This document shows positions 1 through 64,000 of a stretch of DNA of 64,000 nt, in pieces. The first letter of the stretch is position 1. Each line of letters begins with the position of its first letter. The translations under genes were made by a program, and so were the position numbers. The stretch covers positions 32,001-96,000 of the forward strand of contig OZ253580.1 in assembly GCA_965263035.1 (NCBI GenBank), read 5' to 3'. The DNA comes from Acidobacteriota bacterium. GTDB taxonomy: Bacteria > Acidobacteriota > UBA6911 > RPQK01 > JAJDTT01. The notes under the pieces were generated by a model. That model was not told where the DNA came from, did no database searches, and worked only from the letters and a program-made list of their open reading frames with translations.

Positions 1-5
1 TGTTC

Positions 6-173
6 TTATCGTAGGCCCGTTGGAGTGAAGAACATGACGCTGTAGCAAAGCACGTCGAGCGGCTCCCAGCCGTGATCTTCGGCGAAGCGCTCCACGGCCT
101 CGACCATCTGGGGCGGGAACACCTCGTTTTCCGGGTCTACTTCAGGCGGGAAACCCCACACGGCCAAGAGCAT
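6..173 (-). CDS. small hypothetical protein (55 aa, MLLAVWGFPPEVDPENE...)
   Basis: Hand-translated; AGGGAG RBS-like motif upstream of the ATG at 173; no recognisable family. Confidence 0.3.
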   Translation of the reverse strand: MLLAVWGFPPEVDPENEVFPPQMVEAVERFAEDHGWEPLDVLCYSVMFFTPTGLR

Positions 174-497
174 CCTGTAACTCCCTATCGTTCGCTTTGT
201 TGAGCGTGTCCCGATTCGTCATGTCCTTCCCCCCCAGACCCCCTCTTCCATCCCAAAACCAACTCCAAATGCGGACCGAAGACGGACCAACCCACTCCCC
301 ATCCACAGGGGATCCATCCAGGGCCTACCCCCCCCCGTGGAAAATCAGAGATTTCCCACCGGGTGCTACGGCGCGCTTCATAGGCCAACGAGAACCGAAG
401 ACCAACAAATTAAACTCTCCAAGAGAAAGAAAGTCCGGACCCGAGCACTGTCAAAAGTTTGGACGATTTCAGCCCAAAAACCGGCCCGGCCCCAGGA

Positions 498-1271
498 CTA
501 ACCTGTGTAGTTCATGTAACACCCCGAAAGAGCGGAGCGTCCCGGTGGACAATATGGTGGACGGATCACCCTGACACCCCGTGCAGGCGAGCCAGAGAGC
601 GTATCGAGGCTCCGCTTAGCCAAGCCTGGACGGGGGATGGCCTGGTCGCGATCCTGCGTCCGCTTACGGCGGGTCTGGCCGCTTCTAATGCCCCGCTCCC
701 GGCCCCAGTTCGTCCGCTCCGCATCACCCGGGGCCCCGAACTGACCCCGCTTGATCCACTTGCGCCGGTAGCGCTCTACCGATCGCGAGATCCCGGCGAC
801 TTCCGGCGGGTCCAGAGGGACCAGAAAGGCGTCATTGATCCGGTGGGCCTCGTTAAAGACCGGCAGGCCGAGGTTCGTTGGGGAACCAGCCCACTTCATG
901 CAGTGGCAGAAGACGTCGCAGTTCCGGCCCGCCGCCGTGCGGCTCACCTTTGGCCTGCGCCAGCGGAAAGGGATGTAATCACCCAGCTCGCCCAGGGTGT
1001 ACGGCTTCCGGCGGAGCCAATGCGTCTTGAAGCCCCGGAGCTGGGCGTCCTCCATGGGATTGTGTGTCAGGACGCCCGTATAACCCGCGTCGGCTCCCAA
1101 CACGGCGGCGTGATACTCGGAGATGCGGGCCCAGCGCCGCAAAGACGATACCCGCGCATCATCACCACTGTGGACCGGAGTCGCCAGCGTCCAGACCCCA
1201 TGAATCCCGCCCGCCGCCCAGTAGACTGCGCACACCTTCCACAGCGGGCCGGGACTTTTGCACGCATAAAC
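498..1271 (-). pseudogene. truncated plasmid replicase (ColE2-type Replicase + PriCT-like), cut by IS3 element
   Basis: Motifs HGVWTLATPVH...GADAGYTGVLTHNP and GRNCDVF resemble the Replicase/PriCT family; N-terminus missing at the IS3 left end. Confidence 0.6.
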
Positions 1272-3055
1272 TGGAGTTGACCCGCTTTCGTGGACACATC
1301 CAAAGTAGGGGAGTAAGGAGGGATCCACGATGGCAAGAAAGCAGAGACGGTATCCGCCGGAGTTCCGGCGGGAGATCGTAGGGCTGGTGCGCTCGGGGCG
1401 ATCGCCGGAGGCACTGGCGGGGGAGTTCGAGCCCTCGGCTTCGGCGATCCGGAAGTGGGTCAAGCAGGCCGATCTGGACGAGGGGCACCGGAGCGACGGG
1501 TTGACGACGTTCGAGCGCCAGGAGTTGCGTCAGGCGAGGCGGGAGATCAAGCGCCTGCGGATGGAGCGGGACATCCTAAAAAAAGCCGCGGCTTGGTTCG
1601 CCCGGGAGAGCGACTCGATCCCAGGAAAGGATTCGAGTTCGTAAAGGCGCACCGGGCCCAGTTTCCGATTCGGGTGATGTGCCGCGTGTTGGGTCTCTCC
1701 CCCAGTGGGTACTACGCCTGGTTGAAACGTCTGCCCTCGAATCGAGCTCGCCAGGACCAGGCGCTTCGGGAAAAGATCGTGCAGATCTGGAACGAGAACC
1801 GGAGAGTTTACGGTCGGCCTCGTCTGCATGCCGAACTGAGAGCTCGAGGGGAACGGACGAGCCCGAAGCGTGTCGGTCGATTGATGCGGGAAGCCGGGAT
1901 TCAGGGGGCGAGCCGGAGACACCGGAAGGCCGGGCTCACCCGGAGGGACCGGGAGGCCCGTCCAGCACCGGACTTGGTGAACCGGAACTTCGCGGCTGAG
2001 GGACCGGATCAGCTCTGGGTGGCGGACCTGACGTATGTCCGCACGAAGGCGGGCTGGTTGTATGTGGCCGTGGTCCTGGACGCTTGGAGCCGCTTGGTCG
2101 TGGGCTGGGCGATGGAGACCCATCTGCGGTCCGAACTGGTCGAGAAGGCGCTCGCCATGGCGGTGATACGGCGGCAGCCGAAGCAGGTGATCCACCACTC
2201 GGACCAAGGGGCGCAGTACACCTCGACTGCCTTCGGGAAGAGATGCCGGGAGGCCGGGGTGCGGCCGTCGATGGGCTCGGTGGGGGACGCTTACGACAAC
2301 GCCATGTGCGAGAGCTTCTTCGCGACGCTGGAGTGCGAGTTGCTGGACCGTCACCAGTTCCGGAATCCGAATCAGGCGAGGCGGGCCGTCTTCGACTTCA
2401 TTGAGGGATTCTACAACCGGCGCCGCCGACACTCGGCGCTGGGCTACGAGTCGCCGGTCCGCTACGAGCAGCAGGCAGCGTAGGACCCACGGCGTCGTCG
2501 AAACTCGATCCGGACGACGAGATCCTCGATTCGTGCTCTCGCCGAGTGCAGTGATGACCTGCTGGGGTCGTCTTTCCTGCCTCCAATGCCGGTCCTGCGG
2601 GCCGGGAGGCTCAGAAGGACTGACGCCGCCTCACGAACCGGTTCGTTTTCGCGCTGCTCGACCACGAAGCCAGCACCATCACCGTCGCACCAAGCGTCGC
2701 GCGCGACACGATTGAAGAGGGCAGGGGGGCGCTGCCCCCCTGAGACCCCCGGATGCAAAGAGATACACACCACTCTTAAATCCCTGGAAAGAGAGCGCCG
2801 AGGCCCCCTCGTTACGCGGTATCCCATTGTGGAAAATCAGAGATTTCCCACAACGTGAGCCCTTTTGCTGACGCCTCCATCAGTCCCCCCCCAAAGAAGA
2901 AAGAACGCTCTGTCAATGGTCAACACCCTGACATTTTCTATGGCCATTGACATTCAGCGGGAGGAAGTCTTGCTCCCCAACGACAGAAGGAGTATTACAA
3001 CCTAGACCAACGTAAACCGCACTAATAAATCGTCCACGAAAACGGGACACCTTCA
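1272..3055 (+). mobile_element. IS3-family insertion sequence, 1784 bp, with an unusually long 3' non-coding end
   Basis: TIRs TGGAGTTGACCCGCTTTCGTGGAC (1272) and rc TGAAGGTGTCCCGTTTTCGTGGAC (3055), 20/24 match; AAAC duplicated at 1268-1271 and 3056-3059. Confidence 0.88.
1330..2483 (+). CDS. IS3-family transposase OrfA (1330-1644) / OrfB, -1 programmed frameshift
   Basis: OrfA HTH (RRYPPEFRREIV); A7G slippery site at 1578-1585; OrfB DDE core WVADLTY, HHSDQGAQY, DNAMCESFF. Confidence 0.93.
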
Positions 3056-3157
3056 AAACACCCTCACACTCTTTAAGACAGGAAGTTAGTTACAAGAAGT
3101 AATCCCGGCGGGCTGTGGAAACCGAAGGAGGGGGAACGGTGGCTAATGGACCCCTAG

Positions 3158-3266
3158 GAGGCTGTCCGAGAACTCGAAAAATCATAGTCTTTAAAAACTT
3201 AAACCTTTATAAATCAATAGTTTACAAACAAGACTGTTTGAAAAAAGTCTATTCTCGGACAGCCTC
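3158..3266. mobile_element. MITE, 109 bp
   Basis: TIR GAGGCTGTCCGAGAA / TTCTCGGACAGCCTC, CTAG on both flanks, AT-rich core; sister copy at 63175-63281. Confidence 0.8.
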
Positions 3267-3379
3267 CTAGGGCCGTGCTACTGGCCGAAAGGGACGCGGC
3301 AAGGCGGGATTCCAGACTCCGGGCGCGGTTCCTGAGCTACCGATTGAACGCTCCGGCAAGGGACGAATCCGCCGTCTTG

Positions 3380-3895
3380 TTACAGGTTGCGGACTGGAAA
3401 CGGACTCTCGTCCGTACTCTCCCGGAACGTGACGGCGCTCCGGCCGTCCTCCTGGTCGTTGGTCAGGGTGCCCAGGTGCCATTTCCCGAAGTGCCCCGTC
3501 GTGTAGCCTCTCTGCTTCAGCATTTCCGCGAGAGTGACTTCCTGGTCGCGGATGTGACCGGTGTTGGCAAACGGGATCCCGTACCGGTAGGGATGGCGCC
3601 CGGTCAGCGCGCTGCCTCGGGTCGGCGAACACACCGGTGCTGCCGAATAGAACCGGTCGAAGCGAAGTCCGGCCGCGCTCATCCCATCGAGGTTCGGCGT
3701 CTTGAGGAACGGATGGAACGGATGCCCGTTGTAGCCGGTGTCGCCCCATCCCTGGTCGTCGGACATGCACAGGATCACGTTCGGCGTCGTGGGCGGTTCT
3801 CCGGGGCCGGTGGCCGACACGCACCCCGCAAGGGGAACTGCGGCGACGGCCAGCGAGCCGTGCAGGAACTCCCGGCGGCTCGGTCTGTCTGCCAT
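3380..3895 (-). pseudogene. C-terminally truncated Tat-exported arylsulfatase
   Basis: SRREFL Tat signal, [23 protein letters not shown] (CxPxR) and GKWHLG, but stops at 171 aa. Confidence 0.8.
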
Positions 3896-3946
3896 CCCGG
3901 TTCCCTCTTCCTACCGTCTCGGCGACTCGAATGGAGATCGCGGCGG

Positions 3947-5410
3947 TCAGCGGTGGACGGCCGGAGCGTCGGCCGAACTCTCATCAATCGACGCGATCCC
4001 TGTGGACGCGCCGAAGCAATAGAGCCGGCTTGTCGTTCGAATGAGGAGACACCCGCCGGCAATCGCCGGCGTCGCGTACACGTCCTCGTTCAAGTCGTTC
4101 GTCTGCAGCACCTTCCAGTCCGGACCGGGCTCGAGCACGACGGCTTTTCCGGCGTCGCTCACCATGTAGATCTTGCCGTCTCCAGCCACGGGCGAGGCGT
4201 AGAAGCCGTCGAGCGCATCCTGCAGCCTGCCCTGCTTGAGAACCTTTCCGCTGGCCGGATCCAACGCCGTCACGATGCCGCCGTTGCGCACCAGGTAGAG
4301 CACGCCGCGATAGAGGATCGGCGAAGCCACATCGGGGAGCGACTTCTGATGGCGCCAGATCAGGTGAGACTTGGTCACGTTCCCCCGGCCACCGAGGCGG
4401 ATTGCCATGCAGCCGTTCTCGGAGACCCGGCGGGCCCGGTAGTGCTCCCAATCCCGTGCGTTCATGGTGCCGTTCTTGTTCCGGTCGTGCATCTCCCAAC
4501 TGCCGGGCAGCCATTCTGCGGGGATCTCCTGCTTGGTCAGTTCCGAATCGCCGTTCGTGTCGAACCGGTCGCGCATCTCCTCGAACGGCAGCAACTCTAG
4601 GCGAGCCGTCGGCTCTCCCCCGGGAGCCCACCCATTGAAATAGAGCCGGTCCCCGTCAACAACAGGTACGGACTTGACCTGGTAGGTCAGTCCGTCGAGC
4701 CGCCAGAGTTCGCGGCCGTCTGCGGCGTAGCCGGTCATACGGTACGAGCCCGGCACGATGATCTCGGGGCTTCCCTGTCCCCGGTCGTGGACGACGGGCG
4801 TGGAGAAGCTGTGCACGACGTCGGGGCGCGCCTGCTTCCAGAGAATTTCGCCGTCGGCCGGGTCCACGGCGATGACGAAGGCGTCGAGGTCCTGGTCGCA
4901 GACTTGGACGAGCTTGCCGTCGACCAGGATCGGGGACGCCCCCATGCCGTGGAAATTGGTGAACGGTCCCAGCGGCCGCGTCCAGAGCTCGGTTCCGTCC
5001 GCGCCGTAGGCGACGAGACCGTACCCGCCGAAGAACGCGTAGACGTTCGTCCCGTCGGTGACCGGAGTCGGCGCGGCCTCGTCGTTCAGACGGTGCATTT
5101 TCTCGGTTCTTGTGGAGGGCGCGGCCCGGCGCCAGATCTCCTTGCCGGTCGAGCGGTCGAGGGCCATGGTGAGAAGCTTTCCGTCGTGGTGTGCCGTCAG
5201 GAAGATTCTGGTTTCCGTAACGATCGGTGAGGACTTGCCCGGAGGCAGACTCGTTTCCCAGATCACGTTGGAGCCGGGTCCGAAGACCGCGGGCAGCGGG
5301 CCCTCTTCAGCGACGCCGGTTCCGTTCGGCCCGCGGAACCGCGTCCAGTCCGACGCGATTGCGACGCAGGTGAAAACCAGCAAAGACAGGACTGACTTGG
5401 CCAACGGCAT
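3947..5410 (-). CDS. PQQ-binding-like beta-propeller protein (BamB-like), secreted
   Basis: Signal peptide, DWTRFRGPNGTG, repeated SSP/TP..W blades, EF-hand-like DTNGDSEL insert. Confidence 0.85.
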   Translation of the reverse strand: MPLAKSVLSLLVFTCVAIASDWTRFRGPNGTGVAEEGPLPAVFGPGSNVIWETSLPPGKSSPIVTETRIFLTAHHDGKLLTMALDRSTGKEIWRRAAPSTRTEKMHRLNDEAAPTPVTDGTNVYAFFGGYGLVAYGADGTELWTRPLGPFTNFHGMGASPILVDGKLVQVCDQDLDAFVIAVDPADGEILWKQARPDVVHSFSTPVVHDRGQGSPEIIVPGSYRMTGYAADGRELWRLDGLTYQVKSVPVVDGDRLYFNGWAPGGEPTARLELLPFEEMRDRFDTNGDSELTKQEIPAEWLPGSWEMHDRNKNGTMNARDWEHYRARRVSENGCMAIRLGGRGNVTKSHLIWRHQKSLPDVASPILYRGVLYLVRNGGIVTALDPASGKVLKQGRLQDALDGFYASPVAGDGKIYMVSDAGKAVVLEPGPDWKVLQTNDLNEDVYATPAIAGGCLLIRTTSRLYCFGASTGIASIDESSADAPAVHR

Positions 5411-5450
5411 GGCTAAAGACTACCCGATTTCGACAGACCATGGTCCGGAA

Positions 5451-5527
5451 GGAGGGGCGATTTCCAATCGCCCATTCCCCGCTTACCCAACTCTCCTCCG
5501 GTGTTCGGCGGCTGGAAACCGCCGCTC
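5451..5527. repeat. REP-like composite palindrome forming the intron 5' exon
   Basis: GGAGGGGCGATTTCCAATCGCCC and CGGCGGCTGGAAACCGCCG hairpins; homologues at 41695-41810 and (rc) near 58088-58115. Confidence 0.7.
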
Positions 5528-6157
5528 GTGCGCCCGACATGGGCTGTATCTAAGGGATGAAAGATCCCAAGGGAGGTGATGGGACCAACCCTAGCCGAAC
5601 CGCAAGGCGTAGCCGCGAGGTGAAGCTGAAGGAAGCGGAAGGCAAACCCACGACCGCAGGAACACGAACCGGCAGTGAGGCCGGGTGCGGGCGGTGAGCT
5701 GGCGAGCAACAGCGAAACCCGAACCCCATCCAGACGCATCAGGTAGAGCCGGGCGGCCCGGGGGGAAAGATGCAGCACCTTACTCGGGGAGATCTCAAGG
5801 GTGAGAGCCCTTGAGAAGTCAGCAGAGGTCGTAGTAGCGAAGAAGCTGGGTAATGCCGGTGGAGCGAAGGACCGAAGGAGTCGGACTGGCCCTATGGTGG
5901 ACTCGTCAGCGGGATCGCAACTACCTCCGAAAACGGGCCGTGGGGAGGCCCCTCGGACCCGGCATGGAAGGCCCACGGGTGGAGCCCGGCAAGCCGGAAG
6001 GGCGGAGATCAAGTCTCAGCGGCGGCGGAAACCGGAAAGAAAGGCCCTGTACGAGGCTCGAAAGAGCCTCGGGTGACTCCAACCGCCGGATACTGAAAAC
6101 GGTATGTCCGGTGGTGTGGGAGGGTGCAGGGGCGCAATCCCCTGCACTCGACCCGAT
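5528..6157 (+). ncRNA. group IIC intron ribozyme, ORF-less (630 nt)
   Basis: 5' GTGCGCCCG; short domain V with CGC triad (AACCGCCGGATACTGAAAACGGTATGTCCGGTGG); DVI ends CCCGAT; inserted right after a hairpin; no RT ORF. Confidence 0.9.
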
Positions 6158-6419
6158 CGGCTCGGCGGTTGGAAATCGTTGCTCCAATCCTTGGAGAACA
6201 CCGACGGGCCGGCAGCGCATTGACAGCGTCATCGCGGTGTACGGCCGGACCTGCATCCCGGCGGACTTCATAGCTCCCCGGTCACATACGGGCTAGAATG
6301 CTCCCTTGGCGCATTTGGTCCGGCGAGCCGGGTCCCGGTTACGGGGGACGGTCACCACGGAAGGATTCCGAGGCGGGATTGCCGAAGCCAAAGGCTCAAC
6401 GATCTGCGGAGGATCCGTG

Positions 6420-8927
6420 ATGATGACGAATACCCGTTGGCTTGTGGCCCCGATCTTGGTCTGCCTGTGCCTGTCACAGAATGTGCGTTCCCAGGACTCG
6501 CCCACTCCGGTGGATCTGACTCCCTATCTCGTGCAGCCGAAAGCACAGGAATCGGGTCCGTCCGGATTCCAGTTGGCGTTCGCCGGCGAGGCCAGTCACC
6601 GGCTCCAGTTCCAGTATGGAGCCGAGGAGGCCGTCGAGCTGCAGGTGTCGGTGGGGTACCCGGCGGGAGGAGCTCGAACCCTGCGTCAGCTTCTGGACCC
6701 GGGTGCGGAAGGCCGTGAGGTCGGTTTCGATCTGGGGCCCCTGCTGGCCCACGGACCCTATCGTCCGATCCCCGCCTACACTCGCAAGGGTCCCCAGGCG
6801 AAGACTTGGCGTCCCTTGCGCACCGGCTGGTGGGTCGATACCCAGGATCCGGGCAAATATCTCGTGACCGTCATGGGAAGACGGGTGCGGGACGGCCAGA
6901 CCCTGTTTACGACCGACCTTCGGATCCCGGTCCAGAACTGGGTGGGGGCAGATCTGGACCGCTTGGCCTACATCGACGACAACGCGGCCGAGGCGGAGCT
7001 CTGGCTGGAGAAAGGCGCACCCGTCACGGAGCTGCCGGTCGAAGTGGATCTCGTGGAAGCCCGGACCGGCAGCCGGCGATCCTCCTCCACTCCGGTCCGC
7101 CTGACCCGGGACAAGATCCGGGTGGCCTTCGACCTGAGGGACCTGGAGTCAGCGACCTATCACGTTCGGGTCCGGCCTCGTATCGACGGCCGTCTCTGGG
7201 ACGACGGTGTCCGCCGGGCTCTCTACGTGTTCCGGAACGGGCCGCCGCCAAAACCGGAGCCACCTATCGAGATTCCGGTGGCTCCCCAGTTGTTCCTGGA
7301 CGACTTCCTGATCGATGAGCAGCGGAATCTCCAGAGGGTCTTCCATCCGGCTCGCAAGCTGGATGCTCAACCGATTGTCCGGGCGGACCGGCCCTGGGAG
7401 GGGCACGCGGTCATGGTGCCCAAGGGCTCGAGATACGAATTCAACGAGAAGCAGAACCGTTACGAACTGGAATACATTAGCCTGAGCCGCTATCGGTTGC
7501 TGGCCGTCTCCAGTGACGGAGTGCGTTGGACCAAGCCGGATCTGGGCCTGGTGGAGTTCGAGGGATCCCGGGCCAACAACATTCTGGAGATCGTTCCCCG
7601 CGGGAGCAACGTGGAAGCGGACGGCCGCTTCGGGGGACTGTGGGATTACAGGACTCGCGGGGTGCCTGATCTCCGGACCGCCAGCATGGTCTACACCCCC
7701 AAGACCGAAGACATGTTCTTCCTCCGGGGGACGTACCTGGTGGTCCGGGACTCGGACGGTGTCCGGTATCTCACCACGGAACGGCCCTTCATGCGGCATC
7801 ACTCGCAGTTGGAGTCGTTGGACAACCCCAACGACAACCTGGGGCCCATGTTCTACGACGAGCGGACGGGTGAGCTGGTGCTGTACTTCGCGCCGCATCC
7901 TCCGGCCAAGGGGCGGGGACTGGTGCGTTACGACAACAAGTGGGCGGTCTCGCGGAACCTGGGACGCATGACCACGCGAGACGGCGTGAACTGGCACCGG
8001 AGCTACATCTGGGCGCCGCCGCGGGAACATCCGAAGCACCAGAGTTACGGAATGCAGCGGGTGAAGCAGATCGGCGACCTGTACGTGGCGTTCTTTCCTC
8101 TCTACGACTGCGGGACGCAGCAGATGGACGTCCATATCTGGGTGAGCCGGAACGGGATTCACTGGGAGGATGTTGGAGGGGACCAAGCCTGGATCCCCAA
8201 CGGACCCGACGGCAGCTTCGATCATGGGATCGTCTACAGCCTCATCGACGGGCCGGTGGAGGGGGACCGGTCCGAGGCCTTCTACCACGGGACGAACACC
8301 CTGCACTTCAACGCCTGGATCCTGAGCCGGTTGAGGGGGGGATTGGATGATCCTCCAGTGCCAGCCTCCAAGATCTTCGACGAGAAGACCTACAACGGGC
8401 GGCCTTATCTGTCGCCGCCGGCGCCGGTGGGGCCGGGGTGGGCCATGTACGACTGCATCTGGAGTTGGCGGCGGCCTCGCTGCAGCCAGACCATGGAGGA
8501 AGTACGGGAAGCCTTCTGGGCCGAGGTGGAGGCGAACACGGGGCAGAATCGAAGCAACCACGTGGAGAAGAGCCGTGAGTACGAGATCGTGCCGTTCCGG
8601 GTGGAGTTTCGCACCAATGGGTTCGCGTCGAGACGGGCCGGGGAGCAGGAGGGCGTGTTGACGACCCATCCCTTGATCTTCCAAGGGAGCCGTCTGACGG
8701 TGAATGCCGCGGCAAGTGTGGGTCGAGTGGCTGTAGAGGTCTTGGACGAATGGGGTAGTCCCCTGCCCGGTTACGGCCGAAAGGAGTGCCGGCTCGAGGC
8801 CTTCGACAGCATTCAGCAGGAGGTCACATGGCGCGGACAATCGACTCTGGATACATTACGAGGCCACCCGGTTCGTCTCCGATTCTACGTTCACAAAGCT
8901 GACATTTACGGATTTCAAATACATTGA
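6420..8927 (+). CDS. secreted protein with a five-bladed beta-propeller glycoside-hydrolase-like domain
   Basis: GGAGG RBS, signal peptide, QLFLDD, S.DG..W Asp-box-like repeats, C-terminal LRFY..ADIYGF; paralogue of 49128-50693. Confidence 0.7.
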   Translation: MMTNTRWLVAPILVCLCLSQNVRSQDSPTPVDLTPYLVQPKAQESGPSGFQLAFAGEASHRLQFQYGAEEAVELQVSVGYPAGGARTLRQLLDPGAEGREVGFDLGPLLAHGPYRPIPAYTRKGPQAKTWRPLRTGWWVDTQDPGKYLVTVMGRRVRDGQTLFTTDLRIPVQNWVGADLDRLAYIDDNAAEAELWLEKGAPVTELPVEVDLVEARTGSRRSSSTPVRLTRDKIRVAFDLRDLESATYHVRVRPRIDGRLWDDGVRRALYVFRNGPPPKPEPPIEIPVAPQLFLDDFLIDEQRNLQRVFHPARKLDAQPIVRADRPWEGHAVMVPKGSRYEFNEKQNRYELEYISLSRYRLLAVSSDGVRWTKPDLGLVEFEGSRANNILEIVPRGSNVEADGRFGGLWDYRTRGVPDLRTASMVYTPKTEDMFFLRGTYLVVRDSDGVRYLTTERPFMRHHSQLESLDNPNDNLGPMFYDERTGELVLYFAPHPPAKGRGLVRYDNKWAVSRNLGRMTTRDGVNWHRSYIWAPPREHPKHQSYGMQRVKQIGDLYVAFFPLYDCGTQQMDVHIWVSRNGIHWEDVGGDQAWIPNGPDGSFDHGIVYSLIDGPVEGDRSEAFYHGTNTLHFNAWILSRLRGGLDDPPVPASKIFDEKTYNGRPYLSPPAPVGPGWAMYDCIWSWRRPRCSQTMEEVREAFWAEVEANTGQNRSNHVEKSREYEIVPFRVEFRTNGFASRRAGEQEGVLTTHPLIFQGSRLTVNAAASVGRVAVEVLDEWGSPLPGYGRKECRLEAFDSIQQEVTWRGQSTLDTLRGHPVRLRFYVHKADIYGFQIH

Positions 8928-9270
8928 CCAGCAGGGTTCATATGGAGCTTCGCCGATAGAGCAGAGGCCGGACCCTGAGGTGCCGCAGATGAGGGAGTGT
9001 CGGTGTGGATAGATTACATATTGTGCTGTGTCACGTCACCGCTTCTTGTATCCTTTTAACGATGGTATTAGACGGGTTGAACCAATCTCAGCAACGAAGA
9101 TCATTACCCTCTTCTAGACACTAGGTCCAACTGCCATTCGCAGGCCCGCATTATGGAACCCAATGCCCCCACATTCCCATCACGCAGAGTTCGAATCTTG
9201 GGAGTACTCACATCAACCATCGTCATCATCCTTGTATAGATACCACAAAATATCATTAAGGTAAGATTCA

Positions 9271-10442
9271 ATGTCTAGTTACACCTCCAATTTCGCCGTC
9301 CGTCTATTCTACAGTTATAGCCACAAAGACAGTCATTTTCGCGACTCTATGGAAGACTCGCTTTCATTGCTCAAACAACGTGGATTGCTCGATGACTGGT
9401 CAGATGTAAAGATTTTACCCGGAGGAAAGATCTCGAAAACCAACAGGAAGAAGATGGATAACGCTGACATCATGGTGTTTCTTCTCAGCCGGAACTTCAT
9501 TGCTTCGACCGAGTGCATGAAGGAATGGGAGTACGCAAAGCGTCGTACTAATGAAAAAGTGCTCGTCCGCATTCCAATAATTCTATCCGATTGTGCGTGG
9601 CTAGATTTGCTTGGGAGCGACGACATCAAAGCATTGCCGCGAGATGGCAAACCTATCATGCGATTTGCCGATGACGGTGGCGCCTGGCAACAGGTATATG
9701 AGGGCATTAAAGTCGTTGTAGACAACTTACGAACAACTTTCACTCCAAAACAGGAATTCTTGGAGATAATGGAGAAAACCGATTTCTTGTCCGTACAACA
9801 CATTAGACTACAGGACATTTTTATATTTTTAAGATTGTCCTGTTACGCACCTCATGCAAGGGGGGAACATCCACCAAAAGAACAGGTTGACACCATAGAG
9901 GAGCTATTAAAGAATAAATATACGATAGTCCACGGTGACGAGATGAGTGGCAAGACAGCTCTCGGGCGCTTTCTGTTTCTTTCTCTGACAAAGGAGTTGG
10001 AACCTGTTCTGCATATAGATTTGCAACATCTTCCTAGACGTCCCCTTCGAGAAGAAACCTTTCGCCATACATATCACCGGCAGTTTAATGGCGATTATTC
10101 TCTCTGGAAGCGACAGCCTTCAAAAACCCTTATATTGGACAACTTGCAGCCAACTCCTCAATTAGTTAAATTTATTGTACTCTCCAAGGATTATTTCGAT
10201 AAAATAATAGTTACTTTATCGTCTGATATATTCAACTCGTTTTTCAGGGACGAAGAGCGTCTGGCCGAATTCTATGAAATGGAAATTGAACCGCTTACTC
10301 ACCGACAGCAAGAGACGTTGATTAGAAATAGACTCCGATTGTCGGATCGTAGCGAAACAATCACCGACGGCGTCGTCGATCAAATAGAAAACCGAGTGAA
10401 TTCCATAATCATTTCTAACAGGATCGTACCACGGTATCCATT
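9271..10442 (+). pseudogene. TIR-domain + P-loop (STAND-like) NTPase, 5' part; split by the IS1595 cargo element
   Basis: TIR motifs LFYSYSHKD and FIASTECMKE (catalytic Glu); Walker A HGDEMSGKT; frame joins 19074-20387 across the TSD (IVPRYP|FYVLSILQ). Confidence 0.88.
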
Positions 10443-10493
10443 GGGGACTACACAGATGTCTAGGCACGCCCAAATGCGCCAAATCAGAGACTA

Positions 10494-10710
10494 TCAATCT
10501 CGCACGAAAGTGCTAGAATAGGAAGAGGGGAGCACAACAACCAAGGGCCACACCATCACAACTGCAAGGCCATCAGTCATCTTAAGGCTCCCCTGCCCCA
10601 TTGCCTACCGAATCAGGTAGAATGGCGGGGAGGGGAGCATAAAAACCAAGGCCGACACTAACACAATTAGATCAGCGGCATCAGTCATCTTAAGGCTCCC
10701 CTCCATCATT
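10494..10710. other. two paralogous stem-closed cassettes: ncRNA (+) and/or 27-28 aa hydrophobic peptides (-)
   Basis: AGGGGAGC...GCTCCCCT closing stems, shared CATCAGTCATCTTAAG, TAGAAT upstream of each; minus-strand ORFs 10494-10580 and 10605-10688 both begin MTD. Confidence 0.55.
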
Positions 10711-10716
10711 TCATTA

Positions 10717-10907
10717 TACTGCTTGCCTGTAAGATCAGACCCACGAAAGTGCTAGAATGGGATGGAGGCGGGTTGCCCGACTTTGGATGATGGGGCCTGT
10801 TTCAGAAACAGGTTGGTCCTTATGGCCACGGAGGTTCGAGTCCTCCACCCGCCTCCATCAGGGTTATTGTACTGCTTGCCTGTAAGATCAGACCCACGAA
10901 AGTGCTA
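10717..10907 (+). repeat. 38-bp perfect direct repeat flanking a tRNA-like gene
   Basis: TACTGCTTGCCTGTAAGATCAGACCCACGAAAGTGCTA at 10717-10754 and 10870-10907. Confidence 0.9.
10767..10857 (+). tRNA. tRNA-like gene, anticodon CAG (Leu), Ser-type long variable arm, U73, encoded CCA
   Basis: Acceptor GGCGGGT/ACCCGCC; anticodon arm CCTGT-TTCAGAA-ACAGG; T arm GGAGG-TTCGAGT-CCTCC. Confidence 0.85.
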
Positions 10908-11159
10908 CAAGCCCTGTCGGTGAGACCTTTCTTTTGGAGTCAATGCCCATTCGACACCTCTCGGTTGATGGACTTTCCCTTGGTCCCTTAACAGTTTGAG
11001 TTGTCCTGTAGTAATTGCATTGAACCCCTGCTCTGGCAAACCGAGCTTTTCAGTAATTGGACTTAACGACAACCCCTCCTCGTATTTCTCCAATAGATTC
11101 AAGATTCCAGCTTGGATCAAGCGTTCTCCCATCTCTGCAAGCATTCTAGCCTCTGCCAT
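10905..11159 (-). CDS. small winged-helix-like protein
   Basis: AGGAGG RBS; ILNLL...GLSLSPITEKLGL...LKLLRDQGKV pattern typical of wHTH. Confidence 0.6.
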   Translation of the reverse strand: MAEARMLAEMGERLIQAGILNLLEKYEEGLSLSPITEKLGLPEQGFNAITTGQLKLLRDQGKVHQPRGVEWALTPKERSHRQGL

Positions 11160-11185
11160 CTGCTTCCTCCTAAGTAAAATACATC

Positions 11186-11485
11186 ATGGAACTAGGATTC
11201 ACACTTCCACCCACCCGACCCCGCCCAAAGATCCCTCTACAGCAAACGTGTAAGAGGTGTGGGCAACCAGACAAGTTCGACTTCCACGTACCAGATCATC
11301 TTTGGAAGTCTATAGTCCCAAAGTCCCATCGGAACCTTGCTATGTGTCTGTATTGCTTCGATGAGGAGGCCGCCGCTAAAGGTATTCCCTACGCGTGGGC
11401 CATCACTGAGTTTTGTTTTGCAGGCCGCGGAGCCACATTTGGCTTCACGGTGTCACGATACGTTGAAAAGAGGCAACTGATCTAG
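11186..11485 (+). CDS. small Zn-finger-like protein
   Basis: CKRC...CLYC pairs. Confidence 0.55.
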   Translation: MELGFTLPPTRPRPKIPLQQTCKRCGQPDKFDFHVPDHLWKSIVPKSHRNLAMCLYCFDEEAAAKGIPYAWAITEFCFAGRGATFGFTVSRYVEKRQLI

Positions 11486-11649
11486 TCGTCACAGTCGCCG
11501 TCCTTTTCTTTGGCCTGGCACTGATTGCAAAGTTCCCCGCTGGTCGGCTTCGCGTTCCTGCTAACGTAGTCGTCCGTTGGCCAGTTGGAACAGTTGCGGC
11601 AATAGTGCCACGTATCGCTCGTTCTTCGCTTTCGGTATTGTCTCGCCAT
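11482..11649 (-). CDS. small Cys/His-rich protein (55 aa)
   Basis: WHYCRNCSNWP...ELCNQC; AGGGGGTG RBS. Confidence 0.65.
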   Translation of the reverse strand: MARQYRKRRTSDTWHYCRNCSNWPTDDYVSRNAKPTSGELCNQCQAKEKDGDCDD

Positions 11650-11766
11650 GCTTTTCACCCCCTTTCTGGCTAGTCGTGATCCCATTAAGGAAGGAATCAG
11701 AGGAGCTTGATAAGAGACTTCAAATATAGCTTGAGTGCACGCCCAAATGCGCCAAATCGGATATTC

Positions 11767-11979
11767 TCAATCGTCAATCTGAGAGGCAGCGAACTCCAAG
11801 ACTCGGGCTAGTTCTCGGGCTTGGTTAGTACTCATATATGAGTAAACATTACCGTTTTCAATCCTCAGTTCCAGTGGGTAAGTCTCTTTGCAATCTTCCT
11901 CGTGAGGGTATCGAAGGCGAACTTCCCTGGTGGGGTACGCGCTCAATGTGATCTCAAATTCTTTCTTACTGTCTATCAT
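11767..11979 (-). CDS. hypothetical protein (70 aa)
   Basis: GGAGGAGAGG RBS; lies directly downstream of a 36-aa ORF at 11992-12102 (MAIVIIVLQHL...). Confidence 0.55.
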   Translation of the reverse strand: MIDSKKEFEITLSAYPTREVRLRYPHEEDCKETYPLELRIENGNVYSYMSTNQARELARVLEFAASQIDD

Positions 11980-12548
11980 GGTCCTCTCCTCCTATAGTCC
12001 CAACATTCGAGCAAACTGCTCCTTGGTCATGCCGTCATAAATGCTGCGTTTCGGCCTGAAGAAGTTATTTAGATGTTGCAGTACAATAATGACAATTGCC
12101 ATTGGTTTACATCTCCATAGTTATTTCATTGGCAACGGCCAGGGGGTTTGGGAGTTCTTCCCCCTGGCCACTAACCTTCCTCAGATATCATACCACAGAA
12201 TCAGGAAAAGGGAACGGCGGGGAAGAGCGGAGGAGTCTGACGGCTCCGAAGCGACACACTACGCATCAGATCCGACACCCGGCTTTCCAGTGTGTCACAG
12301 GCTCCCTTGCGTGCGTGAGCAAGTAGGCAAGGAGTTCATCCTCCGCTCCTCTGTCCTCTTATTGTACTCCGTGTGCAATACGTGGAGGATTTAGGAGGCG
12401 GCGCGGCTCCAACATGGAGCAAAGGGTTTTGTGTAGCCAGTTCAGTTAGGCAAAAACGCGCCGCCCTGGTAAATGCCTACCATGATATTCGATGGAGTGC
12501 AACCTGTGATCTGGATTTCTTGTCACAGGTGGTCTACGATGCGGTGGA

Positions 12549-12652
12549 GGAGGGGTGGCAGAATTGGCATTGCACTCGAATTTAAACTCGTAGGTCAGTA
12601 GGCGTTGCACCACAGCGCACCTGTACGGGTTCAAATCCCGTCCCCTCCTCCA
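12549..12652 (+). tRNA. aberrant tRNA-like gene (104 nt): 8-nt anticodon loop ATTTAAAC, very long variable arm, U73, CCA
   Basis: Acceptor GGAGGGG/CCCCTCC; D arm GCAGAATTGGCATTGC; T arm ACGGG-TTCAAAT-CCCGT; anticodon ambiguous (TTA counting from the 5' side). Confidence 0.65.
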
Positions 12653-12662
12653 TTGTGATGTC

Positions 12663-12751
12663 GGGAGCGTGGCCGAGTTGGATTATGGCGCCCGGCTGAA
12701 AACCGGGTGGGTGTAACAGCCCCGCAGGTTCGACACCTGCCGCTCCCGCCA
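12663..12751 (+). tRNA. tRNA with a Ser-type body (G73, long variable arm) and anticodon GAA (Phe), encoded CCA
   Basis: Acceptor GGGAGCG/CGCTCCC-G-CCA; anticodon arm CCCGG-CTGAAAA-CCGGG; T arm GCAGG-TTCGACA-CCTGC. Confidence 0.88.
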
Positions 12752-12773
12752 TCAATTCATAATACTCGGAGCA

Positions 12774-13223
12774 TCAAAAAAGCCTTTGACTTCGTTGGAG
12801 CAGGCCATCGAGTCTTCCTTTCGGAAGTTTTCCAACAGATTCCCAAATCGTCTCTCCAAAAACCGCCTCATACGATCCTGATTCGATGAACTCAGTAGCG
12901 TTTAGCGAGAGGATGACCCCAACACAGTCCGCCAGTATCAGTGCGGCCAGCGCCTCACGTCGGACCATCCCTCCAAAACCATTACGGGCACCAAAATCAA
13001 TTAGGACTAGTCGATACCCTTTAAGTTCAGGAGAGCTAGACGCGATCGTTTTTATTACTGTAGTGCTGTACACCTCCAGGCTGTTAGGGTCTGTCAACTT
13101 CTGTTGAATCTGCTCGTTTAGACCCGGAACACTGCCGTCTGAACTCATGCAATTAGACCCACTCGACGGCGTACAATTGGCGGTCAGAAGCACAAGAAGC
13201 AAAACGGTGCAGGAGTTTTCCAT
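12774..13223 (-). CDS. putative lipoprotein
   Basis: Hydrophobic signal ending LTANC; DFGARNGFGGMVR motif. Confidence 0.6.
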   Translation of the reverse strand: MENSCTVLLLVLLTANCTPSSGSNCMSSDGSVPGLNEQIQQKLTDPNSLEVYSTTVIKTIASSSPELKGYRLVLIDFGARNGFGGMVRREALAALILADCVGVILSLNATEFIESGSYEAVFGETIWESVGKLPKGRLDGLLQRSQRLF

Positions 13224-13254
13224 AACTCAATCTTTAATTAGAATAGATGTAGAC

Positions 13255-13343
13255 GGCGGGTTGCCCGACTTTTGGATGATGGGGCCTGTTTCAGAAACAG
13301 GTTGGTCCTTGTGGCCACGGAGGTTCGAGTCCTCCACCCGCCG
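13255..13343 (+). tRNA. tRNA-like gene, anticodon CAG (Leu), Ser-type variable arm, G73, no encoded CCA
   Basis: Near-identical copy of 10767-10857 with the discriminator changed to G; TAGAAT at 13239-13244. Confidence 0.83.
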
Positions 13344-13477
13344 CCCTTGCAATGAAGGAGGATGAGAACCGAAACCGTGCCTTCCCTAACTTCACACTGC
13401 CGACTAGAGCAGCTTAAAAGAAGGCGAGTAACGAACCGAAAAGCTCATCCTCCTCCATCAATTTATAATACTTTGAC

Positions 13478-14755
13478 CTAAAGTCCTGGCACAGAACTGC
13501 ACTTCGATGGAACGATCACAGGATCATCCGATTCCTCAGACTCTCGGTACCTAATAGACCCTCTTTGCGACCAGGGGAGGTTAGGCACATCGGGCAGTTC
13601 AATCTCTGTTCTAGTACCGCCTACGAATCCCTTATCTGGCACCAGTACCCATTCACCACGCCTGTACCAGATGTGAGATCGTGCCCAGACCCGCGAGTAC
13701 CTAATATCGATCGGATCATCTTCGGACATACGTCGGTGGAAAGCGCCGATGTTTGGATTAGGTTTAGAGCTACTAGAAAAGGAACTCGTCCAACTCAGCT
13801 TTCCAGAGAAATTCAACCTGGCCGTAGCGACACATCGACCTGGTCTTTCTTCAAATACCTGGTGGATCTGGTATCCTTGTGCAGTATCAGGCAACTCATA
13901 TCCGCCATCAGAGGTACGGGTTCTACCACCTCCTGCAGGAACCACTGACATCCCATTCTCCAGAGCAGGAGGGATCCCTTGGTAGTCAGCACGTGCTGCC
14001 TTCCCATAGATGCCTTCTATTGTGGTGTCAAAAGCTCCCTTTTCCCGTATTACAATGTCTCTCCAGTCACCAGGGGGACAGTCACCTTCCGTCACGTCTG
14101 GAGGGCCTTCATACAATCGCTCCCACTGTGCTTCATGCCACCGGGCGTTTCCATACTCCGGAGCAAAAGACTCAACTACCATCAAGGTGTAATCGAGCCC
14201 TGTCCCTGACTCTGGGTCGTCCACTTTGACAAGCCAACGCTTGAACTCATCTACAACTCGCCGATTCATGTCGGAGTAGCTTTTGACTCCGACAATGTGC
14301 CCACGGAAGTACTCGGTCCCAGAGAACGAATCAGAGAGAACACGTATACATTCCTCTGTCTTGAGGACTTCATGGGCATCTTGAATGGGCGCTTCGGTGA
14401 GCTCCACTGATTCGCACTCGAGTTCGTCTTTGAATCTAAAGGAGTCTGTTGGGTCCTTGTCTCCATAGATGAGTACAAGAGGGTCGGGAAGAGGAACGAC
14501 CATTGCAGCAAAGAACTTCCCTGACTCGTACTCTGTGACTCTCCACTCATAGATGTGACCACAATGGATCGCATCAAAAAATTCTAGGTTGATGATCTGA
14601 CCGTCGTGGGGAGGCTCTGAAAGACTCACCTCAACGCGACAATCTGGACAGGCGTTAGGGATAAATCCGTATGGAGTGTCGAATCCCCACTTCTCCTCGG
14701 CTTGTACATTCGCCAGGAATGCAGCAAAGGCCATTAGCACAATTACTTTTCTCAT
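13478..14755 (-). CDS. secreted acidic, Cys-containing hypothetical protein
   Basis: AAGGAGG RBS; signal peptide MRKVIVLMAFAAFLANVQA. Confidence 0.75.
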   Translation of the reverse strand: MRKVIVLMAFAAFLANVQAEEKWGFDTPYGFIPNACPDCRVEVSLSEPPHDGQIINLEFFDAIHCGHIYEWRVTEYESGKFFAAMVVPLPDPLVLIYGDKDPTDSFRFKDELECESVELTEAPIQDAHEVLKTEECIRVLSDSFSGTEYFRGHIVGVKSYSDMNRRVVDEFKRWLVKVDDPESGTGLDYTLMVVESFAPEYGNARWHEAQWERLYEGPPDVTEGDCPPGDWRDIVIREKGAFDTTIEGIYGKAARADYQGIPPALENGMSVVPAGGGRTRTSDGGYELPDTAQGYQIHQVFEERPGRCVATARLNFSGKLSWTSSFSSSSKPNPNIGAFHRRMSEDDPIDIRYSRVWARSHIWYRRGEWVLVPDKGFVGGTRTEIELPDVPNLPWSQRGSIRYRESEESDDPVIVPSKCSSVPGL

Positions 14756-14783
14756 AGCGTACCTCCTTACTCTGTATTCAGAT

Positions 14784-15128
14784 TCAGAATCCCAATGCCT
14801 TGCGGGCGAACTTCTGGATCTGTTTCCACATAATGACCTGATCGAAGTGATGGTCAACGCCGTAATGGTCAGTGTGCGTTATACCATCCTTCAAAATCTC
14901 GCCTGCAATGGGGAGCACGGAGTCGGGAGTCCACCGAGTCAGAACGTCCGAAGGATCGTCCGTCCGGCACAGGTACATCTGTGCTGTAATAACGATCATG
15001 TAGTCGCCTGTGTCGGACGGAATCACGAACAGTGCGTTTGGAGGAGTCTCCACCTCCGTGTTCCAAGGGTGTCCCACACCAAACGCGACGGATAGAATTG
15101 TGATAGCGATTAGCAATGTGTTTCTCAT
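14784..15128 (-). CDS. secreted hypothetical protein (114 aa)
   Basis: AAGGAGG RBS; signal peptide; likely co-transcribed with 13478-14755. Confidence 0.7.
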   Translation of the reverse strand: MRNTLLIAITILSVAFGVGHPWNTEVETPPNALFVIPSDTGDYMIVITAQMYLCRTDDPSDVLTRWTPDSVLPIAGEILKDGITHTDHYGVDHHFDQVIMWKQIQKFARKALGF

Positions 15129-15349
15129 AATGCCTCCTTCTCGTACCTTGTGTACGACTTGTTGATTTATGACATCGGTGACCGACGCATTTAGTACACT
15201 ATTATATCACATTATAATAGATGCACAAAGCAAGACGACCAAGGAATTAAGGAAGTATTCGGAAGGGGCGGGACAATAACAAACCGCCCCTTCGAACATC
15301 GCTCCGGGGTCGGGTGAAAGTAGTAAAGCCCTCCCCCATGTGGGAGCGA

Positions 15350-15586
15350 TTACCGGGGTGGCCGAATCAAAGCTACACCTTCATCGTCGTACTGTCCGAC
15401 CCAATTATCGTGGGACAGACGATGTCGGGCGTGCGATCTCAACTGTGCCCGAGTTGCCGGGAGGAGCAGACCCATGAGGCGCGTCTGATCCTGAGCGAGG
15501 GGCAACAACGCTTCCCAGGTAATGCCTCCTGGCGCAGTCATCAAGTGATCGAGGTATCCGGCGTAGGTGCTGAAATTGCGGGGCAT
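15350..15586 (-). CDS. hypothetical protein (78 aa)
   Basis: AGGAGG RBS; preceded by a long structured leader. Confidence 0.5.
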   Translation of the reverse strand: MPRNFSTYAGYLDHLMTAPGGITWEALLPLAQDQTRLMGLLLPATRAQLRSHARHRLSHDNWVGQYDDEGVALIRPPR

Positions 15587-15991
15587 CGCGGGTCCCTCCT
15601 GGGGGAGGGTCCCGTATCAGAGGCGTAGCAAGCTGACAACGTATCGGGTAAACTGTCTGACAGGCTGACTTTCCTCCAACACAGGACCAGTTGGCTCAGA
15701 GTCCGTTGGGTGCTGATATCACCTGACGGACTCACCTTTTCAGAGTACTCGGCCTAGCTACAAGGAGCACTCGTTCCCTTGTAAGGGAGCCGGGTCTGAG
15801 TGCTCATCGAACAGCGATGCTGATGGAAGAGTTGCTTATTCACCCGGCGCGGTTCATGAGGCCACGCTTTACCAGGTTGTTTTATTCAGCAAGAGACCCG
15901 ACACAAGCGAATCACTGCCGAGAGCACTGAGGCGGGATTGTGCCGGATAAATAATTGGTAGTCAATAGAAGGGAGAAAATTATCTCAACTC

Positions 15992-16219
15992 TCAGCGGAG
16001 GGTGTCCACCACGGCATTCCGTACCGATTCCATCCAGGTCTCAATCTCCCGCTGGTGTTGGACCAGGGCCTTTACCTTGTCGTCCACAATCCGCAGCCGT
16101 CGGATAATGAGCAGGTGAGAGACGATGATGAGGAATAGGACCAGGAGCAAGGCGAAGGCGTACCAGTGTTGATCGACGATGGGAGGGATTCGGGAGAGTA
16201 ATGAGTTGAGCTGTTCCAT
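15992..16219 (-). CDS. small single-TM membrane protein
   Basis: One hydrophobic helix YAFALLLVLFLIIVSHLLII followed by a coiled-coil-like tail. Confidence 0.6.
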   Translation of the reverse strand: MEQLNSLLSRIPPIVDQHWYAFALLLVLFLIIVSHLLIIRRLRIVDDKVKALVQHQREIETWMESVRNAVVDTLR

Positions 16220-16272
16220 GCTTCAATCTTCCTGCTTTGCCGAAGTATAATACATACATGGCGGAGGGTTGA

Positions 16273-16348
16273 TGGACGCAGCGGGCTTCGGACCCGCGTC
16301 TCCCGGTTTTCAGCCGGGTGTGTTATCCGGGATAAACACTATGCGCCC
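16273..16348 (-). tRNA. tRNA with Ala identity elements (G3:U70, A73) and anticodon GAA (Phe)
   Basis: On the minus strand: acceptor GGGCGCA/TGCGTCC-A; anticodon arm CCCGG-CTGAAAA-CCGGG; T arm GCGGG-TCCGAAG-CCCGC. Confidence 0.82.
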
Positions 16349-16475
16349 TCGGTTTGCTTTTCCCTCCGCCATTCTAAACATCTTGCCAAGGTCAGGGGTC
16401 TTTGGTATTTTGGCCTCTCTCGCGCATGATTGTAGGCAATCAATATTATGTGTTATCATGTGTTCTTCAATGATG

Positions 16476-16551
16476 TGGAGCCGGTGCCAGGAATCGAACC
16501 TGGACACGAGGACTTGCTGGGCCCCGGCGTTTGCCATTCCGCCACACCGGC
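16476..16551 (-). tRNA. tRNA-like gene, anticodon AGC (Ala), no G3:U70, U73, CCA
   Basis: Acceptor GCCGGTG/CACCGGC-T-CCA; loop CCAGCAA; T arm CCAGG-TTCGATT-CCTGG. Confidence 0.8.
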
Positions 16552-16575
16552 TCCCTTCATTATAGACCGTCAGAG

Positions 16576-16651
16576 GGGAGCCGGTGCCAGGAATTGAACC
16601 TGGAAACAAGGAATTGCGAGTCCCCGACCTTGGCCACTCAGTCACACCGGC
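16576..16651 (-). tRNA. tRNA-like gene, anticodon CGC (Ala), no G3:U70, U73
   Basis: Second unit of a 100-bp tandem repeat; loop CTCGCAA; 3' end TCCC. Confidence 0.8.
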
Positions 16652-16675
16652 TCCCTTCATTATAGACCGTCAGAA

Positions 16676-16751
16676 GGGAGCCGGTGCCAGGAATCGAACC
16701 TGGAAACAAGGAATTGCCACTCCCCGACCTTGGCCACTCGGCCACACCGGC
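16676..16751 (-). tRNA. tRNA-like gene, anticodon GGC (Ala), no G3:U70, U73
   Basis: Third unit of the 100-bp tandem repeat; loop GTGGCAA; 3' end TCCC. Confidence 0.8.
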
Positions 16752-16871
16752 TCCCTTCATTTTAGCACAGGGGGACTATCGTGAAAAAACGACCTCGCAA
16801 GCCCGTGGACATCCTAGCCCTGGCAATGCGCCGGGCTTATGAGCAAACTAGGGGCGGAGAAGCCGAATCCC

Positions 16872-17843
16872 TCAATGAAGATCGTCCGCCTTGTCGGAAA
16901 CCAGATCGAGATACAGCAGACGACGACCGACCATCCCCGCCACGATGTGCTTCATCTGGTCAATAGTATCCAGTTCCCGGATGTTGTGACGCTTGACAAA
17001 CTCGTTGACGTAGCGGTGCAGGTGCTTCACGCTCAAGCTGTGGAACGTCCCCATGTAGCCCCGCTTCAACATCGACCAGAAGGATTCGATGCCATTTGTG
17101 TGTACTATGCCGTCAACGTACTGTTGAGCGCTGTGTCTCACAGACTTGCGATTTGAGCCCATCCAGGCGTAAGCCTGATTCTCGTCCGTGTACGACTTCA
17201 CTCCGAAAGTGGAGCTGTCCAAAATGAACCGGGCAAGAGTCTCCTTTGTCGTGTCCGGCACCACCCTGGCCCTGATTTGATTCGTAGGCCGGTCCTTCAT
17301 GCCTACCACTGCGGTCTTGCCTGAGGGTCCACGACCGGAAAACATCGCCCGTCGCTTCTTGCTCATGTTCCTCCGCTTGCCTCCCATATAAGTCTCGTCG
17401 ATTTCCACGGGACCGATCAGAGCTTCCAAATCGTCCTTGTCCAAGGACTCGCGGAGTCGGTGCAACATGAACCACGCCGTATTCTGCGTCACGTCGATGT
17501 CTCGATGGAGTTTCATCGAGGAGACTCCCTTGAGGTTCGTGACGTAGATGAAAATGGCGTAGGCCCATTTTCGGAGCGGAACCTTGGATCTTGTCAAGGC
17601 CGTGCCAGTGCGGACGCTGAAATACCTACGGCAGTCCGAACACCAGTACGGCTGCGGATATCGGTTTGGCGTCTCATTCGTCTTGACGCTGCCGCAATGA
17701 CCACAGCACCGTTCCTCGGGCCAGAGAACATCCTCAAACCATTTCGTCGCGGCTTCCTCCGTGGGGAACATCTCCGCGAGTTGGATCATTGAGATCCCTT
17801 GTCGGTAGAACTTTCCGGGGGCTTTCCCCTTGCACTTGTCCAT
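16872..17843 (-). CDS. IS1595-family (ISXO2-like) transposase, intact
   Basis: Zn ribbon CGHCGS/CSDC, AWFMLHRLR, VEIDETY, YTDE, HTNGIESFWS, YVNEF. Confidence 0.93.
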   Translation of the reverse strand: MDKCKGKAPGKFYRQGISMIQLAEMFPTEEAATKWFEDVLWPEERCCGHCGSVKTNETPNRYPQPYWCSDCRRYFSVRTGTALTRSKVPLRKWAYAIFIYVTNLKGVSSMKLHRDIDVTQNTAWFMLHRLRESLDKDDLEALIGPVEIDETYMGGKRRNMSKKRRAMFSGRGPSGKTAVVGMKDRPTNQIRARVVPDTTKETLARFILDSSTFGVKSYTDENQAYAWMGSNRKSVRHSAQQYVDGIVHTNGIESFWSMLKRGYMGTFHSLSVKHLHRYVNEFVKRHNIRELDTIDQMKHIVAGMVGRRLLYLDLVSDKADDLH

Positions 17844-18079
17844 GGTGGGCCTTTCGTGGTAGGATTCTCGGGACGCGGCTGAACCGAGGAACCCACGGCC
17901 TGGCAACCTCCGTTTGTAAGTGAGAGACCAGAGCGCAGGACCTGCTTCGAAACCGCGTCCAATTCAATTATATCACACCTTTATAGATGGTGTTTTTATC
18001 AGCCTTACTCTCCTTTAATTCCCTGTAATTATGCCATCGGACCCTGACATTTTTCTGTCATAAATCCTTTGTTTAGTTT

Positions 18080-18438
18080 AAGGTTACGAAGATTTAATTG
18101 ACCTTTTGTGTGATTGTGTGGTAAAATTATTGGGTTAATGTGAACAGGAGGCATGATGACTAAGAAGGAACTCAACGGATTCACAGAGGCAGTTCGAACG
18201 GTTGTCCGAGAGGAATTAAAGCCGATTGAGCAGCGTCTCGACAAACGCCTTGACGACTTGAAGAAGGAAATCCCTGGTCTAGTTGCGGACGTGATCGCAC
18301 AACGATTTCCAACCCTGTTCCCACACTCATAGGCTGCCAGATCAATTAGGAGGAAGGTTACGAAGATTTAATTGACCTTTTGTGTGATTGTGTGGTAAAA
18401 TTATTGGGTTAATGTGAACAGGAGGCATGATGACTAAG
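18080..18438 (+). promoter_or_regulatory. duplicated 85-bp promoter+RBS+start block
   Basis: Identical at 18080-18164 and 18354-18438: TTGACC-N18-TAAAAT with extended TG, AGGAGG, ATGATGACTAAG. Confidence 0.8.
18153..18332 (+). CDS. small coiled-coil protein (59 aa, MMTKKELNGFTEAVR...)
   Basis: Hand-translated; strong promoter and RBS; N-terminus paralogous to 18427-18705. Confidence 0.7.
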   Translation: MMTKKELNGFTEAVRTVVREELKPIEQRLDKRLDDLKKEIPGLVADVIAQRFPTLFPHS

Positions 18439-18705
18439 GAAGAACTCAACGGTTATGTCAACGCCGTCAGGCTCGTGGTCCAGGAGGAACTTGAGCCCGT
18501 CAAATCTCAGATTACAACCCTGACTCTTCGAATGGGAGATGTGGAACTGAGGTTGGGAGAGGTTGAAGCCAGAATGGGCACGTTGGAGTCTCGCATGGGA
18601 ACGGTCGAGGCCAGAATGGGGACATTGACTCAGAGAATGGGTGATGTTGAGACTAAGGTAGGGGCGTTGACTCAGAGAATGGGTGATGTTGAAGCCAAAT
18701 TGTAG
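18427..18705 (+). CDS. heptad-repeat coiled-coil protein (92 aa)
   Basis: 7-aa repeats such as RMGDVEL, RLGEVEA, RMGTLES. Confidence 0.75.
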   Translation: MMTKEELNGYVNAVRLVVQEELEPVKSQITTLTLRMGDVELRLGEVEARMGTLESRMGTVEARMGTLTQRMGDVETKVGALTQRMGDVEAKL

Positions 18706-19073
18706 GATGGGGTGATGGAGGAGAACGACTAGACGTAGTTGTAGGGGTAGGTGACTACTGCCCCTCCGGGGGGAGCGATGGAGTTAGTCAAACTACCACT
18801 CCCTCTGTCCCCTCCATCATTTAATTATACTCCCCACGAAAGTGTAGAATGGGATGATGGAGGAGGGAAACCAATCCTGCCGTCCCATGTATTAACACCA
18901 CAATCGGCAGGGCTACCGTTGAGGCACACCCCAAGGCGGTAGGCTGCTCAGCGATAGTGTGTCTTCCACTGGGTCCAGCCATCGCCCTCCTCCATCATGT
19001 GATTGTACTCCCCACGAATGTAAGGCCCAGTTCAATGACCCTGGAGGCGTGCCTAGACATCTGTGTAAGCCCC

Positions 19074-20387
19074 TATCCATTCTACGTACTCTCAATACTC
19101 CAAACCTACGAGGCCTTTATGCCTAGTGAGCTCTCTATTACTTCCTACGGTCACTGTTACTATGTCCTTATTATTGCCAACTTAGTTAAGGCAGGCATAC
19201 CTCGTAGCGACGATCAACTAAATACATGTTTTTACTTTGCAGAACGCTTAGCATTTGAAATTTATCGGATTGCAAGGAAATCCAACTCGGGGTCGTTGGA
19301 TTTTGACAAGTTTGTGGCGGACTACAGAAATCAATATATAATTTCGCGATCGGTCCTGAGTAGGTTGATGCATCCCGATTTTGGAATCATCAATACAGAA
19401 GGTCAATTCAAAACAGCGTACATGTACTACTTCTTTCTGGGCAGGTTCCTCTCGAAGAACCGCAGCACACACATATCCATAATTGAGAATATGTGTGAAA
19501 ATAGCCACGTGACTTCGAACCACCTGACGCTTCTTTTCGTTATTCATCATACTGATGATAGACAAATAATTGATGACATATTGCTTAGGACAATGTGCAC
19601 ACTGGACACTGTGCAACCCGCGGTTCTAGATCGAACGGAAACTCGGAGATTCAAGGATATCATTGCCGGGCTCCCCACAAATATACTCTCCAATGATAGT
19701 GTGGTGAAGGAAAGGAAAAGACAGAGGGATGGTCGCGACTTGACCGAGAAGCAAGACGGGTACGATGGTGATACGGATGGCATCGATCAACAAAGCCTGG
19801 TTAACGACATTTACAAAATCTTTAAAAATAACGAGATTATGGGGCAAATTCTACGAACCAAATACGGAACGTTAAAAAAAGAGACGATTGTGGAAATCAT
19901 CGAGACGATTGCGGACAGTGGGCTACGCCTTGTCAACTTTGTCCTCAAGGATGAAAAGGAAATAGCCGATACCGCCCACTACCTTCATGCGAAATATCCG
20001 AAGGATGATATAAAGAAGATAAAAAACTATCTTCAATTCTTTTCTTTTTTCTGGACGATAGTAAATGTTGAAAAAGTTGCTAGAGCCATAAATGTTCCAG
20101 AGATTATTGAAACGGTCGATTCAGTCGTTACGCGGAAGGGGTCGCCGGCGTACGATCTTATTGGATACTTCAGCCTGCTCGACAGTTCTCCGGAAATCTC
20201 AAGGAAAGTTAATAAACGACTAGGATACCTATTGAACACTCACAAGGACCTGTTTGTTAAGTGGGTGTTGTCAATTAGAACGCAATACTATATGAATACC
20301 CACGATAGTGGGGCATCGATGGAGCAATCGGTCTGTTCGTTGTTAGATATCAAGTATTCCTCAGCCCATCGTTCCTTACGACGGTAA
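19074..20387 (+). pseudogene. TIR-NTPase gene, 3' part (reconstituted protein about 825 aa)
   Basis: In frame with 9271-10442 once the element and one TSD copy are removed; same low-GC codon style. Confidence 0.88.
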
Positions 20388-20599
20388 GTGGTAGAGTCAT
20401 ACGCGCGTAAAGAAGAGAACTGTCCCCCTTCTCCCGGTAGTGCAACTCTTGGAACTGCCTAAATGGCTCCCTGCTCGCCAACAACGGCTGCCGGGCTACC
20501 TCCATCGCCTTTTTGATTCGGGCTTCAGCCGGTGCTTCCTCGCCGGCTCGAGTACGTATTTGTCGTGTTCCTCCTCCCACCACACCATTGACTCGTCAT

Positions 20600-22337
20600 C
20601 CCAGATTATTCATGGAACATGTTGATAAGAGCTTCCAACCCGGCGTTTTCGTGCGATCGGAGCCCGGTTTCTCTTGAACCTCTGTCGATTCGACTGAATC
20701 GGCTCGAAAACAGGACGATTGAACCAGTCATTAACCGTTTACCGGCCAGGGGGACCGTCACCCGCCGACAGGTTGACTTTCCGGTGAGAAATCCCCACCG
20801 TTTCGGTCCCTTCCACGGGCCCGTTTTCTCCTCCGTCCACTATCCCGGCGCCCAGGACACCCGCGCCAGTCTCTGCCACAACCGCTTCCAGTCCGTCGCC
20901 CCTTGACTGATGACGAAAATCAATCGCCTCCCCTGACGCAGCGCCCGACTCGCCACTCGCAACACCCGCTCGCGAAAACGACGCAGACTCCAGCCCCGAC
21001 GCGTCGCCTGCTCCATCAGCACCCGACCCAGGTGCAGGATCTCGTACCCCAGCAGATTCAGCAGGAACCGGACTTCGTTGTGGGGTCGAACGCCGGCCTC
21101 CGTCCTCGCTTCCGGCTTGGCTTCCGACTTCAGCGGTTGGCCCCGATAGTGCGTCTTGGGCCGGCTCGCGGAGGACAAGGCCGGATCGAGCACGTCCATG
21201 AACTCCCCCATGTGGCCTTCCGCCTTCCCCCGCTTTCGATACTGTGCCAGCAACTCCTGAGCCTCGTATCGTTTCCGGCTCAGGCTCGTCAGCAACCAGA
21301 AATGATCCGGATACAACTCCCCCGGTCGCTCCCGCACCACCAGCACCACCCGGAGCGTCAACTTCAGCGCCTTTTTCCCCAGGTAGCTGGCTCCCGGAAA
21401 AATCTCCCCGTCGATCAGGTCCCCCGTCTCGGCACAACTCGCCACCAACCCGTGGTACATCCGCTGGCGATAGTATCCGTTCCATTCGCTTCCCGGGGGA
21501 TGCCCATGGACCTCGACCGGGAGACCGTCCACGTCCAGGTACATCGTCTTTTTCCGTCTCTTCTTCCGTGGGGTCTTTTTCCCCCGTTTTCGCCGCTGGC
21601 CTTCGATCATCTCGATCCGACGGCACGCCAGCTCCGTCACCGCCTGGTGCAGGACCGGAAGGTTCTCCTCCCGGCTGAGCGTGTCCAGCAGTCGGGACAA
21701 GGTCGGCTGCGACGCCAGCCCCTGGCCCTCCTCCAAGGCCGCCGTGCCCCGACGAGTCCGGCTCGCCACCCGCAAGCTCGGATCCTGACGCAGGCGGTCG
21801 GCGTCGGACTGGTCGCGCCAGCCCTGACCCAGCAGCAGGAGTCGAGTCCGCAGCAGATCCGACAGCGGATAGCGGATCGAACTCGGGTGTCGCGGATCGT
21901 GCAACCGCCCGGTCAACCAGTCGATGAGGCCGCTGCGATCCATCAGCTCCCGCTGCACCAGGGCTCCCGTGTCCGCACTGAGCAACTCGGGGCGGGTCTC
22001 GAGGCGGAGGGATCGGTTGAATGAGGGCCGGATCTGCGGTATCGTCTCAGGCATGGCGTGCTCCGTTCTTTGTGGTTGTTTCTTAGCACTATAATCATAC
22101 CACAAATGACGGGCACGCCGTCTCTTTATGCCGCCCTTGGAGGGGACGAAAACCGTGGAAATGCTTGGGTTTCGGCCCCCCTTGAATCCTGGGGTTAAAC
22201 CGACGTTGAAAACAAATATAGCGTTTCACCCAGGTCGGATCCCATCCGTTTTCTGTGGGTATCCGGTAACCCTCTGATCCGACTCGACATGACGGGCACG
22301 CTTGCTCATTTTATGTTTGCGTGATGAATAATCTGGG
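20600..22337 (-). mobile_element. IS1380-family element; transposase (20840-22054) appears internally deleted
   Basis: TIR CCCAGATTATTCAT / ATGAATAATCTGGG; LASQPTLSR, YLDVD and YRKRGKAE motifs present, central catalytic segment missing. Confidence 0.8.
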
Positions 22338-22342
22338 ATTAA

Positions 22343-23686
22343 GGGGATTATCTACCAAACTATACAAATCCCCTATCACTTCGGCTTCTTATGGACACGA
22401 ATAGACGGGTCCGGTCGCTTGGCGTTGGCGAACATCCTACGGGCAACTTCCTCCGGTGTGGCATCCAATTTGATGATGCGGGTGACAGGGCGTCCACCTT
22501 TGTTCTTAGGTTTGGGTTTCTTCGCCATTCTCACGTTTCCCGAATGGACATATATCTCCGCTTTTTATTCTCTTTTCGCAAACCGATCAGTGTGTAGACG
22601 TTGGACTTGAGCCGGTTACACGGACCGCATCAATGGGCTGTGGACGGTTACTAGGCTCACGCAATCAAATCCCGGTAGTGTAGGAGCTTCCTGTCCATTC
22701 TCCGGACTATGAAGCCCATCTGTGTGTCCATTTCCCGGATGTTCTGTCTTCCAGCGAACTCCCGAACGTATTTGTGAGTGGGCTTGGACGAGAAGTGATG
22801 GAACGTCCCAACGTATCCCGGCTTGAGCATGCTCCACAGGGACTCGATGCCATTGGTATGAACTTGGCCCTTCACTTACTCTTGGGCGCTATGATTGACC
22901 GAATCGTGGGAGTATTCCTTCAGGCCGATGTAGGCGGGCGAGTCATCCGTGTAGACTTCCGACTCCGGGACCACAGTCTCACGTACGAACTTTACGAACT
23001 TCAGGAGGGTCTTTCCCTTGGGGTTCGGGACCACCTTGGGCGCCACCCGCTTGGTCTGCCGGTCTTTTATCCCGACGACAGCCGTCTTTCCCACGGCCCC
23101 ACGTCCTTCCATCTGGGCTCTCTTGGCCTTTGGCATGTTCTTCCGCTTCCCGCCCATGTAGTTTTCGTCCACTTCGACTGGACCCGGCATAACTGTTGGA
23201 TCACCGAAGAACTCCTCACGGATTCTCTGCATGAGATACCAGGCCGTCTTCTGCGTGATTCCCAGCCCCCTGTGGAGCTTCATCGAAGAGGTGCCCTTCA
23301 GTCCCGTAGTCATCATGTAGATGGCGAGGGCTCACTTCTGGAGGCCGATCTTGCTGGACTGCATGACCATGCCCTTGCGGACGCTGAAGTAACGTCGACA
23401 ATCCCGGCAGTGGTAAGGCATGGGTTTCCGGGACTTCACGGCCTTCGTATTGACTGAGCCGCAATCTGGGCAACATCTCTCGTTGCCCCAACGCTGCTCT
23501 TCAAACCACTTCTCGGCGGCCGTATCGTCGGGAAACATCCGAAGCAACTGGATGATGGTCAACCCTTCTCTATGGGCCTTTCCGGGGGCTTTCTTCGCTG
23601 TTCTCTTTGTTCCTTTCATGTGTAGTATTCGACCAGAATCCACTGACACTTTTCAACGGATTAGTGTAGTATGGTATATAATCTCC
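22343..23686 (-). mobile_element. second IS1595-family element, transposase pseudogene (22657-23619, fragmented)
   Basis: 29-bp imperfect TIRs (GGGGATTATCTACCAAACTA.. / rc GGAGATTATATACCATACTA..), ATTAA on both flanks; VEVDE, YTDD and HTNGIES motifs spread over three ORF pieces. Confidence 0.85.
22376..22528 (-). CDS. small basic passenger protein (50 aa, MAKKPKPKNKGGRP...DATPEEVAR)
   Basis: Hand-translated; lies inside the IS1595 TIRs, downstream of the transposase. Confidence 0.55.
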   Translation of the reverse strand: MAKKPKPKNKGGRPVTRIIKLDATPEEVARRMFANAKRPDPSIRVHKKPK

Positions 23687-23776
23687 CAAATTAAGGTAGG
23701 GAAAGTAGACTCCGAATGTTGAAATTGCACCCTCAAATCCATGACACATGGCTCCGCTGAGCGACGCCCGTTTGCA

Positions 23777-24917
23777 TGTCACCAGCACGTGAACTTGTCC
23801 GGTTTTATGACACGTGATCTGTCCGGTCGGTGAAAATGTGAACCCCCTCCTCGCGTCGCCTGGGGGCCGTCTGTGAGACTTCCGGTCAGACTTGGCCGGA
23901 AGCTTGACCCGACGCTTCCCAGGGCGCATCCGGCTCTCTGGAGTCCCGACTTCACGCCGCCTCCCTCCCTTGGTGCGCTTCCCCTGGGGTCCGCCCACCC
24001 AGCGCCGAGTGAGGCCGCTCCCCGTTGTAGAACTCCATCCACTCCCCGATCACCCGCTCGGCCTCGAATCCGTCCGCCAGTTCACGCAGGTAAACCGCTT
24101 CGTACTTCAGCTACCGCCAAACCCTTTGATGAACACGTTGTCCAGACAACGACCGCGACCGTCCATCGAGCACTGTGCCCCGGACGCCTGCACCCACTCG
24201 GTGAACGCCCGGCTCGTGAACTGCGCTCCCTGATCCGTGTTGAAGATCGTCGGTAGCCCTTGTGAGAGCGCCCTTTCCAGAGCCTCGACACAGAACTCGC
24301 TGTCCATCGTGTTGGACAACCGCCACGACAGCACGTACCGACTGCCCCAGTCCTTCACCGCCACCAAGTACAAATACCCCTTTTAGACAGGGATATACGT
24401 GATGTCAGGGCACCAGACCTGATGGGGCTCGTCGATCTTCAGGCCCCGGAGTAGGTAGGGGTAGACGCGGTGTTCCGATCGGGCAACGCTGGTTCTCGGC
24501 TTCGGGTAGATGGCCTCCAAACCCAGGAGCCGCATCAACCGACGAATCCGGTGCCGACCGACGAGGACCCCTTCGCGGCGCAGGTGGCGCCTCAGCTGCC
24601 GGCTGCCGTAGAACGGATACTGAAGAGACAACTCGTCCATGCGGCGCATCAGTGCGAAGTTCTCCGGGCCCTCCCCCTTCGGCGTGTAATACAGCGACGA
24701 TCGACTGATCCCCAAAGTAGAGAAGGTGACTGTCCCCTTCTCCTCCAGGAGGCTTTCATGACACGGTTCCCCCGGCGGCGAGAGATTCCGCAGGTCTTCG
24801 GTCGGCGCCCGGAAGGATCGCCTTGAAGAACTCGGCGTGGCGGCACATCCGATAGCTGTTGCCCCGGATGTTGACAATGTGGCAGCGGTGGAGCAACCGG
24901 GCCAAGAGCGCGGCGGC
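23777..24917 (-). pseudogene. nested IS debris: IS21-like end, frameshifted IS3 OrfB, IstB C-terminal fragment
   Basis: TGTC end with repeated ACGTGA..TGTCCGG motifs; YPFYGSR, FNTDQGAQFTS; rc RLLHRCHIVNIRGNSYR. Confidence 0.75.
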
Positions 24918-24971
24918 CATCACCTCCTTCGGGATCTTTCATCCCTTAGATACAGCCCATTTCGGGCACCC
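24918..24971 (-). pseudogene. 5' fragment of the group IIC intron
   Basis: Reverse complement matches the first ~54 nt of 5528; preceded by the same GGCGGCTGGAAA-type hairpin. Confidence 0.75.
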
Positions 24972-25019
24972 GAGGGGCGCCTTTCCAGCCGCCCGCCCGC
25001 ATCGGACTGGTTCAACTTA

Positions 25020-25290
25020 CGTCTCACGGCCGAAACGAGGGGTCCTTCCGGTCCATGAGCCGCACCAGACCTCGACCTCCAGTTGGCTAAGTTGGAGGCA
25101 TGCTGGCCGAATGCCTCCATTTGCTCCGCCGACCGCCTGACGACCAACTCGGAGGGGGCACCAAGTTCTGCCGATAGGCCATGGCGTCGACCTGGACTTG
25201 ACAGGCCCTCTCCAATCGGTAGATGTAGAGAAACGCCGCCGCGACGGTTCGCTCCACGGTCAACAGACCATGATTGCGCAGGATCATGGT
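25020..25290 (-). pseudogene. class II aldolase 3' fragment
   Basis: MILRNHGLLTV...YRLERACQVQ, paralogous to 40693-41475, frameshifted. Confidence 0.8.
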
Positions 25291-25303
25291 ATTTGCATCC
25301 TTT

Positions 25304-26377
25304 TCAAAAACTGCTGCGTCCTAGTAAATCGAGGGCAGTTTGCGGCCGTAATGGCTCGATATGGGCGAGTGCATTGCGCGCCTTGCGCAGCTGCCGGACG
25401 CCTCTGCGCAGGGCCCAAGTTCCTCCTCGCCGTACCACCGAATGTAGTTCCCCAATTTCCAAGTCATCAGGGTTCCTGGAGGCCATGCCATTTCGACGTA
25501 AGTGACGCCTAATCTCAGAAGCATTACGTCGCACGATCACACCGCGCCATGATTCAATTCGTGGAAGTAACACCGATGCTTGCGCACTCCATACCCGGCG
25601 GTTGATCTCACGCGGCGGTTCGTCGAGCGCGGCAAGGGCTGCGTGCACTTTACCCGATCCAGACGCGGTACCGAATCTCCACTCGGAAGGTGTTGCGATC
25701 GTCCAACCTCTATCGTGTGCAAACAAACGAAGTATCTCACACGGAGCCAGGATCGCGTTGATGTCCTCATCGACCAAGAGCTCGGCGGTTTCGAACTCCC
25801 AAGCCGCCACACGGGCGATTGTCATCGCCAACAAAACTGCTTCCGACTCAGCTATCCCCCGTCGCAAGAGACATTCATGCGCCCAGAACAGAATATCCAT
25901 TTCGCCAACTACGTTGTTCCAGTCGTGAACAGACATGCACACATCTGTATCCGGTGGATTCCCCAGCGGTGCACCCTCCAACGGCGCTACAAACAGAGTC
26001 CGTCCCAACGCCGATACGCTACGACAAGCGTGAGCGTACTTCGCGAGAAAGTCACGCCAGCAAAGCCAATTACTCGACGTCAAGTCGTCCAACCAGATTA
26101 GCCTTCCGCGGAATGCATCGTTTTCACAAATTACTGGCAAATCGTCGTCATGCATAGAAGAACCAGGCGCATACTGATTACATAATGACTCAAACGGAGA
26201 ATCGCCGGCGCTGAACCTGTTCATGACCAGAACATGATCCAATTTCGCCATCACGGAGTCGCAGAACCCATTCGGCATGGCGCCTGGGAACCTCGCAACT
26301 ACGTTGACTCCGTTGCGAAGAGATCGCTCCACCGCTTCCACGAATCGTACCGGACCTGGCAAGTCCCATAGTCTCAT
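25304..26377 (-). CDS. hypothetical protein with a C-terminal HEPN-like RxxxxH motif
   Basis: LRKARNALAH near the C-terminus; start overlaps the stop of the upstream ATPase (ATGA). Confidence 0.6.
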   Translation of the reverse strand: MRLWDLPGPVRFVEAVERSLRNGVNVVARFPGAMPNGFCDSVMAKLDHVLVMNRFSAGDSPFESLCNQYAPGSSMHDDDLPVICENDAFRGRLIWLDDLTSSNWLCWRDFLAKYAHACRSVSALGRTLFVAPLEGAPLGNPPDTDVCMSVHDWNNVVGEMDILFWAHECLLRRGIAESEAVLLAMTIARVAAWEFETAELLVDEDINAILAPCEILRLFAHDRGWTIATPSEWRFGTASGSGKVHAALAALDEPPREINRRVWSAQASVLLPRIESWRGVIVRRNASEIRRHLRRNGMASRNPDDLEIGELHSVVRRGGTWALRRGVRQLRKARNALAHIEPLRPQTALDLLGRSSF

Positions 26378-29300
26378 TTTGAGTTACGTTCTTTTAGAAG
26401 TCGCTTCAAAAGCGAATTGTAAGACCAATGGCCGTCGTCACGCCGCTCCAACAGATGTAGATGTTTCATCCAAGTAAAACGCCGCTTCAACGTGGTTTTT
26501 TCAAAAACGTTTTCGGAGGGACCGGCATCTTCGGCCAACTCCTGTGCAAGGGTGTTTGCTTGACTGATCGATTGGACGTTGTAGTCGACAAGTGTTTGTA
26601 CTTCGCGTTCAACCTGCTTCGAGTCAATTCCCAAGCGTTTCAGCCACTCTTCCCGATTATCGTTGACCATATTTTTGAGTGCATCCATGCGCGCCGGTCG
26701 CGAAAGTATTGACAGTTTATACTTCTCCACGACGGCTGACCAGCCACCAGAAACCTTCAACAACTCCTCCATCTCCTTGTTGTCTTGCAAATTATGGTCC
26801 GCACTCCACTGGCGTACAAAGGTTCGGTGCCACGGGCCCAATTCGGCCCACTCAACATTGTCAATACCCCGACAACCCTCGTCAATGTCGATAAGTGTTC
26901 TCCAGAGCGTATGCGGTTTTGCGACGAATACAACACGAATATAACGTCTATTCGTCATACGACGCCAAGCGTCCAGAGTTAGCTTTAACCACCGACAAGA
27001 CCACGGCGTGTCCAACGGAACCAGATAAATGTGTGTACCGCGTTTGGGATCCGGCCGGAGCTTCGTTATCTCCCGTTTGAATTGTTGCGCGTCTGCGTGG
27101 GGTGGCAACTTCCTGTACATCTCCGGATCAAACCGTCCCTTCAAGAAGATACTAATATGTTCGACCTTCGTTGCATCCACGCCCGACACAACCGTAACGC
27201 CGCCGCGCCGCTTCAGACGTCCCTCCTGTTCCGATGTCAGCGGACCACGTCTTCGTGACGAGTGATCACCATAGTAACGCCCATGAAACAATGCCGGCTC
27301 ATAGATCGCCGGCAGTTCACGATCTTCTCTGAGAAGCGTATCCGCAATAACGTTCTTGCTGCCCAGAAGCGCCCGAACATTCGGATTTCTAAGTGTGTAT
27401 CGTTTTTCGTCCCATTGACTCTTCTGGACTGCCCTCAATACACCCAAACCAACCATCTCATCAAGGAGTGCGCCGAACTCAGCGGCTGTTGAACTAAAGC
27501 CGGCGTCCCACCAACCTCGCGCCTCCTGCATGATCTCTGAACGATTCAACGCCTTCGCCAAGTTAGCACCATGACCTTCCAATTCCCGAGCAGTCTCGTG
27601 TGCAATCGCGTAGGCAATGACTTCATACCGCGGATCGAGTTTCAACGTTGCTAGAAATCGATCAAGAATATTCTGCCGTAGGTCATCCTTCCTGAATACG
27701 GTATAGACGTCATCCACCGTAATCTTGTACGGAAAACCTTTGTTCGAATCCCGCAAATACTCCACGAGCTTTGCTCCATAGAGTTGGATCAACGACGGGA
27801 AATAGTTTGTGCGAGCCAATATGTGGGTAACAATGTTTTCACGCTCGAAGCGGCAACCAATTACTGCCAACGGATCGCTGATCAGTTGTCTCGCCTCCTG
27901 CCATTCCCCGTTTGAAAGCAGCGGTCCGACACAAACAGGATTGCCGAGATGAATCAAAGGATGATTTGCCCTTTCTGTAGTACGCAGCACGTTGTGTAAT
28001 CCAGAGAACACCACCTTGAATTTTCGTTCAGTATCATCCATAAGACCCTTGAGGCGCGTGGACTCGGGAAAATCGTTCCTCGCATCAAGCTTGAGGAAGT
28101 TGTCTGCTTCGTCCAGAAGCAGCAGTAACTGCCTTTCATTGTCTTCGTTTATCCAATTCTTGACGGCTTGCATAAACTTCTCGATCACACTTGAATTGCT
28201 CCTAGGTGCTGTAGTGCCTTCGGGAAAAAGATCGTCACTAAGCTCGCGCCAAAGTAGGCGCCAGATATCCTCCGGTTGCTTATCCTCGCCGATCCCGCGC
28301 GATTTCAGATCGATCCATTTGGCGACTTTCCGTGCGCTGGGGTTGTGAAACTCCGCCTCGGCAGAACGGAGCAGCGCCGTCTTTCCAAGCTGACGGCCCC
28401 CGTATACAAAACAGCTGCCATAACGATCCTTTACCTTCTCGAGTTCCCTGCTGCGTCCAAAAAACATTTCAGGCGGCACCAAACTTGAGGTGGTCACGAA
28501 TGGTTCTGCCGCTGTAAACGGTGCGGCGCAACGGAATAACGTTGGTAAGCGTCCTGAGGGAATTACCGATAAGTACAGCACAAGCGTTTCATCTACTATC
28601 AACATGTGCCTCTGGGATTCCCTCGTTGCCCACTTGCGCAACAGCTCCCGATCCTCACCGAGACGGCCAAAGTGCAATACAATCGTTGGATGACTTCTTG
28701 CATCGCCGACCGACTGAATGATGGAGTCTCGGGCCGGCGTTCTCCAATTCAGCACAAACCTATATTTCCCATTTGCCGAGGAGCCATATATGTGCAACGG
28801 GCAAAGCGTTCGTTGTCGAAGGGGTTTTGTGGTCACCAATAATGATCCATCAGGCTTCTCTTCGACATCTTTCACGTCAAAACCCAGCATCTTCAAAAGC
28901 TTGACGATGGATTCATTGTGGACTCGGCCGCAGAGTGCTATCTCATACCACGTTGCCAAAATTTCTTCCGCTTGCTGTGCCTCATCCTCGGACATGGAGC
29001 TAAAGCTGATGCCTGCGATGTCGGTACGGCTTTCGGCTGCGCGAACAATATCGTCAGGTCCTGGACGTTCCGGACCGGCGAATAATTTCTCGATCCTGCC
29101 GGTTGCGGTCATGAATGAGTTGAAGTGATCAGGTTCGTGTCCGATGGCTGCGATGGGTTCACCGTCCCGCAATCGCCCCACCTGCTCAGCTACAGTCCTC
29201 CAGTCGCGGGACTCAATGGCTTCGCGAACCCGTTCCAGTTCTGCTTGGGAGAGATTCCGGTCCATCTCCTCCAAATCGTCCTCGTACTTCCTTTTAATCT

Positions 29301-32300
29301 CCCCGTGGCACTGGTTCAACCGATCACGGATTGCCTTGAACCTGCTTTCTATTTCCACGAGCGCGCCGCCGCGATCAGTGATTCTCCCATTTGGCGGCAA
29401 GGTCTCCACCATGTCATCCCGCTCAGTATCCGTGAGTGCATTGAAGTAGTAGCAGATTTCAATCTCTTCCGTTAGTTCGACCCACACCTTCCACAACTCA
29501 TGGAGTTTATTGCGTTCCACGCCGTTTAATGTTTCAATACATGAATCTTCATCGGGGTCCCCAACGACTCCCATTTCATCACACGCAAATGCAGCACCTG
29601 CCAGATCACCTCGTGCGAGTCGTGCATCGAAAGCCGCCTTCAATGTACTTGCGTGGTCATCGAAATTGGTCAAGAGTCGTAGCAATTCAGGGTTCCGTGC
29701 TACAGCCCCGGACTCCATGTCATAGTCTAAATCAGTTACGAACAAAAGATCTTTCGAAAGCAATAGCGCGGGTGTGTTGACGTGACGGAACGTCTCGACA
29801 ATTTCCCCTTCAAATACGTTGATCAGTGCCTTAATAGACGCCCGGCCTCTCACAAGAGCCGCCGATAATGGTAGTGAAGTCTCCAGCGTGTTCCCGGCGG
29901 CATCTATGGCATCTAGCGCACCTGAGCCGTGCCGTGCAAGGTCTTGTGCAAGATCCTTTACCTTACTCTCGATGAAGCCGTCCGGATTCGGTATTGTCTT
30001 CATAAGCCGGAGCCACTCTTTGGCCAATCCGATTATGGGCTCTACACTTCTTCCCAGCTGAGTTAGGGCCCGAGCCTCGATGTTGCTGCCGGTATTTCGC
30101 CCCAAGTCATTTCGGTCGGTATTGTGGACCAGTTCCTTGAATCTGCGCTCCTCCTCAAGTTCTTTTAGAATTTCACGGACTCTTGGGGCCGCAGCCTTGT
30201 CTCCCTTGCAGCAGCGTCCTGCCAGTTCATTCAGTATCCCTCGTCCACGCTGCCAAAAACGCCAGACCCGCTGTGCTGGACCAAATAAAACTCTTCTTGC
30301 AGAGGCCTCCTCACGCCAAGTCTCCACTCGATTCACAAGATCCTCGAGACTGGCCGTCCATGCAGTCTCATCAAGCGCACTTTGTAGCTCGCGAACCCCG
30401 AAGTGTGCAGTCTGTAACGGTTGTGCCCCCCGAACGATGGCATCGACGAAATCGGATACACGAGAGAATCTAGTGGATACGTCGAACCGACGTAGCATCG
30501 AGAGAGCTCCGGTCGCCGGCGCAAACAGCGTTGGGAACAATGCCGCCGGCAACAACATCAGGTTCAAAGCGTCCTGTAGATCCTCATCGTTCCGTTTAAG
30601 AGAATTCTCACCGACAGCCGACAAACACTTCGCGAGAGGCTGCAGCAAGTTACCTTCGTAATTGTTCACGGAATCTCCCATAGCCGCTGCCGCGATGAGA
30701 TCGGACGGGGGAATATCTGCGCCGTCAGTTGCATCTTCCTGCGCCAACAATGCGATATGGTACGCGATCCCGAGTCGATCCTGTGCGATTGCGCGCCATA
30801 AAGCAGTTGAGAATGAAACATAGGAAGAACCAGCTTGCTCCATCTGTTCAAGACGGGCTGCCCGCGGGAGTTCTTTGTCTGTCTCGTGGGTGTGCCGTTG
30901 TCCTATAGGCAGGCACTTGGACGCTAGCGGTATTGATGGGTCCGCGGGTCCAGGTTCCGAGCCTGTTGCAACAACCTCATTATCGTTTCCCTGTTCGTCG
31001 CGATTCTGAGCAGCTTCCTGTGTTTTCCTGGCTGAGTGTGGTATGATTTCTTCTTCGTCGGTCTCGGATGGCTCGCTCTGGTCTTGTGGCGTGACGTCGG
31101 GCTCGTGAACTGTTGGCGATGCAACCTTGAGCACTTTCGCCATGGCTCGGTCCTGTTGCGTCATCGCCTTGTGAAGACTACTGAAGAGTTTTGCAGTTCG
31201 TTTAACCGCCTTGATTCGATGCGTACGGTCTTGTGAAATAGACGCTTGCGCCTGGTCAGCCTCACACTCACGCTCCAATCGGGTTACTTCATTGGTAGCT
31301 TCAAACCAGCCGCTAATTGTTTCCGGCAGTTCAAGCTTCACCCGTTTGATGTCTGACTGGAGTTGGTCAATGTCGGCGGATTCGTGGGGATATGCTCGCT
31401 TCCACAATTCATGGATCTTATGGGACTCATCAAGTTCCTGCGCCAAGCTTGGCACATCCGATGTGCGCTCCTTGATCGTTTGTGCAACATCGTAGAGTAG
31501 ATCTTCAGCGCTCGGAGTGAGAAAGGCCAAGACCGGTTTACGTAAACGTAGCACGTCGTCGACTTGATTTGATAGATTGTTGAATAATATCGTAGCCACT
31601 GCTACTGACGATACTTCAACCAGCTTCGATGCTGTATCCGCAAGTTCGGAACATGCATCACGGAAATCGTCTGCGATTCGTTCCTGACTGCGGAGCGATT
31701 CGACAGGTTCGTCGGTATCTTCATCCTGTTCAGGCGATTGATTCAGGGCAAAGCTGAACTCATTCGCAAAGACATCGATCTTATTGGTTGCCTCTATTAT
31801 CAACCGGGCATCATCGAGTATCGTAGCCACGGCGAAGGCCACCAGTACTACTTGTTCTTGTCTTTCCGAATCCAGCTTCGCCCAATTCAAAATGTCGTTG
31901 CGGACGACTGGAAGTACGGCCAGGGCCGGACACTGCCAGTCAATCGATTTCGCAGCTGTATCGAAGAGATCCTGGCAGTCCAAGAGCGCATCTTCATCGA
32001 TTTCAGCATCAAGCAGATCCTCGTCGTATTCGACAATCACGCATTGCTCTAGTGACGGGATAACGCCCGGTCGAGCCTCCTGATCCCATATGAATCGCCA
32101 TAGATTCCGACGGCTGTCCGGCAAGCTGTAGAAAGTCGTAAGATCAAGCCTCATGCGATCTGCCGTTCGAAGACGGCCGCGCGGTCTGTGGCCTGATCTC
32201 CTGAGGTCACGTTTGATGTCTTGTTGGTTGGAGATACGCTGTCTATCGGCTCGGGTCCTGATTCCCAAAACCTTGCACAGTCGATCAAAACCTTCTTGAC

Positions 32301-32355
32301 TAGACGCCAAGCAGGCGGGTAGGCCCTTCGGCACTGGAAATTCCGATTTTGTCAT
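26374..32355 (-). CDS. very large STAND/AAA-like ATPase (1993 aa)
   Basis: Walker A YGGRQLGKT, Walker B LLLLDEAD, long helical N-terminal region; visibly lower GC than the flanking host genes. Confidence 0.8.
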   Translation of the reverse strand: MTKSEFPVPKGLPACLASSQEGFDRLCKVLGIRTRADRQRISNQQDIKRDLRRSGHRPRGRLRTADRMRLDLTTFYSLPDSRRNLWRFIWDQEARPGVIPSLEQCVIVEYDEDLLDAEIDEDALLDCQDLFDTAAKSIDWQCPALAVLPVVRNDILNWAKLDSERQEQVVLVAFAVATILDDARLIIEATNKIDVFANEFSFALNQSPEQDEDTDEPVESLRSQERIADDFRDACSELADTASKLVEVSSVAVATILFNNLSNQVDDVLRLRKPVLAFLTPSAEDLLYDVAQTIKERTSDVPSLAQELDESHKIHELWKRAYPHESADIDQLQSDIKRVKLELPETISGWFEATNEVTRLERECEADQAQASISQDRTHRIKAVKRTAKLFSSLHKAMTQQDRAMAKVLKVASPTVHEPDVTPQDQSEPSETDEEEIIPHSARKTQEAAQNRDEQGNDNEVVATGSEPGPADPSIPLASKCLPIGQRHTHETDKELPRAARLEQMEQAGSSYVSFSTALWRAIAQDRLGIAYHIALLAQEDATDGADIPPSDLIAAAAMGDSVNNYEGNLLQPLAKCLSAVGENSLKRNDEDLQDALNLMLLPAALFPTLFAPATGALSMLRRFDVSTRFSRVSDFVDAIVRGAQPLQTAHFGVRELQSALDETAWTASLEDLVNRVETWREEASARRVLFGPAQRVWRFWQRGRGILNELAGRCCKGDKAAAPRVREILKELEEERRFKELVHNTDRNDLGRNTGSNIEARALTQLGRSVEPIIGLAKEWLRLMKTIPNPDGFIESKVKDLAQDLARHGSGALDAIDAAGNTLETSLPLSAALVRGRASIKALINVFEGEIVETFRHVNTPALLLSKDLLFVTDLDYDMESGAVARNPELLRLLTNFDDHASTLKAAFDARLARGDLAGAAFACDEMGVVGDPDEDSCIETLNGVERNKLHELWKVWVELTEEIEICYYFNALTDTERDDMVETLPPNGRITDRGGALVEIESRFKAIRDRLNQCHGEIKRKYEDDLEEMDRNLSQAELERVREAIESRDWRTVAEQVGRLRDGEPIAAIGHEPDHFNSFMTATGRIEKLFAGPERPGPDDIVRAAESRTDIAGISFSSMSEDEAQQAEEILATWYEIALCGRVHNESIVKLLKMLGFDVKDVEEKPDGSLLVTTKPLRQRTLCPLHIYGSSANGKYRFVLNWRTPARDSIIQSVGDARSHPTIVLHFGRLGEDRELLRKWATRESQRHMLIVDETLVLYLSVIPSGRLPTLFRCAAPFTAAEPFVTTSSLVPPEMFFGRSRELEKVKDRYGSCFVYGGRQLGKTALLRSAEAEFHNPSARKVAKWIDLKSRGIGEDKQPEDIWRLLWRELSDDLFPEGTTAPRSNSSVIEKFMQAVKNWINEDNERQLLLLLDEADNFLKLDARNDFPESTRLKGLMDDTERKFKVVFSGLHNVLRTTERANHPLIHLGNPVCVGPLLSNGEWQEARQLISDPLAVIGCRFERENIVTHILARTNYFPSLIQLYGAKLVEYLRDSNKGFPYKITVDDVYTVFRKDDLRQNILDRFLATLKLDPRYEVIAYAIAHETARELEGHGANLAKALNRSEIMQEARGWWDAGFSSTAAEFGALLDEMVGLGVLRAVQKSQWDEKRYTLRNPNVRALLGSKNVIADTLLREDRELPAIYEPALFHGRYYGDHSSRRRGPLTSEQEGRLKRRGGVTVVSGVDATKVEHISIFLKGRFDPEMYRKLPPHADAQQFKREITKLRPDPKRGTHIYLVPLDTPWSCRWLKLTLDAWRRMTNRRYIRVVFVAKPHTLWRTLIDIDEGCRGIDNVEWAELGPWHRTFVRQWSADHNLQDNKEMEELLKVSGGWSAVVEKYKLSILSRPARMDALKNMVNDNREEWLKRLGIDSKQVEREVQTLVDYNVQSISQANTLAQELAEDAGPSENVFEKTTLKRRFTWMKHLHLLERRDDGHWSYNSLLKRLLKERNSK

Positions 32356-32743
32356 CTTGCCCTCTCACGTCGGTTGGGGTACGGGGGCGAAAACTCGCTG
32401 ATGAGAGCGTTTCCTGTCATTCTCAGTCAACACCAGCCAGTACGCGACGCCCGATTACGGCTACACCCATCGTGCGTCCGGCAGTTCACTGGCCCATTCC
32501 GATGTGCGAGTGAACTGCACATCTTGCAACCCCCGCGCCACCAAGTGACTTAAAGTCAGGTTACCATGAGTACACGTAGATCAAATATAGCTGAGCGGGA
32601 AACTACAATCGACACTGATAGACGCATCGACAGCCTAACGAGAGTTGGTCGCCGCGGGGATTGCAGTGTTGGGTGAAATCCCCCCGGTTGTCCAAACGCG
32701 ACAATGCGATTGGGTTCCGATCACTGGAGAAACGAGGGCTCTT

Positions 32744-33605
32744 TCAGTCCATGAGCCGCACCAGAGCATCGAACTCGATTTCGCCCGAGGCGGCAGCCTG
32801 CGAAATCAGGCATTTGGCCGCGGACTGCCAAGACAAACTCAGACGGTCTGAAAGCAGACTACGGAATCCCCGGACGGGCAGACGAATCAGCCGCCGTTCA
32901 ACATTCAATCGGCGGTCGATCCGGTCCCACTGGTAGCCGAGCCCCGTCCCCCGCAGCGTCGACGTTCGTATCCTTTCCTGCTCCAGCTTGAAGAAACCAG
33001 GGTGGACTGCCCGCTCCGTCTCGCTGCTGGCGGGAAAGAACTGGCGGCTGTTGGAATCTACGCCCCGAATGGTCTGCAGCCGGCCCGCCAGGCCGGCCGA
33101 CTGGAGCAGAGCGATGCCCGGGTTCGTCAAATCCTGAACTGCGAATGGAGCGCCGGCGGCACCGGCCCGGGGGGCCAGCACAAGCTCGGTCGACTGGCAC
33201 TTGCAGGTCTTCAGGGCCAAGCCGCTGTAGCCCAATTCCAGCGCCAGTTCCAGATCCTCCAGAGAACTCAGGGCATCGTCCAAGATGACCGGCTTGACTT
33301 CCCGCAATTCTGCCATGTCCAGCATTCGTTTTCGCAGGTCCCGTTCGCACGTTTGTTCCACGTAGAGTAACGAGTCGAACGCCGCCCGATTTTCCTCCCG
33401 CAACCGGACCAGCAGCTCCACCATGTACTGGGGCGTGTCGCACATCTCGTTGGTATCCGCCGTGAGCCACAGTTCATCGATGCCTAGGCGGCGTTGCTCT
33501 GCATGGGCCAACCGGTAGACTTCCAGCAGCCGAGCCAGATCCCACTCCAGGTCGGTCCCCACCAACTTGACCTTCAGGCAACCGAGCGCCTCGTACCGAA
33601 TCCAT
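32744..33605 (-). pseudogene. degraded duplicate of the enolase-superfamily 3' half fused to an aldolase 3' end
   Basis: Highly similar to 41833-42545; ends EFDALVRLMD, like the aldolase. Confidence 0.8.
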
Positions 33606-34184
33606 CAGTTGCCGGATTCCGGAATTCAAGGTAGAATTTTTCCAGTTTATTGCCGTTGCAGAACCTATTCTGTTCACGCGAGCCATAGCGGGCAGACTCT
33701 GGAAGGTGTTTTCAGGTGAGCCCCTGTCGACGAGACGCTTCCCACCCCACCTTGCGCAATATCGCGGCCACACTGGGCCTCATATTGCTCACTGGTAGTG
33801 CTCTTCCAGGAGTCCGGTCCATCACCGAACAGACCGAGTTCTTCGAGTCCAAAGTCAGGCCCCTTCTGGCACGAAATTGCTACCAGTGCCACAGCGAACA
33901 GGCCAAGATCCTGTATTCCAACTTGCGGGTGGACGACCGAGCCGCCTTGCTGAATGGAGGCAACCGGGGCCCTGCGATCGTCCCCGGCGCCCCGAGCTCA
34001 AGCCAGCTGATTCAGGCAGTCCGTTACGAGAACCTTGAAATGCCTCCGGCCGGAAGGTTATCGGAGGATCAGATCGAGGCGCTGGTCAAATGGGTCGAGA
34101 TGGGTGCACCCTGGCCGGATCTGGAGGTGGCCGGTGGCGTCAAGACCTCCAAAGGGCAAGGCACCCTGGCCGCCAGTCCTAGCC

Positions 34185-36649
34185 CTGCCCTATACCCACA
34201 AATAGTGCTGGACAAACAAGAATGCCTGTCGTAGTCTTCACGACATGGTAGTTCAGAACCAGATCAAGCGCACCTTGAGCCGAGAGTTGGATCGTTTGCA
34301 CGCCGTGATGAGGCGGGAGAAGTTCGCCCACCGGACGGCGCTGGCGGACCGGGTCTGCTCGGAGTTTGGATTTCACGATGCCCGAGGGCGGGCGCAACGG
34401 AGCGGCTGCCTGAAGGCGCTCCGGGAGCTGGAGGCGGGCGGACGGATTCGTCTGCCGACGCCGCGACGGCGGGTGAACCATTGCGGGCCCCGAGGACTGG
34501 GCCGTGCGGTGCCGGAGCCGGTCGGGGTGCCCGAGACGGTGGACGGCGTGCGGGAGCTGGAGTTGATTCTGGTGGAGACGGGTCCGCAACGAGCGCTCTG
34601 GAACGAGTTGATGGCGCGAGAGCATCCACGGGGCGCGGGGCCGTTGGTGGGTGCTCAACTACGCTATCTGGTGGGCTCGGCCCACGGCTGGCTGGGGGGC
34701 TTGGGGTTCGGGGCGGCGGCGTTGCGGTTGCGGGACCGGGACCGCTGGATCGGATGGGATGAGGAACAACGCCGGGCGCACCTGCACCGGGTGGTGGGGC
34801 TGAGCCGGTTTCTGATCCGTCCGTCAGTGAGGTGTCGTAATCTGGCCTCCCGGGTGCTGGGGGAGGTGTTGCGGCGGCTGGGTCCGGAGTTCCAGGCGCG
34901 CTACGGCTACCGTCCCTGGCTGGTGGAGACCTTCGTGGAGACGGCTCGCCACGATGGGGCCAGTTTGCGCGCCACGAACTGGAGGGTTCTGGGGCAGACG
35001 CAGGGTCGAGGCCGGCAAGATCGGGCGCACCGGGGTGCGGAGACGAGCAAGGCGATCTATGGGTATGAGTTGTGCCGGGATTGGCGTCGGCGGTTGGGGG
35101 TGGGACCGGCGCCGAGGCGGGGAGTGGAACCGATGTCGGAGGGCGAGGGACTGGAGGGAGAGGGCTGGGCTCAGCAGGAGTTGGGCGGGGCGCCGCTGGG
35201 AGACCGGCGCTTGAGTCGGCGACTGGTGGAGAGTGCGCACCGTCAGGCGCAGGAGCCGGGGCGGGCGTTCACGGGAGTGGCGCGGGGCGATCCGGCGGCG
35301 GTCAAGGGATACTACCGGCTGATCGACCAGCCGGAAGCCTCGGCGGTGACGGTGTCCAACATCCTGGCCCCGCACCGGGAGCGGACCCGGCAGCGGATGC
35401 AGGGGCAGCGGACGGTGCTGTGCATCCAGGACGGGAGCGATCTGAACTTCACGCGGCACGGCCGGTGTGAGGGACTGGGGGTGATCGGGCGCAACCAGAC
35501 GGGAGCGACGGCGCGGGGACTGCATCTGCACGCGACGCTGGTGGTGAGTGAGACGGGGCTGCCGCTGGGGGTGTTGCGGGCGAAGCTGGACGCGCCGAAG
35601 CCGGGACCGGTGGCCACGCGGAAAAAGAAGAAGACGTATCGCTGGATCGAGGGACTTCGGGACTGCGCCGAGGTGTCGCGGTCCCTCGACGGGGTGCGGG
35701 TGGTCAGCGTGGTGGACCGGGAGGCGGATTTTTTCGCACTGTTCGCCGAGCAACGAGCGTCTCCGGAGGTGGAGTTGCTGGTGCGTGCGAAGCAGGATCG
35801 GGTGCTGAAGAGGAAGACCCCGGCGAAGGCGGCCGGGAAAAGCGCGGATCCGGACCCGGAGCAGAAGCGGAAGCTGTTCGGGCGCCTGCGATCGGCGCCG
35901 GTGCGGGCCCGGATGCTGCTGGAGGTGAAGCGTCAGAGTGCGCGGATCAAGGCCAGCAAGCAGGCGGCCCGCCCGGGGCGGCTGGCGCGGGTGGCACGGA
36001 TGGAACTGCGCTACGAGACCCTGACGATTCCGGCGCCGCGCGGGAACCCAAGCGGCATCCCGTCGCTGAGACTGTCGGTGGTGCACGCGCGGGAGGTCGC
36101 GCCGCCGGCGCAGGGGAAGCGCCTGGAATGGTTCCTGCTCACCACCCTGCCGGTGACCGATGCCGAGACGGCGCAGCAACTGCTGAGATGGTATGCCCTG
36201 CGCTGGCGGGTGGAGGATTATTTCCGGGTGCTCAAGACCGGATGCCGGGTGCAACAGCTCCAGCACCAAACCGCCGAACGTCTGAAACGGGCCATCGCCA
36301 TGCACGCCGTCATCGCCTGGCGGATCATGCTGATGACGCTGCTGGGGCGAGAGGACCCGGACCTGCCGGCGCAATTGTTGTTCTCGGATCTGGAAATCCG
36401 GGTCCTGGGGGCGTTTGCCGCGTCGCGACGATACCCACCGCCGGAAGACCTGGGGGCGGCCGTGCTCGTGCTGGCCCGCCTGGGAGGATATCTGGCTCGT
36501 AAACACGACCCCCCACCCGGGCATCAACTGATGTGGCAGGGCTACGTCACGCTCTACGGCATGTGTCTGGGCTTCGCTTTACGAGAAGAAACATGAATGA
36601 AACCGGACCCAGGCTAATGTGCCCTGTGCAATATGTGGGTAAAGGGCAG
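34185..36649 (+). mobile_element. IS4-family element, 2465 bp
   Basis: TIRs CTGCCCTATACCCACA / TGTGGGTAAAGGGCAG; 8-bp TSD TCCTAGCC at 34177-34184 and 36650-36657. Confidence 0.9.
34245..36596 (+). CDS. IS4 (Tn5-like) transposase fused to an N-terminal DUF4338-like domain
   Basis: N-terminal GAQLRYL, RFLIRP, NLASRVL, LVETFV; C-terminal LGDRRL, IQDGSDL, DREAD, YALRWRVEDYFRVLK (YREK). Confidence 0.88.
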   Translation: MVVQNQIKRTLSRELDRLHAVMRREKFAHRTALADRVCSEFGFHDARGRAQRSGCLKALRELEAGGRIRLPTPRRRVNHCGPRGLGRAVPEPVGVPETVDGVRELELILVETGPQRALWNELMAREHPRGAGPLVGAQLRYLVGSAHGWLGGLGFGAAALRLRDRDRWIGWDEEQRRAHLHRVVGLSRFLIRPSVRCRNLASRVLGEVLRRLGPEFQARYGYRPWLVETFVETARHDGASLRATNWRVLGQTQGRGRQDRAHRGAETSKAIYGYELCRDWRRRLGVGPAPRRGVEPMSEGEGLEGEGWAQQELGGAPLGDRRLSRRLVESAHRQAQEPGRAFTGVARGDPAAVKGYYRLIDQPEASAVTVSNILAPHRERTRQRMQGQRTVLCIQDGSDLNFTRHGRCEGLGVIGRNQTGATARGLHLHATLVVSETGLPLGVLRAKLDAPKPGPVATRKKKKTYRWIEGLRDCAEVSRSLDGVRVVSVVDREADFFALFAEQRASPEVELLVRAKQDRVLKRKTPAKAAGKSADPDPEQKRKLFGRLRSAPVRARMLLEVKRQSARIKASKQAARPGRLARVARMELRYETLTIPAPRGNPSGIPSLRLSVVHAREVAPPAQGKRLEWFLLTTLPVTDAETAQQLLRWYALRWRVEDYFRVLKTGCRVQQLQHQTAERLKRAIAMHAVIAWRIMLMTLLGREDPDLPAQLLFSDLEIRVLGAFAASRRYPPPEDLGAAVLVLARLGGYLARKHDPPPGHQLMWQGYVTLYGMCLGFALREET

Positions 36650-38765
36650 TCCTAGCCACTGGGCCTGGAAGCCGGTGAAAAAGGGCTCCCCGCCTCCGGT
36701 CCGGGACAATACCTGGCCCGCCCATCCCATAGACAACTTCATTCTGACGAGGCTGGAGGCCGAGGGTCTGAACCCGTCCTCCGAGGCTGACCGTTACACG
36801 CTGTTGCGACGGATTTACTTCGATCTCACCGGTCTTCCCCCGGAGCCCGAAGACATCGAGTCGTTTGTCGGAGACGATTCCGAACTCGCCTTCGAGAAGG
36901 TCGTTGAGCGGATTCTGAGATCTCCAGGATTCGGCGAGCGCTGGGGACGGCACTGGCTCGATTTGACGAGCTATGCCGACAGTCTGGGCCAGGGTCGCCG
37001 CATTCCGGCAAGGGAGGCCTGGAGATATCGCGACTACGTCATCAATGCGTTCAATTCCGACAAGCCCTACGACCGCTTTGTTCAGGAGCAGGTCTCGGGA
37101 GACGTCCTGCCCTGGAAAACCGACGACCAGCGTCGTGAGCAGATCGTGGCCACAGGCTTCCTGGCGATCGGGCCCTGGGCGGTCGTGGATGCCGACAAAG
37201 AGAAGCTCCGCATGGATGTCGTGGATCACCAGCTCGATACCCTGGGCCGGGCCCTTCAGGGACTGACTCTCGGTTGCGCGCGCTGCCACGACCACAAGTT
37301 CGATCCCATCCCCACCCGCGATTACTATGCATTGGCGGGAATATTCCGAAGCACTCGAACGCTCAACGGCCGCATGAGCGGCGGCTTCAGCGACGTCAAC
37401 CGGGTGTTGCTGCCGGAGACCCCATCCGAACTGAGGAAGCGTGCCCTGGCCACGGAGGACTATCAGGAGGCCCTGCACAAGGCCCTGAGTGAGTATGAAG
37501 CCGTCGAATCTGAAAAGAAGCGCTTGACCGACCAGCAGAAGGCGCTCGAAGAGGCCGGAACCGAATCCAAGGAGGATCTCGAGAAGGAAATCAAGGAAAT
37601 CGAGAAGAAGGTCAAGAAAGCGAAGGACCGGATCAGACTGCGGGAGTTCCGCAGACCGGGTCCGGCAATGGCGATCGCCGTCCAGGATCGGGCGGTCCCC
37701 GAAGACTGTCGCGTCAACATCAGCGGGGACCCGCACAATCTCGGTGAAGAAGTTCCGAGGGGATTTCCTTCAGTGGCTTCGCCCTCGCCGGCTGGTCGAA
37801 TCGACAGCCATCGAAATCTGAAAGGGCTGTATGAGGGTTTCCAGAAATCAAGCGGCCGACTGGAGCTGGCCGAGTGGCTCATCGACCCGCAGAATCGCCT
37901 GTTGGCCAGAGTCATGGTCAACCGGATCTGGCATCATCTCTTCGGCGCCGGCCTGGTCCGTACGGTCGACAATTTTGGTGCGGGAGGAGAGCCTCCCAGC
38001 CATCCGGAACTGCTCGACCACCTCGCCTCCCGTTTTGTCGAACTGGGATGGTCCGTCAAGGGGATGATCCGGGAGATCGCTCTCACGCGAACCTACCGCC
38101 AGGCCAGCCGTCACAAGCTGAAAGGGCACGAGGTCGACCCGGACAACCGCCTGCTGTGGCGGACCAATCGCCGCCGCCTGGAGGCGGAATCTTTTCGCGA
38201 TTCCGTGCTGGCCATCAGTGGAGCCCTGGACCGCACCCGGGGAGGCCCCACCCTGCCCCTGGACATCCCCGAGAGCATCGAGTTGGGTTTTCCCACGGCT
38301 CTGAGGCAGGATGCCAAAGTGAACGAACAATTCCTGTATCGGCGAACGGTTTACCTGCCGTCCGTGCGCAAGAATCAGCTCCCGCAGCTCGACATGCTGA
38401 ACCTTTTCGATTTCCCCGATACCGATCAGACGATCGGAGCCCGGTCGGTCACCACTGTCCCCACGCAGAGCCTCTATCTGATGAATTCTTCTTTTCTGCG
38501 CGAGCAGTCTCTGCTGACGGCCCGCACCCTCTTGGAGACCGGGGAGCTGGACGACAAAAGGCGTATCTCTGATTTTCACCTGCAAGCCTTGAACCGGACC
38601 GCCACGAAGCAGGAAGTGAACCGGGCGCTGGATTTCATCGCGAGTTTCGAAGGGAAGCTGGGCCGTTTGTCCGAGGCGTCTGAAAATCCGCGCCTGACAG
38701 CCTGGGCGCGCTACTGTCATTCCGTGTTTGCGTCAAACGAATTCCTTTTCCGAGGATAGTTCCCT

Positions 38766-40193
38766 ATGACCCTCCCGCCTCACCGAGACGTGACGCGCCG
38801 CCGTTTCTTGCGATCCTCCGCTTGCGGCTTCGGTTCCGTGGCGCTGGCCGCCATGTGCACCGAGCAGGCTGCGGTCGCCGCCGGACCCCTGGCGCCGAAG
38901 GTTCCGCATATTCCTCCCCGCGTTAAGCGCGTGATTTTCATGTGGATGGCGGGCGGCCCATCCCAGATCGACATGTTCGACTACAAGCCACGGCTGGCGA
39001 AAGAGAGTGGAGAGGCCATTCCCTACGAGATTCCCGATGGGGTTGGAATGGATTTGAGCCGCCTGTTGGGACCGATCTCTCCGATGCGGCCCCAGGGACA
39101 ATCCGGGTTGATGATGACCGATTGGCTGCCCCACCTGGGGAAGCACGCCGATGAGCTGTGTCTGCTCCGTGCCATGCAGGCGGACAGCGAAGCCCATGCT
39201 CCTGCGGCCAGGCAACTCCACACCGGTGACCCCCGCCTGATTCGTCCGTCAATGGGATCTTGGGTCGGGTACGGGCTGGGAACCGAGAACCAGAACCTGC
39301 CCGGCTTCGTCACCATCTGCCCACTTATTTTTCATGACACGGGCAGCGTCCAGTTTTTCGGGAATTCGTTCCTCCCCGCCATCTACCAGGGAACGGCACT
39401 GGGAAGTCGGTCCACTGGTGCTGAGAAAGCCGTGTTTCACTATCTCGAGGATCCGAGCCTGCCGGCCGAGCTGCAGCGCGATCAGGTGGATTTCATTCAG
39501 CAGATGAATCGAGCACATCTGAGTCAAGTTCGAGCCGACCGCCAGATGGAGGGACTCATCCAATCCTTTGAGCTGGCGTTTCGGATGCAGTCGGAGGCTC
39601 CGGACCTCATCGACCTGTCTTCCGAGTCAAAGGCCACGCTCGATCTCTATGGCATCGGCGAGAAAGAGACCGACGAGTTCGGACGCCAGTGCCTGCTGGC
39701 CCGCCGCTTTGCTGAAGCCGGCGTCCGCTTCATCCAGGTCACCTCAAGTGGCTGGGACCATCACGAAGCGATTGGTAAGGGTCTTCCCAAGAAATGCGTC
39801 TCCATAGACAAGCCGACAGCCGGCCTGATCACGGACCTCAAAGCCAGGGGACTGTTCGACGACACGCTCCTGGTCTGGTCGGGTGAGTTTGGGCGAACCC
39901 CCCACTTCGAGGATTTTTCCTTCGGAGACAAATCCCAATACGGCCGGGGCCACAACCCCGAAGGCTTCTGTGCCTGGATGGCCGGAGGTGGTGTGCGTGG
40001 AGGCATGGTCCACGGCGTCACCGACGAGTACGGCCTCCGGGCCGTCGACCAGAAGGTGCATATCCATGACTTGCACGCCACCATGCTCCATCTGTTGGGC
40101 CTCGACCATGAGAAGTTGACCTATCGCTACAGCGGTCGCGACTTCCGCCTCACGGACGTCTACGGGCGGGTGGTGAAAGAAATCCTGGCTTGA
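38766..40193 (+). CDS. DUF1501 family protein (Tat signal)
   Basis: TRRRFL, GGPSQIDMFDYKP, GWDHH, GEFGRTP, HIHDLHAT. Confidence 0.9.
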   Translation: MTLPPHRDVTRRRFLRSSACGFGSVALAAMCTEQAAVAAGPLAPKVPHIPPRVKRVIFMWMAGGPSQIDMFDYKPRLAKESGEAIPYEIPDGVGMDLSRLLGPISPMRPQGQSGLMMTDWLPHLGKHADELCLLRAMQADSEAHAPAARQLHTGDPRLIRPSMGSWVGYGLGTENQNLPGFVTICPLIFHDTGSVQFFGNSFLPAIYQGTALGSRSTGAEKAVFHYLEDPSLPAELQRDQVDFIQQMNRAHLSQVRADRQMEGLIQSFELAFRMQSEAPDLIDLSSESKATLDLYGIGEKETDEFGRQCLLARRFAEAGVRFIQVTSSGWDHHEAIGKGLPKKCVSIDKPTAGLITDLKARGLFDDTLLVWSGEFGRTPHFEDFSFGDKSQYGRGHNPEGFCAWMAGGGVRGGMVHGVTDEYGLRAVDQKVHIHDLHATMLHLLGLDHEKLTYRYSGRDFRLTDVYGRVVKEILA

Positions 40194-40275
40194 CGACAGG
40201 TGGGGGCAGGTCCTGAGGGGCGGGCGGTTGGATCGGTGCCCGGCGAACGCTGGTCCGTTACGAACGCGTCAGGCG

Positions 40276-40629
40276 TCACGCGTCAACTTTCGTCGTCGTT
40301 ATCCACCGGCCAAGGATAAAGACTACCAACGGGATCATATAGATCATGATTCCCCCCAGATGGCTCACCTGATAGGAGAACAGGAACTCGTAGACCCAAA
40401 CTGCGGCCGCGGTGAACGCACTGGCTCCGACAAAGGCCGAGTCCCGCCGGGTCCAGACCCGCTTTTTCTTGGGAAGAAGGACGAGGTAGATGACCACCCC
40501 GGTGACCAAAAAGCCCAGGAAGTGCAGTGGCCGGTACAGTGAAGGACCGACGTACTGATCCAGGGACGCCAATCTTTCATATAGGAAGACTGACAGGACT
40601 ACGGCAATAATGAGCCGCAGGATCCTCAT
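40276..40629 (-). CDS. small multi-TM membrane protein
   Basis: Four hydrophobic segments. Confidence 0.65.
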   Translation of the reverse strand: MRILRLIIAVVLSVFLYERLASLDQYVGPSLYRPLHFLGFLVTGVVIYLVLLPKKKRVWTRRDSAFVGASAFTAAAVWVYEFLFSYQVSHLGGIMIYMIPLVVFILGRWITTTKVDA

Positions 40630-40692
40630 CGCTCAGCTGCCTTTAGGGAGCCTTCGGACTCGCCCGCTCGAATCGATCCAGAGAAGCCGGAA

Positions 40693-41475
40693 TCAGTTGC
40701 GGAACGAGGGGTCCCTCTGGTCCATGAGCCGAACCAGGGCTGCGAACTCCAGTTGGCCCAGGTCTGCGGCGCACTTGGCAAAATCATCCATCTGGTCCGC
40801 CGAGCGCTTGATGACCGATTCAGGCGGGATCACCAGGTTCTGCCGGCAGGCCATGGCGTCGAGCTGGACCTGGCAGGCCCGCTCCAGGCGGTAGATGTGC
40901 AGGAACGCCTCGGGAACGGTCCGTCCGACGCTCAGCAGACCATGGTTGCGCAGGATCATGGCGTTCGCCGTTCCCAGGTCCTGGGCCAGTTTCTTGCGCT
41001 CCTCCAGAAAGAGCTGAGAGCCTTCGTATTCGTGGTAGGCGACGTTGTTGTAGAAACTGGTGGCGTTCATGCTGATGTTCAGGAGACCGCATTCCAGCGC
41101 CGCCACGGCCATTCCGGCCCGGGTATGGGTGTGGATCACGCAGTGGGCATCGTCCCGGTGTTCGTGGATTGCGCTGTGGATGACGAACCCGGCCGGGTTG
41201 AAGGGATAGTCGGAGGGCTCGACGAGATTCCCGTCCAGGTCGATCTTCACCAGGCTGGAAGCCGTGATCTCGTCGTAACGCAGTCCGTAGGGGTTGATCA
41301 GAAAGTGGTGTTCGGGGCCGGGCACGCGTAGCGAGATATGCCCGTAGATCAGCTCGCACCAGCCGAAGTAGTCCACAATCCGGTAGCAGGCCGCGAGCTG
41401 GACCCGGAGATCCCGTTCGACGGCATCTATTTCCCGAGGAATCTCGGAGACTACGGTTGTCTGTATCGTCGCCAT
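40693..41475 (-). CDS. class II aldolase/adducin family protein
   Basis: GHISLR, GFVIHSAIH, CVIHTHT, LRNHG. Confidence 0.92.
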   Translation of the reverse strand: MATIQTTVVSEIPREIDAVERDLRVQLAACYRIVDYFGWCELIYGHISLRVPGPEHHFLINPYGLRYDEITASSLVKIDLDGNLVEPSDYPFNPAGFVIHSAIHEHRDDAHCVIHTHTRAGMAVAALECGLLNISMNATSFYNNVAYHEYEGSQLFLEERKKLAQDLGTANAMILRNHGLLSVGRTVPEAFLHIYRLERACQVQLDAMACRQNLVIPPESVIKRSADQMDDFAKCAADLGQLEFAALVRLMDQRDPSFRN

Positions 41476-41532
41476 GGCTGATCCTCCTTAATCAGTTGAG
41501 AAACATGTCCGGGTGCCCTTGTGGGGGTCTAG

Positions 41533-41691
41533 GAGCCTGCGCCACAGAAATTGATCTACTGCGAAAGCGGTAGAATCGGTCCATATTTCCTCGATTTCTC
41601 GGCGAATAGAACAACTATGCACCTCAAAATCGAGAAAATCTGGCCTCGATTCCCCACTTTCTCGCTACGATCATTTCTACCGCGCAGACTC
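41533..41691. mobile_element. MITE-like element with CTAG flanks
   Basis: CTAG-GAGCCTGCG...CGCAGACTC-CTAG; internal palindrome TTTCCTCGATTT/AAATCGAGAAA. Confidence 0.55.
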
Positions 41692-41694
41692 CTA

Positions 41695-41810
41695 GGAGGG
41701 GCGATTTCCCAGTCGCCCATTCCTCCATTCGCCCGTTCCCCCCTTGTTACGTAGGAGTTCGGCGGCTAGAAACCGCCGTTCCTGTTCGGCGGTTGGAAAC
41801 CGCGGCTCCT
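41695..41810. repeat. REP-like composite repeat; intron-free homologue of the intron target site
   Basis: Matches 5451-5527 joined to 6158-6186 without the intron. Confidence 0.75.
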
Positions 41811-41832
41811 TTGAAATCAGATTACCACGACG

Positions 41833-43212
41833 TCAGGACGATTCAAATCGGCGGTCGATCCGGTCCCACTGGTAGCCGAGGCCCGTCCCCCGGAGTGTCG
41901 ACGTGCGGATCCTTCCCTGCTCCAGCTTGAAGAAACCAGGGTGGACCGCCCGCTCCGGCTCGCTGCTGGCGGGAAAGAACTGACGGCTGTTGGACTCGAC
42001 GCCGCGAATAGTCTGCAGCCGGCCCGCCAAGCCGGCCGACTGGAGCAGAGCGATGCCCGGATTCGTCAGATCCTGCACCGCGAATGGAACGCCGGCCGCG
42101 GCGGCCCGGGATGCCAGCACCAGCTCGGCCGACTGGCACTTGCAGGTCTTCAAAGCCAGACCGCTGTACCCCAGTTCCAGCGCCAGCTCCAGATCCTCCA
42201 GCGAACTCAGAGCCTCATCCACGATGACGGGCTTGATCTGCCGCAATTCCGTCATGTCCAGCATTCGTTTTCGTAGGTCCCGTTCGCACGGCTGTTCCAC
42301 GTAGAGCAGAGAGTCGAAGGCGGACCGGTTCTCTTCCTTCAACCGGACCAGCAGCTCCACCATGTACTGGGGTGTGTCGCACATCTCGTTCGTGTCAGCC
42401 GTGAGCCATAGTTCATCGATATTCAGGCGTCGTTGCTCGGTACGAGCCAGCCGGTAGACTTCCAGGAGCCGGTTGAGATCCCACTCCAGGTCGGTGCCCA
42501 GCAGTTTGACCTTGAGACACCGGAGGGCCTCGTAACGGATCCATTGGTCCAGGGAAACGGGCAGGCCGTCGTCGGGATCGTCTTCCGCGACTTCGGCTTC
42601 CGAGAGCTTGTCCATTCCCCCCACCAAGTGGAAGGCATCCACCTGTTCCGGCAGGGGATGGAGAAAATCCGCCACGTAGCGTCCCGTATAGGAAGACCCC
42701 AGCCAGCGGGAGAGGTCGTGATCCATGTGCTCAGGGCCGTAGCCCAGGTAGGTGTCGATGCCTGCCGCGTTCCCGAAGGCGTCGTGAATGGCGGCGTCGG
42801 CGGCGGAGGCGCAGATGAGGGCGTTGAGGCGAGGCATCTCCTCGGCGGCGTCCGCGTCCCGGCAGAGGTTGTGTGTCAGGGACTCCAGTTCCGGCTCCAG
42901 TTCCCAGAAGAGGTCAATGGGATGCGCGAAGGTCCGCACCTCCCCCAGACGTCGGCACCAAGCCGTCACCAGCTGGACCATCAGCTCCTCCCGCTGCGGG
43001 TGGTCCACTAGGCTCGAAGGCCAGCCCCAGACGTCGGAGAGAAAGATGGCGCCCCAACCTTCTCCTCTCTGTCCCTGCCGATTCTCCACTAGCACACGGA
43101 CGTGGCAGAGCCAGGCCGAGTCCATGACCACACCGCCGAACTTCAGGGGCGTCCGGGACTGCTCCCGGGTGAAATACGGCTGAATCTCCAGGATCCGAAC
43201 GTCGGTCTCCAT
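41833..43212 (-). CDS. mandelate racemase/enolase superfamily protein
   Basis: LKVKL, ADTNE, YVEQP, VDEA metal-ligand pattern. Confidence 0.85.
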   Translation of the reverse strand: METDVRILEIQPYFTREQSRTPLKFGGVVMDSAWLCHVRVLVENRQGQRGEGWGAIFLSDVWGWPSSLVDHPQREELMVQLVTAWCRRLGEVRTFAHPIDLFWELEPELESLTHNLCRDADAAEEMPRLNALICASAADAAIHDAFGNAAGIDTYLGYGPEHMDHDLSRWLGSSYTGRYVADFLHPLPEQVDAFHLVGGMDKLSEAEVAEDDPDDGLPVSLDQWIRYEALRCLKVKLLGTDLEWDLNRLLEVYRLARTEQRRLNIDELWLTADTNEMCDTPQYMVELLVRLKEENRSAFDSLLYVEQPCERDLRKRMLDMTELRQIKPVIVDEALSSLEDLELALELGYSGLALKTCKCQSAELVLASRAAAAGVPFAVQDLTNPGIALLQSAGLAGRLQTIRGVESNSRQFFPASSEPERAVHPGFFKLEQGRIRTSTLRGTGLGYQWDRIDRRFESS

Positions 43213-43222
43213 ATCCGATTCC

Positions 43223-44500
43223 CTACCCTTGCAACAGGCTTTCCACCATCGGCACCACTCTGAGGGCCGTCATGCCGGCGATTCCCAACAGCACCGCCGC
43301 TCCCAGAACGACGAAGGCCCGTTCCGGAGTAGAGAACGGACGCTGTGCCATGGCGTCGCGGTCGAAGAAGGCCAGCAACGTCGCCAGCACCCCCAGGGGC
43401 ACTGCCAACAGGGTCAGGGCCTGGGCCAGGGCGAGAGCCCGGATCTCCAACTGGCTCTTGGCGGCAGCACCCGCCGCGGCCGCGGGATCCGCAGGCGCCT
43501 CGGATTGGAGGATGGCGACGGCGGTGGCCAAGCCGATGAGCAGGATGACCGTGGCGAAGAGCTTGGTGGACGAAGAGTTCACCTTCCCGCCCAATCCCAG
43601 CCCGTCGCTGACCAGGACCCCGCCGATCAGGGCGTTGGTCACGAAGCTGGAGAAGGCGGCGGTACCGAATCCGACGCAGAAGATGATGCGAGCATATGCC
43701 CCGAAGACACCCTCCAGTTGCATCGCCATGCCGGCGGCGCTGTCCACCGACCCGCCGGGATACAGCACGGCGGCCGCCGTCATCATGATCACGCAACCAA
43801 TTGCCGTGTAGAGGATGGACGCCAGCACCGTGTCCGTGACGCCGCTGGAAAAGTCCTCCTCCTTCCAGCCCTTGGCCCGGACCAGATAGGCCTGAAAGAA
43901 GGCTGCCACCATCACGAAGGTGGTGGCGACCAGGCCTCCCAACGTGAGCCAGTCGGCGCCTTCCGGAACCCGCGGGATGAACGCCCCCTTCAGCGCGGCT
44001 GACCAGTCCGGTCCGGCCCACAACAGATTGACCAAGAAAGCCAGGATCATGAAGACGAGGAAGAAGGTCATCAACCGCTCCAGCAGCAAATAGATGTTCC
44101 GGAAGCCCAGGAGGAAGACGATGGAAAGCAGTGTGAAGCCCACGGGCCAGACCAGCTTGGGGACGTCAGCCCAGAGCGTGGTCATGGCGGCGGTGACGCC
44201 CAGATTGTTGCCGAACTGGAAGGTGGCGTTCACCGATGCCAGCGAGAGGCCGCAGACCACGGCGAACCAGGGTCCCAGCTTGCGGGAGGCCACGCCCAGG
44301 AAAGTCTCTTGGGAGTAAAGGCCAAAGCGAAGGAAGAGGGCGAGAAACCCCGCCATAAGGGCGCCGGCGAGAATGGCCAGCCAGAGCATGGAGTAGCCGT
44401 AGGCAGCGCCGGTGCGCGACATCAGGGTGACGCTGCCCGGTCCGATGATGCAGGCCCCCACGATGAAGGCGGGTCCGATTCGTTTCAGTCCAACGGCCAT
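43223..44500 (-). CDS. NRAMP/MntH-like (APC superfamily) transporter
   Basis: IGPAFIVGACIIGPGSVT, FQFGNN, multiple TM helices. Confidence 0.82.
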   Translation of the reverse strand: MAVGLKRIGPAFIVGACIIGPGSVTLMSRTGAAYGYSMLWLAILAGALMAGFLALFLRFGLYSQETFLGVASRKLGPWFAVVCGLSLASVNATFQFGNNLGVTAAMTTLWADVPKLVWPVGFTLLSIVFLLGFRNIYLLLERLMTFFLVFMILAFLVNLLWAGPDWSAALKGAFIPRVPEGADWLTLGGLVATTFVMVAAFFQAYLVRAKGWKEEDFSSGVTDTVLASILYTAIGCVIMMTAAAVLYPGGSVDSAAGMAMQLEGVFGAYARIIFCVGFGTAAFSSFVTNALIGGVLVSDGLGLGGKVNSSSTKLFATVILLIGLATAVAILQSEAPADPAAAAGAAAKSQLEIRALALAQALTLLAVPLGVLATLLAFFDRDAMAQRPFSTPERAFVVLGAAVLLGIAGMTALRVVPMVESLLQG

Positions 44501-45006
44501 GATCGATACCTTCTTGCCGTTCTCTCCGGCACCCAGTGTACAGGGCACCGAAAGGAGCGGCGACTTCTAGTCGCAGAAGAGGAGTATCCATGTTGCAAGT
44601 GGTGGGTGCTAATCGGTGTTTCCATCCCGTGTCGTTAGTACGTGATCTGTCCGGTCCAAGAGGCACAGGGTTAGGAGGAGCGTTCTTCCGCCGGAGGTGA
44701 GGCGGAGATCGAACTGGATCCGCCGGGCGCCGTGCAGGGGGCGATGAGTGGACCGATCAACTGGATCGAGGGGCCTGAGATCGTCGATGTCGGTCCTCCG
44801 GGAGGTCCGGATACGCCCTGGGGAGCGCCGGGTCAAGCCTCCGGCTCCTCCGCTTCGCTGCGCCCCTTCGGGTGACCCGACGCTCCCCAGGGCGTGAAGA
44901 GCTTTCATGGCCGTAAGCAAGCTTCCGGCCAGACTTGACCGGAAGTTCGACAGACGGCCATCAGGGGTCCACACGCTCCCTTTCCTCACGGGGTCTCTCC
45001 GTGGCC

Positions 45007-45954
45007 TCAGAAGGTCGCTCGGGGCGCTACGGGCAACCAGGTGCGGTCCTGCCGGACGAGGGTGTTGGCCAGGACGATAAGCTTGCGCATGACGGCGACG
45101 AGGGCCACCTTGCCGGGCTTGCCGCGCTCGCTCAGCCTCCGGTACACCTCGGCCAAGTCGGGGTTCCAGCGCAGGGCGGCCACCGCCGGCATGTACAGGA
45201 GCCGTCGCGCCCGCGCCCGTCCGCCCCGGATGAAGGCCCGGCCCTGCCAAGCCCCCGACTCGCGCGGAACGGCGGCCAACCCGGCCAGACTGGCGGCGGC
45301 CTTGCCGCTAAGGGCGCCCAGCTCGGGCATCTCGGCCAGCAGACCGGCGGCGGTGGTGGCCGCGATCCCGGGGATGGAGGTGAGGATCTCCAACTTGCGG
45401 GCCCGCGCCTCGTCGGCCGCAATCAGCTGCTGCATTTTGCGGTCGATGGCGCGCAGGTGGCGCTCGAACATGTTGATCTGGATCTGGTTCTGCTGTTTGA
45501 GCAGGGGTTCGCGGAGCTGTCGGCGGCGGTTGAGCGCGGCCGTGCGCTGGCGCATCAGCGCGTCCCGGGACGTCTGCAGATCCTGGAGCCGGCGTTGCGT
45601 TTTGGACGGCACCTGGGTCCGGCGCGGCTCCAGCGTGGCGGCCAGCTGGGCCAGTTTCCGAGCGTCTACGGCGTCGGTCTTGGCGCGGCTCCCGGTCGCC
45701 TCGGCGAAGCGCCGCGCCTGCCAGGGGTTCACCTTGGCCAGCGGCAGCTTCGCTTTGGACAGCGCCTCCTCGAGGTCCCGGTGGTAGGGGCCGGTGGCCT
45801 CGTAGGCGATGCACTCGACCGGAGTTCCGATCCAATCGATCAGCGCCCGGAAGCCGGCCGGGTCATTGTCGAACTGGGCGGAATGGCCGTCGGCCAGCCG
45901 GTGCGCGTCCAGGTGCGCTTTCGAGATGTCGATGCCTACGGTATGCTGTTTCAT
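45007..45954 (-). CDS. IS110-family transposase
   Basis: GIDISK, YEATG, AKTDAVDA, SIPGI, RESG, GGRARARRLLY. Confidence 0.93.
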   Translation of the reverse strand: MKQHTVGIDISKAHLDAHRLADGHSAQFDNDPAGFRALIDWIGTPVECIAYEATGPYHRDLEEALSKAKLPLAKVNPWQARRFAEATGSRAKTDAVDARKLAQLAATLEPRRTQVPSKTQRRLQDLQTSRDALMRQRTAALNRRRQLREPLLKQQNQIQINMFERHLRAIDRKMQQLIAADEARARKLEILTSIPGIAATTAAGLLAEMPELGALSGKAAASLAGLAAVPRESGAWQGRAFIRGGRARARRLLYMPAVAALRWNPDLAEVYRRLSERGKPGKVALVAVMRKLIVLANTLVRQDRTWLPVAPRATF

Positions 45955-46150
45955 CTTTCCTGTCTCCTGTGCTTGTCATTCGGGCCTTGATGCCCTCGTA
46001 TCCATTCAGGACATCGGGAAAGACGGTGGCCGACCTGACTCCTTTTCGGTTCGCAAAAGTCCGCGGCGGTACGGTCCAGCCACCGCCGTCCGGGTCGCTC
46101 ATGAGCGACCCGGACGGCCCCATTTAAACAGACAAGCGGCGGTTTCCTAG

Positions 46151-48227
46151 CCCGAGTTTACTGTGTTCGCGTCAGCATAGCACTGGCCTAGCGCATGGGC
46201 AGACCGATTTCTCAAATTCAAGTTATTGATAAGGAAGAGTTTATCCACCCAGCCCGACCGAGGCCACTGCGCCCGTGACCTCGACTTTTGTATGACCTAA
46301 TTCCTGTTGGACTGTTCTAGGTTAATCCCGGAAGTATCTATCTGATTTCGCAGGATAAATTTTTGATTTCAGGCGAGGACCTTTGACAATCGACCTCTCG
46401 ATACGCTAGTGTATGACCTAATATATGGCCAGCATCGTCAAGAAGATCATCCGCGGCCGCCCCTACTACTACGCCCGCGTCTGCAAACGCGTCCACGGCA
46501 AGCCCAAGATCGTTTCCCAGACCTATCTCGGCCGCGCCGACAAAATCATCGAGAAGCTTCGGGCCGCCCCCGTGCTGGCCCAACCACTGGAGGCGGTCGT
46601 GCGCGAATTCGGCGCCTCCACCGCCCTGCTCGCCCTCGCCCGCCGCTTGCAGCTCGTCGAGCACATCGACCGCCATGTCCCCAAGCGCGGCTCCGGCCCC
46701 TCCGTCGGCACCTACCTGCTCGCCGCCGTCCTCAACCGCTGCCTCGCCCCCGGCTCCAAGGCCAGCCTCGCCCGCTGGTTCGACTCCACCGCCCTCGGCC
46801 GCCTCCTCCCCCTGCGCTCCAGCCAGCTCACCAGCCAGCGCTTCTGGGACCACATGCACCGCGTCCCCGTCTCAGCCATCCCCGCCATCGAACGCGACAT
46901 CGTGACCGCCATGACCCGTGAGTTCGGCCTCGACCTGCGCCAAGTGCTGTTTGACGCCACCAACGTCTTCACCTACATCGATTCTTTCAACGAGCGCTCC
47001 CAGCTGGCCCAGCGCGGCCACAGCAAGGAGGGCCGCAGGTCGTTGCGCATCATCGGCGTGGCGCTGCTGGTCACGGCCGACTTCCGCCTGCCCCTGCTGC
47101 ATCGCACCTATCCCGGCAACCGGCCCGACGCGCCGCTGTTCCAGAGCCTCTCCGCCGACTTGGCCCGGCGCTACCATGAGATCGCGGCCGGCGCCGAGAC
47201 GGTCACCCTGGTCTTCGACAAGGGCAACAACTCGCGCGAGAACCTGGACTGGGTCGAGCGCGGCCCCTTCCACTTCATCGGCTCGCTGGTGCCGACCCAA
47301 CACCCGGACCTGCTGGCCGTGCCGGCGGACCAGTTGCGCTCGCTGGAGGCCGACGGGTTGCCCGGCGTGCACGCCTACCGCACCCACTACGAAGTGTTCG
47401 GCGTCGAGCGCACGGTGCTGGTGATTTGGAACCAAGCGCTGTTCGACGCCCAGTGCCGGACGCTGCTGCGTGAGATCGCGAAGCGGCGCCAGCACCTGCG
47501 CGCGCTGCAGCGGCAGCTTCGCCGCTGGCGCGACGGCAAGATCCGTGGGGGGCGCAAGCCGGGCGTGGCCACCACGCGCAAGAAGGTTGACGGCTGGCTG
47601 CGGGCCCGGCACATGCGGGACCTGTTCGACGTCCAGGTGCGTGAGGAGGACGGCTTGCCGAAGGTGAATTACCGCTTCCAGCGGCGCGCCTGGGAGCAGC
47701 TGCAGCGCAGGTTGCTGGGCAAGACCCTGCTGTTCACCGACCAAGCGGGCTGGAGCGACGCCGAGTTGGTGCGCGGCTACCGCGCCCAGCATCATGTCGA
47801 GAGCGCCTTCCGGCAACTCAAGGACAGCAACTGCATCGCGATCCGGCCGCAATACCACTGGACGGATCAGAAGATCGCGGTGCATGTGTTCTGCTGCGTG
47901 CTGGCGCTGATGCTGTGCGGACTGCTGCAGCGGGAACTGAGCCGCCACGGCGTGTCGGGCTCGATCCCCGCACTGCTCGACGCACTGGGTGGGATCCGCG
48001 AAGTCGACGTACTCTATCCCGCACAGGAGGAGGGCGGCAATCCCGAACTCAGGACGACGCTCTCGCAGATGACGGACGAACAGCGCAGGATGTACGAAAT
48101 CCTAGACCTACAAAGCCAGACGATCTAACCTCTGATGCGGCTCCGTAGGTCATACGGGAGGGCTGACCTATGTCTCTGCAAAAAAAGAACTTATCTTTAT
48201 CTTTTTGTCCAACACGGTAAACTCGGG
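46151..48227 (+). mobile_element. IS1634-family element (or an IS1634 nested in a MITE)
   Basis: 17-bp IR CCCGAGTTTACTGTGTT / AACACGGTAAACTCGGG, CTAG on both flanks; internal GTATGACCTA repeats. Confidence 0.7.
46425..48128 (+). CDS. IS1634-family transposase
   Basis: LFDATN, GHSKEGR, VFDKG, YRAQHHVESAFRQLK, HVFCCVLAL. Confidence 0.9.
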   Translation: MASIVKKIIRGRPYYYARVCKRVHGKPKIVSQTYLGRADKIIEKLRAAPVLAQPLEAVVREFGASTALLALARRLQLVEHIDRHVPKRGSGPSVGTYLLAAVLNRCLAPGSKASLARWFDSTALGRLLPLRSSQLTSQRFWDHMHRVPVSAIPAIERDIVTAMTREFGLDLRQVLFDATNVFTYIDSFNERSQLAQRGHSKEGRRSLRIIGVALLVTADFRLPLLHRTYPGNRPDAPLFQSLSADLARRYHEIAAGAETVTLVFDKGNNSRENLDWVERGPFHFIGSLVPTQHPDLLAVPADQLRSLEADGLPGVHAYRTHYEVFGVERTVLVIWNQALFDAQCRTLLREIAKRRQHLRALQRQLRRWRDGKIRGGRKPGVATTRKKVDGWLRARHMRDLFDVQVREEDGLPKVNYRFQRRAWEQLQRRLLGKTLLFTDQAGWSDAELVRGYRAQHHVESAFRQLKDSNCIAIRPQYHWTDQKIAVHVFCCVLALMLCGLLQRELSRHGVSGSIPALLDALGGIREVDVLYPAQEEGGNPELRTTLSQMTDEQRRMYEILDLQSQTI

Positions 48228-48325
48228 CTAGAGCAAAGCCGTGTCTTTGATTCAGGGCCATGGTGGACGGCACAAGAGAGAAAATCACGCATTGAAACAC
48301 GTACCTTTTGGTACGGAGATAGACT

Positions 48326-48532
48326 ATGACTGGAGTCGAGTTCATCCGCCGTGCGAGTCGCTATGCGAAACGGACCGGTCAGGATTTCCGATTGGAGCCC
48401 AGCCGCGGCAAGGGCAGCCACGCACGTTTATGGATCGGCCGGCGATTTACCACAGTAAAGCGGAGTGAGTTGCAGCGGGGGACCTTTTTTGGGATGTTGA
48501 AACAGTTGAACATCAGCACGGAGGACTTCTGA
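48326..48532 (+). CDS. hicA: HicA-family toxin
   Basis: GKGSH motif, 68 aa, directly upstream of hicB. Confidence 0.85.
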   Translation: MTGVEFIRRASRYAKRTGQDFRLEPSRGKGSHARLWIGRRFTTVKRSELQRGTFFGMLKQLNISTEDF

Positions 48533-48534
48533 CG

Positions 48535-48963
48535 ATGCGATACGTTTACCCCTGCGTCCTGGCACCGGAACAGGAGGGCGGATTCTCTGTCACGTTTCCA
48601 GACGTTCCCGAGGCGCTGACTTGTGGAAACGACAGGGTTGAAGCCTTGGCGATGGCCGAGGACGCACTCGCGACAGCATTGGCTGGATACGTTCAGGAAC
48701 GTTGGGACATCCCAATTCCGGCCATACCTACCAGTGGTCAAGAACTGATCGCCGTTCCGCCTGTCGTTGCCTCCAAGCTGGCCCTCTACAGATGCATGCG
48801 CAAGCAGGGCATCACCAAGGTCGCTCTTGCCAAGCGCTTGGGCCTGAGCGAAGGCGCTGTCCGAAAACTTCTGAAACTGGATCATCGGTCGCATATCAAC
48901 CAGGTCGAGAGAGCGCTTCGGGTGGTAGGGCGCTACTTGGTCGTCGAGGACAGAGTCGCCTGA
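48535..48963 (+). CDS. hicB: HicB-family antitoxin with C-terminal HTH
   Basis: YPCVL..GGFSVTFPDVPEALTCG...EALAMAEDAL plus HTH. Confidence 0.9.
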   Translation: MRYVYPCVLAPEQEGGFSVTFPDVPEALTCGNDRVEALAMAEDALATALAGYVQERWDIPIPAIPTSGQELIAVPPVVASKLALYRCMRKQGITKVALAKRLGLSEGAVRKLLKLDHRSHINQVERALRVVGRYLVVEDRVA

Positions 48964-49127
48964 AGTCGAGTTGAAGTCCCGCTTCGGTTCTCGGCCGAGC
49001 CGCAAGCTCAGAGGAAAACCCGTAGACCGTCTCACGTATCGGATGTGAACAGCCAACACCGGTGTGGTACCTTTCGGTCTTCCCGGACGAGAATGTCAAC
49101 CCTTTCAACCCCAGCCGAGAGGAGCCC

Positions 49128-50693
49128 ATGAAATCCCACTTCTGGACACGAACGCTATCCCTGCTCGTACTGTCCACCATCACTGCCGCCGCTTCCGACG
49201 TGCCAAGCCTGGTGGAGATCGGCAATCGCAAGCAGTTGTTCATCGACGACTACATGATCCAGAGCCTCACCGACGCCAAACAGGTGCTCAACACCGCGGT
49301 CAAGGAGCCCAGCAACCCGGTGATCCGCCCGGACCGGCCCTGGGAGGGACATTTCTCTCCTGTGGCCAAGGTCCTCTACGACCCGGAGGAGAAGCTCTTC
49401 AAGATGTGGTACTCCACCAGCGGCGACTGGCGCGCGGAACCGGGAGGGCAGCTCGTGGAATTCCACTGGACCGACACCGGCGCCACTCGGAAAAGAGTCG
49501 ATGCTCCCTACCGATACGTGGGGATCTACGGCAACTACAACTACCGGCTCTGCTACGCCACCTCCAAGGACGGAGTCCATTGGGAAAAACCGAATCTGGG
49601 CAAGGTGGAGTTCAACGGCAGCCGCAACAACAACCTGCTGCCGGCCGGCGGCCGGGCGCCGACCTTCGAGGACCCCAACGAGACCGATCCCGCCAAGCGG
49701 TACAAGTCGATTGCCATGACGCGGACCAAGAATCCGCCCGGCATGCAGTTGCACGTCTACTATTCCCCGGACGGATTCAACTGGACTCCCGAGCCGACCA
49801 ACCCGGTGATGGACACGACGCCGGAGCCCGGTCGCTGGGGCCCCACCCACTACATGGGATGGGACCCGATCCGGAAAGTCTACGCCGCCCACATCGAAAA
49901 CTGCCTTCACCGCGCCTGCCCCACCGGCAAGAGGATCGTGGGGCGGGCCGAGAGCCCCGATTTCAGGAATTGGAGTCTCCCCCAGAACATCCTCCTTCCG
50001 GACGCTGAGGACTACCCGGACGCCGAGTTCTACCTCTTTCCGGTGGTGGCGTACGAGGGCACCTACATTGCCCTGCCCTGGATCTTTCGAACCACCCGGA
50101 CCCTCCACTACCCGACCCTGGCCTTCAGCCGTGACGGAGTGAACTACGAACGGAAGTTCCGGGAGCCCCTGGTCCGACCCGGCGCCGAGGGGAGCTTCGA
50201 TTCGGTCAGCGTCTACGTCCACGCACCCATCATGCAGGGAGGGAAGATCCGGATCTACTACACGGGCGCCAACTGGCGGGGGCCCGAACAGCTCTATCTC
50301 AGGCAGGAGGCCGAGGGAGAATCGCCGCTGAGGGCACCCGGTCTGGCGACCCTGCCGGAGGACGGGTTCGTCTCCATCGACGCGGGCAAGCTCAAGCCCG
50401 GGATCCTGCTCACCCAGACCTTCAGCTTCGATGGCTCGGGCCTTTACGTCAACATGGAGGCCGCCCGGAACAACGACGGCTCCGGGATTCCCCAGATCAA
50501 GGTGGAGATCCTGGATCACCAGACCAAGCCGCTGCCCGGCTTCTCGTTGAAGGAGTCGGATCCTCTGGCTGCCCGGGGATCTGCCCAGGCAAGTTGGCAG
50601 GGCAATAGCGACGTAAGTTCATTGGAGGGGCGCCCTGTCCAGCTTCGCTTCTGGATCCGGAACGCGAGCCTTTTTTCGTTTCAGTTCAAGTAG
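49128..50693 (+). CDS. secreted five-bladed beta-propeller glycoside-hydrolase-like protein
   Basis: Signal peptide, KQLFIDD, SKDGVHW/SPDGFNW/SRDGVN repeats. Confidence 0.75.
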   Translation: MKSHFWTRTLSLLVLSTITAAASDVPSLVEIGNRKQLFIDDYMIQSLTDAKQVLNTAVKEPSNPVIRPDRPWEGHFSPVAKVLYDPEEKLFKMWYSTSGDWRAEPGGQLVEFHWTDTGATRKRVDAPYRYVGIYGNYNYRLCYATSKDGVHWEKPNLGKVEFNGSRNNNLLPAGGRAPTFEDPNETDPAKRYKSIAMTRTKNPPGMQLHVYYSPDGFNWTPEPTNPVMDTTPEPGRWGPTHYMGWDPIRKVYAAHIENCLHRACPTGKRIVGRAESPDFRNWSLPQNILLPDAEDYPDAEFYLFPVVAYEGTYIALPWIFRTTRTLHYPTLAFSRDGVNYERKFREPLVRPGAEGSFDSVSVYVHAPIMQGGKIRIYYTGANWRGPEQLYLRQEAEGESPLRAPGLATLPEDGFVSIDAGKLKPGILLTQTFSFDGSGLYVNMEAARNNDGSGIPQIKVEILDHQTKPLPGFSLKESDPLAARGSAQASWQGNSDVSSLEGRPVQLRFWIRNASLFSFQFK

Positions 50694-50737
50694 ATCGTGA
50701 TGAAGAGGGGGACTGCAAGTCCCCCCTCCCAGGGTGC

Positions 50738-51625
50738 TCAGGCTTCGGGCATCAGTTCATGGAACCGGTTCCAGACGCGGTCTCCCTGCTCCCGAGTCAA
50801 CGGAATGCCGGGTGGGCGCGGGACGCCGCAGTCGATTCCGAGACGCCTGCCCATTAGTTCCTTGAGGACGGCGACGTAGGGACCATATTCCCCATCGAAG
50901 AGGCCGAAGATCTCAGTCGCCTTGTCCTGGGCCTTCCGGGCCCGCGTCCAATCCCCTTCCTGATAGGCGTCCCAGACTCGGAGGAAGGGTTCGGGAGCCA
51001 CGCCGGGCGGTCCGTCCACACACCCCACGGCGCCCTCGACCAGGGCCGGCAGCATCAGGCAGCTGAAACCCTTCAAGCAGGCCAGTCCCATTTGGGCGAA
51101 GATCCAGACGTTCCTGAAGTTGACCGCCGAATGCTTGAGACCGGTCAACTGAGGCACCTCATTCTGGAGCTTCTTCATCAGCTCGGGGGTGAACTCCAGG
51201 CCCGTGGCGTCGGGCAGGTTGTAGACGAACAGGGGCAGCCCGGCGGCCTTGCCGATGGCCTGGTAGTAGCCGATCGCCTCGTCCTCGCCCGCACCGTAGA
51301 AGGAACCGGGCAAGGCGCAGACGGCGTCGACGCCGGCCCGGGCGGCCCGCTCCGCCATCCCGGCGGCAGCCGACGTGGTCGGCGCGCCCACGTGCATGAT
51401 GATCCGGGCCCGGCCCCGGCACTGATCCACGGCGACCTCGGCGACCCGCCGATTCTCCTCCGGCTGGAGCAGCACGCTCTCGCCGCTGCCGCCGGCCACC
51501 CAGAACCCGTGGACTCCGGCCTGGACGTTGAATTCCAAGACCTGCCGAAAGGCCTCCTCGTTGAGCCGATCCTCTCGGTCCATGGGAGTGATGACGGCCG
51601 GATAAAGCCCTCTGAAACTGGTCAT
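50738..51625 (-). CDS. DapA/NanA-family class I aldolase
   Basis: GLYPAVITP, GGSGE, VYNLP, GLKHS (Schiff-base Lys). Confidence 0.88.
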   Translation of the reverse strand: MTSFRGLYPAVITPMDREDRLNEEAFRQVLEFNVQAGVHGFWVAGGSGESVLLQPEENRRVAEVAVDQCRGRARIIMHVGAPTTSAAAGMAERAARAGVDAVCALPGSFYGAGEDEAIGYYQAIGKAAGLPLFVYNLPDATGLEFTPELMKKLQNEVPQLTGLKHSAVNFRNVWIFAQMGLACLKGFSCLMLPALVEGAVGCVDGPPGVAPEPFLRVWDAYQEGDWTRARKAQDKATEIFGLFDGEYGPYVAVLKELMGRRLGIDCGVPRPPGIPLTREQGDRVWNRFHELMPEA

Positions 51626-51692
51626 TGGGGTCCTTTCGTTGTTCGAAGAGTGTTCGGTGACGATCGGCGCGGCGGGCTGCACCGCTGGAGAT

Positions 51693-53123
51693 TCAGGCCA
51701 TGATGTCCATGATCACGTTGCCGTGGATATCGGTGAGGCGAAAATCCCTTCCCGCGTAGCGATAGGTGAGCTGGGTATGGTCCAGGCCCATGAGGTGCAG
51801 AATGGTGGCGTGCAGATCGTGGATGTGCACCTTGTTCTCCGTGGAGTAGTAGCCGTAGTCGTCGGTGGCGCCGTAGGAAAAGCCGGGCTTCACTCCGCCG
51901 CCGGCCATCCACATGGTGAATCCCTGGGGATTGTGGTCCCGTCCGTCGGACCCCTGTGCCACCGGGGTGCGTCCGAACTCGCCCCCCCAAAGGACCAGCG
52001 TGTCCTGCAACAGGCCCCTCCCCTTGAGGTCCCGGAGCAGACCGGCGATGGGCCTGTCCACTTCCCGGGCGTTCTGGGTGTGATCGCGGCGCAGCCGCCG
52101 GTGCTGATCCCACTTGTAGCTGTGACTCACCTGCACGAAGCGGACCCCCGCCTCGGCCAGACGCCTCGCCATCAGGCACTGGCGGCCGAAATCCTCGGTC
52201 ATCCGGTCGTCCAGGCCGTAGAGCTTCCGGGTGGCGTCGGACTCCAGGGAGAGGTCCTGCAAGCCGGGAGCCTGAGCCTGCATCCGGAAGGCCAGTTCGA
52301 AGGCTTGGATTCGCCCTTCCAGACTTCGGTCGGGTCCGGTCCGGGTCAGTTGCTGCTGGTTCATCTCCCGAATGAAGTCCAAGTGCTTACGCTGGATGTC
52401 TCGCGGGACCTGGTCGTTGGTGATGAACGGGATCCTGGCGTCCTTCGCCTGGATTCGGCTGGTGCCGATGGCGGTGCCGGCGTAGGGAGCGGGGAGGAAC
52501 GCCGAACCGTAGTTGTTGGCTCCACCGTGCCCCTGAGTGGGACAGACGGTGATAAATCCCGGCATGTCCTGATTCTCGCTTCCCAGACCATAGGTGAGCC
52601 AGGAACCGATGCTGGGCCGGACGAAGGTGTCACTGCCGGTGTGCAGTTCCAGCAGGGCCGCTCCGTGACGGGAGTTGGAGGCATGCATGGACTTGATGAA
52701 GCAGAGGTCATCCACGAATTCGGCCACGTGGGGGAAAAGCTCGCTGACCCATTGCCCGCTCTCGCCATACTGCTTGAATGCCCAGGGGGATTTGAGCAGG
52801 TTGAAGGTCTCGCTGGAGACCACCCGTGGACGCTCGTAGGGGAACGGCTTGCCGTGGTCCCGCTGGAGCAGCGGTTTGTAGTCGAAGGTATCGACCTGTG
52901 AGGGACCGCCGTGCATGAAGAGAAAGATGATCCGCTTGGCCCGGGACGGAAAATGGGGCGCTTTCTGGGCCAGAGGGTTGTCGAAATCCCCGGGAACCCG
53001 TGCCTTGGCCTCGTCTGCCAACAGGCCCGCCAGCGCCAGAGAACCGAACCCGCAGCTGCTGGCCTGAAGCATCTCCCGGCGTGAGATCCGGGTCCCCGAC
53101 AGGCTGTTCCAATGTGAGTCCAT
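51693..53123 (-). CDS. DUF1501 family protein
   Basis: SRREML, GGPSQVDTFDYKP, GGEFGRTP, GRDHNP. Confidence 0.9.
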   Translation of the reverse strand: MDSHWNSLSGTRISRREMLQASSCGFGSLALAGLLADEAKARVPGDFDNPLAQKAPHFPSRAKRIIFLFMHGGPSQVDTFDYKPLLQRDHGKPFPYERPRVVSSETFNLLKSPWAFKQYGESGQWVSELFPHVAEFVDDLCFIKSMHASNSRHGAALLELHTGSDTFVRPSIGSWLTYGLGSENQDMPGFITVCPTQGHGGANNYGSAFLPAPYAGTAIGTSRIQAKDARIPFITNDQVPRDIQRKHLDFIREMNQQQLTRTGPDRSLEGRIQAFELAFRMQAQAPGLQDLSLESDATRKLYGLDDRMTEDFGRQCLMARRLAEAGVRFVQVSHSYKWDQHRRLRRDHTQNAREVDRPIAGLLRDLKGRGLLQDTLVLWGGEFGRTPVAQGSDGRDHNPQGFTMWMAGGGVKPGFSYGATDDYGYYSTENKVHIHDLHATILHLMGLDHTQLTYRYAGRDFRLTDIHGNVIMDIMA

Positions 53124-53134
53124 GATTCGAACCT

Positions 53135-56100
53135 CTAATTCAGATACACGAATTCACTCGAGGCCATCAATGCCTGGCAGAATCCCTGCCAGGATCGGAG
53201 GCGGCGTTCGCCGGGCTCTTCCACCCGTTCCCCCCAGCTTGCATCGATGCGGGCCACGAACTCCAGGGCCTGCCGGGATTCCTTCTCGTCGGGCAATCGG
53301 CCCAGGGCGCGTTCGTAGGCCACGCGGATCCGCCCGGTTTCGTCCAGGTCTTCCCGGGCCAGGAGCTGCGACGCCATCCGGCGCGAGTTCTGCAGCACGA
53401 GAGTATCGTTCATGATGAACAGGGCCTGGGGAGCCACCACGCTGGCGCCACGATCCCCATCCGTCACCGACGGGTCGGCAAAATCGAACGCCCGCAGGAA
53501 ATCGTACATGGAACTGCGTACCACCGGAAGATAGACCGACCGTCGATTCCAGTCGTAACGGATCCCGGGACGGATGTAAGACCGGCCGTTTTGGCCCAAC
53601 AACGATCCTCCCGGCTCCAGGTCCAGGTTGGCGGAAACGGCCAGGATGGAGTCGCGAAGCGCCTCGGCTTCCAACCGGCGCCGGTTCATCCGCCAAAGCA
53701 AGCGATTCTCAGGATCCTTTCCGGATCCCTCCGGGGAATAGCGGCTGCTCATCCGATACGTGGCCGAAAGCATGATCAGACGGTGCATCCGCTTCAGGGA
53801 CCAGTTCCCCTCCACGAACCGGATCGCCAGCCAGTCGAGCAAATCGGAGTGAGTGGGTGTGTCGCCCAATCGGCCGAAGTTGTCGGTGGAGGCGACGAGG
53901 CCCCGTCCCATGTGCCAGCGCCAGATCCGGTTGACCATGACCCGAGAAGCCAGGGGGTTGTCCTCGCGGGTCATCCAATCCGCCAACTCCAGACGTCCGC
54001 TGAGTGCCGGATCCCGCAGCTGTTCCGCCGATTTGCGACCCAGACCCGGAAAGCCGCGGGGCACCTTCTCTCCCAGGTCCCAGTGGCTGCCGCGCAGATG
54101 GATGGCCAGATCGTCGATCTGCTTGCCCTCGGTGACTCCCATGGCGCTGGGAAGCTCGGGCAGGCCCTCCTCCAACTTCGTCCGCCCCTCTTCCAGGGCC
54201 TCCAGGTCCCGTCGAGCGGCCTCGGGAAAGTACTCGGTGGTCTCCTGGGGCGGCCGAAAGGGCCCCCACTTCTCGTAGAGGATCGCCCTCATGGCTTCCA
54301 GAGCCGGATCCTCCAGCTTGGTCTCTTCGGTCTCGTCGTCGGTCCGAACCGTGCTGAATTTCCTGCCGACGATTTCCCGTTCTCCCACCAACGCCTGCCA
54401 GGCCTCCTCGGCCCGCCGGAACTGCTCCTGGTAGTGGCCGGCCAGCTCCGTCAGGCCGGCCGCCTCAAGATCCTCGAAGAGTCTGGCCGCCGGCGACTGC
54501 CACCCCTCCCACGATTTCTCCTGGGCCAGAGCGTGCCAGGCGTACAGCACCGAATAGGGCGCCCCGTGGCTCCGGCGCAGGCGGTCGATCCACTGCTGCA
54601 GGAAGACCGGATTCAGATCGTCCCGATGGGCCACCTGGATCAGGGTTCTGGGGATGGGAGCTCCGTCCGGAAAGGGATTGGGGGCGAACAGCAGCTTCTC
54701 GAAATAGGGATAGCGGTTCTGGTGCTCCAGTCGGAGTGTGTTGTGTCCGGCGTTCAGGTCGAAGATCCCGGCCACCAGCCAACCGCCCGCATCGGGCGAG
54801 GCCGTCCGGTTTTCGATGGCCTCGATCCCGCGCTTGACCAGGGTGCCGTTGAGGTGGATATCGGCGGTTCCGGCACCCGTCTCGGCTTCCAGAAACTCCA
54901 ACTGGTAGGGGCCGGCGGCGGGGACCTGGACGTCATATTCGGCGAAATAGGCGTCGGGAGGCGCGTCGGAACTCCCGGCGTCGGGGACATTCGTCTTTCC
55001 CTTCTTCAGCTGCCGCTCGACGTTTCCCCGGTCCCAGCTCCCCGCCTCCCGTACGGTGAGGGATTCGGGTTCGGGATTCCGTCCTTCGAACACGCTCCTG
55101 AGCCGGATCTTTTCGTAACCGGCCAACTCCTGCGCGGCCAGCAGATAGGCCCCCACCCGGGTGCGGCCCTCCTGCGCCAGCTTCCGGTTCTCCCGCTTGG
55201 TGATGGCTTCGATGGCCTTGGTCTTGGCCTCGATCTTCTCCCGCTGCTGCTGCAACCGGAGGCGGTCGTCCGCCGGAGCCAGGACGTGCTCATGCCACTC
55301 GGCCACCACCGTGTGGTGTTCCATGGTCTTGGAGCTCCTGAAGATTCCAGCCAGGGAGTAGTAGTCCCGAATCGAGATGGGATCGAACTTGTGGTCGTGA
55401 CAACGGGCGCAGCCCATGGTCAGCCCCAGGAAAGCCCGAAAGCTGGTGTCCAGCTGTTCGTCGATGATGTCCATCCGCATCTTCACGGGGTCGTCTTCCG
55501 CCAGCATCTTGGGACCCAGGGAGAGGAATCCGGTGGCCGTCCAGTGCTCCAGCGTGGTCTCCAGATCACCCGAATCGGGCAGGAGATCTCCCGCCAGTTG
55601 CTCCCGCACGAACAGATCGTAGGGCTTGTCCCGGTTGAAGGCCTGGACCACGTAATCCCGATAGCGGAAGGCAGTCGTATACGCCATGTTCTCGTCCAGC
55701 CCGTTGGAATCGGCGTAGCGGGCCACGTCCAACCAGTGGCGGCCCCAGCGCTCTCCATAGCGGGGCGAGGCCAGGAGACGTTCGATCAGCCGGGAGTAGG
55801 CTCCCGGCGACCGGTCCTGGAGGAAGTCCCGGATCTCTTCGATGGTGGGGGGAAGACCGGTCAAATCGAAGGTGGCCCGCCGAATCAGGGTCCGCCGGTC
55901 GGCGGCCGGGGCCGGCTCCAGCCCCTCGGCTTCCAAGCGGGCCAGTATGAATCGGTCGATGGGAGAACGAACCCAGTCGGCTCGACGGACCGTCGGCCGG
56001 GTGGGTTCCACCGGAGGCTCGAACGCCCAGAAGCTTTCCGTCCCGGAGGTCGTTGGGTCCGGATCGGCAGCCACGCCCCAGGGGGCGCCCATCCGGACCC

Positions 56101-56452
56101 AATCGGTGAGCAGGGCGATTTCCTCATCCGGAAGCCGGCCCGCAAGGGGCATGCGCAGCTTCTCGTCCCGATGGGTGACGGCACGAATCAGCAGACTCGA
56201 CTCGGGGTCGCCGGCGACGACGGGGGACCCGCGGCTGCCTCCCTTCCGGAAGCTCTCTTCCTGGTCCAGGATCAGCCCGCCCATGACCGGCTGGCTGGAG
56301 CTGGAGTGACACGCATAGCAGTGCCGGGCCAGGAGCGGACGGATCTTTTTCTCGAAATACTCGCCGGCGTCCGCCGGACCGGCAATGAGCGGCTGGGAAA
56401 GCAGCACCGCAAGCAGCCACAGCGCAGGAAATCTCCGGTTTCCCAAATCCAT
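53135..56452 (-). CDS. planctomycete cytochrome c / DUF1549 / DUF1553 protein
   Basis: CYACH, GERWGRHWLD, CARCHDHKFD, RRLEAEALRD. Confidence 0.9.
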   Translation of the reverse strand: MDLGNRRFPALWLLAVLLSQPLIAGPADAGEYFEKKIRPLLARHCYACHSSSSQPVMGGLILDQEESFRKGGSRGSPVVAGDPESSLLIRAVTHRDEKLRMPLAGRLPDEEIALLTDWVRMGAPWGVAADPDPTTSGTESFWAFEPPVEPTRPTVRRADWVRSPIDRFILARLEAEGLEPAPAADRRTLIRRATFDLTGLPPTIEEIRDFLQDRSPGAYSRLIERLLASPRYGERWGRHWLDVARYADSNGLDENMAYTTAFRYRDYVVQAFNRDKPYDLFVREQLAGDLLPDSGDLETTLEHWTATGFLSLGPKMLAEDDPVKMRMDIIDEQLDTSFRAFLGLTMGCARCHDHKFDPISIRDYYSLAGIFRSSKTMEHHTVVAEWHEHVLAPADDRLRLQQQREKIEAKTKAIEAITKRENRKLAQEGRTRVGAYLLAAQELAGYEKIRLRSVFEGRNPEPESLTVREAGSWDRGNVERQLKKGKTNVPDAGSSDAPPDAYFAEYDVQVPAAGPYQLEFLEAETGAGTADIHLNGTLVKRGIEAIENRTASPDAGGWLVAGIFDLNAGHNTLRLEHQNRYPYFEKLLFAPNPFPDGAPIPRTLIQVAHRDDLNPVFLQQWIDRLRRSHGAPYSVLYAWHALAQEKSWEGWQSPAARLFEDLEAAGLTELAGHYQEQFRRAEEAWQALVGEREIVGRKFSTVRTDDETEETKLEDPALEAMRAILYEKWGPFRPPQETTEYFPEAARRDLEALEEGRTKLEEGLPELPSAMGVTEGKQIDDLAIHLRGSHWDLGEKVPRGFPGLGRKSAEQLRDPALSGRLELADWMTREDNPLASRVMVNRIWRWHMGRGLVASTDNFGRLGDTPTHSDLLDWLAIRFVEGNWSLKRMHRLIMLSATYRMSSRYSPEGSGKDPENRLLWRMNRRRLEAEALRDSILAVSANLDLEPGGSLLGQNGRSYIRPGIRYDWNRRSVYLPVVRSSMYDFLRAFDFADPSVTDGDRGASVVAPQALFIMNDTLVLQNSRRMASQLLAREDLDETGRIRVAYERALGRLPDEKESRQALEFVARIDASWGERVEEPGERRLRSWQGFCQALMASSEFVYLN

Positions 56453-56694
56453 CGAGTCCTCCCCGGACGTGAGGGTATACGCTACCTGATTTTAACATTG
56501 AGAGTCTGAGAAATTCAGCCGCCAAGCCAAGTCCGGACTTTCCCCACAGGAGGGGGGACATCCCTGTCCCCCATTGGCGACTTTCTTGTCGCCTGTTCTT
56601 CTAAGTTCCCATGCGATTCGGTGGCCGGAAAGTGTAGAGTGGGGACTCCGTCCCCCCTAGACCCCCCTAATCGGCGGCAAGAAAGCCGCCGCTC

Positions 56695-57324
56695 GTGCGC
56701 CCGACATGGGCTGTATCTAAGGGATGAAAGATCCCAAGGGAGGTGATGGGACCAACCCTAGCCGAACCGCAAGGCGTAGCCGCGAGGTGAAGCTGAAGGA
56801 AGCGGAAGGCAAACCCACGACCGCAGGAACACGAACCGGCAGTGAGGCCGGGTGCGGGCGGTGATCTGGCGAGCAACAGCGAAACCCGAACCCCATCCAG
56901 ACGTACCAGGTAGAGCCGGGCAGCCCGGGGGGAAAGATGCAGCACCTTACTCGGGGAGATCTCAAGGGTGAGAGCCTTTGAGAAGTCAGCAGAGGTCATA
57001 GTAGCGAAGAAGCCGGATAATGCCGGTGGAGCGAAGGACCGAAGGAGTCGGACTGGCCCTATGGTGGACTCGTCAGCGGGATCGCAACTACCTCCGGAAA
57101 CGGGGCGGGGGGAGGCCCCTCGGACCCGGCACGGAAGGCCCAAGGGTGGAACCCGTCAAGCCGGAAGGGCGGAGATCAAGTCCCAGCGGCGGCGAAAACC
57201 GGAAAGAAAGGCCCTTTACGAGGCTCGAAAGAGCCTCGAGTGACTCCAACCGCCGGATACTGAAAACGGTACGTCCGGTGGTGTGGGAGGGTGCAGGGGC
57301 GCAATCCCCTGCACTCGACCCGAT
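56695..57324 (+). ncRNA. group IIC intron ribozyme, ORF-less (630 nt), second copy
   Basis: Near-identical to 5528-6157; inserted after the CGGCGGCAAGAAAGCCGCCG hairpin. Confidence 0.9.
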
Positions 57325-57404
57325 CTTTAGAGACCTTTTATTATCAATGGCAAAAAATGGGGTCACAATTTGCTATTGATAGCAAAATTTGCATGAAGGA
57401 AGAG

Positions 57405-57925
57405 TGGGGGACAAGAATGTCCCCCACTTCTGAGAGGTCCTTTTCTGGAAAAGGAGGGGACCGTATTAGGAGGGGACTGTCCCCACTTTACGTGTCCCGT
57501 GTCCATCCATCCGACCGCCGCGCGAGCGGTCAGCGCCCAGGAATCCGGAGCCGGAAGGAGGGAGGCATGAGGGGACCAGGTCCGGCCGCGGGAGCCCCCG
57601 TGGCGGTCGCTCCGCTCCCTTCACGGGGGCTCCCGCGATGTGTGCAATTTTCAGTGGCCATTGACATGTCCTTTATTACGGACTGTCCCCAATTTAGAAG
57701 GAGCACCCACTTTAGGAGGAGTAAGAGCGTATGTAGGAGGGGACTGTCCCTACCTCTATGCGCCCGGGAGGGGACAGTCTGGATCGCGACGAAGCAGTCC
57801 CATTCCCGTGCTCCGGCCTAACCGGAGCGACGTAGGGGCACCCCTTGTGGGTGCCCGCTGTCGTCCCTTACTGAGCGGCCCGGGGACGGCGACCACACGT
57901 AAGGAGGGGACTGTCCCCACTTTAG
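57405..57925. repeat. cluster of GGGGAC..GTCCCC palindromes (REP-like)
   Basis: AGGGGACTGTCCC variants near 57470, 57680, 57735 and 57905; related copies near 56550 and 56641. Confidence 0.65.
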
Positions 57926-58209
57926 TAGAGAGTTGGGGGTTAAAAACGCTCGCTCCTAGGGACTATTTTTGCTATCAATAGCAAAAACTCGTTCATTTTT
58001 CGCCATTAATAGCAAATTCTGGCGAACACGCTGAGGTTGGACCGGCAGTGGTGGCTTCCCTGCCACCGAATTTTCAATGGAGCTTGGGGGAATGGGCGAC
58101 TGGAAAGTCGCCCCTACTGAGAGGGCCCTTCCTGGAAAAGCGTCTCCGAATCGGGTAAGAATGAAGCCGCTTCCCGGGGACGCGCGCCGTCTCCCCCTCC
58201 GGACTCTCT

Positions 58210-59967
58210 ATGCGATCACGAAAGAGCAGGAAGAAGCCCTCTCTCACCACCGTCCGCTACGCCTTCAAGAAGATCATCTGGCCGCGCCGCAAGCTGCTCC
58301 TGTTGGGATTGGCCCTGATCCTTCTGAACCGCATGGCGGGACTCGCCCTGCCCGCCGCCAGCAAATTCCTCGTCGACGACGTGATCGGAGAGGGGAATAT
58401 CGAGCTGCTCCGGACTCTGCTGGCCGGCGTGACGGTGGCCATCGCGATTCAGTCTTTCAGCTCCTTCTTTCTGACCAAGCTGCTGAGCGTAGAGGCGCAG
58501 CACCTGATTTCCATGCTCCGGGCGCAGGTCCAGCGCCACATCATCAATCTGCCCATCCGGTTCTTCGACAACACCAAGTCGGGCGAGTTGGTCTCCCGGA
58601 TCATGACCGACGTGGAGGGCGTCCGGAACCTGGTCGGCACGGGCCTCGTCCACCTCTGCGGCGGAGTCCTGACCGCCATCGGCTCCCTCTTTTTCCTCTT
58701 CAGAATCAGCGTTCTGATGACGCTCTACACCCTGGTTCCCCTCACCGTCCTCGGGCTGATCTCGCTCAAGGCCTTCGGCCACATCCGGCCCATCTTCCGC
58801 GAAAGGGGCAAGATCACCGCCGACGTCACCGGACGCCTCGCCGAATCCCTGGGCGGCATCCGGGTCATCAAGGGGTTCAGCGCCGAGCGGCAGGAGATCA
58901 GCGTCTTCGAAAAGGGGGTGGCGAGAATCTTCGACAACGTCCGGAAGTCCCTCACCGCCACCAGCCTGGTCACCAGCGCGTCGACCCTGCTTCTGGGCCT
59001 GGCCAGCGTGGGGATCATGGGTCTGGGGAGCTCCATGATCCTGGAAGGCGAGATGACGGTGGGAGACTTCGTCTCCTTCACCCTCTTCCTGGGATTCCTC
59101 ATCACTCCCATCGTGCAGATGGGCAACATCGGCAGCCAGATCACCGAGGCGTTCGCCGGCCTCGACCGGAGCGAAGAGATCCTGACGACGGCTCGGGAGG
59201 ACGACGACCCGGGCCGGACCGTGGTCCTGCCGGACGTGGAAGGCCACATCGTCTTCCAAGACGTGACCTTCTCCTACGAGCCGGGAAACCCGGTGTTGAC
59301 GGAGGTGAGCTTCGACGCTCCGGCCGGGAGCGTGACGGCCCTTGTGGGAAGCTCCGGATCCGGAAAGACCACCCTGGCCGGCCTGGCGGCCTCCTTCCTG
59401 AAGCCGGACCGGGGCCGGGTCCTGGTCGACGGCCGCGACCTGTCCACCGTGACCCTGGAATCGTACCGCTCGCGGCTGGGGGTCGTGCTGCAGGACGACT
59501 TCCTGTACGAGGGGACCATCCGCGAGAACATCCTCTTCGGCCGTCCCCAGGCCAGCGACGAGGAGCTTCTGGAAGCGGTGCGGGCTTCCCACGTCAAGGA
59601 GTTCACCGACCACTTCGACGCGGGACTCGAGACCCTCATCGGAGAGCGGGGCGTGAAGCTCTCGGGAGGCCAGCGCCAGCGGGTCTCCATCGCCCGCGCC
59701 CTGTTGGCCGATCCCAGGATCCTGATCCTGGACGAGGCCACCTCCAACCTGGACACGGAGAGCGAGCTCTACATCCAGCAGAGCCTGACCGGGCTGATGC
59801 AGGGACGCACCACCTTCGTCATCGCCCATCGACTCAGCACCATTCGCCAGGCTCATCAGATCCTGGTGGTGGAGGCGGGCGAGATCGTGGAACGGGGAGA
59901 TCACGAGGAACTGATCCGGCGACAGGGACGCTACTACCAGCTTTACACTTACCAGGCGCGAATCTGA
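58210..59967 (+). CDS. ABC exporter, fused permease/ATP-binding (MsbA-like)
   Basis: TM domain, GSSGSGKT, LSGGQRQR, ILILDEATS. Confidence 0.93.
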   Translation: MRSRKSRKKPSLTTVRYAFKKIIWPRRKLLLLGLALILLNRMAGLALPAASKFLVDDVIGEGNIELLRTLLAGVTVAIAIQSFSSFFLTKLLSVEAQHLISMLRAQVQRHIINLPIRFFDNTKSGELVSRIMTDVEGVRNLVGTGLVHLCGGVLTAIGSLFFLFRISVLMTLYTLVPLTVLGLISLKAFGHIRPIFRERGKITADVTGRLAESLGGIRVIKGFSAERQEISVFEKGVARIFDNVRKSLTATSLVTSASTLLLGLASVGIMGLGSSMILEGEMTVGDFVSFTLFLGFLITPIVQMGNIGSQITEAFAGLDRSEEILTTAREDDDPGRTVVLPDVEGHIVFQDVTFSYEPGNPVLTEVSFDAPAGSVTALVGSSGSGKTTLAGLAASFLKPDRGRVLVDGRDLSTVTLESYRSRLGVVLQDDFLYEGTIRENILFGRPQASDEELLEAVRASHVKEFTDHFDAGLETLIGERGVKLSGGQRQRVSIARALLADPRILILDEATSNLDTESELYIQQSLTGLMQGRTTFVIAHRLSTIRQAHQILVVEAGEIVERGDHEELIRRQGRYYQLYTYQARI

Positions 59968-59985
59968 TGGGTACTATGGGCGTTC

Positions 59986-60357
59986 ATGCCTGCAATCGTG
60001 GCACTTTCAGGCACCCTCATGGCCGTACTGGGAGTCCTGGGACTGGTGCGCCCCGCCGTCCTGATCGAGGTGACGGACCCTTTCCGAAAGGCTCACTCAA
60101 GCCTCTACCTGGCCGCCGGGATCCGGCTGCTGGTCGGCATCGCCTTGATCCAGGCCGCTCCCGAATCCCGCTTTCCCCAGGCACTCCGGATCTTGGGTTG
60201 GCTGCTGCTGGGGATCGCCGTCCTCATCCTTCTCTTGGGGTCGGGGCGTCTCAGTCGTCTCGCCGACTGGTGGATGGCGGCCTCGGAGCGGATCATCCGG
60301 GTCTGGTCGCTGGTGACCGCGCTCCTGGGAGTACTGCTCCTCTACTCGGTTTCGTGA
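59986..60357 (+). CDS. small membrane protein
   Basis: Four TM segments, within an apparent operon. Confidence 0.7.
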   Translation: MPAIVALSGTLMAVLGVLGLVRPAVLIEVTDPFRKAHSSLYLAAGIRLLVGIALIQAAPESRFPQALRILGWLLLGIAVLILLLGSGRLSRLADWWMAASERIIRVWSLVTALLGVLLLYSVS

Positions 60358-60365
60358 GCTGAGCG

Positions 60366-61613
60366 ATGCAGTTGGGCGATGCCAGAGCAGGCACTCCGCG
60401 AATCGGTCTGGTCTTCGGCGTCGCCTTGGCCAACTACCTGGCCCACGCGCTCATTCGCTACAGCACTCCCTTGTACTTCAGCGCCCTCGACTATCCGAAG
60501 GACGCTTACGAAACGTTCAGCTTCTATTGGCTGGTCGCCTTCATCGTAGGCTCGACCTTCTCGGGACTGCTGGCGTCCCGATTCGACGAGCGCAACGTCT
60601 GGTCCGGCGGGGTCGCCGGGTTCGCCGGGCTGGGTCTGCTGCTGATCTTCATTCCCGGCTACTGGGTGGTTCCTTTTGCGGGGCTGCTCTACGGGATCAC
60701 GGCCGCCGCACAATGGGTCGGGGCCATGGCCCTGGTCCAGACCGCGGCGCCGGGCAAACGAGGACGGGCCAACGCCCTGCTGATGATCGCACTCGGAGGC
60801 GGCAGCTTCATAGGAGCTCCACTGGGCGCGGCGCTTCTGAACTGGACCTCCAGCGGGGATCCAACACCCGGCGACTTCGTGCTCCTGTTATGGTTCCACA
60901 CCGCCCTCTGCCTTGCGGCAGCCCTGCTGATCCGGACCGTGGCGAGACACCGGGGGCCGGTTCGCCGCCAGCGGGTCAAGGAGAGCTGGAAGACCAACTT
61001 CTCGCTGTTGCGAATGCCCCGTTACCTGGCCATGGTGATCCCGTTGAGCCTGATGGGCGGTCCGGTCTTCCAGACCGTCAACATCTACCTGCCGTACCGG
61101 GCGGAGGCTCCGGAGATCGCACTGAAGGTGGGCGCCATGGACCAGGGGTGGTCCATGCTCCTCACCGCCGGCTACGGCATGCAGTTCCTGGGCGGTCTCT
61201 TCATCATGCTCATCGCCGGGAAGAGGGCCGGCGCCCTCATGGCAGCGGCGGTGCTGGGAGGTTACGCCGTCTGTAGTCTGGGCATCGGACTGTCAGACTA
61301 CGTCTACGGCGTGGTGATTTTCACCGCGTTGTTCGAATTCCTGAGGCAACTCATGCGCTGGTCCCAGACCGGCTACATCACCGAGCACATGCCCATCGGG
61401 TTGCGAGGTCCCGCCATCGGGTTCTCCACCACTCTGAGCGGCCTCAGTTCCACTCTGTTCGCCATCTTGATGAGGAATCTGCAGTCACCGGACAGCCCCG
61501 ACTTCTCCTCTTCCCTGCCCTTCCTTGTGGGCGGGTCCATTGGCCTGACCGGGGCCGTGCTGCTGTTGCTTGCTCACTACACCATATTGAAGCCAAAGGA
61601 GAACCATCGCTGA
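60366..61613 (+). CDS. MFS transporter
   Basis: About 12 TM helices; GLLASRFDER and KRGRAN motifs. Confidence 0.8.
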   Translation: MQLGDARAGTPRIGLVFGVALANYLAHALIRYSTPLYFSALDYPKDAYETFSFYWLVAFIVGSTFSGLLASRFDERNVWSGGVAGFAGLGLLLIFIPGYWVVPFAGLLYGITAAAQWVGAMALVQTAAPGKRGRANALLMIALGGGSFIGAPLGAALLNWTSSGDPTPGDFVLLLWFHTALCLAAALLIRTVARHRGPVRRQRVKESWKTNFSLLRMPRYLAMVIPLSLMGGPVFQTVNIYLPYRAEAPEIALKVGAMDQGWSMLLTAGYGMQFLGGLFIMLIAGKRAGALMAAAVLGGYAVCSLGIGLSDYVYGVVIFTALFEFLRQLMRWSQTGYITEHMPIGLRGPAIGFSTTLSGLSSTLFAILMRNLQSPDSPDFSSSLPFLVGGSIGLTGAVLLLLAHYTILKPKENHR

Positions 61614-62926
61614 TGTCCATGGCCGACAGCCGCTGGCAACGTATCGCAACCTTGTGCGGCCTCTACGCCGCCCAGGGACTTCCCTGGGGCTTCATGACCA
61701 TCGCTCTGATTTCGTACCTCACGGCCAAAGGCGTCAACGAGAGTCAGGCCGGTGAACTGGCCGCCATCGTCCTGGTCCCCTGGACCTTCAAGCTGGTCTG
61801 GGCGCCCCTGATCGACACCATGACCATCCGCTCCATGGGCCGGCGGCGGCCCTGGATCATCGGGGCGGAACTGATGATGGGCATCACCCTGCTGGGGCTT
61901 CTCCTCATGGGCAACCTGGAGGGCGATCTGAAGTTCCTGGGTTGGATGTTCTTTCTGCACAACTGCTTCGCCTCGCTGCAGGACGTCTCCACCGACGCCT
62001 TGGCGGTGGATATCCTGCCCCGTAGCGAATACGGGCAGGTCAACGGCTTGATGTGGGGCTCCAAGCTGGTCGGCAAGGGGATCGGCGCCGGTCTCATGGC
62101 CGTGGTGATGAACCACTGGGGGATCCCGGCTGCGGTTCTGGTGCAGTTCGCCATCATGGTGTTAATCATGCTGATTCCTCTGCTGCTGCTGGAGAGGTCC
62201 GGGGAGAAGCGCTTTCCCTGGAGCCGGGGCCGGGCATCCGACGAGGTGAAGGCCCCCAGCGTCCGCAGTCCCTGGGAGGTGCTGCGGGACATGCGTCGCG
62301 GCTTCGCCCTGAGCTCCATGTACATCTTCGCCATTGTCGGAACCATCAAGACCATCGGCTACGGCGTGACGGAGATCGTTAACAAGACCCTCTACACCCA
62401 ACGCCTGGGTTGGAGTTCCGTAGACTACTCTGTCGTGTCGGCTTACGCCGTGGTTCCCGAGCTCGTGGGAGCCATCGGGGCCGGGTTCCTGGCCGACCGC
62501 TTCGGCCGCCGCCGGGTCATGGGCGTCAGCCTGGGAGCATCGGCCCTCCTGGCTCTGCTCTTCGGCGCATTGCCCGAACTCTGGTCCGCCACTTGGTTCA
62601 CCACGCTCTACCTGGTGCTGGCGCCGGCCCTGTGGGCCGTCGTTGGCGTCAGTTTCCTTTCGTTCTCCATGCGAATCACCTGGACGCGTTCCGCGGCCAC
62701 CATCTTCACTACCTACATGACCCTCTCCAACGTGGGTCATGTCATCGGGAACTGGATGGCCGGACCCGTCCGCGAGGCCTTCTCCTTTGAGCACTCGTTC
62801 ATGGTCTCGGGTCTGATGATCATCGTGCCCATCCTGCTGCTCCCGCTGGTTCGGCCCGCCCAGGTCGACCGGGCCCGGAAGCTGGACACAACGACCGCGC
62901 AGACTTCCTATGAACCTGGGAAATAG
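61613..62926 (+). CDS. AmpG-like MFS transporter
   Basis: LYAAQGLP, PWTFKLVWAPLID, GRRRPW, QDVSTDALAV. Confidence 0.85.
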   Translation: MSMADSRWQRIATLCGLYAAQGLPWGFMTIALISYLTAKGVNESQAGELAAIVLVPWTFKLVWAPLIDTMTIRSMGRRRPWIIGAELMMGITLLGLLLMGNLEGDLKFLGWMFFLHNCFASLQDVSTDALAVDILPRSEYGQVNGLMWGSKLVGKGIGAGLMAVVMNHWGIPAAVLVQFAIMVLIMLIPLLLLERSGEKRFPWSRGRASDEVKAPSVRSPWEVLRDMRRGFALSSMYIFAIVGTIKTIGYGVTEIVNKTLYTQRLGWSSVDYSVVSAYAVVPELVGAIGAGFLADRFGRRRVMGVSLGASALLALLFGALPELWSATWFTTLYLVLAPALWAVVGVSFLSFSMRITWTRSAATIFTTYMTLSNVGHVIGNWMAGPVREAFSFEHSFMVSGLMIIVPILLLPLVRPAQVDRARKLDTTTAQTSYEPGK

Positions 62927-63174
62927 AGCCGAAGTCTGAGAAGAATTCCAGAATTTCGCAGGAGAGTATTGTGGTTCAAAGACACCAGCGATGCGCACGA
63001 CGGACGCGGTGCGGAGGCTTGCGGGCACTTTGGGCTCGAATGACTCGCCGGGTCGCCTAGTGCGTGACGAAAGAGATTTTATCTTCCGTCACTTTCTGAC
63101 CGTATGGCGACATCTCCCGCGTACAAGCTGCGCTCGGCGAATCCGCTTTGCATGAAAACTTTCAACGTTTCCAG

Positions 63175-63281
63175 GAGGCTGTCCGAGAACTCGAAAAATC
63201 ACAGTCCAAAAAAAATATCCCCTTATAATTCAATAACTTAAAGATATCGATTTGGAAAAAACCGAATTCTCGGACAGCCTC
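63175..63281. mobile_element. MITE, 107 bp (same family as 3158-3266)
   Basis: Same GAGGCTGTCCGAGAA TIRs; right flank CTAG. Confidence 0.8.
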
Positions 63282-63607
63282 CTAGTGTAGTGTCCCGTTA
63301 GTTCGTGTATAATAATAGGCGGTTCCTCATTCAGAAAGGAGACTGCCTATCCTGCATTTCTCATCAGTAGAACAATAAACGGAAGTTGAACCGTCGTCTG
63401 GGTGATTCTTTATCCATACGAGTTCAAGAGGCAGTTTTCGTGCTCGAACGTGCCGACCAACGGCCAGATGCAGCGCTTCTCCAGAGCCTTTTGACGCCCA
63501 TCCTGCGCTTCTGAGCGACGACTCTCGACCCGGTGCCCACTCCGGGGCGCAGTCCATCCTGGGGACTCCCAAGTCGCCATCGTCCAAAGAGTTCTTTCCA
63601 TCCGTTG

Positions 63608-64000
63608 CTAACAGCGAAGCGGGAGGGCTTGCACTTGCGTCAGAGCCGTCCTCAACAGCGCCGCATACGGATAGCTCTCGGAAAAGGACAACCAGACCTT
63701 GCGGCTGGTGATCCGGACCTGTGCCCCGATCTTCAGCAATCTCACCCGCAGGGTCCAGCTCTGCGCCCGCGCCAGCTTCGTCCCCGCCAGCCCCACCCGT
63801 CGCAACGTCTCCATCATCACGTAGGCGAATGCCGAGAAATACAACCGCAGTTGATTCCCCGCCAGCTTCCGGGTCGACGTGCGGTCCGCAAACAGACCCA
63901 TCTGCTGTTCCTTTATCCGATTCTCCATGTCTCCCCGCGCGCAGTAGACCTCCTCGTACAATCTTCGCCCATCGCATTCCTGGACCGGGACCGAAGTCAC
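63608..64000 (-). CDS. IS1380-family transposase, C-terminal part (runs off the window)
   Basis: YCARGDMENRIKEQ, NQLRLYFS, TLRVRLLKIGA. Confidence 0.88.
   Translation of the reverse strand: MTSVPVQECDGRRLYEEVYCARGDMENRIKEQQMGLFADRTSTRKLAGNQLRLYFSAFAYVMMETLRRVGLAGTKLARAQSWTLRVRLLKIGAQVRITSRKVWLSFSESYPYAALLRTALTQVQALPLRC

Follow-up and report, generated by a model that had tools for sequence, protein, structure and literature searches.

A cargo transposon of the IS1595 family in an acidobacterium carries tRNA-like genes with apparently mismatched anticodons and other stem-closed RNA cassettes

Positions 10443 to 19073 of a 64,000-nt stretch of an Acidobacteriota genome (GCA_965263035.1, contig OZ253580.1; the whole stretch is hereafter the window) were found to be a one-copy, 8.6-kb cargo transposon of the IS1595 family. 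It is non-composite, its cargo consists mainly of small RNA genes, and it landed in a TIR/STAND defence-type gene. The window transposon is a member of an acidobacterial IS1595 family, 1.85 to 8.6 kb in size, with tRNA-like passengers. In these passengers, the anticodon appears to sit on a body whose acceptor, discriminator, and variable arm bear the features of a different amino acid and are Ser-like, Ala-type (G3:U70), or Leu-like.

Structure and origin of the transposon

The following features delimit the element or belong to its backbone.

10435 to 10442: left TSD copy, 8 bp, TATCCATT, identical to 19074-19081
10443 to 10470, + strand: left TIR, 26/28 match to the right end
11737 to 11772, + strand: internal copy (89%; repeat search) of the left-end subterminal part (10464-10499)
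15648 to 15740: conserved motif with a hairpin, also found elsewhere in the genome and in relatives
16872 to 17906, - strand: intact IS1595-family DDE transposase, 344 aa, PF12762 (DDE_Tnp_IS1595), 1.8e-34
19046 to 19073, - strand: right TIR
19074 to 19081: right TSD copy, same 8 bp as the left copy

An 8.6-kb IS1595 element with 26/28 TIRs, an 8-bp TSD, and an intact transposase had been proposed in the preliminary description, and this was borne out by the alignment of the ends, the PF12762 match, and an excision test. In silico deletion of the element and one TSD copy yielded a 2478-nt ORF without an internal stop; the restored 826-codon gene is the defence-type gene mentioned above, and the surroundings are a region of mobile-element and defence genes. 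The Zn-ribbon of the transposase (PF12760) scored 23.3 bits, slightly below the cut-off of 25.4, and the protein is 78% identical to the transposase of a sister element, L011. The element is foreign and present in a single copy; its GC content is 0.52 vs 0.62 for the genome, and no paralogues of its cargo were found elsewhere in the genome. The 89% internal copy suggests that the leftmost 1.3 kb came in through recombination.

tRNA-like genes and their anticodons

The eight tRNA-like genes described earlier were confirmed, all of them (39.4-52.9 bits) exceeding the Rfam gathering score of 29 in a permissive Infernal run; six were detected with default Infernal filters and six with ARAGORN.

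10767 to 10857, + strand: W1, class II, anticodon CAG, U73, encoded CCA (ARAGORN; Rfam 44.4 bits)
12549 to 12652, + strand: W2, 104 nt, U73-CCA, acceptor and T arms intact, anticodon region irregular (Rfam 39.4 bits)
12663 to 12751, + strand: W3, class II, G73, anticodon GAA (Phe) (52.9 bits; ARAGORN)
13255 to 13345, + strand: W4, 97% copy of W1, CAG, G73, without encoded CCA (ARAGORN, Rfam)
16273 to 16348, - strand: W5, class I, G3:U70, A73, anticodon GAA (Rfam 50.6 bits)
16476 to 16752, - strand: W8/W7/W6, class I, anticodons AGC, CGC, and GGC, C3:G70, U73, three tandem 100-bp units

A TATAAT or TAAAAT box lies 4 nt ahead of each of W8/W7/W6, and W4 is preceded by TAGAAT and a -35-like hexamer. 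The full cloverleaf and core nucleotides are retained, and in the Rfam alignment non-canonical pairs were flagged in W2 and absent from the other seven genes.

Identity was compared with the anticodon by means of identity rules and the nearest host tRNAs. On this basis the earlier claim that no tRNA pairs its body with a cognate anticodon was supported for the seven assessable genes of the window (0/7), and likewise for all loci (18 tRNA-likes, 16 assessable, none with a cognate combination by identity rules). All five members with G3:U70 carry non-Ala anticodons (GAA, UAG, UUG, GAG, and CAG), and the three genes with Ala anticodons (NGC) have C3:G70 and U73 without G3:U70. The nearest host tRNAs of W3 are two tRNA-Ser (identity 0.73), and that of two A73 genes with anticodon AGA in the sister element L071 is tRNA-Leu (0.75). 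Four body types (W3, W5, L011b, and the G296 copy) carry the GAA anticodon, and the anticodon arms of W3 and W5 are identical over 17 nt.

Sister elements and covariation

Related tRNA-likes were found in five other Acidobacteriota genomes, in two other loci and in four more delimited IS1595 elements; these four all have 8-bp TSDs and tRNA-like cargo.

L011 element: 4.8 kb
L071 element: 7.5 kb
G296 element: 3.4 kb
G300 element: 1.85 kb

The other loci are an undelimited one in G250 and one in G148 with two family members. In G300, the flank motif adjoins a second transposase copy. The copy in G296 belongs with W6-8 to a U73 class I family.

In the G3:U70 family (four sequences from three genomes), 97.7% of 88 cells were paired, 10/22 pairs were compensatory, a value matched by 0/500 shuffles, and G3:U70 itself was kept in 4/4 aligned members. 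Between W5 and the G250 copy, 22/22 pairs were kept, eight of them through compensatory changes; for W6-8, 98.6% of cells were paired, with three compensatory pairs. Because the cloverleaf is kept through compensatory pairs and G3:U70 is retained, always with non-Ala anticodons, the tRNA-likes are selected RNAs and not decaying copies. Cloverleaf decay without covariation in sister elements, which the preliminary description had named as an outcome that would speak against it, was not what these alignments showed.

Other RNA cassettes and shared ends

At least seven other stem-closed cassettes (A, B, E, F, J, S, and T) were identified, in agreement with the earlier estimate of about seven, in addition to an outer clamp around W5 (K). 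Their z-scores of minimum free energy were calculated with our own script (100 dinucleotide shuffles per cassette unit).

10521 to 10600, + strand: A, about 70-nt stem-closed RNA, A/B family; z -1.4; TAGAAT at 10514, 7 nt before
10626 to 10712, + strand: B, A/B family, ends U-CCA-UCA; z -4.4; TAGAAT upstream
12215 to 12362, + strand: E, 148-nt stem-closed multi-hairpin RNA, followed by ATTGTACT; z -2.9
12388 to 12472, + strand: F, stem-closed RNA, 9-bp clamp; z -4.4
13349 to 13461, + strand: J, ends U-CCA-UCA, followed by ATAATACT; z -4.9
16258 to 16372, - strand: K, outer clamp enclosing W5, 11-bp closing stem; z -4.6; TAGAAT upstream, ATTATACT downstream
18711 to 18820, + strand: S, four-way-junction RNA, ends U-CCA-UCA; z -5.6; TAGGAT upstream
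18851 to 18999, + strand: T, four-way-junction RNA, 12-bp clamp, ends U-CCA-UCA; z -4.6; TAGAAT upstream

Among the 12 folded cassette units, nine reached z <= -4, and A, E, and W4 (-1.8) were weaker. The A/B alignment comprises two copies from the window element and two from L071. The J family has five copies in two genomes with compensatory pairs at 7/21, and its covariance model recovered only these five across 15 family genomes.

The cassettes share a common plan, in which a -10-like box and a short leader of GAUGG type precede a closing stem, and N73-CCA-UCA and then an A/T-rich ATWRTACT box come after it. The N73-CCA-UCA end, mostly with U73, is also present on 5/7 non-tRNA cassettes and on the W5 outer clamp. 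In the 6.2-Mb genome, 6/7 matches of the 3' flank motif, 5/7 of the 5' flank motif, and 8/11 of the motif "-10 box + GATGG" fall inside the element. The stem-closed cassettes with -10-like boxes of the preliminary description were confirmed, and the plan extends to the sister elements.

Relation to irregular acidobacterial tRNAs

The earlier statement that no equivalent had been described was wrong. The available portion of Mukai et al. 2017 (PMC5389517) reports acidobacterial tRNAs that combine Ser or Ala identity with a non-cognate anticodon. It also describes missense-suppressor and irregular tRNAs lying close to transposon genes and toxin-antitoxin genes, irregular tRNAs arranged in polycistrons, and a pseudogene of an allo-tRNA that overlaps an ORF related to transposons. 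In E. coli, tRNAs of the Ser or Ala kind placed these amino acids at Leu and stop codons (PMC5389517, PMC7609411), a precedent for suppression, and induction led to cell death (PMC5389517). Some irregular tRNAs were not charged by E. coli enzymes and not used in translation, others were charged but non-decoding, and regulatory or toxin-antitoxin-linked roles were weighed (PMC5389517). Relative to what that portion of the paper covers, the new features are a delimited transposon family, canonical 7/5 geometry, two unlisted RNA families, and the ends common to the cassettes (-10-like box, GAUGG...CCAUCA).

Possible functions

The preliminary description had offered mistranslation, tRNA decoys, or RNA-toxin addiction as functions, and each of the three may still apply. 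Judged from sequence, the transposon may be a mobile mistranslation module whose tRNA-likes act as low-level missense suppressors, a reading to which we assign somewhat less than an even chance. Each cassette would have a -10 box of its own to drive transcription, and the tRNA-processing enzymes of the host would trim the transcripts. Host synthetases blind to the anticodon would charge at least the tRNA-likes of Ala, Ser, and Leu type, and Ala would be inserted at Phe, Leu, or Gln codons, Ser at Phe or Leu codons, and Leu at Ser codons. The non-tRNA cassettes would be expressed and processed in the same way but serve other RNA functions. If true, mistranslation would be mobile and built in, which is a testable idea. 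Processing looks feasible because host tRNAs also show pairing of the leader with N73-CC over 3 nt (9-10/52) and encoded CCA (34/52). Mistranslation cannot explain the whole module, because the 5/7 non-tRNA cassettes ending in N73-CCA-UCA cannot decode. The window anticodons read the most used codons of the host (CTG 42.1, GCC 40.9, and TTC 26.8 per thousand; crude frames), so that suppression, if efficient, would be very toxic. Non-canonical anticodon arms also speak against suppression, namely the irregular W2, C33 in W8 and the G250 copy, a 6-nt loop in L011a, and stem mismatches in the L071 GCC gene. Leader-CCA pairing reaches 6 bp in the element (the W1 leader with U73-CCAUC) vs at most 4 in host tRNAs, and could block charging.

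Several of these features would suit non-decoding mimics, that is, tRNA- and acceptor-end-shaped RNAs that bind or titrate tRNA-recognising proteins off the ribosome, an explanation we consider rather unlikely. Their targets would be anticodon nucleases, acceptor-end toxins (defence/toxin-antitoxin), modification enzymes, or synthetases, and the host or the element might be protected or something regulated; both suppositions are similarly doubtful. The shared GAA arm on the unrelated W3 and W5 bodies, the recurrence of GAA on four body types, anticodons that mimic those of the most used host tRNAs, non-canonical loops, the sealed CCA, and the location among mobile-element and defence genes all fit, as do the charged non-decoding species and the roles considered in the available part of Mukai et al. 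(PMC5389517). The stem-N73-CCA-UCA ends of non-tRNA cassettes and of the W5 clamp mean that an acceptor end is presented even without a tRNA body. Strict conservation of G3:U70 amid 10 compensatory changes, however, points to AlaRS over anticodon mimicry alone; W6-8 vary chiefly at position 34 (G, C, and A), like isoacceptors, a decoy needs no body of different identity, and searches of the elements turned up no nuclease, toxin, or defence family in any of them.

It is improbable that the structures instead serve the transposon as processing, punctuation, or regulatory signals with irrelevant anticodons, and equally so that they control expression of transposase and cargo genes. As such, they might act as sites for RNase P, RNase III, or RNase E, or as pairs of sense and antisense promoters. 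The minimal G300 element retains a single tRNA-like, 28 nt past the transposase stop codon, and in the window, L011, and L071 the array directly follows the transposase gene on its 3' side. Furthermore, a single motif (-10-like box, 4 nt, TGATGG) recurs in inverted copies at the cassette ends; of its eight matches within the element, six point inward from the 3' side, fitting antisense promoters or long processing stems. Intrinsic terminators are scarce (3 vs 7.5 +/- 2.5 expected). Nevertheless, orientation to the transposase varies (the two converge in G300 but run in the same direction in the window and L071), no IS1595 transposase was found in the 20 kb fetched around both G148 members, and most examined IS1595 loci have no tRNA-like (in the phylum sample with 1.5-kb flanks, tRNA hits at 3/29, one of them cargo-like). 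Punctuation would keep neither G3:U70, U33/R37 loops, and D-/T-loop tertiary nucleotides nor one anticodon on several bodies. Least credible, and disfavoured, is decay, in which the tRNA-likes would be hitch-hiking pseudogenes derived from tRNAs captured from a host or a phage, with mismatches due to drift. Rfam scores of 39-55 bits vs up to 78 bits for housekeeping tRNAs in G428, mispairs or odd loops in W2, L011a, the L071 GCC gene, and the G300 copy, and the pseudogene in the accessible text of Mukai et al. (PMC5389517) would agree with decay, but compensatory evolution between genomes in which hardly any pair is broken, the seven window genes free of non-canonical pairs, -10 boxes at a fixed distance, and cassette end motifs conserved between families of the phylum argue against it.

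Putative protein-coding cargo

The preliminary description listed about a dozen small or secreted ORFs. Eleven plausible non-transposase ORFs were retained, and homologues in sister elements were found only for those at 13478-14755 and 15350-15586.

10905 to 11159, - strand: 84-aa putative ORF without family match
11186 to 11485, + strand: 99-aa Cys-rich ORF, weak DUF6300 match below cut-off
11482 to 11685, - strand: 67-aa Cys-rich ORF
11767 to 11979, - strand: 70-aa ORF without family match
12774 to 13223, - strand: 149-aa Cys-containing ORF, N-terminus hydrophobic, without family match
13478 to 14755, - strand: 425-aa secreted-type orphan protein
14784 to 15128, - strand: 114-aa ORF, N-terminus signal-peptide-like
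15350 to 15586, - strand: 78-aa ORF, L011 homologue (35% identity, 2e-11)
15992 to 16219, - strand: 75-aa ORF, one transmembrane-like segment, related DNA in genome G088
18080 to 18705, + strand: two paralogous coiled-coil ORFs, 59 and 92 aa

The 425-aa protein, which matched nothing in Pfam, PADLOC, or PHROG, is a passenger common to three elements, with homologues in L011 (36%) and L071 (30%); 13 relatives were found in 5.8 billion proteins and 17 in 1.84 billion representatives. By eye, four ORFs have an N-terminal hydrophobic or transmembrane segment. The 59- and 92-aa ORFs are each preceded by a duplicated 99-nt promoter region (TTGACC-18-TAAAAT).

Delimitation of the transposon and its insertion site

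The element spans 10443-19073 and has a GC content of 52%, in a 6.2-Mb genome assembled as a single contig with 62% GC, of which the window covers 32001-96000. The preliminary description had proposed an IS1595 element with 26/28 matching terminal inverted repeats (TIRs), an 8-bp target-site duplication (TSD) and an intact transposase, which was confirmed by the following features and by the frame restored on excision:

TIRs: 28 nt, inverted, 26/28 matching
TSD: 8 bp, TATCCATT on both flanks
16872-17906, (-) strand: intact IS1595/ISXO2-type DDE transposase (PF12762, 1.8e-34; score 119 bits, cut-off 27)

For an N-terminal transposase zinc-ribbon (PF12760), the score of 23.3 bits (6.4e-5) was slightly under the cut-off of 25.4. 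Removal of the element and one TSD copy joined 9271-10442 to 19082-20387 in a single 826-codon frame with no stop, indicating that the insertion is real, complete and inactivating for a defence-type gene. The N-terminal part of the split gene contains a TIR protein domain (PF13676, 1.9e-12; PADLOC ThsB-type, 1.7e-29), and both halves matched the candidate defence protein PDC-S60. As read from the sequence, the transposon knocked out a candidate defence gene. The interrupted gene is of the TIR-domain/STAND NTPase type, with a ThsB-like TIR domain, a PDC-S60-like C-terminal part and a GC content (~45%) that is itself low.

The element was identical in six DNA datasets from three studies, and neither a variant nor an empty site was present among their contigs examined. 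The host genome contains 17 other IS1595 matches, the best being 52% identical to the element transposase, and no paralogues of the cargo were found elsewhere in it apart from one 67-nt motif.

RNA cargo and cassette ends

All eight of the proposed tRNA-like genes (W1-W8) exceeded the Rfam RF00005 gathering threshold in Infernal (39.4-52.9 bits against 29), and ARAGORN detected six. On the same scale, the housekeeping tRNAs of the congener G428 score up to 78 bits and the tRNA-like genes of its own elements 44-55. Seven of the eight genes had no non-canonical pair in the Rfam alignment; the anticodon region of W2 (12549-12652) is irregular. About seven other stem-closed cassettes had also been predicted, and seven were counted (A, B, E, F, J, S, and T), in addition to an outer clamp around W5; the Rfam search of J, A/B, S, and T gave no match. 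Upon folding, 9 of 12 cassette units had z <= -4 (100 dinucleotide shuffles), with weaker values for A, E, and W4.

The cassettes have common ends. They are preceded by a -10-like hexamer, mostly TAGAAT (9 copies in the element, compared with 3.6 +/- 1.9 for shuffled sequence), and the clamp, often GAUGG(A)GG, begins 4-10 nt after it. The 3' arm ends in N73-CCA-UCA in W1, W3, the W5 clamp and five of the seven non-tRNA cassettes, and an ATWRTACT box lies 3-6 nt beyond the arm. Genome-wide, 6/7 and 5/7 matches of two flank motifs were located inside the element, as were 8 of 11 matches of the combined -10 box and GATGG; six of these eight point inward from the 3' side. A search of the order (76 genomes) gave 21 occurrences of the 3' motif and 2 of its reversed control. 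A generic sigma-70 scan detected 13 promoter-like sites (6.9 +/- 2.6 expected) and three terminator-like sites (7.5 +/- 2.5 expected). The earlier term promoter-flanked is thus reasonable, although unproven. Convergent promoters or extended processing stems would account for the inverted ends equally well. In type I/III RNA toxin-antitoxin systems, a toxic product is countered by an antisense or repeat RNA encoded in cis; the sole hint of such sense/antisense pairing here comes from -10-like boxes that point inward from both cassette ends.

The cassette 3' box (ATTATACTG...) and its spacing of 4 nt before TGATGG (window 10700-10760 and 18811-18863) are similar to the outer TIR found in related IS1595 elements, for example GGGGATTATATACTG-AATT-TGATAG in the L071 element of G428, and to the ends of locus L089. 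The cassette ends may be derived from, or mimic, transposon ends.

Body identity and anticodon

The discriminator base is A73 in tRNA-Leu, G73 in tRNA-Ser and U73 in tRNA-Cys or tRNA-Gly, and the tRNAs of the host agree with these rules. Identities were called from such rules and the nearest host tRNAs only, for all genes except W2. The G3:U70 pair is described as the recognition mark of AlaRS, and SerRS as ignoring the anticodon, in a review (PMC7609411). W3 is a Ser-like class II body (G73; nearest host genes two tRNA-Ser, 0.73) with a GAA anticodon, and W5 combines GAA with G3:U70 and A73; the 17-nt anticodon arm is identical in the two (repeat I6). The three tandem genes W6, W7, and W8 have anticodons GGC, CGC, and AGC, yet carry C3:G70 and U73, and the host tRNAs closest to them are those for Cys, Phe, and Lys (~0.68). 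W1 and W4 are class II with a CAG anticodon and have U73 and G73, respectively, against A73 in all host tRNA-Leu genes.

When the genes of all loci were pooled, 16 of 18 could be assessed and 0/16 were cognate by the rules applied here. We infer that the anticodons of the tRNA-like genes are mismatched to the identity of their bodies. The earlier statement that no gene combines a normal body with its cognate anticodon thus held for the assessable genes, by identity rules and nearest host tRNAs only.

Several odd ARAGORN calls in the host (Phe of 95 nt, Ser GGA twice, Gln of 79 nt, and one undetermined) were rejected as coding or repeat sequence. Four other calls, annotated as tRNA-Leu(UAA) in G000, the genome of the window (C1 2101850, 2914932, 5348837, and 5672126), start with C1:G72 and have a common upstream stretch of ~45 nt, and two of them are identical including the flanks. 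These look like a repeated tRNA-like element and not like housekeeping tRNAs.

Related elements

The preliminary description had suggested collecting sister elements and comparing their cargo. Four more delimited IS1595 elements that carry tRNA-like genes were obtained, all with 8-bp TSDs:

Related IS1595 elements with tRNA-like cargo
L011 (also represented as a locus of G428, which is assigned to the genus of the window genome): 4,799 bp, TIR 26/28, TSD ATTCAATT
L071 (second element in G428): 7,465 bp, TIR 23/28, TSD AATCGGAA
G296 (genome of another family): 3,444 bp, TIR 24/26, TSD TTTGTGGG
G300: 1,853 bp, TIR 26/26, TSD AATCGAAG

The L011 transposase is the closest to that of the element (78% identity), and L011 carries two tRNA-like genes, an Arg-like one whose loop has 6 nt and a class II one with A73 and GAA (L011b), as well as a clamp cassette and homologues of the 425-aa and 78-aa ORFs of the element. 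In L071, two class II A73 genes with anticodon AGA, whose nearest host tRNA is Leu (0.75), lie downstream of the transposase gene; the element also has an Arg-like gene with GCC, two A/B-family RNAs and the 425-aa passenger protein. The G296 element contains a clamp-closed U73 gene with GAA, whose D-loop is like that of W6-W8; this copy of the U73 family aligned badly. The G300 element consists of the transposase and a single tRNA-like gene (G3:U70, A73, anticodon UUG) with the same 3' flank, and the flank motif also adjoins a second transposase copy on another contig.

An undelimited locus in G250, from another genus of the family, encodes a transposase of 57% identity, four J-family RNAs and a clamp-closed G3:U70/A73 gene with anticodon UAG. 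The covariance model of the G3:U70 family retrieved two further members from 137 genomes of the class, both in G148, where their anticodons are GAG and CAG. The 20 kb retrieved around them lacked an IS1595 transposase, and the neighbourhood contained only an IS4-type transposase and orphan ORFs. In the FastTree phylogeny of 42 transposases (midpoint root, topology only), the window, L011, and G250 formed one clade and the other cargo-bearing elements were dispersed. Most IS1595 loci have no tRNA-like gene: among 29 loci of the phylum sample (1.5-kb flanks), tRNA matches occurred in three and represented cargo in only one. The tRNA of L027 (an ordinary host tRNA-Leu), the two tRNA-Ser genes of L016 (outside that IS) and the matches of L040 (which look like host genes) were rejected as cargo. 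A metagenome scan with the transposase yielded only six distant loci (<=41% identity).

Selection on the RNAs

In the G3:U70 family (four sequences from three genomes), 97.7% of 88 cells were paired and compensatory double changes occurred in 10 of 22 pairs; none of 500 shuffles was as good, and 31-44% of cells were paired in slid controls. G3:U70 is present in 4/4 sequences, which have four different anticodons, none for Ala. Between W5 and the G250 copy alone, 22/22 pairs were kept, eight of them with compensatory changes. The tandem genes W6-W8 had 98.6% of cells paired and three compensatory pairs, with weak statistics (40/500 shuffles). In the J family, 7 of 21 pairs showed compensatory changes and unpaired motifs were conserved too; its model found only the five known copies in 15 genomes of the family. 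Decay of the cloverleafs without covariation, which the preliminary description had named as evidence against its interpretation, was thus tested and random decay was rejected.

Comparison with known systems

IS1595 insertion sequences with passenger genes (ISfinder subgroups) have a DDE transposase with an N-terminal Zn-ribbon, TIRs, an 8-bp TSD and passengers downstream of the transposase gene. The element resembles them in transposase type, TIRs, TSD length and passenger placement, and to our knowledge the known passengers are protein genes. Phage, plasmid and mobile-element tRNA arrays are likewise horizontally moved clusters, but their tRNAs are cognate and serve to supplement codon usage or to stand in for host tRNAs that have been cleaved, whereas no assessable gene here was cognate by the rules applied. 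In tmRNA and other Ala-charged tRNA mimics, AlaRS accepts a non-standard RNA by virtue of its G3:U70 acceptor stem; the G3:U70 family differs in that its anticodon arm is complete, with a loop of 7 nt, and that an mRNA-like domain is absent.

The claim that no equivalent had been described did not hold, owing to overlap with the allo-tRNAs and 'polycistrons of irregular tRNAs' of the same phylum (Mukai et al. 2017, NAR, PMC5389517; review PMC7609411) and, in concept, with tRNAProX/ProRSx. The former include tRNAs that join Ser or Ala (G3:U70) identity elements to non-cognate anticodons, and also irregular tRNAs in tandem, among them U73 species with no assigned identity. A link to toxin-antitoxin loci and a transposon-related ORF was noted for them, and a role as missense suppressors and/or regulatory RNAs was suggested. 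Here, Ser or Ala identity with other anticodons is seen in the Ser-like W3 and in W5 and four relatives with G3:U70. In contrast, allo-tRNAs are characterized there by an 8/4 or 9/3 acceptor/T arrangement (12-bp branch) and a tRNASec-like D-arm, whereas Infernal and ARAGORN assigned canonical 7-bp acceptor and 5-bp T stems to W1 and W3-W8, with an ARAGORN alternative of 8/5 through an A-1:U73 pair for W6 and W7. L011b scored best on the tRNA-Sec model but under its cut-off (35.8 against 47 bits). By predicted structure, the genes are not allo-tRNAs in the defining geometry of that family, and they have no dedicated synthetase, no synthetase domain having been found in the searched ORFs of the window, L011, and L071. 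In that paper no mobile element is delimited, whereas a complete IS1595 family with TIRs and TSDs is present here, along with -10 boxes per cassette, GAUGG/CCAUCA clamps and non-tRNA RNA families.

The tRNAProX/ProRSx pairs of Streptomyces and Kitasatospora (Schuntermann et al. 2023, PMC10404621) are also natural bacterial tRNAs with a foreign anticodon on a body of other identity, which mistranslate sense codons and are toxic yet conditionally useful. However, they have a Pro-type body, usually beside a dedicated chromosomal synthetase isoform, whereas no synthetase was encoded in the element ORFs searched, host tRNA-Pro was not the first nearest neighbour of any element gene, the element identities are those of anticodon-blind synthetases, and the genes ride a transposon.

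In full-text literature searches on IS1595 tRNA passengers, transposon-borne missense suppressors and acidobacterial allo-tRNAs, with subscription-only papers and supplements outside their scope, no such report was found; the papers listed for IS1595 did not concern tRNA cargo, as judged by titles and abstract openings. The new findings are the delimited IS1595 carrier family, whose cargo ranges from a single tRNA-like gene to eight such genes with seven other RNAs; the cassette ends that are held in common; a recurrent G3:U70 family that has non-Ala anticodons and shows covariation; two RNA families that are unlisted; and an orphan passenger with predicted secretion.

Possible function and significance

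The best-supported reading, though a tentative one, is that each cassette would be a separate transcription unit matured by the host tRNA machinery, and that the Ala-, Ser-, and Leu-type members would serve as missense suppressors after charging by synthetases that are blind to the anticodon. In the host, the 3-nt leader pairs with N73-CC in 9-10 of 52 tRNAs, and CCA is encoded in 34/52. Missense suppression by acidobacterial allo-tRNAs in E. coli has been demonstrated experimentally (Mukai et al., PMC5389517; PMC7609411). Several points speak against this reading. The main rival, somewhat less probable, that the RNAs are non-decoding tRNA mimics or decoys, is favored by the same CCA-ended clamps on RNAs incapable of decoding, by the non-canonical anticodon loops of some genes, by the long leader-CCA pairing, and by predicted toxicity: the commonest host codons in crude long frames are CTG, GCC, and GGC (ranks 1-3), and as the element anticodons read the commonest codons, suppression would be strongly toxic.

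The minimal G300 element points to a service role for the transposon, an improbable reading that would leave the conserved identity elements unexplained. A broader and rather unlikely version of the missense-suppressor reading is that an acidobacterial IS1595 lineage spreads anticodon-swapped tRNA cassettes in ready-to-express form, whose Ala-, Ser-, and Leu-accepting bodies would read Phe, Leu, Gln, Ser, and Ala codons, giving mobile, copy-number-tunable mistranslation of sense codons. The inverted ends (-10 box and GAUGG) would then yield a convergent antisense transcript per cassette, as a built-in RNA antidote or switch, and further small RNAs with tRNA ends would be exported from this platform.

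Missense-suppressor tRNAs are rare in nature, and why acidobacterial genomes have many irregular tRNAs has been an open question since 2017. What had been missing is supplied by the locus and its relatives: complete delimited mobile carriers, cassettes built on one conserved plan that includes candidate promoters and ends, RNA families that combine clear compensatory changes with an unvarying AlaRS determinant, and a minimal 1.85-kb element open to direct testing. If the RNAs decode, code ambiguity could be acquired by transposition, which bears on genetic-code evolution, stress adaptation and orthogonal tRNA design; if they do not, they would be mobile tRNA mimics of a new class, with a probable link to conflicts over tRNA.

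Passenger protein and other features

13478-14755, (-) strand: 425-aa secreted-type orphan passenger, common to the element, L011, and L071

No match to the passenger was found in Pfam, PADLOC, or PHROG, no usable one in the ESM Atlas, and none by Foldseek at E <= 0.001 with its AF2 model (pLDDT 82), for which the best VIA Z of 4.7 was at a merely generic beta-sandwich level. The family occurs in 2 of 137 genomes of the class and in 1 of 401 of the phylum sample (G000 itself), and a viral-contig scan with its alignment found nothing. A 'genetic lock', in which the element genes would need the suppressors, was rejected since these genes are not recoded: at columns conserved in >=90% of 41 relatives the transposase has five differences, all conservative, and at conserved columns the passenger has none.

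The neighbourhood is a mobile-element and defence-gene region (window 20840-22105, 26374-32355, and 34245-36596) that encodes a DDE_Tnp_1_4 transposase, a STAND-type ATPase of 1993 aa and a fusion of a DruA-like domain with a Tn5-type transposase. At 1455-2483 there is an IS3-type integrase, and group II intron D1-D4 matches at 5609-5872 and 56776-57039 (RF02001, RF01998) indicate two intron copies within the window. At least nine near-identical IS1595 copies in G000, 52% identical to the element transposase, have one in-frame TGA inside the transposase match (C1 1740368-1741309, 5327455-5328396, and 4172777-4173718, for example) and other copies have TAA; this pattern could reflect programmed read-through, or the family may be non-autonomous and mobilized in trans.

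The stretches 15284-15354 and 15995-16120 are adjacent in G088, so the intervening 640 bp looks like a later insertion within the cargo. It includes the 78-aa ORF and a motif of ~65 nt with a covarying hairpin (15648-15740), which had no Rfam match and occurs at two more places in G000 and also in G148, G170, G200, G414, and G429. At 18080-18705, two small coiled-coil ORFs each follow a duplicated 99-nt predicted promoter region, and the longer one has 14-residue repeats (42-nt period).

Follow-up and report, generated by a model that had tools for sequence, protein, structure and literature searches.

A framed array of putative small-RNA genes inside an IS1595-family transposon of Acidobacteriota

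The interior of an IS1595-family transposon from an Acidobacteriota genome is, on balance, probably an array of self-contained small-RNA genes that share one frame, each a transcription unit of its own. Within the window, by which we mean the 64,000 nucleotides of contig OZ253580.1 that were analyzed, positions 10443-19073 are a single 8.6-kb transposon, and the interval for which the first-pass annotation had proposed a common cassette grammar is its interior. The RNA cargo comprises at least 15 cassettes: eight are tRNAs, and the remainder are structured RNAs without an Rfam family, which fall into at least three families (Table 1).

The host transposon

IS1595-family elements with passenger genes have a DDE_Tnp_IS1595 transposase, terminal inverted repeats, an 8-bp target duplication typical of the family, and cargo between their ends. 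The element described here shares all of these: its 28-nt terminal inverted repeats are flanked by an 8-bp duplication, and its transposase matches DDE_Tnp_IS1595, the zinc-ribbon model (PF12760) reaching only 23.4 bits, below its 25.4 cut-off. It is inserted in a TIR-STAND gene whose ORF is restored in frame once the element is removed; because both halves of this gene remain intact, the insertion appears to be recent. The transposon is present as a single copy in the genome, and the contigs are identical in runs from three studies. IS1595 relatives in these genomes are mostly plain insertion sequences, and the portions of the literature on IS1595, tRNA and passenger genes available to us yielded no report of RNA-gene cargo in such elements.

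Table 1. Coordinates of the transposon and its cargo in the window.
Feature	Position	Strand	Basis or remarks
Target-site duplication TATCCATT, left copy	10435..10442	.	identical 8 bases at 19074-19081
Left terminal inverted repeat, IS1595-family transposon	10443..10470	.	31-nt match to 19046-19076 with 90% complementarity
Cassette A1, of family A, with TGCTAGAAT box and an 8-bp helix that closes an A/C-rich payload	10514..10602	.	folding, family alignment
Cassette A2, also of family A: TAGAAT, closing helix of 10 bp with CCTCCATCA at its end, TATAAT opposing	10618..10720	.	
Putative promoter module CACGAAAGTG-CTAGAAT, type II tRNA (10767-10857), opposing TACAAT box	10742..10873	+	
Type II tRNA	10767-10857	+	CAG anticodon on a Ser-like body, U73; a 6-bp leader pairing takes in NCCA and continues past it
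Cassette N3: multi-branched RNA, long closing helix, opposing TACAAT at 12361	12218..12368	.	folding, box search
Cassette N4: 9-bp G+C closing helix enclosing two hairpins; boxes not clear	12394..12468	.	
Two-gene unit: tRNA-like 12549-12649, type II tRNA 12663-12751; opposing TATTAT at 12759	12541..12766	+	
Degenerate type II tRNA-like	12549-12649	+	39.4 bits; anticodon arm unformed
Type II tRNA	12663-12751	+	anticodon GAA, G73, Ser-like body
TAGAAT and type II tRNA 13255-13345 (+), then family C RNA 13350-13462	13239..13472	.	
Type II tRNA	13255-13345	+	anticodon CAG, G73
TATTAT box facing family C RNA 13350-13462 (probably minus strand)	13465-13470		
TAGAAT, 9-bp outer helix GGCGGAGGG/CCCUCCGCC round tRNA 16273-16348, then AUUAUACU	16244..16376	-	
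tRNA	16273-16348	-	anticodon GAA, G3:U70, A73, atypical D and T loops
Three tandem 100-nt tRNA units, each with a -10 box	16476..16790	-	ARAGORN, Rfam, repeat search
IS1595-family transposase	16872..17843	-	DDE_Tnp_IS1595 (PF12762) 1.5e-34, 119.6 bits
Cassette N6: TAGGAT, 11-12-bp helix TGATGGAGG/CCTCCATCA round three hairpins, opposing TATAAT	18704..18831	+	
Cassette N7: CACGAAAGTG-TAGAAT, 14-bp helix round three hairpins, opposing TACAAT	18835..19009	.	
Right terminal inverted repeat	19046..19073	.	inverted-repeat comparison
Target-site duplication TATCCATT, right copy	19074..19081	.	read from sequence

A recurring frame around varied payloads

Folding recovers a closing helix in each of the seven non-tRNA intervals, at the place where the first-pass annotation had put it. 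Their shuffle z-scores are -0.58 (10520-10606), -4.18, -2.17, -3.72, -4.74, -4.44 and -4.32, the first of these meaning that the A1 fold is no better than that of shuffled sequences. The motifs said to bound the cassettes are also present and in excess: firstly, CCTCCATCA ends occur 8 times in the 64-kb window against 0.79 expected, 7 of them within the interval and the eighth, at 2874, outside any cassette; secondly, TAGAAT stands at 10514, 10618, 10753, 13239 and 18845, and TAGAATRG occurs 8 times against 1.35 expected, with a further copy at 16369-16376 (minus strand) and two others outside cassettes; thirdly, reverse TAYAAT boxes lie at 10713, 10866, 12361, 18824 and 19002, and ATWRTACT occurs 10 times against 1.10 expected, with further copies at 12759, 13465 and 16244 (minus) and two matches away from cassette ends. 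The CAC-GAAA-GTG motif CACGAAAGTG has four exact copies, every one inside the interval (10503, 10742, 10895, 18835).

The proposed order of box, stem, payload, stem and box exceeds chance, but the boxes seem to delimit transcription units and not every cassette. Across four elements, a forward box marks the 5' edge of 17 of 29 cassettes (background 5.4%) and a reverse box the 3' edge of 14 of 29 (background 6.0%), counts that are non-independent because cassettes within an element are paralogues, with 4-5 copies per family. Most of the cassettes without boxes lie within tandem units, as inner members.

Three further IS1595 transposons, from two related Acidobacteriota genomes of two genera (loci L007 and L009 in the same genus, L093 in a sister genus), have this frame with their payloads shuffled, and in a genome from another family one framed cassette adjoins a gene of IS1595 type. 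The transposases of the frame-bearing elements are only 57% identical. Families A and C are shared across genomes and genera; their loops do not vary and their stems are compensated, so that pairing survives changes on both sides, as the earlier reading of the closing stems required. In family C, 8 of 28 pairs are changed on both sides and 94.9% of cells are paired, none of 500 shuffles matches the score, and slid controls pair 35-54%; in family A, 8 of 25 pairs have changes on both sides; with 4-5 paralogous copies per family, this covariation is based on few sequences. Because the frame recurs with shuffled payloads and two families show compensated stems, the description of these cassettes as interchangeable small-RNA units is supported: one frame holds varied payloads, and the IS1595 transposons of three genomes share payload families in differing combinations. 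N3, N4, N6 and N7 had no relatives among 76 genomes of the order.

These comparisons bear on the view that the array is a decaying set of tRNA genes, the non-tRNA cassettes being eroded copies and the frame merely inherited through duplication. There is a graded series of forms, in which the tRNA-like gene at 12549-12649 keeps acceptor, D and T arms and lacks the anticodon arm; ARAGORN, with lowered thresholds and introns allowed, reads N3 as a tRNA that has a 41-nt intron; and flanking modules are near-identical duplicates. Decay is nonetheless very unlikely to account for the array, since families A and C persist across genomes and genera, no Rfam family is matched at an E of 1 or better by any of the seven non-tRNA payloads, and the intact halves of the target gene imply a recent insertion.

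Irregular tRNA genes

The tRNA ending at 10857 in the first-pass annotation is present, but it is one of eight tRNA-like genes. These score 39.4-52.9 bits (Rfam RF00005; gathering score 29 bits), six of the eight are detected by ARAGORN, and between 9500 and 20000 no further tRNA-clan match reaches an E of 1 or better. The host tRNA set is complete without them. Their bodies are at odds with their anticodons: the closest host tRNA of the type II CAG and GAA tRNAs is tRNA-Ser (0.70-0.74 identity), not Leu or Phe. The three tandem tRNAs have anticodons AGC, CGC and GGC with U73 and without G3:U70, behind boxes TATAAT, TATAAT and TGCTAAAAT placed 6-7 nt upstream. These mismatches suggest that the eight are likely missense decoders or tRNA look-alikes.

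ARAGORN gives an acceptor branch of 7/5 in four and 8/5 in two of the six, and the Rfam alignments fit 7/5. Type II tRNAs have D stems of 3-4 bp with loops of 8-10 nt; a long D hairpin occurs only in the G3:U70 tRNA. The first-pass annotation also proposed that the cassettes may be acceptor-stem mimics processed by RNase P; such RNAs would combine a helix bearing a free 3' RCCA with a 5' leader open to cleavage. CCA follows the helix in some cassettes, in differing registers (positions 74-76 at 10767, 71-73 at 16273). As for the leaders said to mask the NCCA end, pairing of at least 3 bp past the acceptor stem is found in 5 of 8 element tRNAs versus 10 of 56 host tRNAs, and three of the 8, versus 0 of 56, reach 6 bp or more; yet only 0-10 nt separate the -10 boxes from the stems, and most of the supposed masking leader would therefore escape transcription from them.

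Candidate promoters and the opposing box

TGnTAnnnT precedes 16 of 57 host tRNAs (background 0.4%), at 8-25 nt from the tRNA 5' end in the host and 6-10 nt in the element. We infer promoter activity, start sites and end processing, along with any regulatory or addictive role. The frame consists of a host-type -10 box (TAGAAT, often TGnTAGAAT), a 5' arm within 0-10 nt, the payload, a 3' arm often ending in ...CCUCCAUCA, and, 3-8 nt beyond it, AUWRUACU, which read from the opposite strand is a -10-like TAYWAT box. In the reading that we favor, every unit would be transcribed independently, from a start at the base of the terminal helix or slightly further in, which would leave the RNA with both ends paired from the moment it is made; the paired ends may act as an extended acceptor-stem-like terminus that stabilizes the RNA and defines its ends. 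The opposing box could be a true promoter for those payload families that are G/U-rich (A, B and C), or could yield an antisense RNA that curbs a potentially harmful sense RNA. Transcription starts ~7 nt downstream of a -10 box, and in most cassettes the 5' arm begins 0-6 nt past it; part of this arm would therefore be missing from the RNA, which a purely RNA-level reading leaves unexplained.

The reverse boxes have no host TG motif and conserve additional bases (ACT), and so may not be promoters. Intrinsic terminators (G+C hairpin plus T run) are fewer in the element (3) than in shuffled sequence (7.5), with none at cassette ends, and because the cassettes lack these canonical signals another 3'-end signal is needed. 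The helix with its A/U-rich AUWRUACU might serve as one, either as an unusual terminator or as a stem at which RNase III/E would process transcripts of several cassettes, its likeness to a reverse -10 box being incidental. Consistent with this, several cassettes are joined head to tail without their own box, the N7 inverted repeat spans 24 nt and reaches into both boxes, and motif conservation goes past TAnnnT. We consider this improbable all the same: the 4-nt spacers beside the N6 boxes are non-complementary, yet both boxes are equidistant; read from the other strand, all eight window copies retain a -10 hexamer's T, A and last T; and the minus strand suits family C better (28 pairs, -29.6 kcal/mol) than the plus (22 pairs, -17.8 kcal/mol). 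A G-U/G-C column of family C on the minus strand is A-C on the plus, and the RNA probably lies on the minus strand. N6 folds better as sense than antisense, by 12.8 kcal/mol; folding energies cannot fix the strand, because the antisense of a real tRNA gives a z of -5.1.

Type I toxin-antitoxin loci (Ibs/Sib, Hok/Sok) combine a short hydrophobic ORF, an overlapping antisense gene and tandem copies, and in the toxin mRNA 5'-3' pairing conceals the ribosome-binding site. The minus strand of family A appears to mirror these features: both window copies have GGAG, 6-7 nt, ATG and a hydrophobic ORF (in A2 of 27 codons, at 10608-10688), they differ by an in-frame 3-nt indel, and the Shine-Dalgarno sequence and start codon lie in paired bases. 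The cassettes might thus be RNA addiction or control modules, in which a putatively harmful sense RNA, be it a missense-decoding tRNA or a family A mRNA for a 27-28-residue hydrophobic peptide, would be countered by an antisense antidote from the opposing promoter, and the transposon stabilized as by type I toxin-antitoxin. Convergent boxes of the -10 type, placed 3-8 nt beyond the helix, recur despite the divergence of the transposases, and according to the part of Mukai 2017 (PMC5389517) consulted, Ser-identity tRNAs with Leu anticodons proved lethal to E. coli and are located close to toxin-antitoxin and transposon genes. We regard addiction as unlikely, however. The Shine-Dalgarno sequence and small hydrophobic ORF are intact in only 2 of 4 family A copies, the two G004 copies being broken by an in-frame TGA and a 1-nt insertion (frameshift); compensatory changes within the supposed ORF favor RNA over peptide; the peptides match no family in Pfam or NCBIfam; and the three tandem NGC tRNAs lack an opposing box. 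The analysis found no sequence relation to Ibs/Sib or Hok/Sok, and the majority of cassettes lack a credible ORF. It is also decidedly doubtful that mis-decoding tRNAs act as toxins and antisense RNAs as antidotes in an all-RNA addiction or conditional-mistranslation module mobile between genomes. There, tRNAs with Ser-like bodies would decode both Leu CUG and the Phe codons, Phe codons would also be decoded by an Ala-identity tRNA, and Ala codons by one with a Thr-like acceptor, and new structured RNAs would be included too, each framed with a convergent antisense promoter.

Relation to known systems

Integron gene cassettes have an array grammar in which conserved imperfect palindromic ends (attC) surround a variable center. 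Here the likeness is in pattern only: the payloads appear to be RNA genes bearing promoters, and the cassette ends are unlike attC core sites (compared by eye with their consensus). Palindromic ends that extend beyond the likely transcription start would suit elements acting as DNA, such as integron-like attC cassettes, miniature transposons or single-stranded DNA hairpins. This is extremely improbable, as cassette copies occur nowhere else in the 6.2-Mb genome, the DDE transposase is the only recombinase, with no integrase, among the element's scanned ORFs (at least 59 aa; Pfam, NCBIfam), the payloads include real tRNAs behind host-type promoters, and the stems use G-U pairs.

Among the published work that we consulted in part, the nearest system to the framed small-RNA genes is that of the allo-tRNAs, together with irregular tRNAs in polycistrons, described from Acidobacteria (Mukai 2017, PMC5389517). 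The parts compared describe, in the same phylum, extra tRNAs with long variable arms, G73/U73 or G3:U70 and foreign anticodons, and clustered irregular tRNA-like sequences; they also state links to toxin-antitoxin and transposon genes, and suggest that the RNAs serve as missense suppressors or regulatory RNAs. The element's tRNAs likewise appear to have the allo-tRNA trait of a non-cognate anticodon with either a long variable arm and G73/U73 or G3:U70. They differ in their acceptor branch (7/5 or 8/5, against the 12 bp, 8/4 or 9/3, of allo-tRNAs) and in the ordinary D arms of the type II tRNAs, where allo-tRNAs have a long D stem with a tetraloop. Those parts of the paper describe no frame that joins a -10 box to a terminal helix and an opposing box, no framed non-tRNA payloads and no carriage by IS1595, all of which are found in the element. 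The mycobacterial (PMC5966550) and cyanobacterial (PMC8421152) tRNA arrays, again as far as the portions consulted go, are similarly dense, horizontally mobile and redundant with host tRNAs. They are described as ordinary tRNAs in operons, whereas in the element every unit comes with a box of its own, the tRNA bodies conflict with their anticodons, and half of the units are not tRNAs.

The cassettes are cargo of a single IS1595-family transposon

The interval at 10443-19073 is bracketed by inverted repeats of 28–31 nt (2 matches versus 0 expected), carries the same 8 bases, TATCCATT, outside each of them, and encodes a transposase with an IS1595 DDE domain (1.5e-34); on these grounds it is a single 8.6-kb IS1595-family transposon. 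An ORF ending just inside its left end matches TIR_2 (1.9e-12) and, weakly, STAND NTPases, and by reading the right-end ORF fuses in frame with it once the element is taken out together with one copy of the duplicated bases. This transposon-split gene, of defence-type TIR_2 and STAND-like NTPase architecture, has both halves still open. The element is present once in the 6.2-Mb genome, which holds distant paralogues of its transposase only, and contigs of runs from three studies match the window exactly, showing neither variation nor ends; no empty target site was found among 14 related genomes.

Readings of the cassettes as miniature transposons, attC sites or retrons were rejected, because there are no dispersed cassette copies in the genome and the element's scanned ORFs (Pfam, NCBIfam) include no integrase or reverse transcriptase. 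A repeat of 36 nt, its two copies 89% identical, lies partly within the inner portion of the left inverted repeat and again 1.3 kb further in; it may be a transposase-binding site or the trace of a nested insertion. Many IS1595 transposase paralogues of this genome and of two others (G002 and G007) are full-length, with ~52% identity to the query and exactly one in-frame TGA, which could be a common defect or recoding.

Features of the element and its surroundings (window positions)
Feature	Position	Strand	Remark
Group II intron RNA domains	5609-5872		85.5 bits
Split TIR_2/STAND-like gene	9271-10442 and 19082-20387		halves still open
IS1595-family transposon	10443-19073		8.6 kb
Inverted repeats	10443-10470 and 19046-19073		28–31 nt
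36-nt repeat	10464-10499 and 11737-11772		89% identical
tRNA-like	10767-10857		Rfam/ARAGORN
70-codon ORF	11767-11979
Box, hairpin and 36-codon ORF	12041-12200	minus	by reading
tRNA-like	12549-12649		Rfam/ARAGORN; without anticodon arm
tRNA-like	12663-12751		Rfam/ARAGORN
tRNA-like	13255-13345		Rfam/ARAGORN
Family C cassette (N5)	13350-13462
-35/-10 pair facing family C	13492-13465
426-aa cargo protein	13478-14758	minus	secreted
Region without convincing ORF	15200-15990		~0.8 kb
ARAGORN call, lowered threshold	15582-15715
tRNA-like	16273-16348	minus	Rfam/ARAGORN
Three tandem tRNA-like	within 16476-16752	minus	Rfam/ARAGORN
99-nt promoter and leader	18080-18178 and 18354-18452		98% identity
Small coiled-coil ORF	18153-18332
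Small coiled-coil ORF	18427-18705		42-nt periodic repeats
Group II intron RNA domains	56776-57039		76 bits

Cassettes share a frame around exchangeable payloads

The first-pass annotation had proposed a common cassette grammar, in which a -10 box, a G-rich arm, a variable payload, a C-rich arm ending in (N)CCA and an opposing -10 box follow one another. All seven closing stems that it described in the non-tRNA intervals fold as it had them, and six of the seven intervals are more stably folded than their shuffles, with z between -2.2 and -4.7, the exception being A1, a family A copy (z -0.58). The motifs were also in excess over shuffles of the window: CCTCCATCA was found 8 times (0.79 expected), TAGAATRG 8 times (1.35 expected) and ATWRTACT 10 times (1.10 expected). 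On the minus strand, the tRNA at 16273 lies within a 9-bp outer helix with TAGAAT directly upstream and AUUAUACU downstream, which makes an eighth frame; the frame is therefore independent of orientation. Across 29 cassettes from four elements, a TAnnnT box stands at the 5' edge of 17 (background 5.4%) and, in reverse, at the 3' edge of 14 (background 6.0%), and those without boxes are mostly inner members of head-to-tail units (12549 with 12663, 13255 with N5, and tandem family C copies). The non-tRNA payloads have no Rfam match at an E of 1 or better.

The cassette pattern is real, exceeds chance and is cargo of a mobile element; its parts may serve as promoters on one or both strands, in end formation and in the control of harmful RNAs. 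If the frame works in this way, it would be a natural portable small-RNA expression cassette, with its promoter, a helix that pairs the ends and a 3' signal packed into ~40 nt, and a simple DDE transposon would be able to spread tRNAs that alter codon reading along with new structured RNAs.

Related elements combine the same payload families differently

G004, a genome of the same genus, carries two such transposons, L007 and L009, whose ends and duplications were assigned by reading only. L007 contains two copies each of families A and B and three tRNAs behind TAGAAT-type boxes, with CATTGTACTCC after a cassette; L009 contains a 150-nt cassette framed TAGAAT / GATGGCGGAG ... CTCCGCCATCA / ATTGTACT, a tRNA behind TATAAT and a type II GAA tRNA behind TAGAAT. 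G010, from a sister genus, has a transposase that is 57% identical, four family C copies, a G3:U70/A73 tRNA (anticodon UAG) nested within an outer helix of 8 bp, and three ends of the form ...CCAU...AAUAAUACU. In G044, a genome of a different family, one cassette with the ending CCTCCATCA ... ATTATACT is present twice, and the copy that was read adjoins an IS1595-type gene. The cassette pattern is common to several elements with exchanged payloads: they have payload families in common, differently combined, and the earlier view of these RNAs as interchangeable units is supported.

The majority of IS1595 relatives are simple insertion sequences, and among eighteen loci with related transposases only L009 has tRNAs adjoining the transposase gene; two tRNA-Ser genes at another locus, L022, are by reading outside the element. 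Two 3'-frame patterns gave 21 matches (control 2) and 26 matches (control 7). Among the matches that were read, those that form cassettes come only from the host genome, G004, G010 and G044, with two further genomes (G014, G042) ambiguous; the other first-pattern matches that were read are ordinary sequence, and for the second pattern's extra matches the reading covered these genomes. Among 76 genomes of the order, a family C covariance model matched only the host (one match) and G010 (four matches), and no relatives of the cassettes N3, N4, N6 and N7 were found. An exact family A pattern recovered only the G004 record from genome contigs and only two unrelated gene starts from metagenome contigs; in the genome, no trans target of family A was found when 4 mismatches or fewer were allowed. 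A weak sRNA-Xcc1 match at L093 12124-12220 (minus), of 37 bits and so below the 53-bit threshold, falls in a long palindrome immediately beyond the G010 element.

Stems and coding strand of the non-tRNA families

The covariation check that the first-pass annotation had set for the stems came out in favor of those of families A and C. In family C (five copies), 94.9% of cells are paired over 28 pairs, 8 of which have changed on both sides; the covariation score was reached by none of 500 shuffles, and sliding the partners lowers pairing to 35–54%. Family A (four copies) has both-side changes in 8 of its 25 pairs. These changes suggest that the stems of both families are under selection, as first support and not proof, because the copies are few and related.

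True tRNAs fold better in sense than in antisense by 0.6–6 kcal/mol; families A, B and C fold better in antisense by 6–17 kcal/mol, with 4–8 G-U pairs. Strand calls based on folding energy or on z-scores were discarded as unreliable, since a true tRNA is outscored by its own antisense (z -5.1). Family C forms 28 pairs on the minus strand (-29.6 kcal/mol) and 22 on the plus strand (-17.8 kcal/mol), one of its columns is G-U in four copies and G-C in one on the minus strand and would be A-C on the plus, and a -35/-10 pair faces it. Given this fold, column and facing pair, the evidence leans towards the "opposing box" as the real promoter of family C. The element offers a test locus with a defined putative promoter pair and three new RNA families, A and C having first covariation support.

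For family A, the strand evidence conflicts: a closing-stem U-G in one copy is workable on the plus strand only, and a start-codon helix of G-U pairs on the minus strand only. On the minus strand, the two window copies show GGAG, followed after 7 nt by ATG and then by 27–28 mostly hydrophobic codons, the two ORFs differing by an in-frame 3-nt indel; of the G004 copies, one has an in-frame TGA and the other a 1-nt insertion. Neither the family A peptides nor the element's small ORFs match any Pfam or NCBIfam family, and family A is a weak candidate for a type I toxin-like peptide gene.

The element tRNAs and their putative promoters

Rfam and ARAGORN combined identified eight tRNA-like genes in the element, more than had been annotated at first. 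They show a number of irregularities: firstly, three type II tRNAs, two with anticodon CAG and one with GAA, have U73 or G73 and are nearest to host tRNA-Ser (0.70–0.74 identity), not to tRNA-Leu(CAG) or tRNA-Phe; secondly, the tRNA at 16273 combines anticodon GAA with the alanine marks G3:U70 and A73, a D hairpin of 7 bp and a T loop that lacks the customary UUC; thirdly, the three tandem tRNAs have anticodons for Ala codons (AGC, CGC, GGC) but no G3:U70, their acceptor stem with U73 differs from that of host tRNA-Thr(CGU) in one of 7 pairs, and one of them has C33. By sequence and predicted fold, these tRNAs are unusual.

Outside the element, ARAGORN called 57 host tRNAs, covering all amino acids. 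TGnTAnnnT lies at most 40 nt upstream of 16 of the 57, compared to a background of 0.4%, which argues that TAGAAT with TG two bases earlier is the host's own promoter type. In CACGAAAGTG-CTAGAAT, that TG comes from GTG. The CAC-GAAA-GTG sequence noted before promoters is indeed repeated (four exact copies of CACGAAAGTG, all within the element); since its GTG supplies the TG, we take it to belong to a promoter-and-spacer module that is repeated, and not to be the hairpin first suggested. From box to tRNA 5' end there are 8–25 nt in the host versus 6–10 nt in the element, so that with the usual box-to-start spacing of ~7 nt the element leaders would be 0–3 nt long. Leaders complementary to the NCCA end, which would mask it, are enriched, with leader–trailer pairing of at least 3 bp in 5/8 element tRNAs versus 10/56 host tRNAs and of at least 6 bp in 3/8 versus 0/56; however, much of this complementary DNA is upstream of the probable start, and no explanation offered accounts for such placement.

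Extra tRNAs of Acidobacteria have been described whose variable arms are long, which have G73/U73 or G3:U70 and other amino acids' anticodons, and which are toxic in E. coli, together with clustered irregular tRNA-like sequences and links to transposon and toxin-antitoxin genes (Mukai, 2017; PMC5389517). The element tRNAs resemble these in features predicted from sequence, but come out negative in the 8/4 or 9/3 test that defines them there. The question raised there, what irregular acidobacterial tRNAs do and how toxic ones are tolerated, gains a concrete locus. In the literature, as judged by titles and abstract openings, no shared frame, no non-tRNA payloads in such a frame and no IS1595 carriage were found described.

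Elsewhere in the host genome (G000:C1 2101850, 2914932, 5348837 and 5672126), each of four additional tRNA-Leu(UAA)-like genes begins with CCCCGG (C1:G72 pair); their 35-nt upstream flanks are identical in two and similar in two, and another repeated element probably carries them.

Other cargo

The 426-aa secreted protein, which lacks any known (Pfam) domain, has Cys and Trp conserved at many positions. Among 76 genomes of the order it occurs only in the host (one copy) and in G004 (two copies; L007 about 10780-12030 and L009 about 12290-13900), and all three copies lie inside cassette-bearing transposons; a large protein collection holds only 15 relatives, and as bait over genome contigs the protein found nothing.

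The duplicated 99-nt promoter and leader (TTGACC-18-TAAAAT) precedes two small coiled-coil ORFs, and by reading G010 has a similar ORF next to its transposase gene (L093 about 11070-11290, minus). Directly before a 70-codon ORF stand a TGGTATGAT box, a G+C hairpin of 12 bp and an ORF of 36 codons, which by reading only possibly form with it a small two-gene cargo operon. The region without a convincing ORF contains several hairpins and a weak ar35 match (E 0.13), and may hold further frame-less RNAs. On either side of the element, the window contains group II intron RNA domains (D1–D4 models).

Follow-up and report, generated by a model that had tools for sequence, protein, structure and literature searches.

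In one acidobacterial genome, an 8,631-bp transposon carries two class II tRNA genes (copies 1 and 2; Table 1) that join a serine-type body to the leucine anticodon CAG and that, given this Ser-like build, an anticodon for CUG, and mismatched neighbours on the same element, may lead the cell to misread the codon it uses most. The best reading of the pair, which we put forward tentatively, is that both tRNAs are serylated and cause CUG-to-Ser misreading; their transcription, processing, serylation and decoding are what we infer from the sequence. An earlier note on the window, the 64,000-nucleotide stretch of contig OZ253580.1 analysed here, had described the tRNA pair correctly but missed the transposon and the other mismatched tRNAs around it.

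Table 1. Positions of the transposon, its RNA genes and adjoining features in the window.
Feature	Position	Strand	Evidence
TIR-STAND anti-phage gene, 5′ part, cut by transposon	9271..10521	+	Pfam TIR_2; PADLOC ThsB-like TIR, PDC-S60; NCBIfam
Target-site duplication TATCCATT, 8 bp, identical copies	10435..10442 (left); 19074-19081 (right)	.	sequence
IS1595-family transposon, 8,631 bp, 51.8% GC, carrying both CAG tRNAs and all other irregular RNA genes	10443..19073	.	inverted repeats, target duplication
Left terminal inverted repeat	10443..10470	+	repeat search
Promoter-like CACGAAAGTGCTAGAAT, an extended -10 of the form TG-n-TAGAAT, separated from copy 1 by 8 bases	10742..10758	+	motif search, direct repeats D3, D5
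Copy 1: class II tRNA gene, CAG, A37, U73, encoded CCA	10767..10857	+	ARAGORN; Rfam tRNA
101-nt tRNA-like gene, U73, CCA, anticodon arm unpaired	12549..12649	+	Rfam 39.4 bits, mismatched anticodon stem; fold
Class II tRNA gene, Phe anticodon GAA, full Ser-type set	12663..12751	+	ARAGORN, Rfam 52.9 bits
Promoter-like TTTCCA-16-TAGAAT, ending 10 bases before copy 2	13217..13244	+	consensus scan
Copy 2: class II tRNA gene, CAG, A37, G73, then CC(C), no encoded CCA	13255..13345	+	ARAGORN; Rfam tRNA; alignment with copy 1
Class I tRNA-like gene, anticodon GAA, T loop UCCGAAG	16273..16348	-	Rfam 50.6 bits
Three tandem 100-bp units, tRNAs with Ala anticodon AGC, CGC or GGC	16476..16752	-	ARAGORN, Rfam, direct-repeat family D1
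IS1595-family transposase gene, 344 aa	16872..17906	-	Pfam DDE_Tnp_IS1595 E 1.8e-34 and Zn_ribbon_IS1595
Anti-phage gene, 3′ part	18957..20387	+	NCBIfam DS8_antiphage positions 554-994, E 5.1e-68; PDC-S60
Right terminal inverted repeat	19046..19073	-	repeat search

The CAG genes are foreign transposon cargo. Members of the IS1595 family, according to ISfinder descriptions, duplicate 8 bp of their target and may bring passenger genes along; like them, the element has a transposase with DDE_Tnp_IS1595 and zinc-ribbon domains, inverted repeats at its ends and a target duplication of 8 bp. The inverted-repeat arms (10440-10470 and 19046-19076) are 31 nt long, 28 nt of them within the element ends, and 90% complementary. 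The transposon occurs once in the genome, where its transposase has otherwise only 64-77% DNA matches, and the insertion is clean and recent, with identical target duplications and a split gene still in frame: the two halves of the anti-phage gene, the first of which covers positions 311-560 of the 994 in the NCBIfam DS8_antiphage profile, join across the element into a single 825-aa frame. The element also holds, at 10905-11159, an 84-aa winged-helix-like ORF.

That the two CAG genes are genuine tRNA genes, as the earlier note held, is borne out by ARAGORN and by the Rfam tRNA model, whose gathering score of 29 bits both exceed (44.4 for copy 1, 42.9 for copy 2) in a permissive search of 9500-18000; neither is listed in the default-filter Rfam scan of the whole window. 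The note's limits for copy 1 stand, while position 13343, its end for copy 2, is the discriminator, and ARAGORN extends the gene to 13345. Its other readings (U73/CCA against G73/CCC, a shared CAG and A37, and a 5-bp variable stem abutting C48) were confirmed. Both copies have a 7-bp acceptor stem (GGCGGGU/ACCCGCC), D stem CCCG/UGGG, anticodon stem CCUGU/ACAGG, anticodon loop UUCAGAA (U33, CAG, A37, A38), a variable region made of one unpaired U, the 5-bp stem and C48 next to the T stem, and a T stem of 5 bp. An allo-tRNA fold (8/4 or 9/3) was rejected on these stem lengths; U8 cannot pair with C65, and extending the acceptor outward destroys the NCCA end. Four differences separate the copies, all outside the stems: an extra D-loop U, A or G in the variable loop, U73 or G73, and A76 or C76 (CCA versus CCC). 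Because these differences spare the stems of bodies that are 96-97% identical, while the 100 bases on each side have diverged to about random identity (31% and 27% without gaps), the structure is apparently under constraint. The universal tRNA features that decoding requires are all kept: U8, A14, G18G19, A21, U33, purine 37, G53-C61, the T loop UUCGAGU, the 7/5 acceptor branch and, in copy 1, the NCCA end. The four bases 5′ of copy 1, UGGA, can pair with UCCA, so that 5′ processing could be hindered.

Serine identity was judged against Table 1 of a review of tRNA identity (PMC9976931). Copy 2 has seven of the seven bacterial Ser determinants (G73, C72, G2-C71, G4-C69, C11-G24, a large variable region and G30-C40) and copy 1 has six, U73 standing in place of G73; the acceptor of both (G1-C72, G2-C71, G4-C69) agrees with the Ser set C72, G2-C71, R4-Y69. 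In E. coli, G73 is of moderate importance for SerRS and, in tRNA-Ser, acts against LeuRS (PMC9976931). The Leu determinants A15:U48 and A73, the latter rightly named by the note as a feature of bacterial tRNA-Leu and listed in that table for Bacteria, Eukarya and Archaea, are absent from both copies; changing A73 to C73 abolished charging of a truncated E. coli tRNA-Leu, and C2-G71 keeps E. coli tRNA-Leu from SerRS (PMC9976931). All eight parsed host tRNA-Leu have C2-G71, in place of which both CAG copies have G2-C71, and seven of the eight as parsed have A73, the remaining one being mis-framed by ARAGORN. The variable junction of the CAG tRNAs (one unpaired base, stem, C48) is that of 4/4 host tRNA-Ser, with a stem of 5 bp against 6-8 bp there; host tRNA-Leu ends this region in G-U48 (8/8), with two unpaired 3′ bases in 6/8. 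G19 is separated from the D stem by five bases, the number found in the host's Ser and Tyr tRNAs, whereas Leu has four, and the D loop, GACUUUGGAUGAU, differs from the Leu loop (GAAUUGGCAGAC type, four bases after G19). Counting against serine are C15 opposite C48, which leaves no purine-pyrimidine Levitt pair in place of the Ser-type core G15:C48, the 6-7 bases before G18G19 against four in host Ser tRNAs, U73 in copy 1 and the lack of an encoded CCA in copy 2; tertiary shape is said to be read by E. coli SerRS (PMC9976931).

With the anticodon masked and training sequences scored in-sample, profiles built from this order's Ser and Leu tRNAs give the CAG copies 22.6 and 21.9 bits as Ser (53-85 for the host's four true tRNA-Ser, 41 for its tRNA-Tyr) and 13.0 and 10.8 bits as Leu (43-79 for the host's eight tRNA-Leu), that is, a lean of about 10 bits toward Ser in genes far from the Ser and Leu tRNAs of the order. 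The Ser-like architecture seen in the note is upheld by the determinants and the variable junction, but the masked profile, at about 22 bits against at least 53 for true tRNA-Ser, does not bear out an overall likeness to Ser tRNAs. Nor does the note's rule of G37 in NAG isoacceptors hold here, since within the phylum 11 canonical tRNA-Leu(CAG) genes carry A37, with a Leu-type variable arm and, in ten, an A73 end (the eleventh is framed one base off); that A37 proves a non-Leu identity was accordingly rejected.

The anticodon is not read by SerRS. Since the bodies carry the Ser set and lack the Leu set, and the anticodon would go unread, serylation is the likeliest course: the host's single bacterial-type SerRS, which has an N-terminal arm domain, would charge copy 2 (G73) efficiently and copy 1 (U73) less so, and its one LeuRS would reject both. 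If accepted by EF-Tu and the ribosome, the CAG tRNAs would compete with the product of one canonical tRNA-Leu(CAG) gene and put Ser at CUG, which the note had supposed to be very common in this GC-rich host (62% GC) and which is its most used codon at 51.2 per 1000. Two active copies against one canonical gene at such a codon should be toxic, and the outcome would be mistranslation, whether programmed or parasitic, with the code itself unchanged. In the element's own 459-aa cargo gene, the residues that 12 homologues place opposite five CUG codons are L, I, V, W or F, Ser occupying 0/43 aligned homologue residues (a small sample), and Phe and Ala codons correspond mostly to F and A; on this alignment the code is not reassigned in that gene, and a donor with CUG reassigned to Ser, of which the small sample gives no sign, was rejected.

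Each CAG copy has its own -10-like box upstream. The CACGAAAGTGCTAGAAT motif before copy 1, with four matches against 0.30 expected, recurs at 10503-10519 and, decayed, at 10895-10911, and probably functions as a promoter. The site before copy 2 is weak evidence, because the region holds 11 consensus-type promoter sites against 5.5 +/- 2.4 in shuffles. A search for RNA runs covering 10400-17000 listed none, nor does this strain have one on record.

Besides the CAG pair, the element carries six or more other irregular tRNA or tRNA-like genes, and a mismatch of body and anticodon recurs in four neighbouring tRNAs. The class II GAA gene has G73, G2-C71, C11-G24, G15:C48 and a Ser-type variable junction, and scores 26.8 bits as Ser against 8.3 as Leu. 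The NGC trio has no G3:U70 and, by comparison with host tRNA-Thr acceptor stems, a Thr-type acceptor (G1-C72, C2-G71, G4-C69, G5-C68, U73); its cloverleaf, a structure given by hand, is paired in 60/60 cells (100%) with three compensatory pairs, and the RNAalifold consensus is non-cloverleaf. An 11-bp outer helix (16255-16372; fold z = -5.1) encloses the class I GAA gene. Among the codons that the set's anticodons read are those that rank 1 (CUG), 2 (GCC) and 9 (UUC) in host usage. In all, the element strings together 12 or more small structured RNA genes. Several of these are non-cloverleaf but have one 5′ motif and one 3′ motif in common (the 3′ motif CCATCAnTTnATwATACT has six matches against 0.22 expected); there are long terminal helices (z -4.0 to -5.1) and, in many modules, U73. 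The element's non-tRNA modules matched no Rfam family in the permissive search of 9500-18000. No description of a transposon cargo consisting almost wholly of tRNA or tRNA-like genes was found in the literature searched.

Irregular Ser-type tRNAs were known chiefly from soil metagenomes, with no host in culture. The present one, of Ser type with a Leu anticodon and a canonical 7/5 branch, belongs to a complete genome and lies on a transposon that has sharp limits and was recently inserted. Mukai et al. (2017; PMC5389517) found irregular soil tRNAs near toxin-antitoxin genes and transposons, some of which were charged yet unused in translation, some uncharged, and some lethal to E. coli; for U73 species among them, poor recognition by ThrRS or GlyRS was surmised. 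The CAG genes resemble the allo-tRNAs and irregular polycistrons of that paper, which are bacterial and Ser-type with non-Ser anticodons, include (9/3) species for CUG, are tied to transposon-related and toxin-antitoxin genes, and cluster with other irregular tRNAs; they differ in their canonical 7/5 acceptor branch (8/4 or 9/3 in allo-tRNAs) and are unrelated in sequence save for a T arm and acceptor 21-mer explicable by tRNA conservation. Natural tRNAs that misread sense codons are described from CUG-clade yeasts and, in bacteria, as the proline-type tRNAProX (PMC11415595). Among CUG-Ser yeasts, those of the CUG-Ser2 clade above all (Ascoidea, Saccharomycopsis) offer a close parallel: they have Ser-type tRNAs with CAG and A37 beside tRNA-Leu(CAG) (PMC11415595), the same pairing of a Ser-type long-arm tRNA with a Leu anticodon; unlike theirs, the present genes are bacterial, borne by a transposon, found in one strain only, not vertically inherited, and present as two alleles with different discriminators. 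They have U33, where some natural mistranslators have G33 or A33. The tRNAProX of Streptomyces and Kitasatospora (tRNAProA, ProN, ProT), mistranslators when expressed in E. coli (PMC11415595, PMC10404621), share with them a natural bacterial mismatch of body and anticodon and an abnormal 15:48 pair, A15-A48 in tRNAProX and C15-C48 in the CAG genes, but are class I, proline-type and served by a dedicated ProRSx, whereas Pfam finds no aminoacyl-tRNA synthetase in the element. A natural discriminator pair (U73, G73) with mismatched neighbours in one strain poses three testable questions (charging, ribosomal use, and tolerance at the commonest codon) and, if active, would make sense-codon mistranslation a trait that transposons can spread.

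The tRNA-shaped RNAs might, charged or not, have no part in decoding and serve the transposon or host otherwise, for example as decoys or surplus substrates for defence or toxin enzymes that cleave tRNA, as regulators of the element or as parts of an addiction module. This we regard as somewhat unlikely, although the many structured modules with their non-cloverleaf members, shared motifs and terminal helices, the position of the element in a defence island (PADLOC, NCBIfam), the irregular tRNAs found elsewhere to be charged yet unused (PMC5389517), and the odd core (C15:C48, long D loop) with its low profile scores would all fit. The CAG genes nevertheless keep every universal decoding feature, the anticodons of the set are non-random and read top host codons, and searches of the element with Pfam, PADLOC and NCBIfam turned up no nuclease, toxin or antitoxin family.

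Searches for relatives covered several collections. By blastn, the CAG tRNA had only a 32-nt T-arm match (E 0.006) in one (G018) of 60 relatives, eight of them of the same genus, and none among phages and plasmids; its 21-nt anticodon arm had 0 exact matches in viral_contigs and genome_contigs, as had the 19-mer of the inverted repeat. Because no relative was found in these collections, they lend the Ser reading no comparative support. The unpublished genome G016, counted in the relative, tRNA-pattern and cargo-protein searches with its loci left out of the profiles, has ordinary tRNA-Ser and tRNA-Leu and no match to the CAG tRNA, the tRNA pattern or the cargo protein, and supports no positive claim made here. 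The 459-aa protein has 12 homologues, at most 72% identical, which are metagenome proteins save one, from an Acidobacteriota MAG; it matched in 1/401 phylum genomes, the window's own, and had no match in viral contigs or plasmids. The T arm and acceptor 21-mer occurs in seven soil metagenome contigs; one viral contig has the 3′ part alone. Six of the seven (L037-L042) represent one family of tRNA-like genes with sigma-54-like promoters, in which ARAGORN calls a tRNA only in L042 (an allo-type CAG tRNA with A37 and an acceptor stem of 8-10 bp, downstream of the sigma-54-like site TGGCA-N6-TTGC), and the seventh (L043) has no such call; kinship of these matches with the CAG tRNAs was rejected, the 21-mer being taken as shared tRNA conservation.

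This isolation would suit silent or decaying passengers, relics of another organism's tRNA array with no present effect in the host, as would the decayed modules close by (a gene-less promoter copy at 10866-10910 and the tRNA-like gene with an unpaired anticodon arm) and the CCC end of copy 2. We think it improbable, however, in view of the stems left intact while flanks diverged, the compensatory changes in the NGC trio, the recency of the insertion and the -10-like boxes kept before both copies.

An extension of the serine reading, speculative and decidedly less probable than any of the foregoing, would make the whole element a mobile 'mistranslation cassette', in which identity-swapped tRNAs (Ser body with CAG or GAA; Thr-like with AGC, CGC or GGC) are aimed at the commonest codons of high-GC hosts and are transcribed from promoters of their own, with a palindromic CACGAAAGTG box in common at which a repressor of the element, perhaps the product of the 84-aa ORF, could keep them shut. 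Once released, they would act as an RNA-only toxin that poisons the proteome, useful for addiction, abortive infection or stress-induced proteome diversification.

Copy 1 could have an identity other than Ser, so that CUG would receive a different amino acid from each allele, and its acceptor does contain the bacterial CysRS set U73, G2-C71, C3-G70 (PMC9976931), agrees with host tRNA-Cys in the first five pairs (GGCGGCG...U against GGCGGGU...U), and differs from copy 2 at the stem end in the discriminator alone. We hold this to be quite improbable, as bacterial CysRS also needs G34, C35 and A36 (PMC9976931) where the anticodon here is CAG, the long variable arm is foreign to tRNA-Cys, and U73, recurring in many modules of the element, may be a mere family trait with no identity meaning. 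Least credible of all, to the point of near-dismissal, are ordinary, Leu-charged tRNAs of a donor organism, for which the CAG anticodon, long variable arm and the A37 of canonical tRNA-Leu(CAG) in the phylum would speak, but which would lack A73, A15:U48, the Leu D loop and C2-G71 and score far below the host's eight tRNA-Leu on the Leu profile. The six runs that contain this stretch yield contigs of the same sequence, identical in the pieces compared and broken at the repeated tRNA.

Of the six tRNA genes that ARAGORN calls in the window, two have anticodon CAG, and these two bear out, in both ARAGORN and Rfam, the earlier note's description of a 5-bp variable stem and of a discriminator that differs between the copies (U73 in copy 1, G73 in copy 2). 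Their Rfam scores come from a permissive search of 9500-18000 (gathering score 29), and neither is listed by the default whole-window Rfam scan. In both genes the acceptor stem has 7 bp (GGCGGGU/ACCCGCC), the T stem has 5 bp and UUCGAGU in its loop, and the anticodon loop reads UUCAGAA (U33, CAG, A37, A38); the variable region consists of a single unpaired U and a 5-bp stem, after which C48 abuts the T stem. The four differences between them, none in a stem, are an extra U in the D loop, A or G in the variable loop, and positions 73 and 76. The tRNA bodies are 96-97% identical while the flanking 100 bases match at 31% and 27%, that is, at random; intact stems and like bodies within random flanks thus indicate either that structure was kept during divergence or that the duplication was confined to the gene.

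Both CAG tRNAs are cargo of an 8,631-bp transposon of 51.8% GC, cleanly inserted in an anti-phage gene, as follows from its inverted ends, the target duplication, the split gene and the IS1595-family transposase (see table). The GC content is 46-55% around the CAG genes and about 63% outside. The split gene is of the TIR-STAND anti-phage type (DS8_antiphage/PDC-S60; 42.9% GC), and when 10443-19081 is removed in silico, its two parts join into a single open frame 825 codons long. The inverted repeats have no second occurrence in the genome, where the transposase gene finds DNA matches of 64-77% only, and the ORFs of the element gave no recognisable match to a synthetase, nuclease or toxin family. 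Near the right end lies a duplication of an upstream region together with the start of a short coiled-coil ORF, which has repeated RMG(D/T)VE units. More foreign or mobile DNA adjoins the element at 20600-36600, and a group II intron occurs twice elsewhere in the window.

Features of the transposon, of the gene it splits and of other mobile DNA in the window
Feature	Position	Strand	Description
Group II intron, two copies	5609-5872, 56776-57039	+	Rfam D1-D4 domains, 85.5 and 76 bits
Anti-phage gene, 5' part	9271-10521		DS8_antiphage (NCBIfam) positions 311-560; PADLOC PDC-S60; TIR domain
8-bp direct repeat TATCCATT	10435-10442, 19074-19081		Flanks inverted repeats; target duplication
Inverted repeats, 28-31 nt	10440-10470, 19046-19076		90% complementary; exactly at gene break
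Transposon (IS1595 family)	10443-19073		
Structured module	10526-10602	+	Fold z = -1.5 (not significant)
Structured module	10631-10707	+	Fold z = -4.5
CAG tRNA, copy 1	10767-10857	+	ARAGORN; Rfam tRNA 44.4 bits; end U73-CCA
tRNA-like gene, 101 nt	12549-12652	+	U73-CCA; acceptor, D and T arms well formed
Class II tRNA, Phe anticodon GAA	12663-12751	+	Complete bacterial Ser set: G73, G2-C71, C11-G24, G15:C48, Ser-type variable junction
CAG tRNA, copy 2	13255-13345	+	ARAGORN; Rfam tRNA 42.9 bits; end G73-CC(C)
Structured module	13354-13459	+	Fold z = -4.0
Class I tRNA-like gene, GAA	16255-16372 (with 11-bp outer helix)	-	T loop UCCGAAG; fold z = -5.1
Three tandem 100-bp promoter-plus-tRNA units	16476-16752	-	Ala anticodons AGC, CGC, GGC
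IS1595-family transposase gene	16872-17906	-	Pfam E 1.8e-34
Duplicated upstream region and ORF start	18131-18330, 18427-18705	+	Inside element, near right end
Structured module	18853-19000	+	Fold z = -4.8
Anti-phage gene, 3' part	18957-20387		DS8_antiphage (NCBIfam) positions 554-994; PADLOC PDC-S60
DDE_Tnp_1_4 transposase	20840-22105		
IS1595 copy, broken	22657-23649		
IS3-like fragments	24107-24877		
ATPase gene pair, 357 aa and 1,993 aa	25304-32355		No match to any defence family
IS4-like ORF (candidate)	34245-36596		

Serine identity in bacteria is ascribed to G73, C72, G2-C71, R4-Y69, C11-G24, a large variable region and G30-C40 (PMC9976931, Table 1), and leucine identity to A73, to A20a and to tertiary interactions that include A15:U48 (PMC9976931). 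All seven serine determinants are present in copy 2 and six of the seven, without G73, in copy 1; A73 and A15:U48 are absent from both, and both have G2-C71 at position 2-71, where the C2-G71 of E. coli tRNA-Leu acts against SerRS (PMC9976931). In a comparison of three odd tRNAs with four host tRNA-Ser and eight host tRNA-Leu (Leu no. 61 and Tyr left out), the variable junction of the CAG genes (one unpaired base, stem, C48) was shared with all four tRNA-Ser; the variable region ends in G-U48 in all eight tRNA-Leu, with two unpaired 3' bases in the folds of six. Five bases follow G19 in the CAG genes, as in Ser (four in Leu), six or seven precede G18G19 (four in Ser, five in Leu), and C15 stands opposite C48. 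The profile HMMs rest on 30 Ser and 39 Leu tRNAs, all distinct and with anticodons masked; these come from the host genome and its order and, in the case of 11 Leu(CAG) genes, from the phylum, one unpublished genome being left out. The copies score 22.6 and 21.9 bits with the Ser profile and 13.0 and 10.8 with the Leu profile; with training sequences scored in-sample, host tRNA-Ser (n = 4) reach 53-85 bits and host tRNA-Tyr 41 with the former, and host tRNA-Leu (n = 8) 43-79 with the latter. Serine determinants joined to an odd core and low profile scores mark the CAG genes as foreign class II tRNAs; they are neither tRNA-Ser of the lineage nor close kin of these. The Ser-like architecture proposed earlier stands for the determinants and the variable junction, but not for the spacing before G18G19, the C15:C48 pair or overall resemblance to the Ser profile. 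They are not allo-tRNAs, which are ruled out by the 7/5 acceptor branch (against 8/4 or 9/3).

A37, which the earlier note took as a sign of non-leucine identity, has lost that meaning. A pattern search of 401 genomes of the phylum gave matches in 46, and the 30 loci examined included 11 tRNA-Leu(CAG) genes with loop CUCAGAA, hence A37 (ARAGORN), each with a Leu D loop and Leu-type variable arm and ten with A73 (…ACCA), the eleventh, L028, being framed one base off. In this phylum A37 is thus no argument against leucine identity. Such genes (loci L015-L018, L020-L023 and L026-L028) are common in several families of the phylum and depart from the rule of m1G37 in CUN-reading tRNA-Leu.

The CAG genes have irregular neighbours. 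The class II tRNA with anticodon GAA scores 26.8 bits with the Ser and 8.3 with the Leu profile and would be a candidate Phe-to-Ser misreader, comparable to the human tRNA-Ser G35A variant (PMC12993449). It shares an identical anticodon stem-loop with the class I GAA gene, and ten bases upstream of it lies the 101-nt tRNA-like gene, in which some 50 nt replace the anticodon and variable arms and the anticodon stem is unpaired. The trio with alanine anticodons lacks the alanine pair G3:U70; its acceptor (G1-C72, C2-G71, G4-C69, G5-C68, U73) carries what are described as bacterial threonine determinants (PMC9976931), in a stem nearly identical to that of host tRNA-Thr(CGU). All 60 cells of the trio's cloverleaf are paired, with three compensatory pairs, a result reached by 36 of 500 shuffles of these three sequences. 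Since the same mismatch recurs in neighbouring tRNAs, a body of one identity with the anticodon of another is the rule in the element, not a one-gene accident.

At least four further structured RNAs with long terminal helices occur in the element. The four modules tabulated, in which neither ARAGORN nor Rfam found a cloverleaf, have terminal helices of 8-14 bp and, in three cases, a UCCA end, and share the element's promoter-like 5' TAGAAT box and its 3' box (CCATCA...ATACT). The common 5' box CACGAAAGTGnTAGAAT has four matches against 0.30 expected, and the 3' box, which begins with the CCA end, six against 0.22; a consensus promoter scan is weakly enriched (11 sites against 5.5 +/- 2.4).

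The host is represented by a single contig of 6,198,070 bp (62.1% GC), which also encodes planctomycete-type cytochrome domains. It has one SerRS, with an N-terminal arm domain, one LeuRS, and one canonical tRNA-Leu(CAG) gene (G37, A73, C2-G71, D loop GAAUUGGCAGAC, U48). Codon counts over 1,021 long open frames put CUG, a very common codon as had been supposed, first at 51.2 per 1000, followed by GCC at 45.5, with UUC ninth at 31.8; the mismatched anticodons read these codons of ranks 1, 2 and 9.

SerRS recognises its tRNA by the long arm and acceptor end and takes no account of the anticodon (PMC9976931), so that the G73 copy would be a plausible substrate; the U73 copy would be a weaker one, or possibly ambiguous. 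LeuRS should reject both copies, and G73 of tRNA-Ser acts against LeuRS and TyrRS (PMC9976931). We tentatively favour the proposal that, provided they are transcribed and processed and the ribosome accepts them, the CAG tRNAs would put serine at CUG in competition with the one canonical gene. The 459-aa cargo protein of the element has 12 homologues, in metagenome contigs; in this small sample the five CUG codons of its gene fall opposite L, I, V, W or F and opposite Ser at none of 43 aligned homologue residues, and its Phe and Ala codons mainly opposite F and A. The element's own genes thus appear to fit the standard reading, and active tRNAs would mean mistranslation, as first suggested, rather than reassignment. 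If active, they would work like the A37-bearing tRNA-Ser(CAG) of CUG-Ser2 yeasts, which occurs beside a tRNA-Leu(CAG), and like bacterial tRNAProX, with its mismatched identity and abnormal 15:48 pair (both PMC11415595).

The main rival, somewhat doubtful in our judgement, gives these tRNA-shaped RNAs some role other than decoding. Such cases were reported by Mukai et al. for irregular tRNAs in the vicinity of transposons and toxin-antitoxin genes, some of them charged but unused and some lethal to E. coli (PMC5389517, section 16). That the genes are silent cargo is unlikely. A second identity for copy 1 is quite improbable, even though U73, G2-C71 and C3-G70 together also make up the acceptor set of CysRS, on which its possible ambiguity rests. 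True leucine tRNAs, rejected for lack of A73 and A15:U48 and for low Leu-profile scores, are the most improbable reading. Serine insertion at CUG remains a putative function, of interest because it can be tested in a complete genome. In literature whose supplements could hold more, we met with no account of bacterial CAG tRNAs that are Ser-type and canonical 7/5, nor with one of an IS1595-type element that carries a load of mismatched tRNAs.

No relatives were found among 60 related genomes or, by blastn, in phage and plasmid records, and words from the anticodon arm and inverted repeats have no exact match in 185,579 species genomes or in viral contigs. Among the sequencing runs on record none is of RNA; those covering these genes are DNA contigs of identical sequence. 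A 21-mer of the T arm and acceptor is shared with soil contigs bearing sigma-54-like-promoted tRNA-like genes. In the soil metagenome loci L037-L042, tRNA-like genes of one family directly follow sigma-54-like TGGCA-N6-TTGC sites; among them L042 is a tRNA of allo type, with CAG as its anticodon, A37 and an acceptor stem of 8-10 bp, in agreement with the CUG readers reported among (9/3) allo-tRNAs (PMC5389517, section 14).
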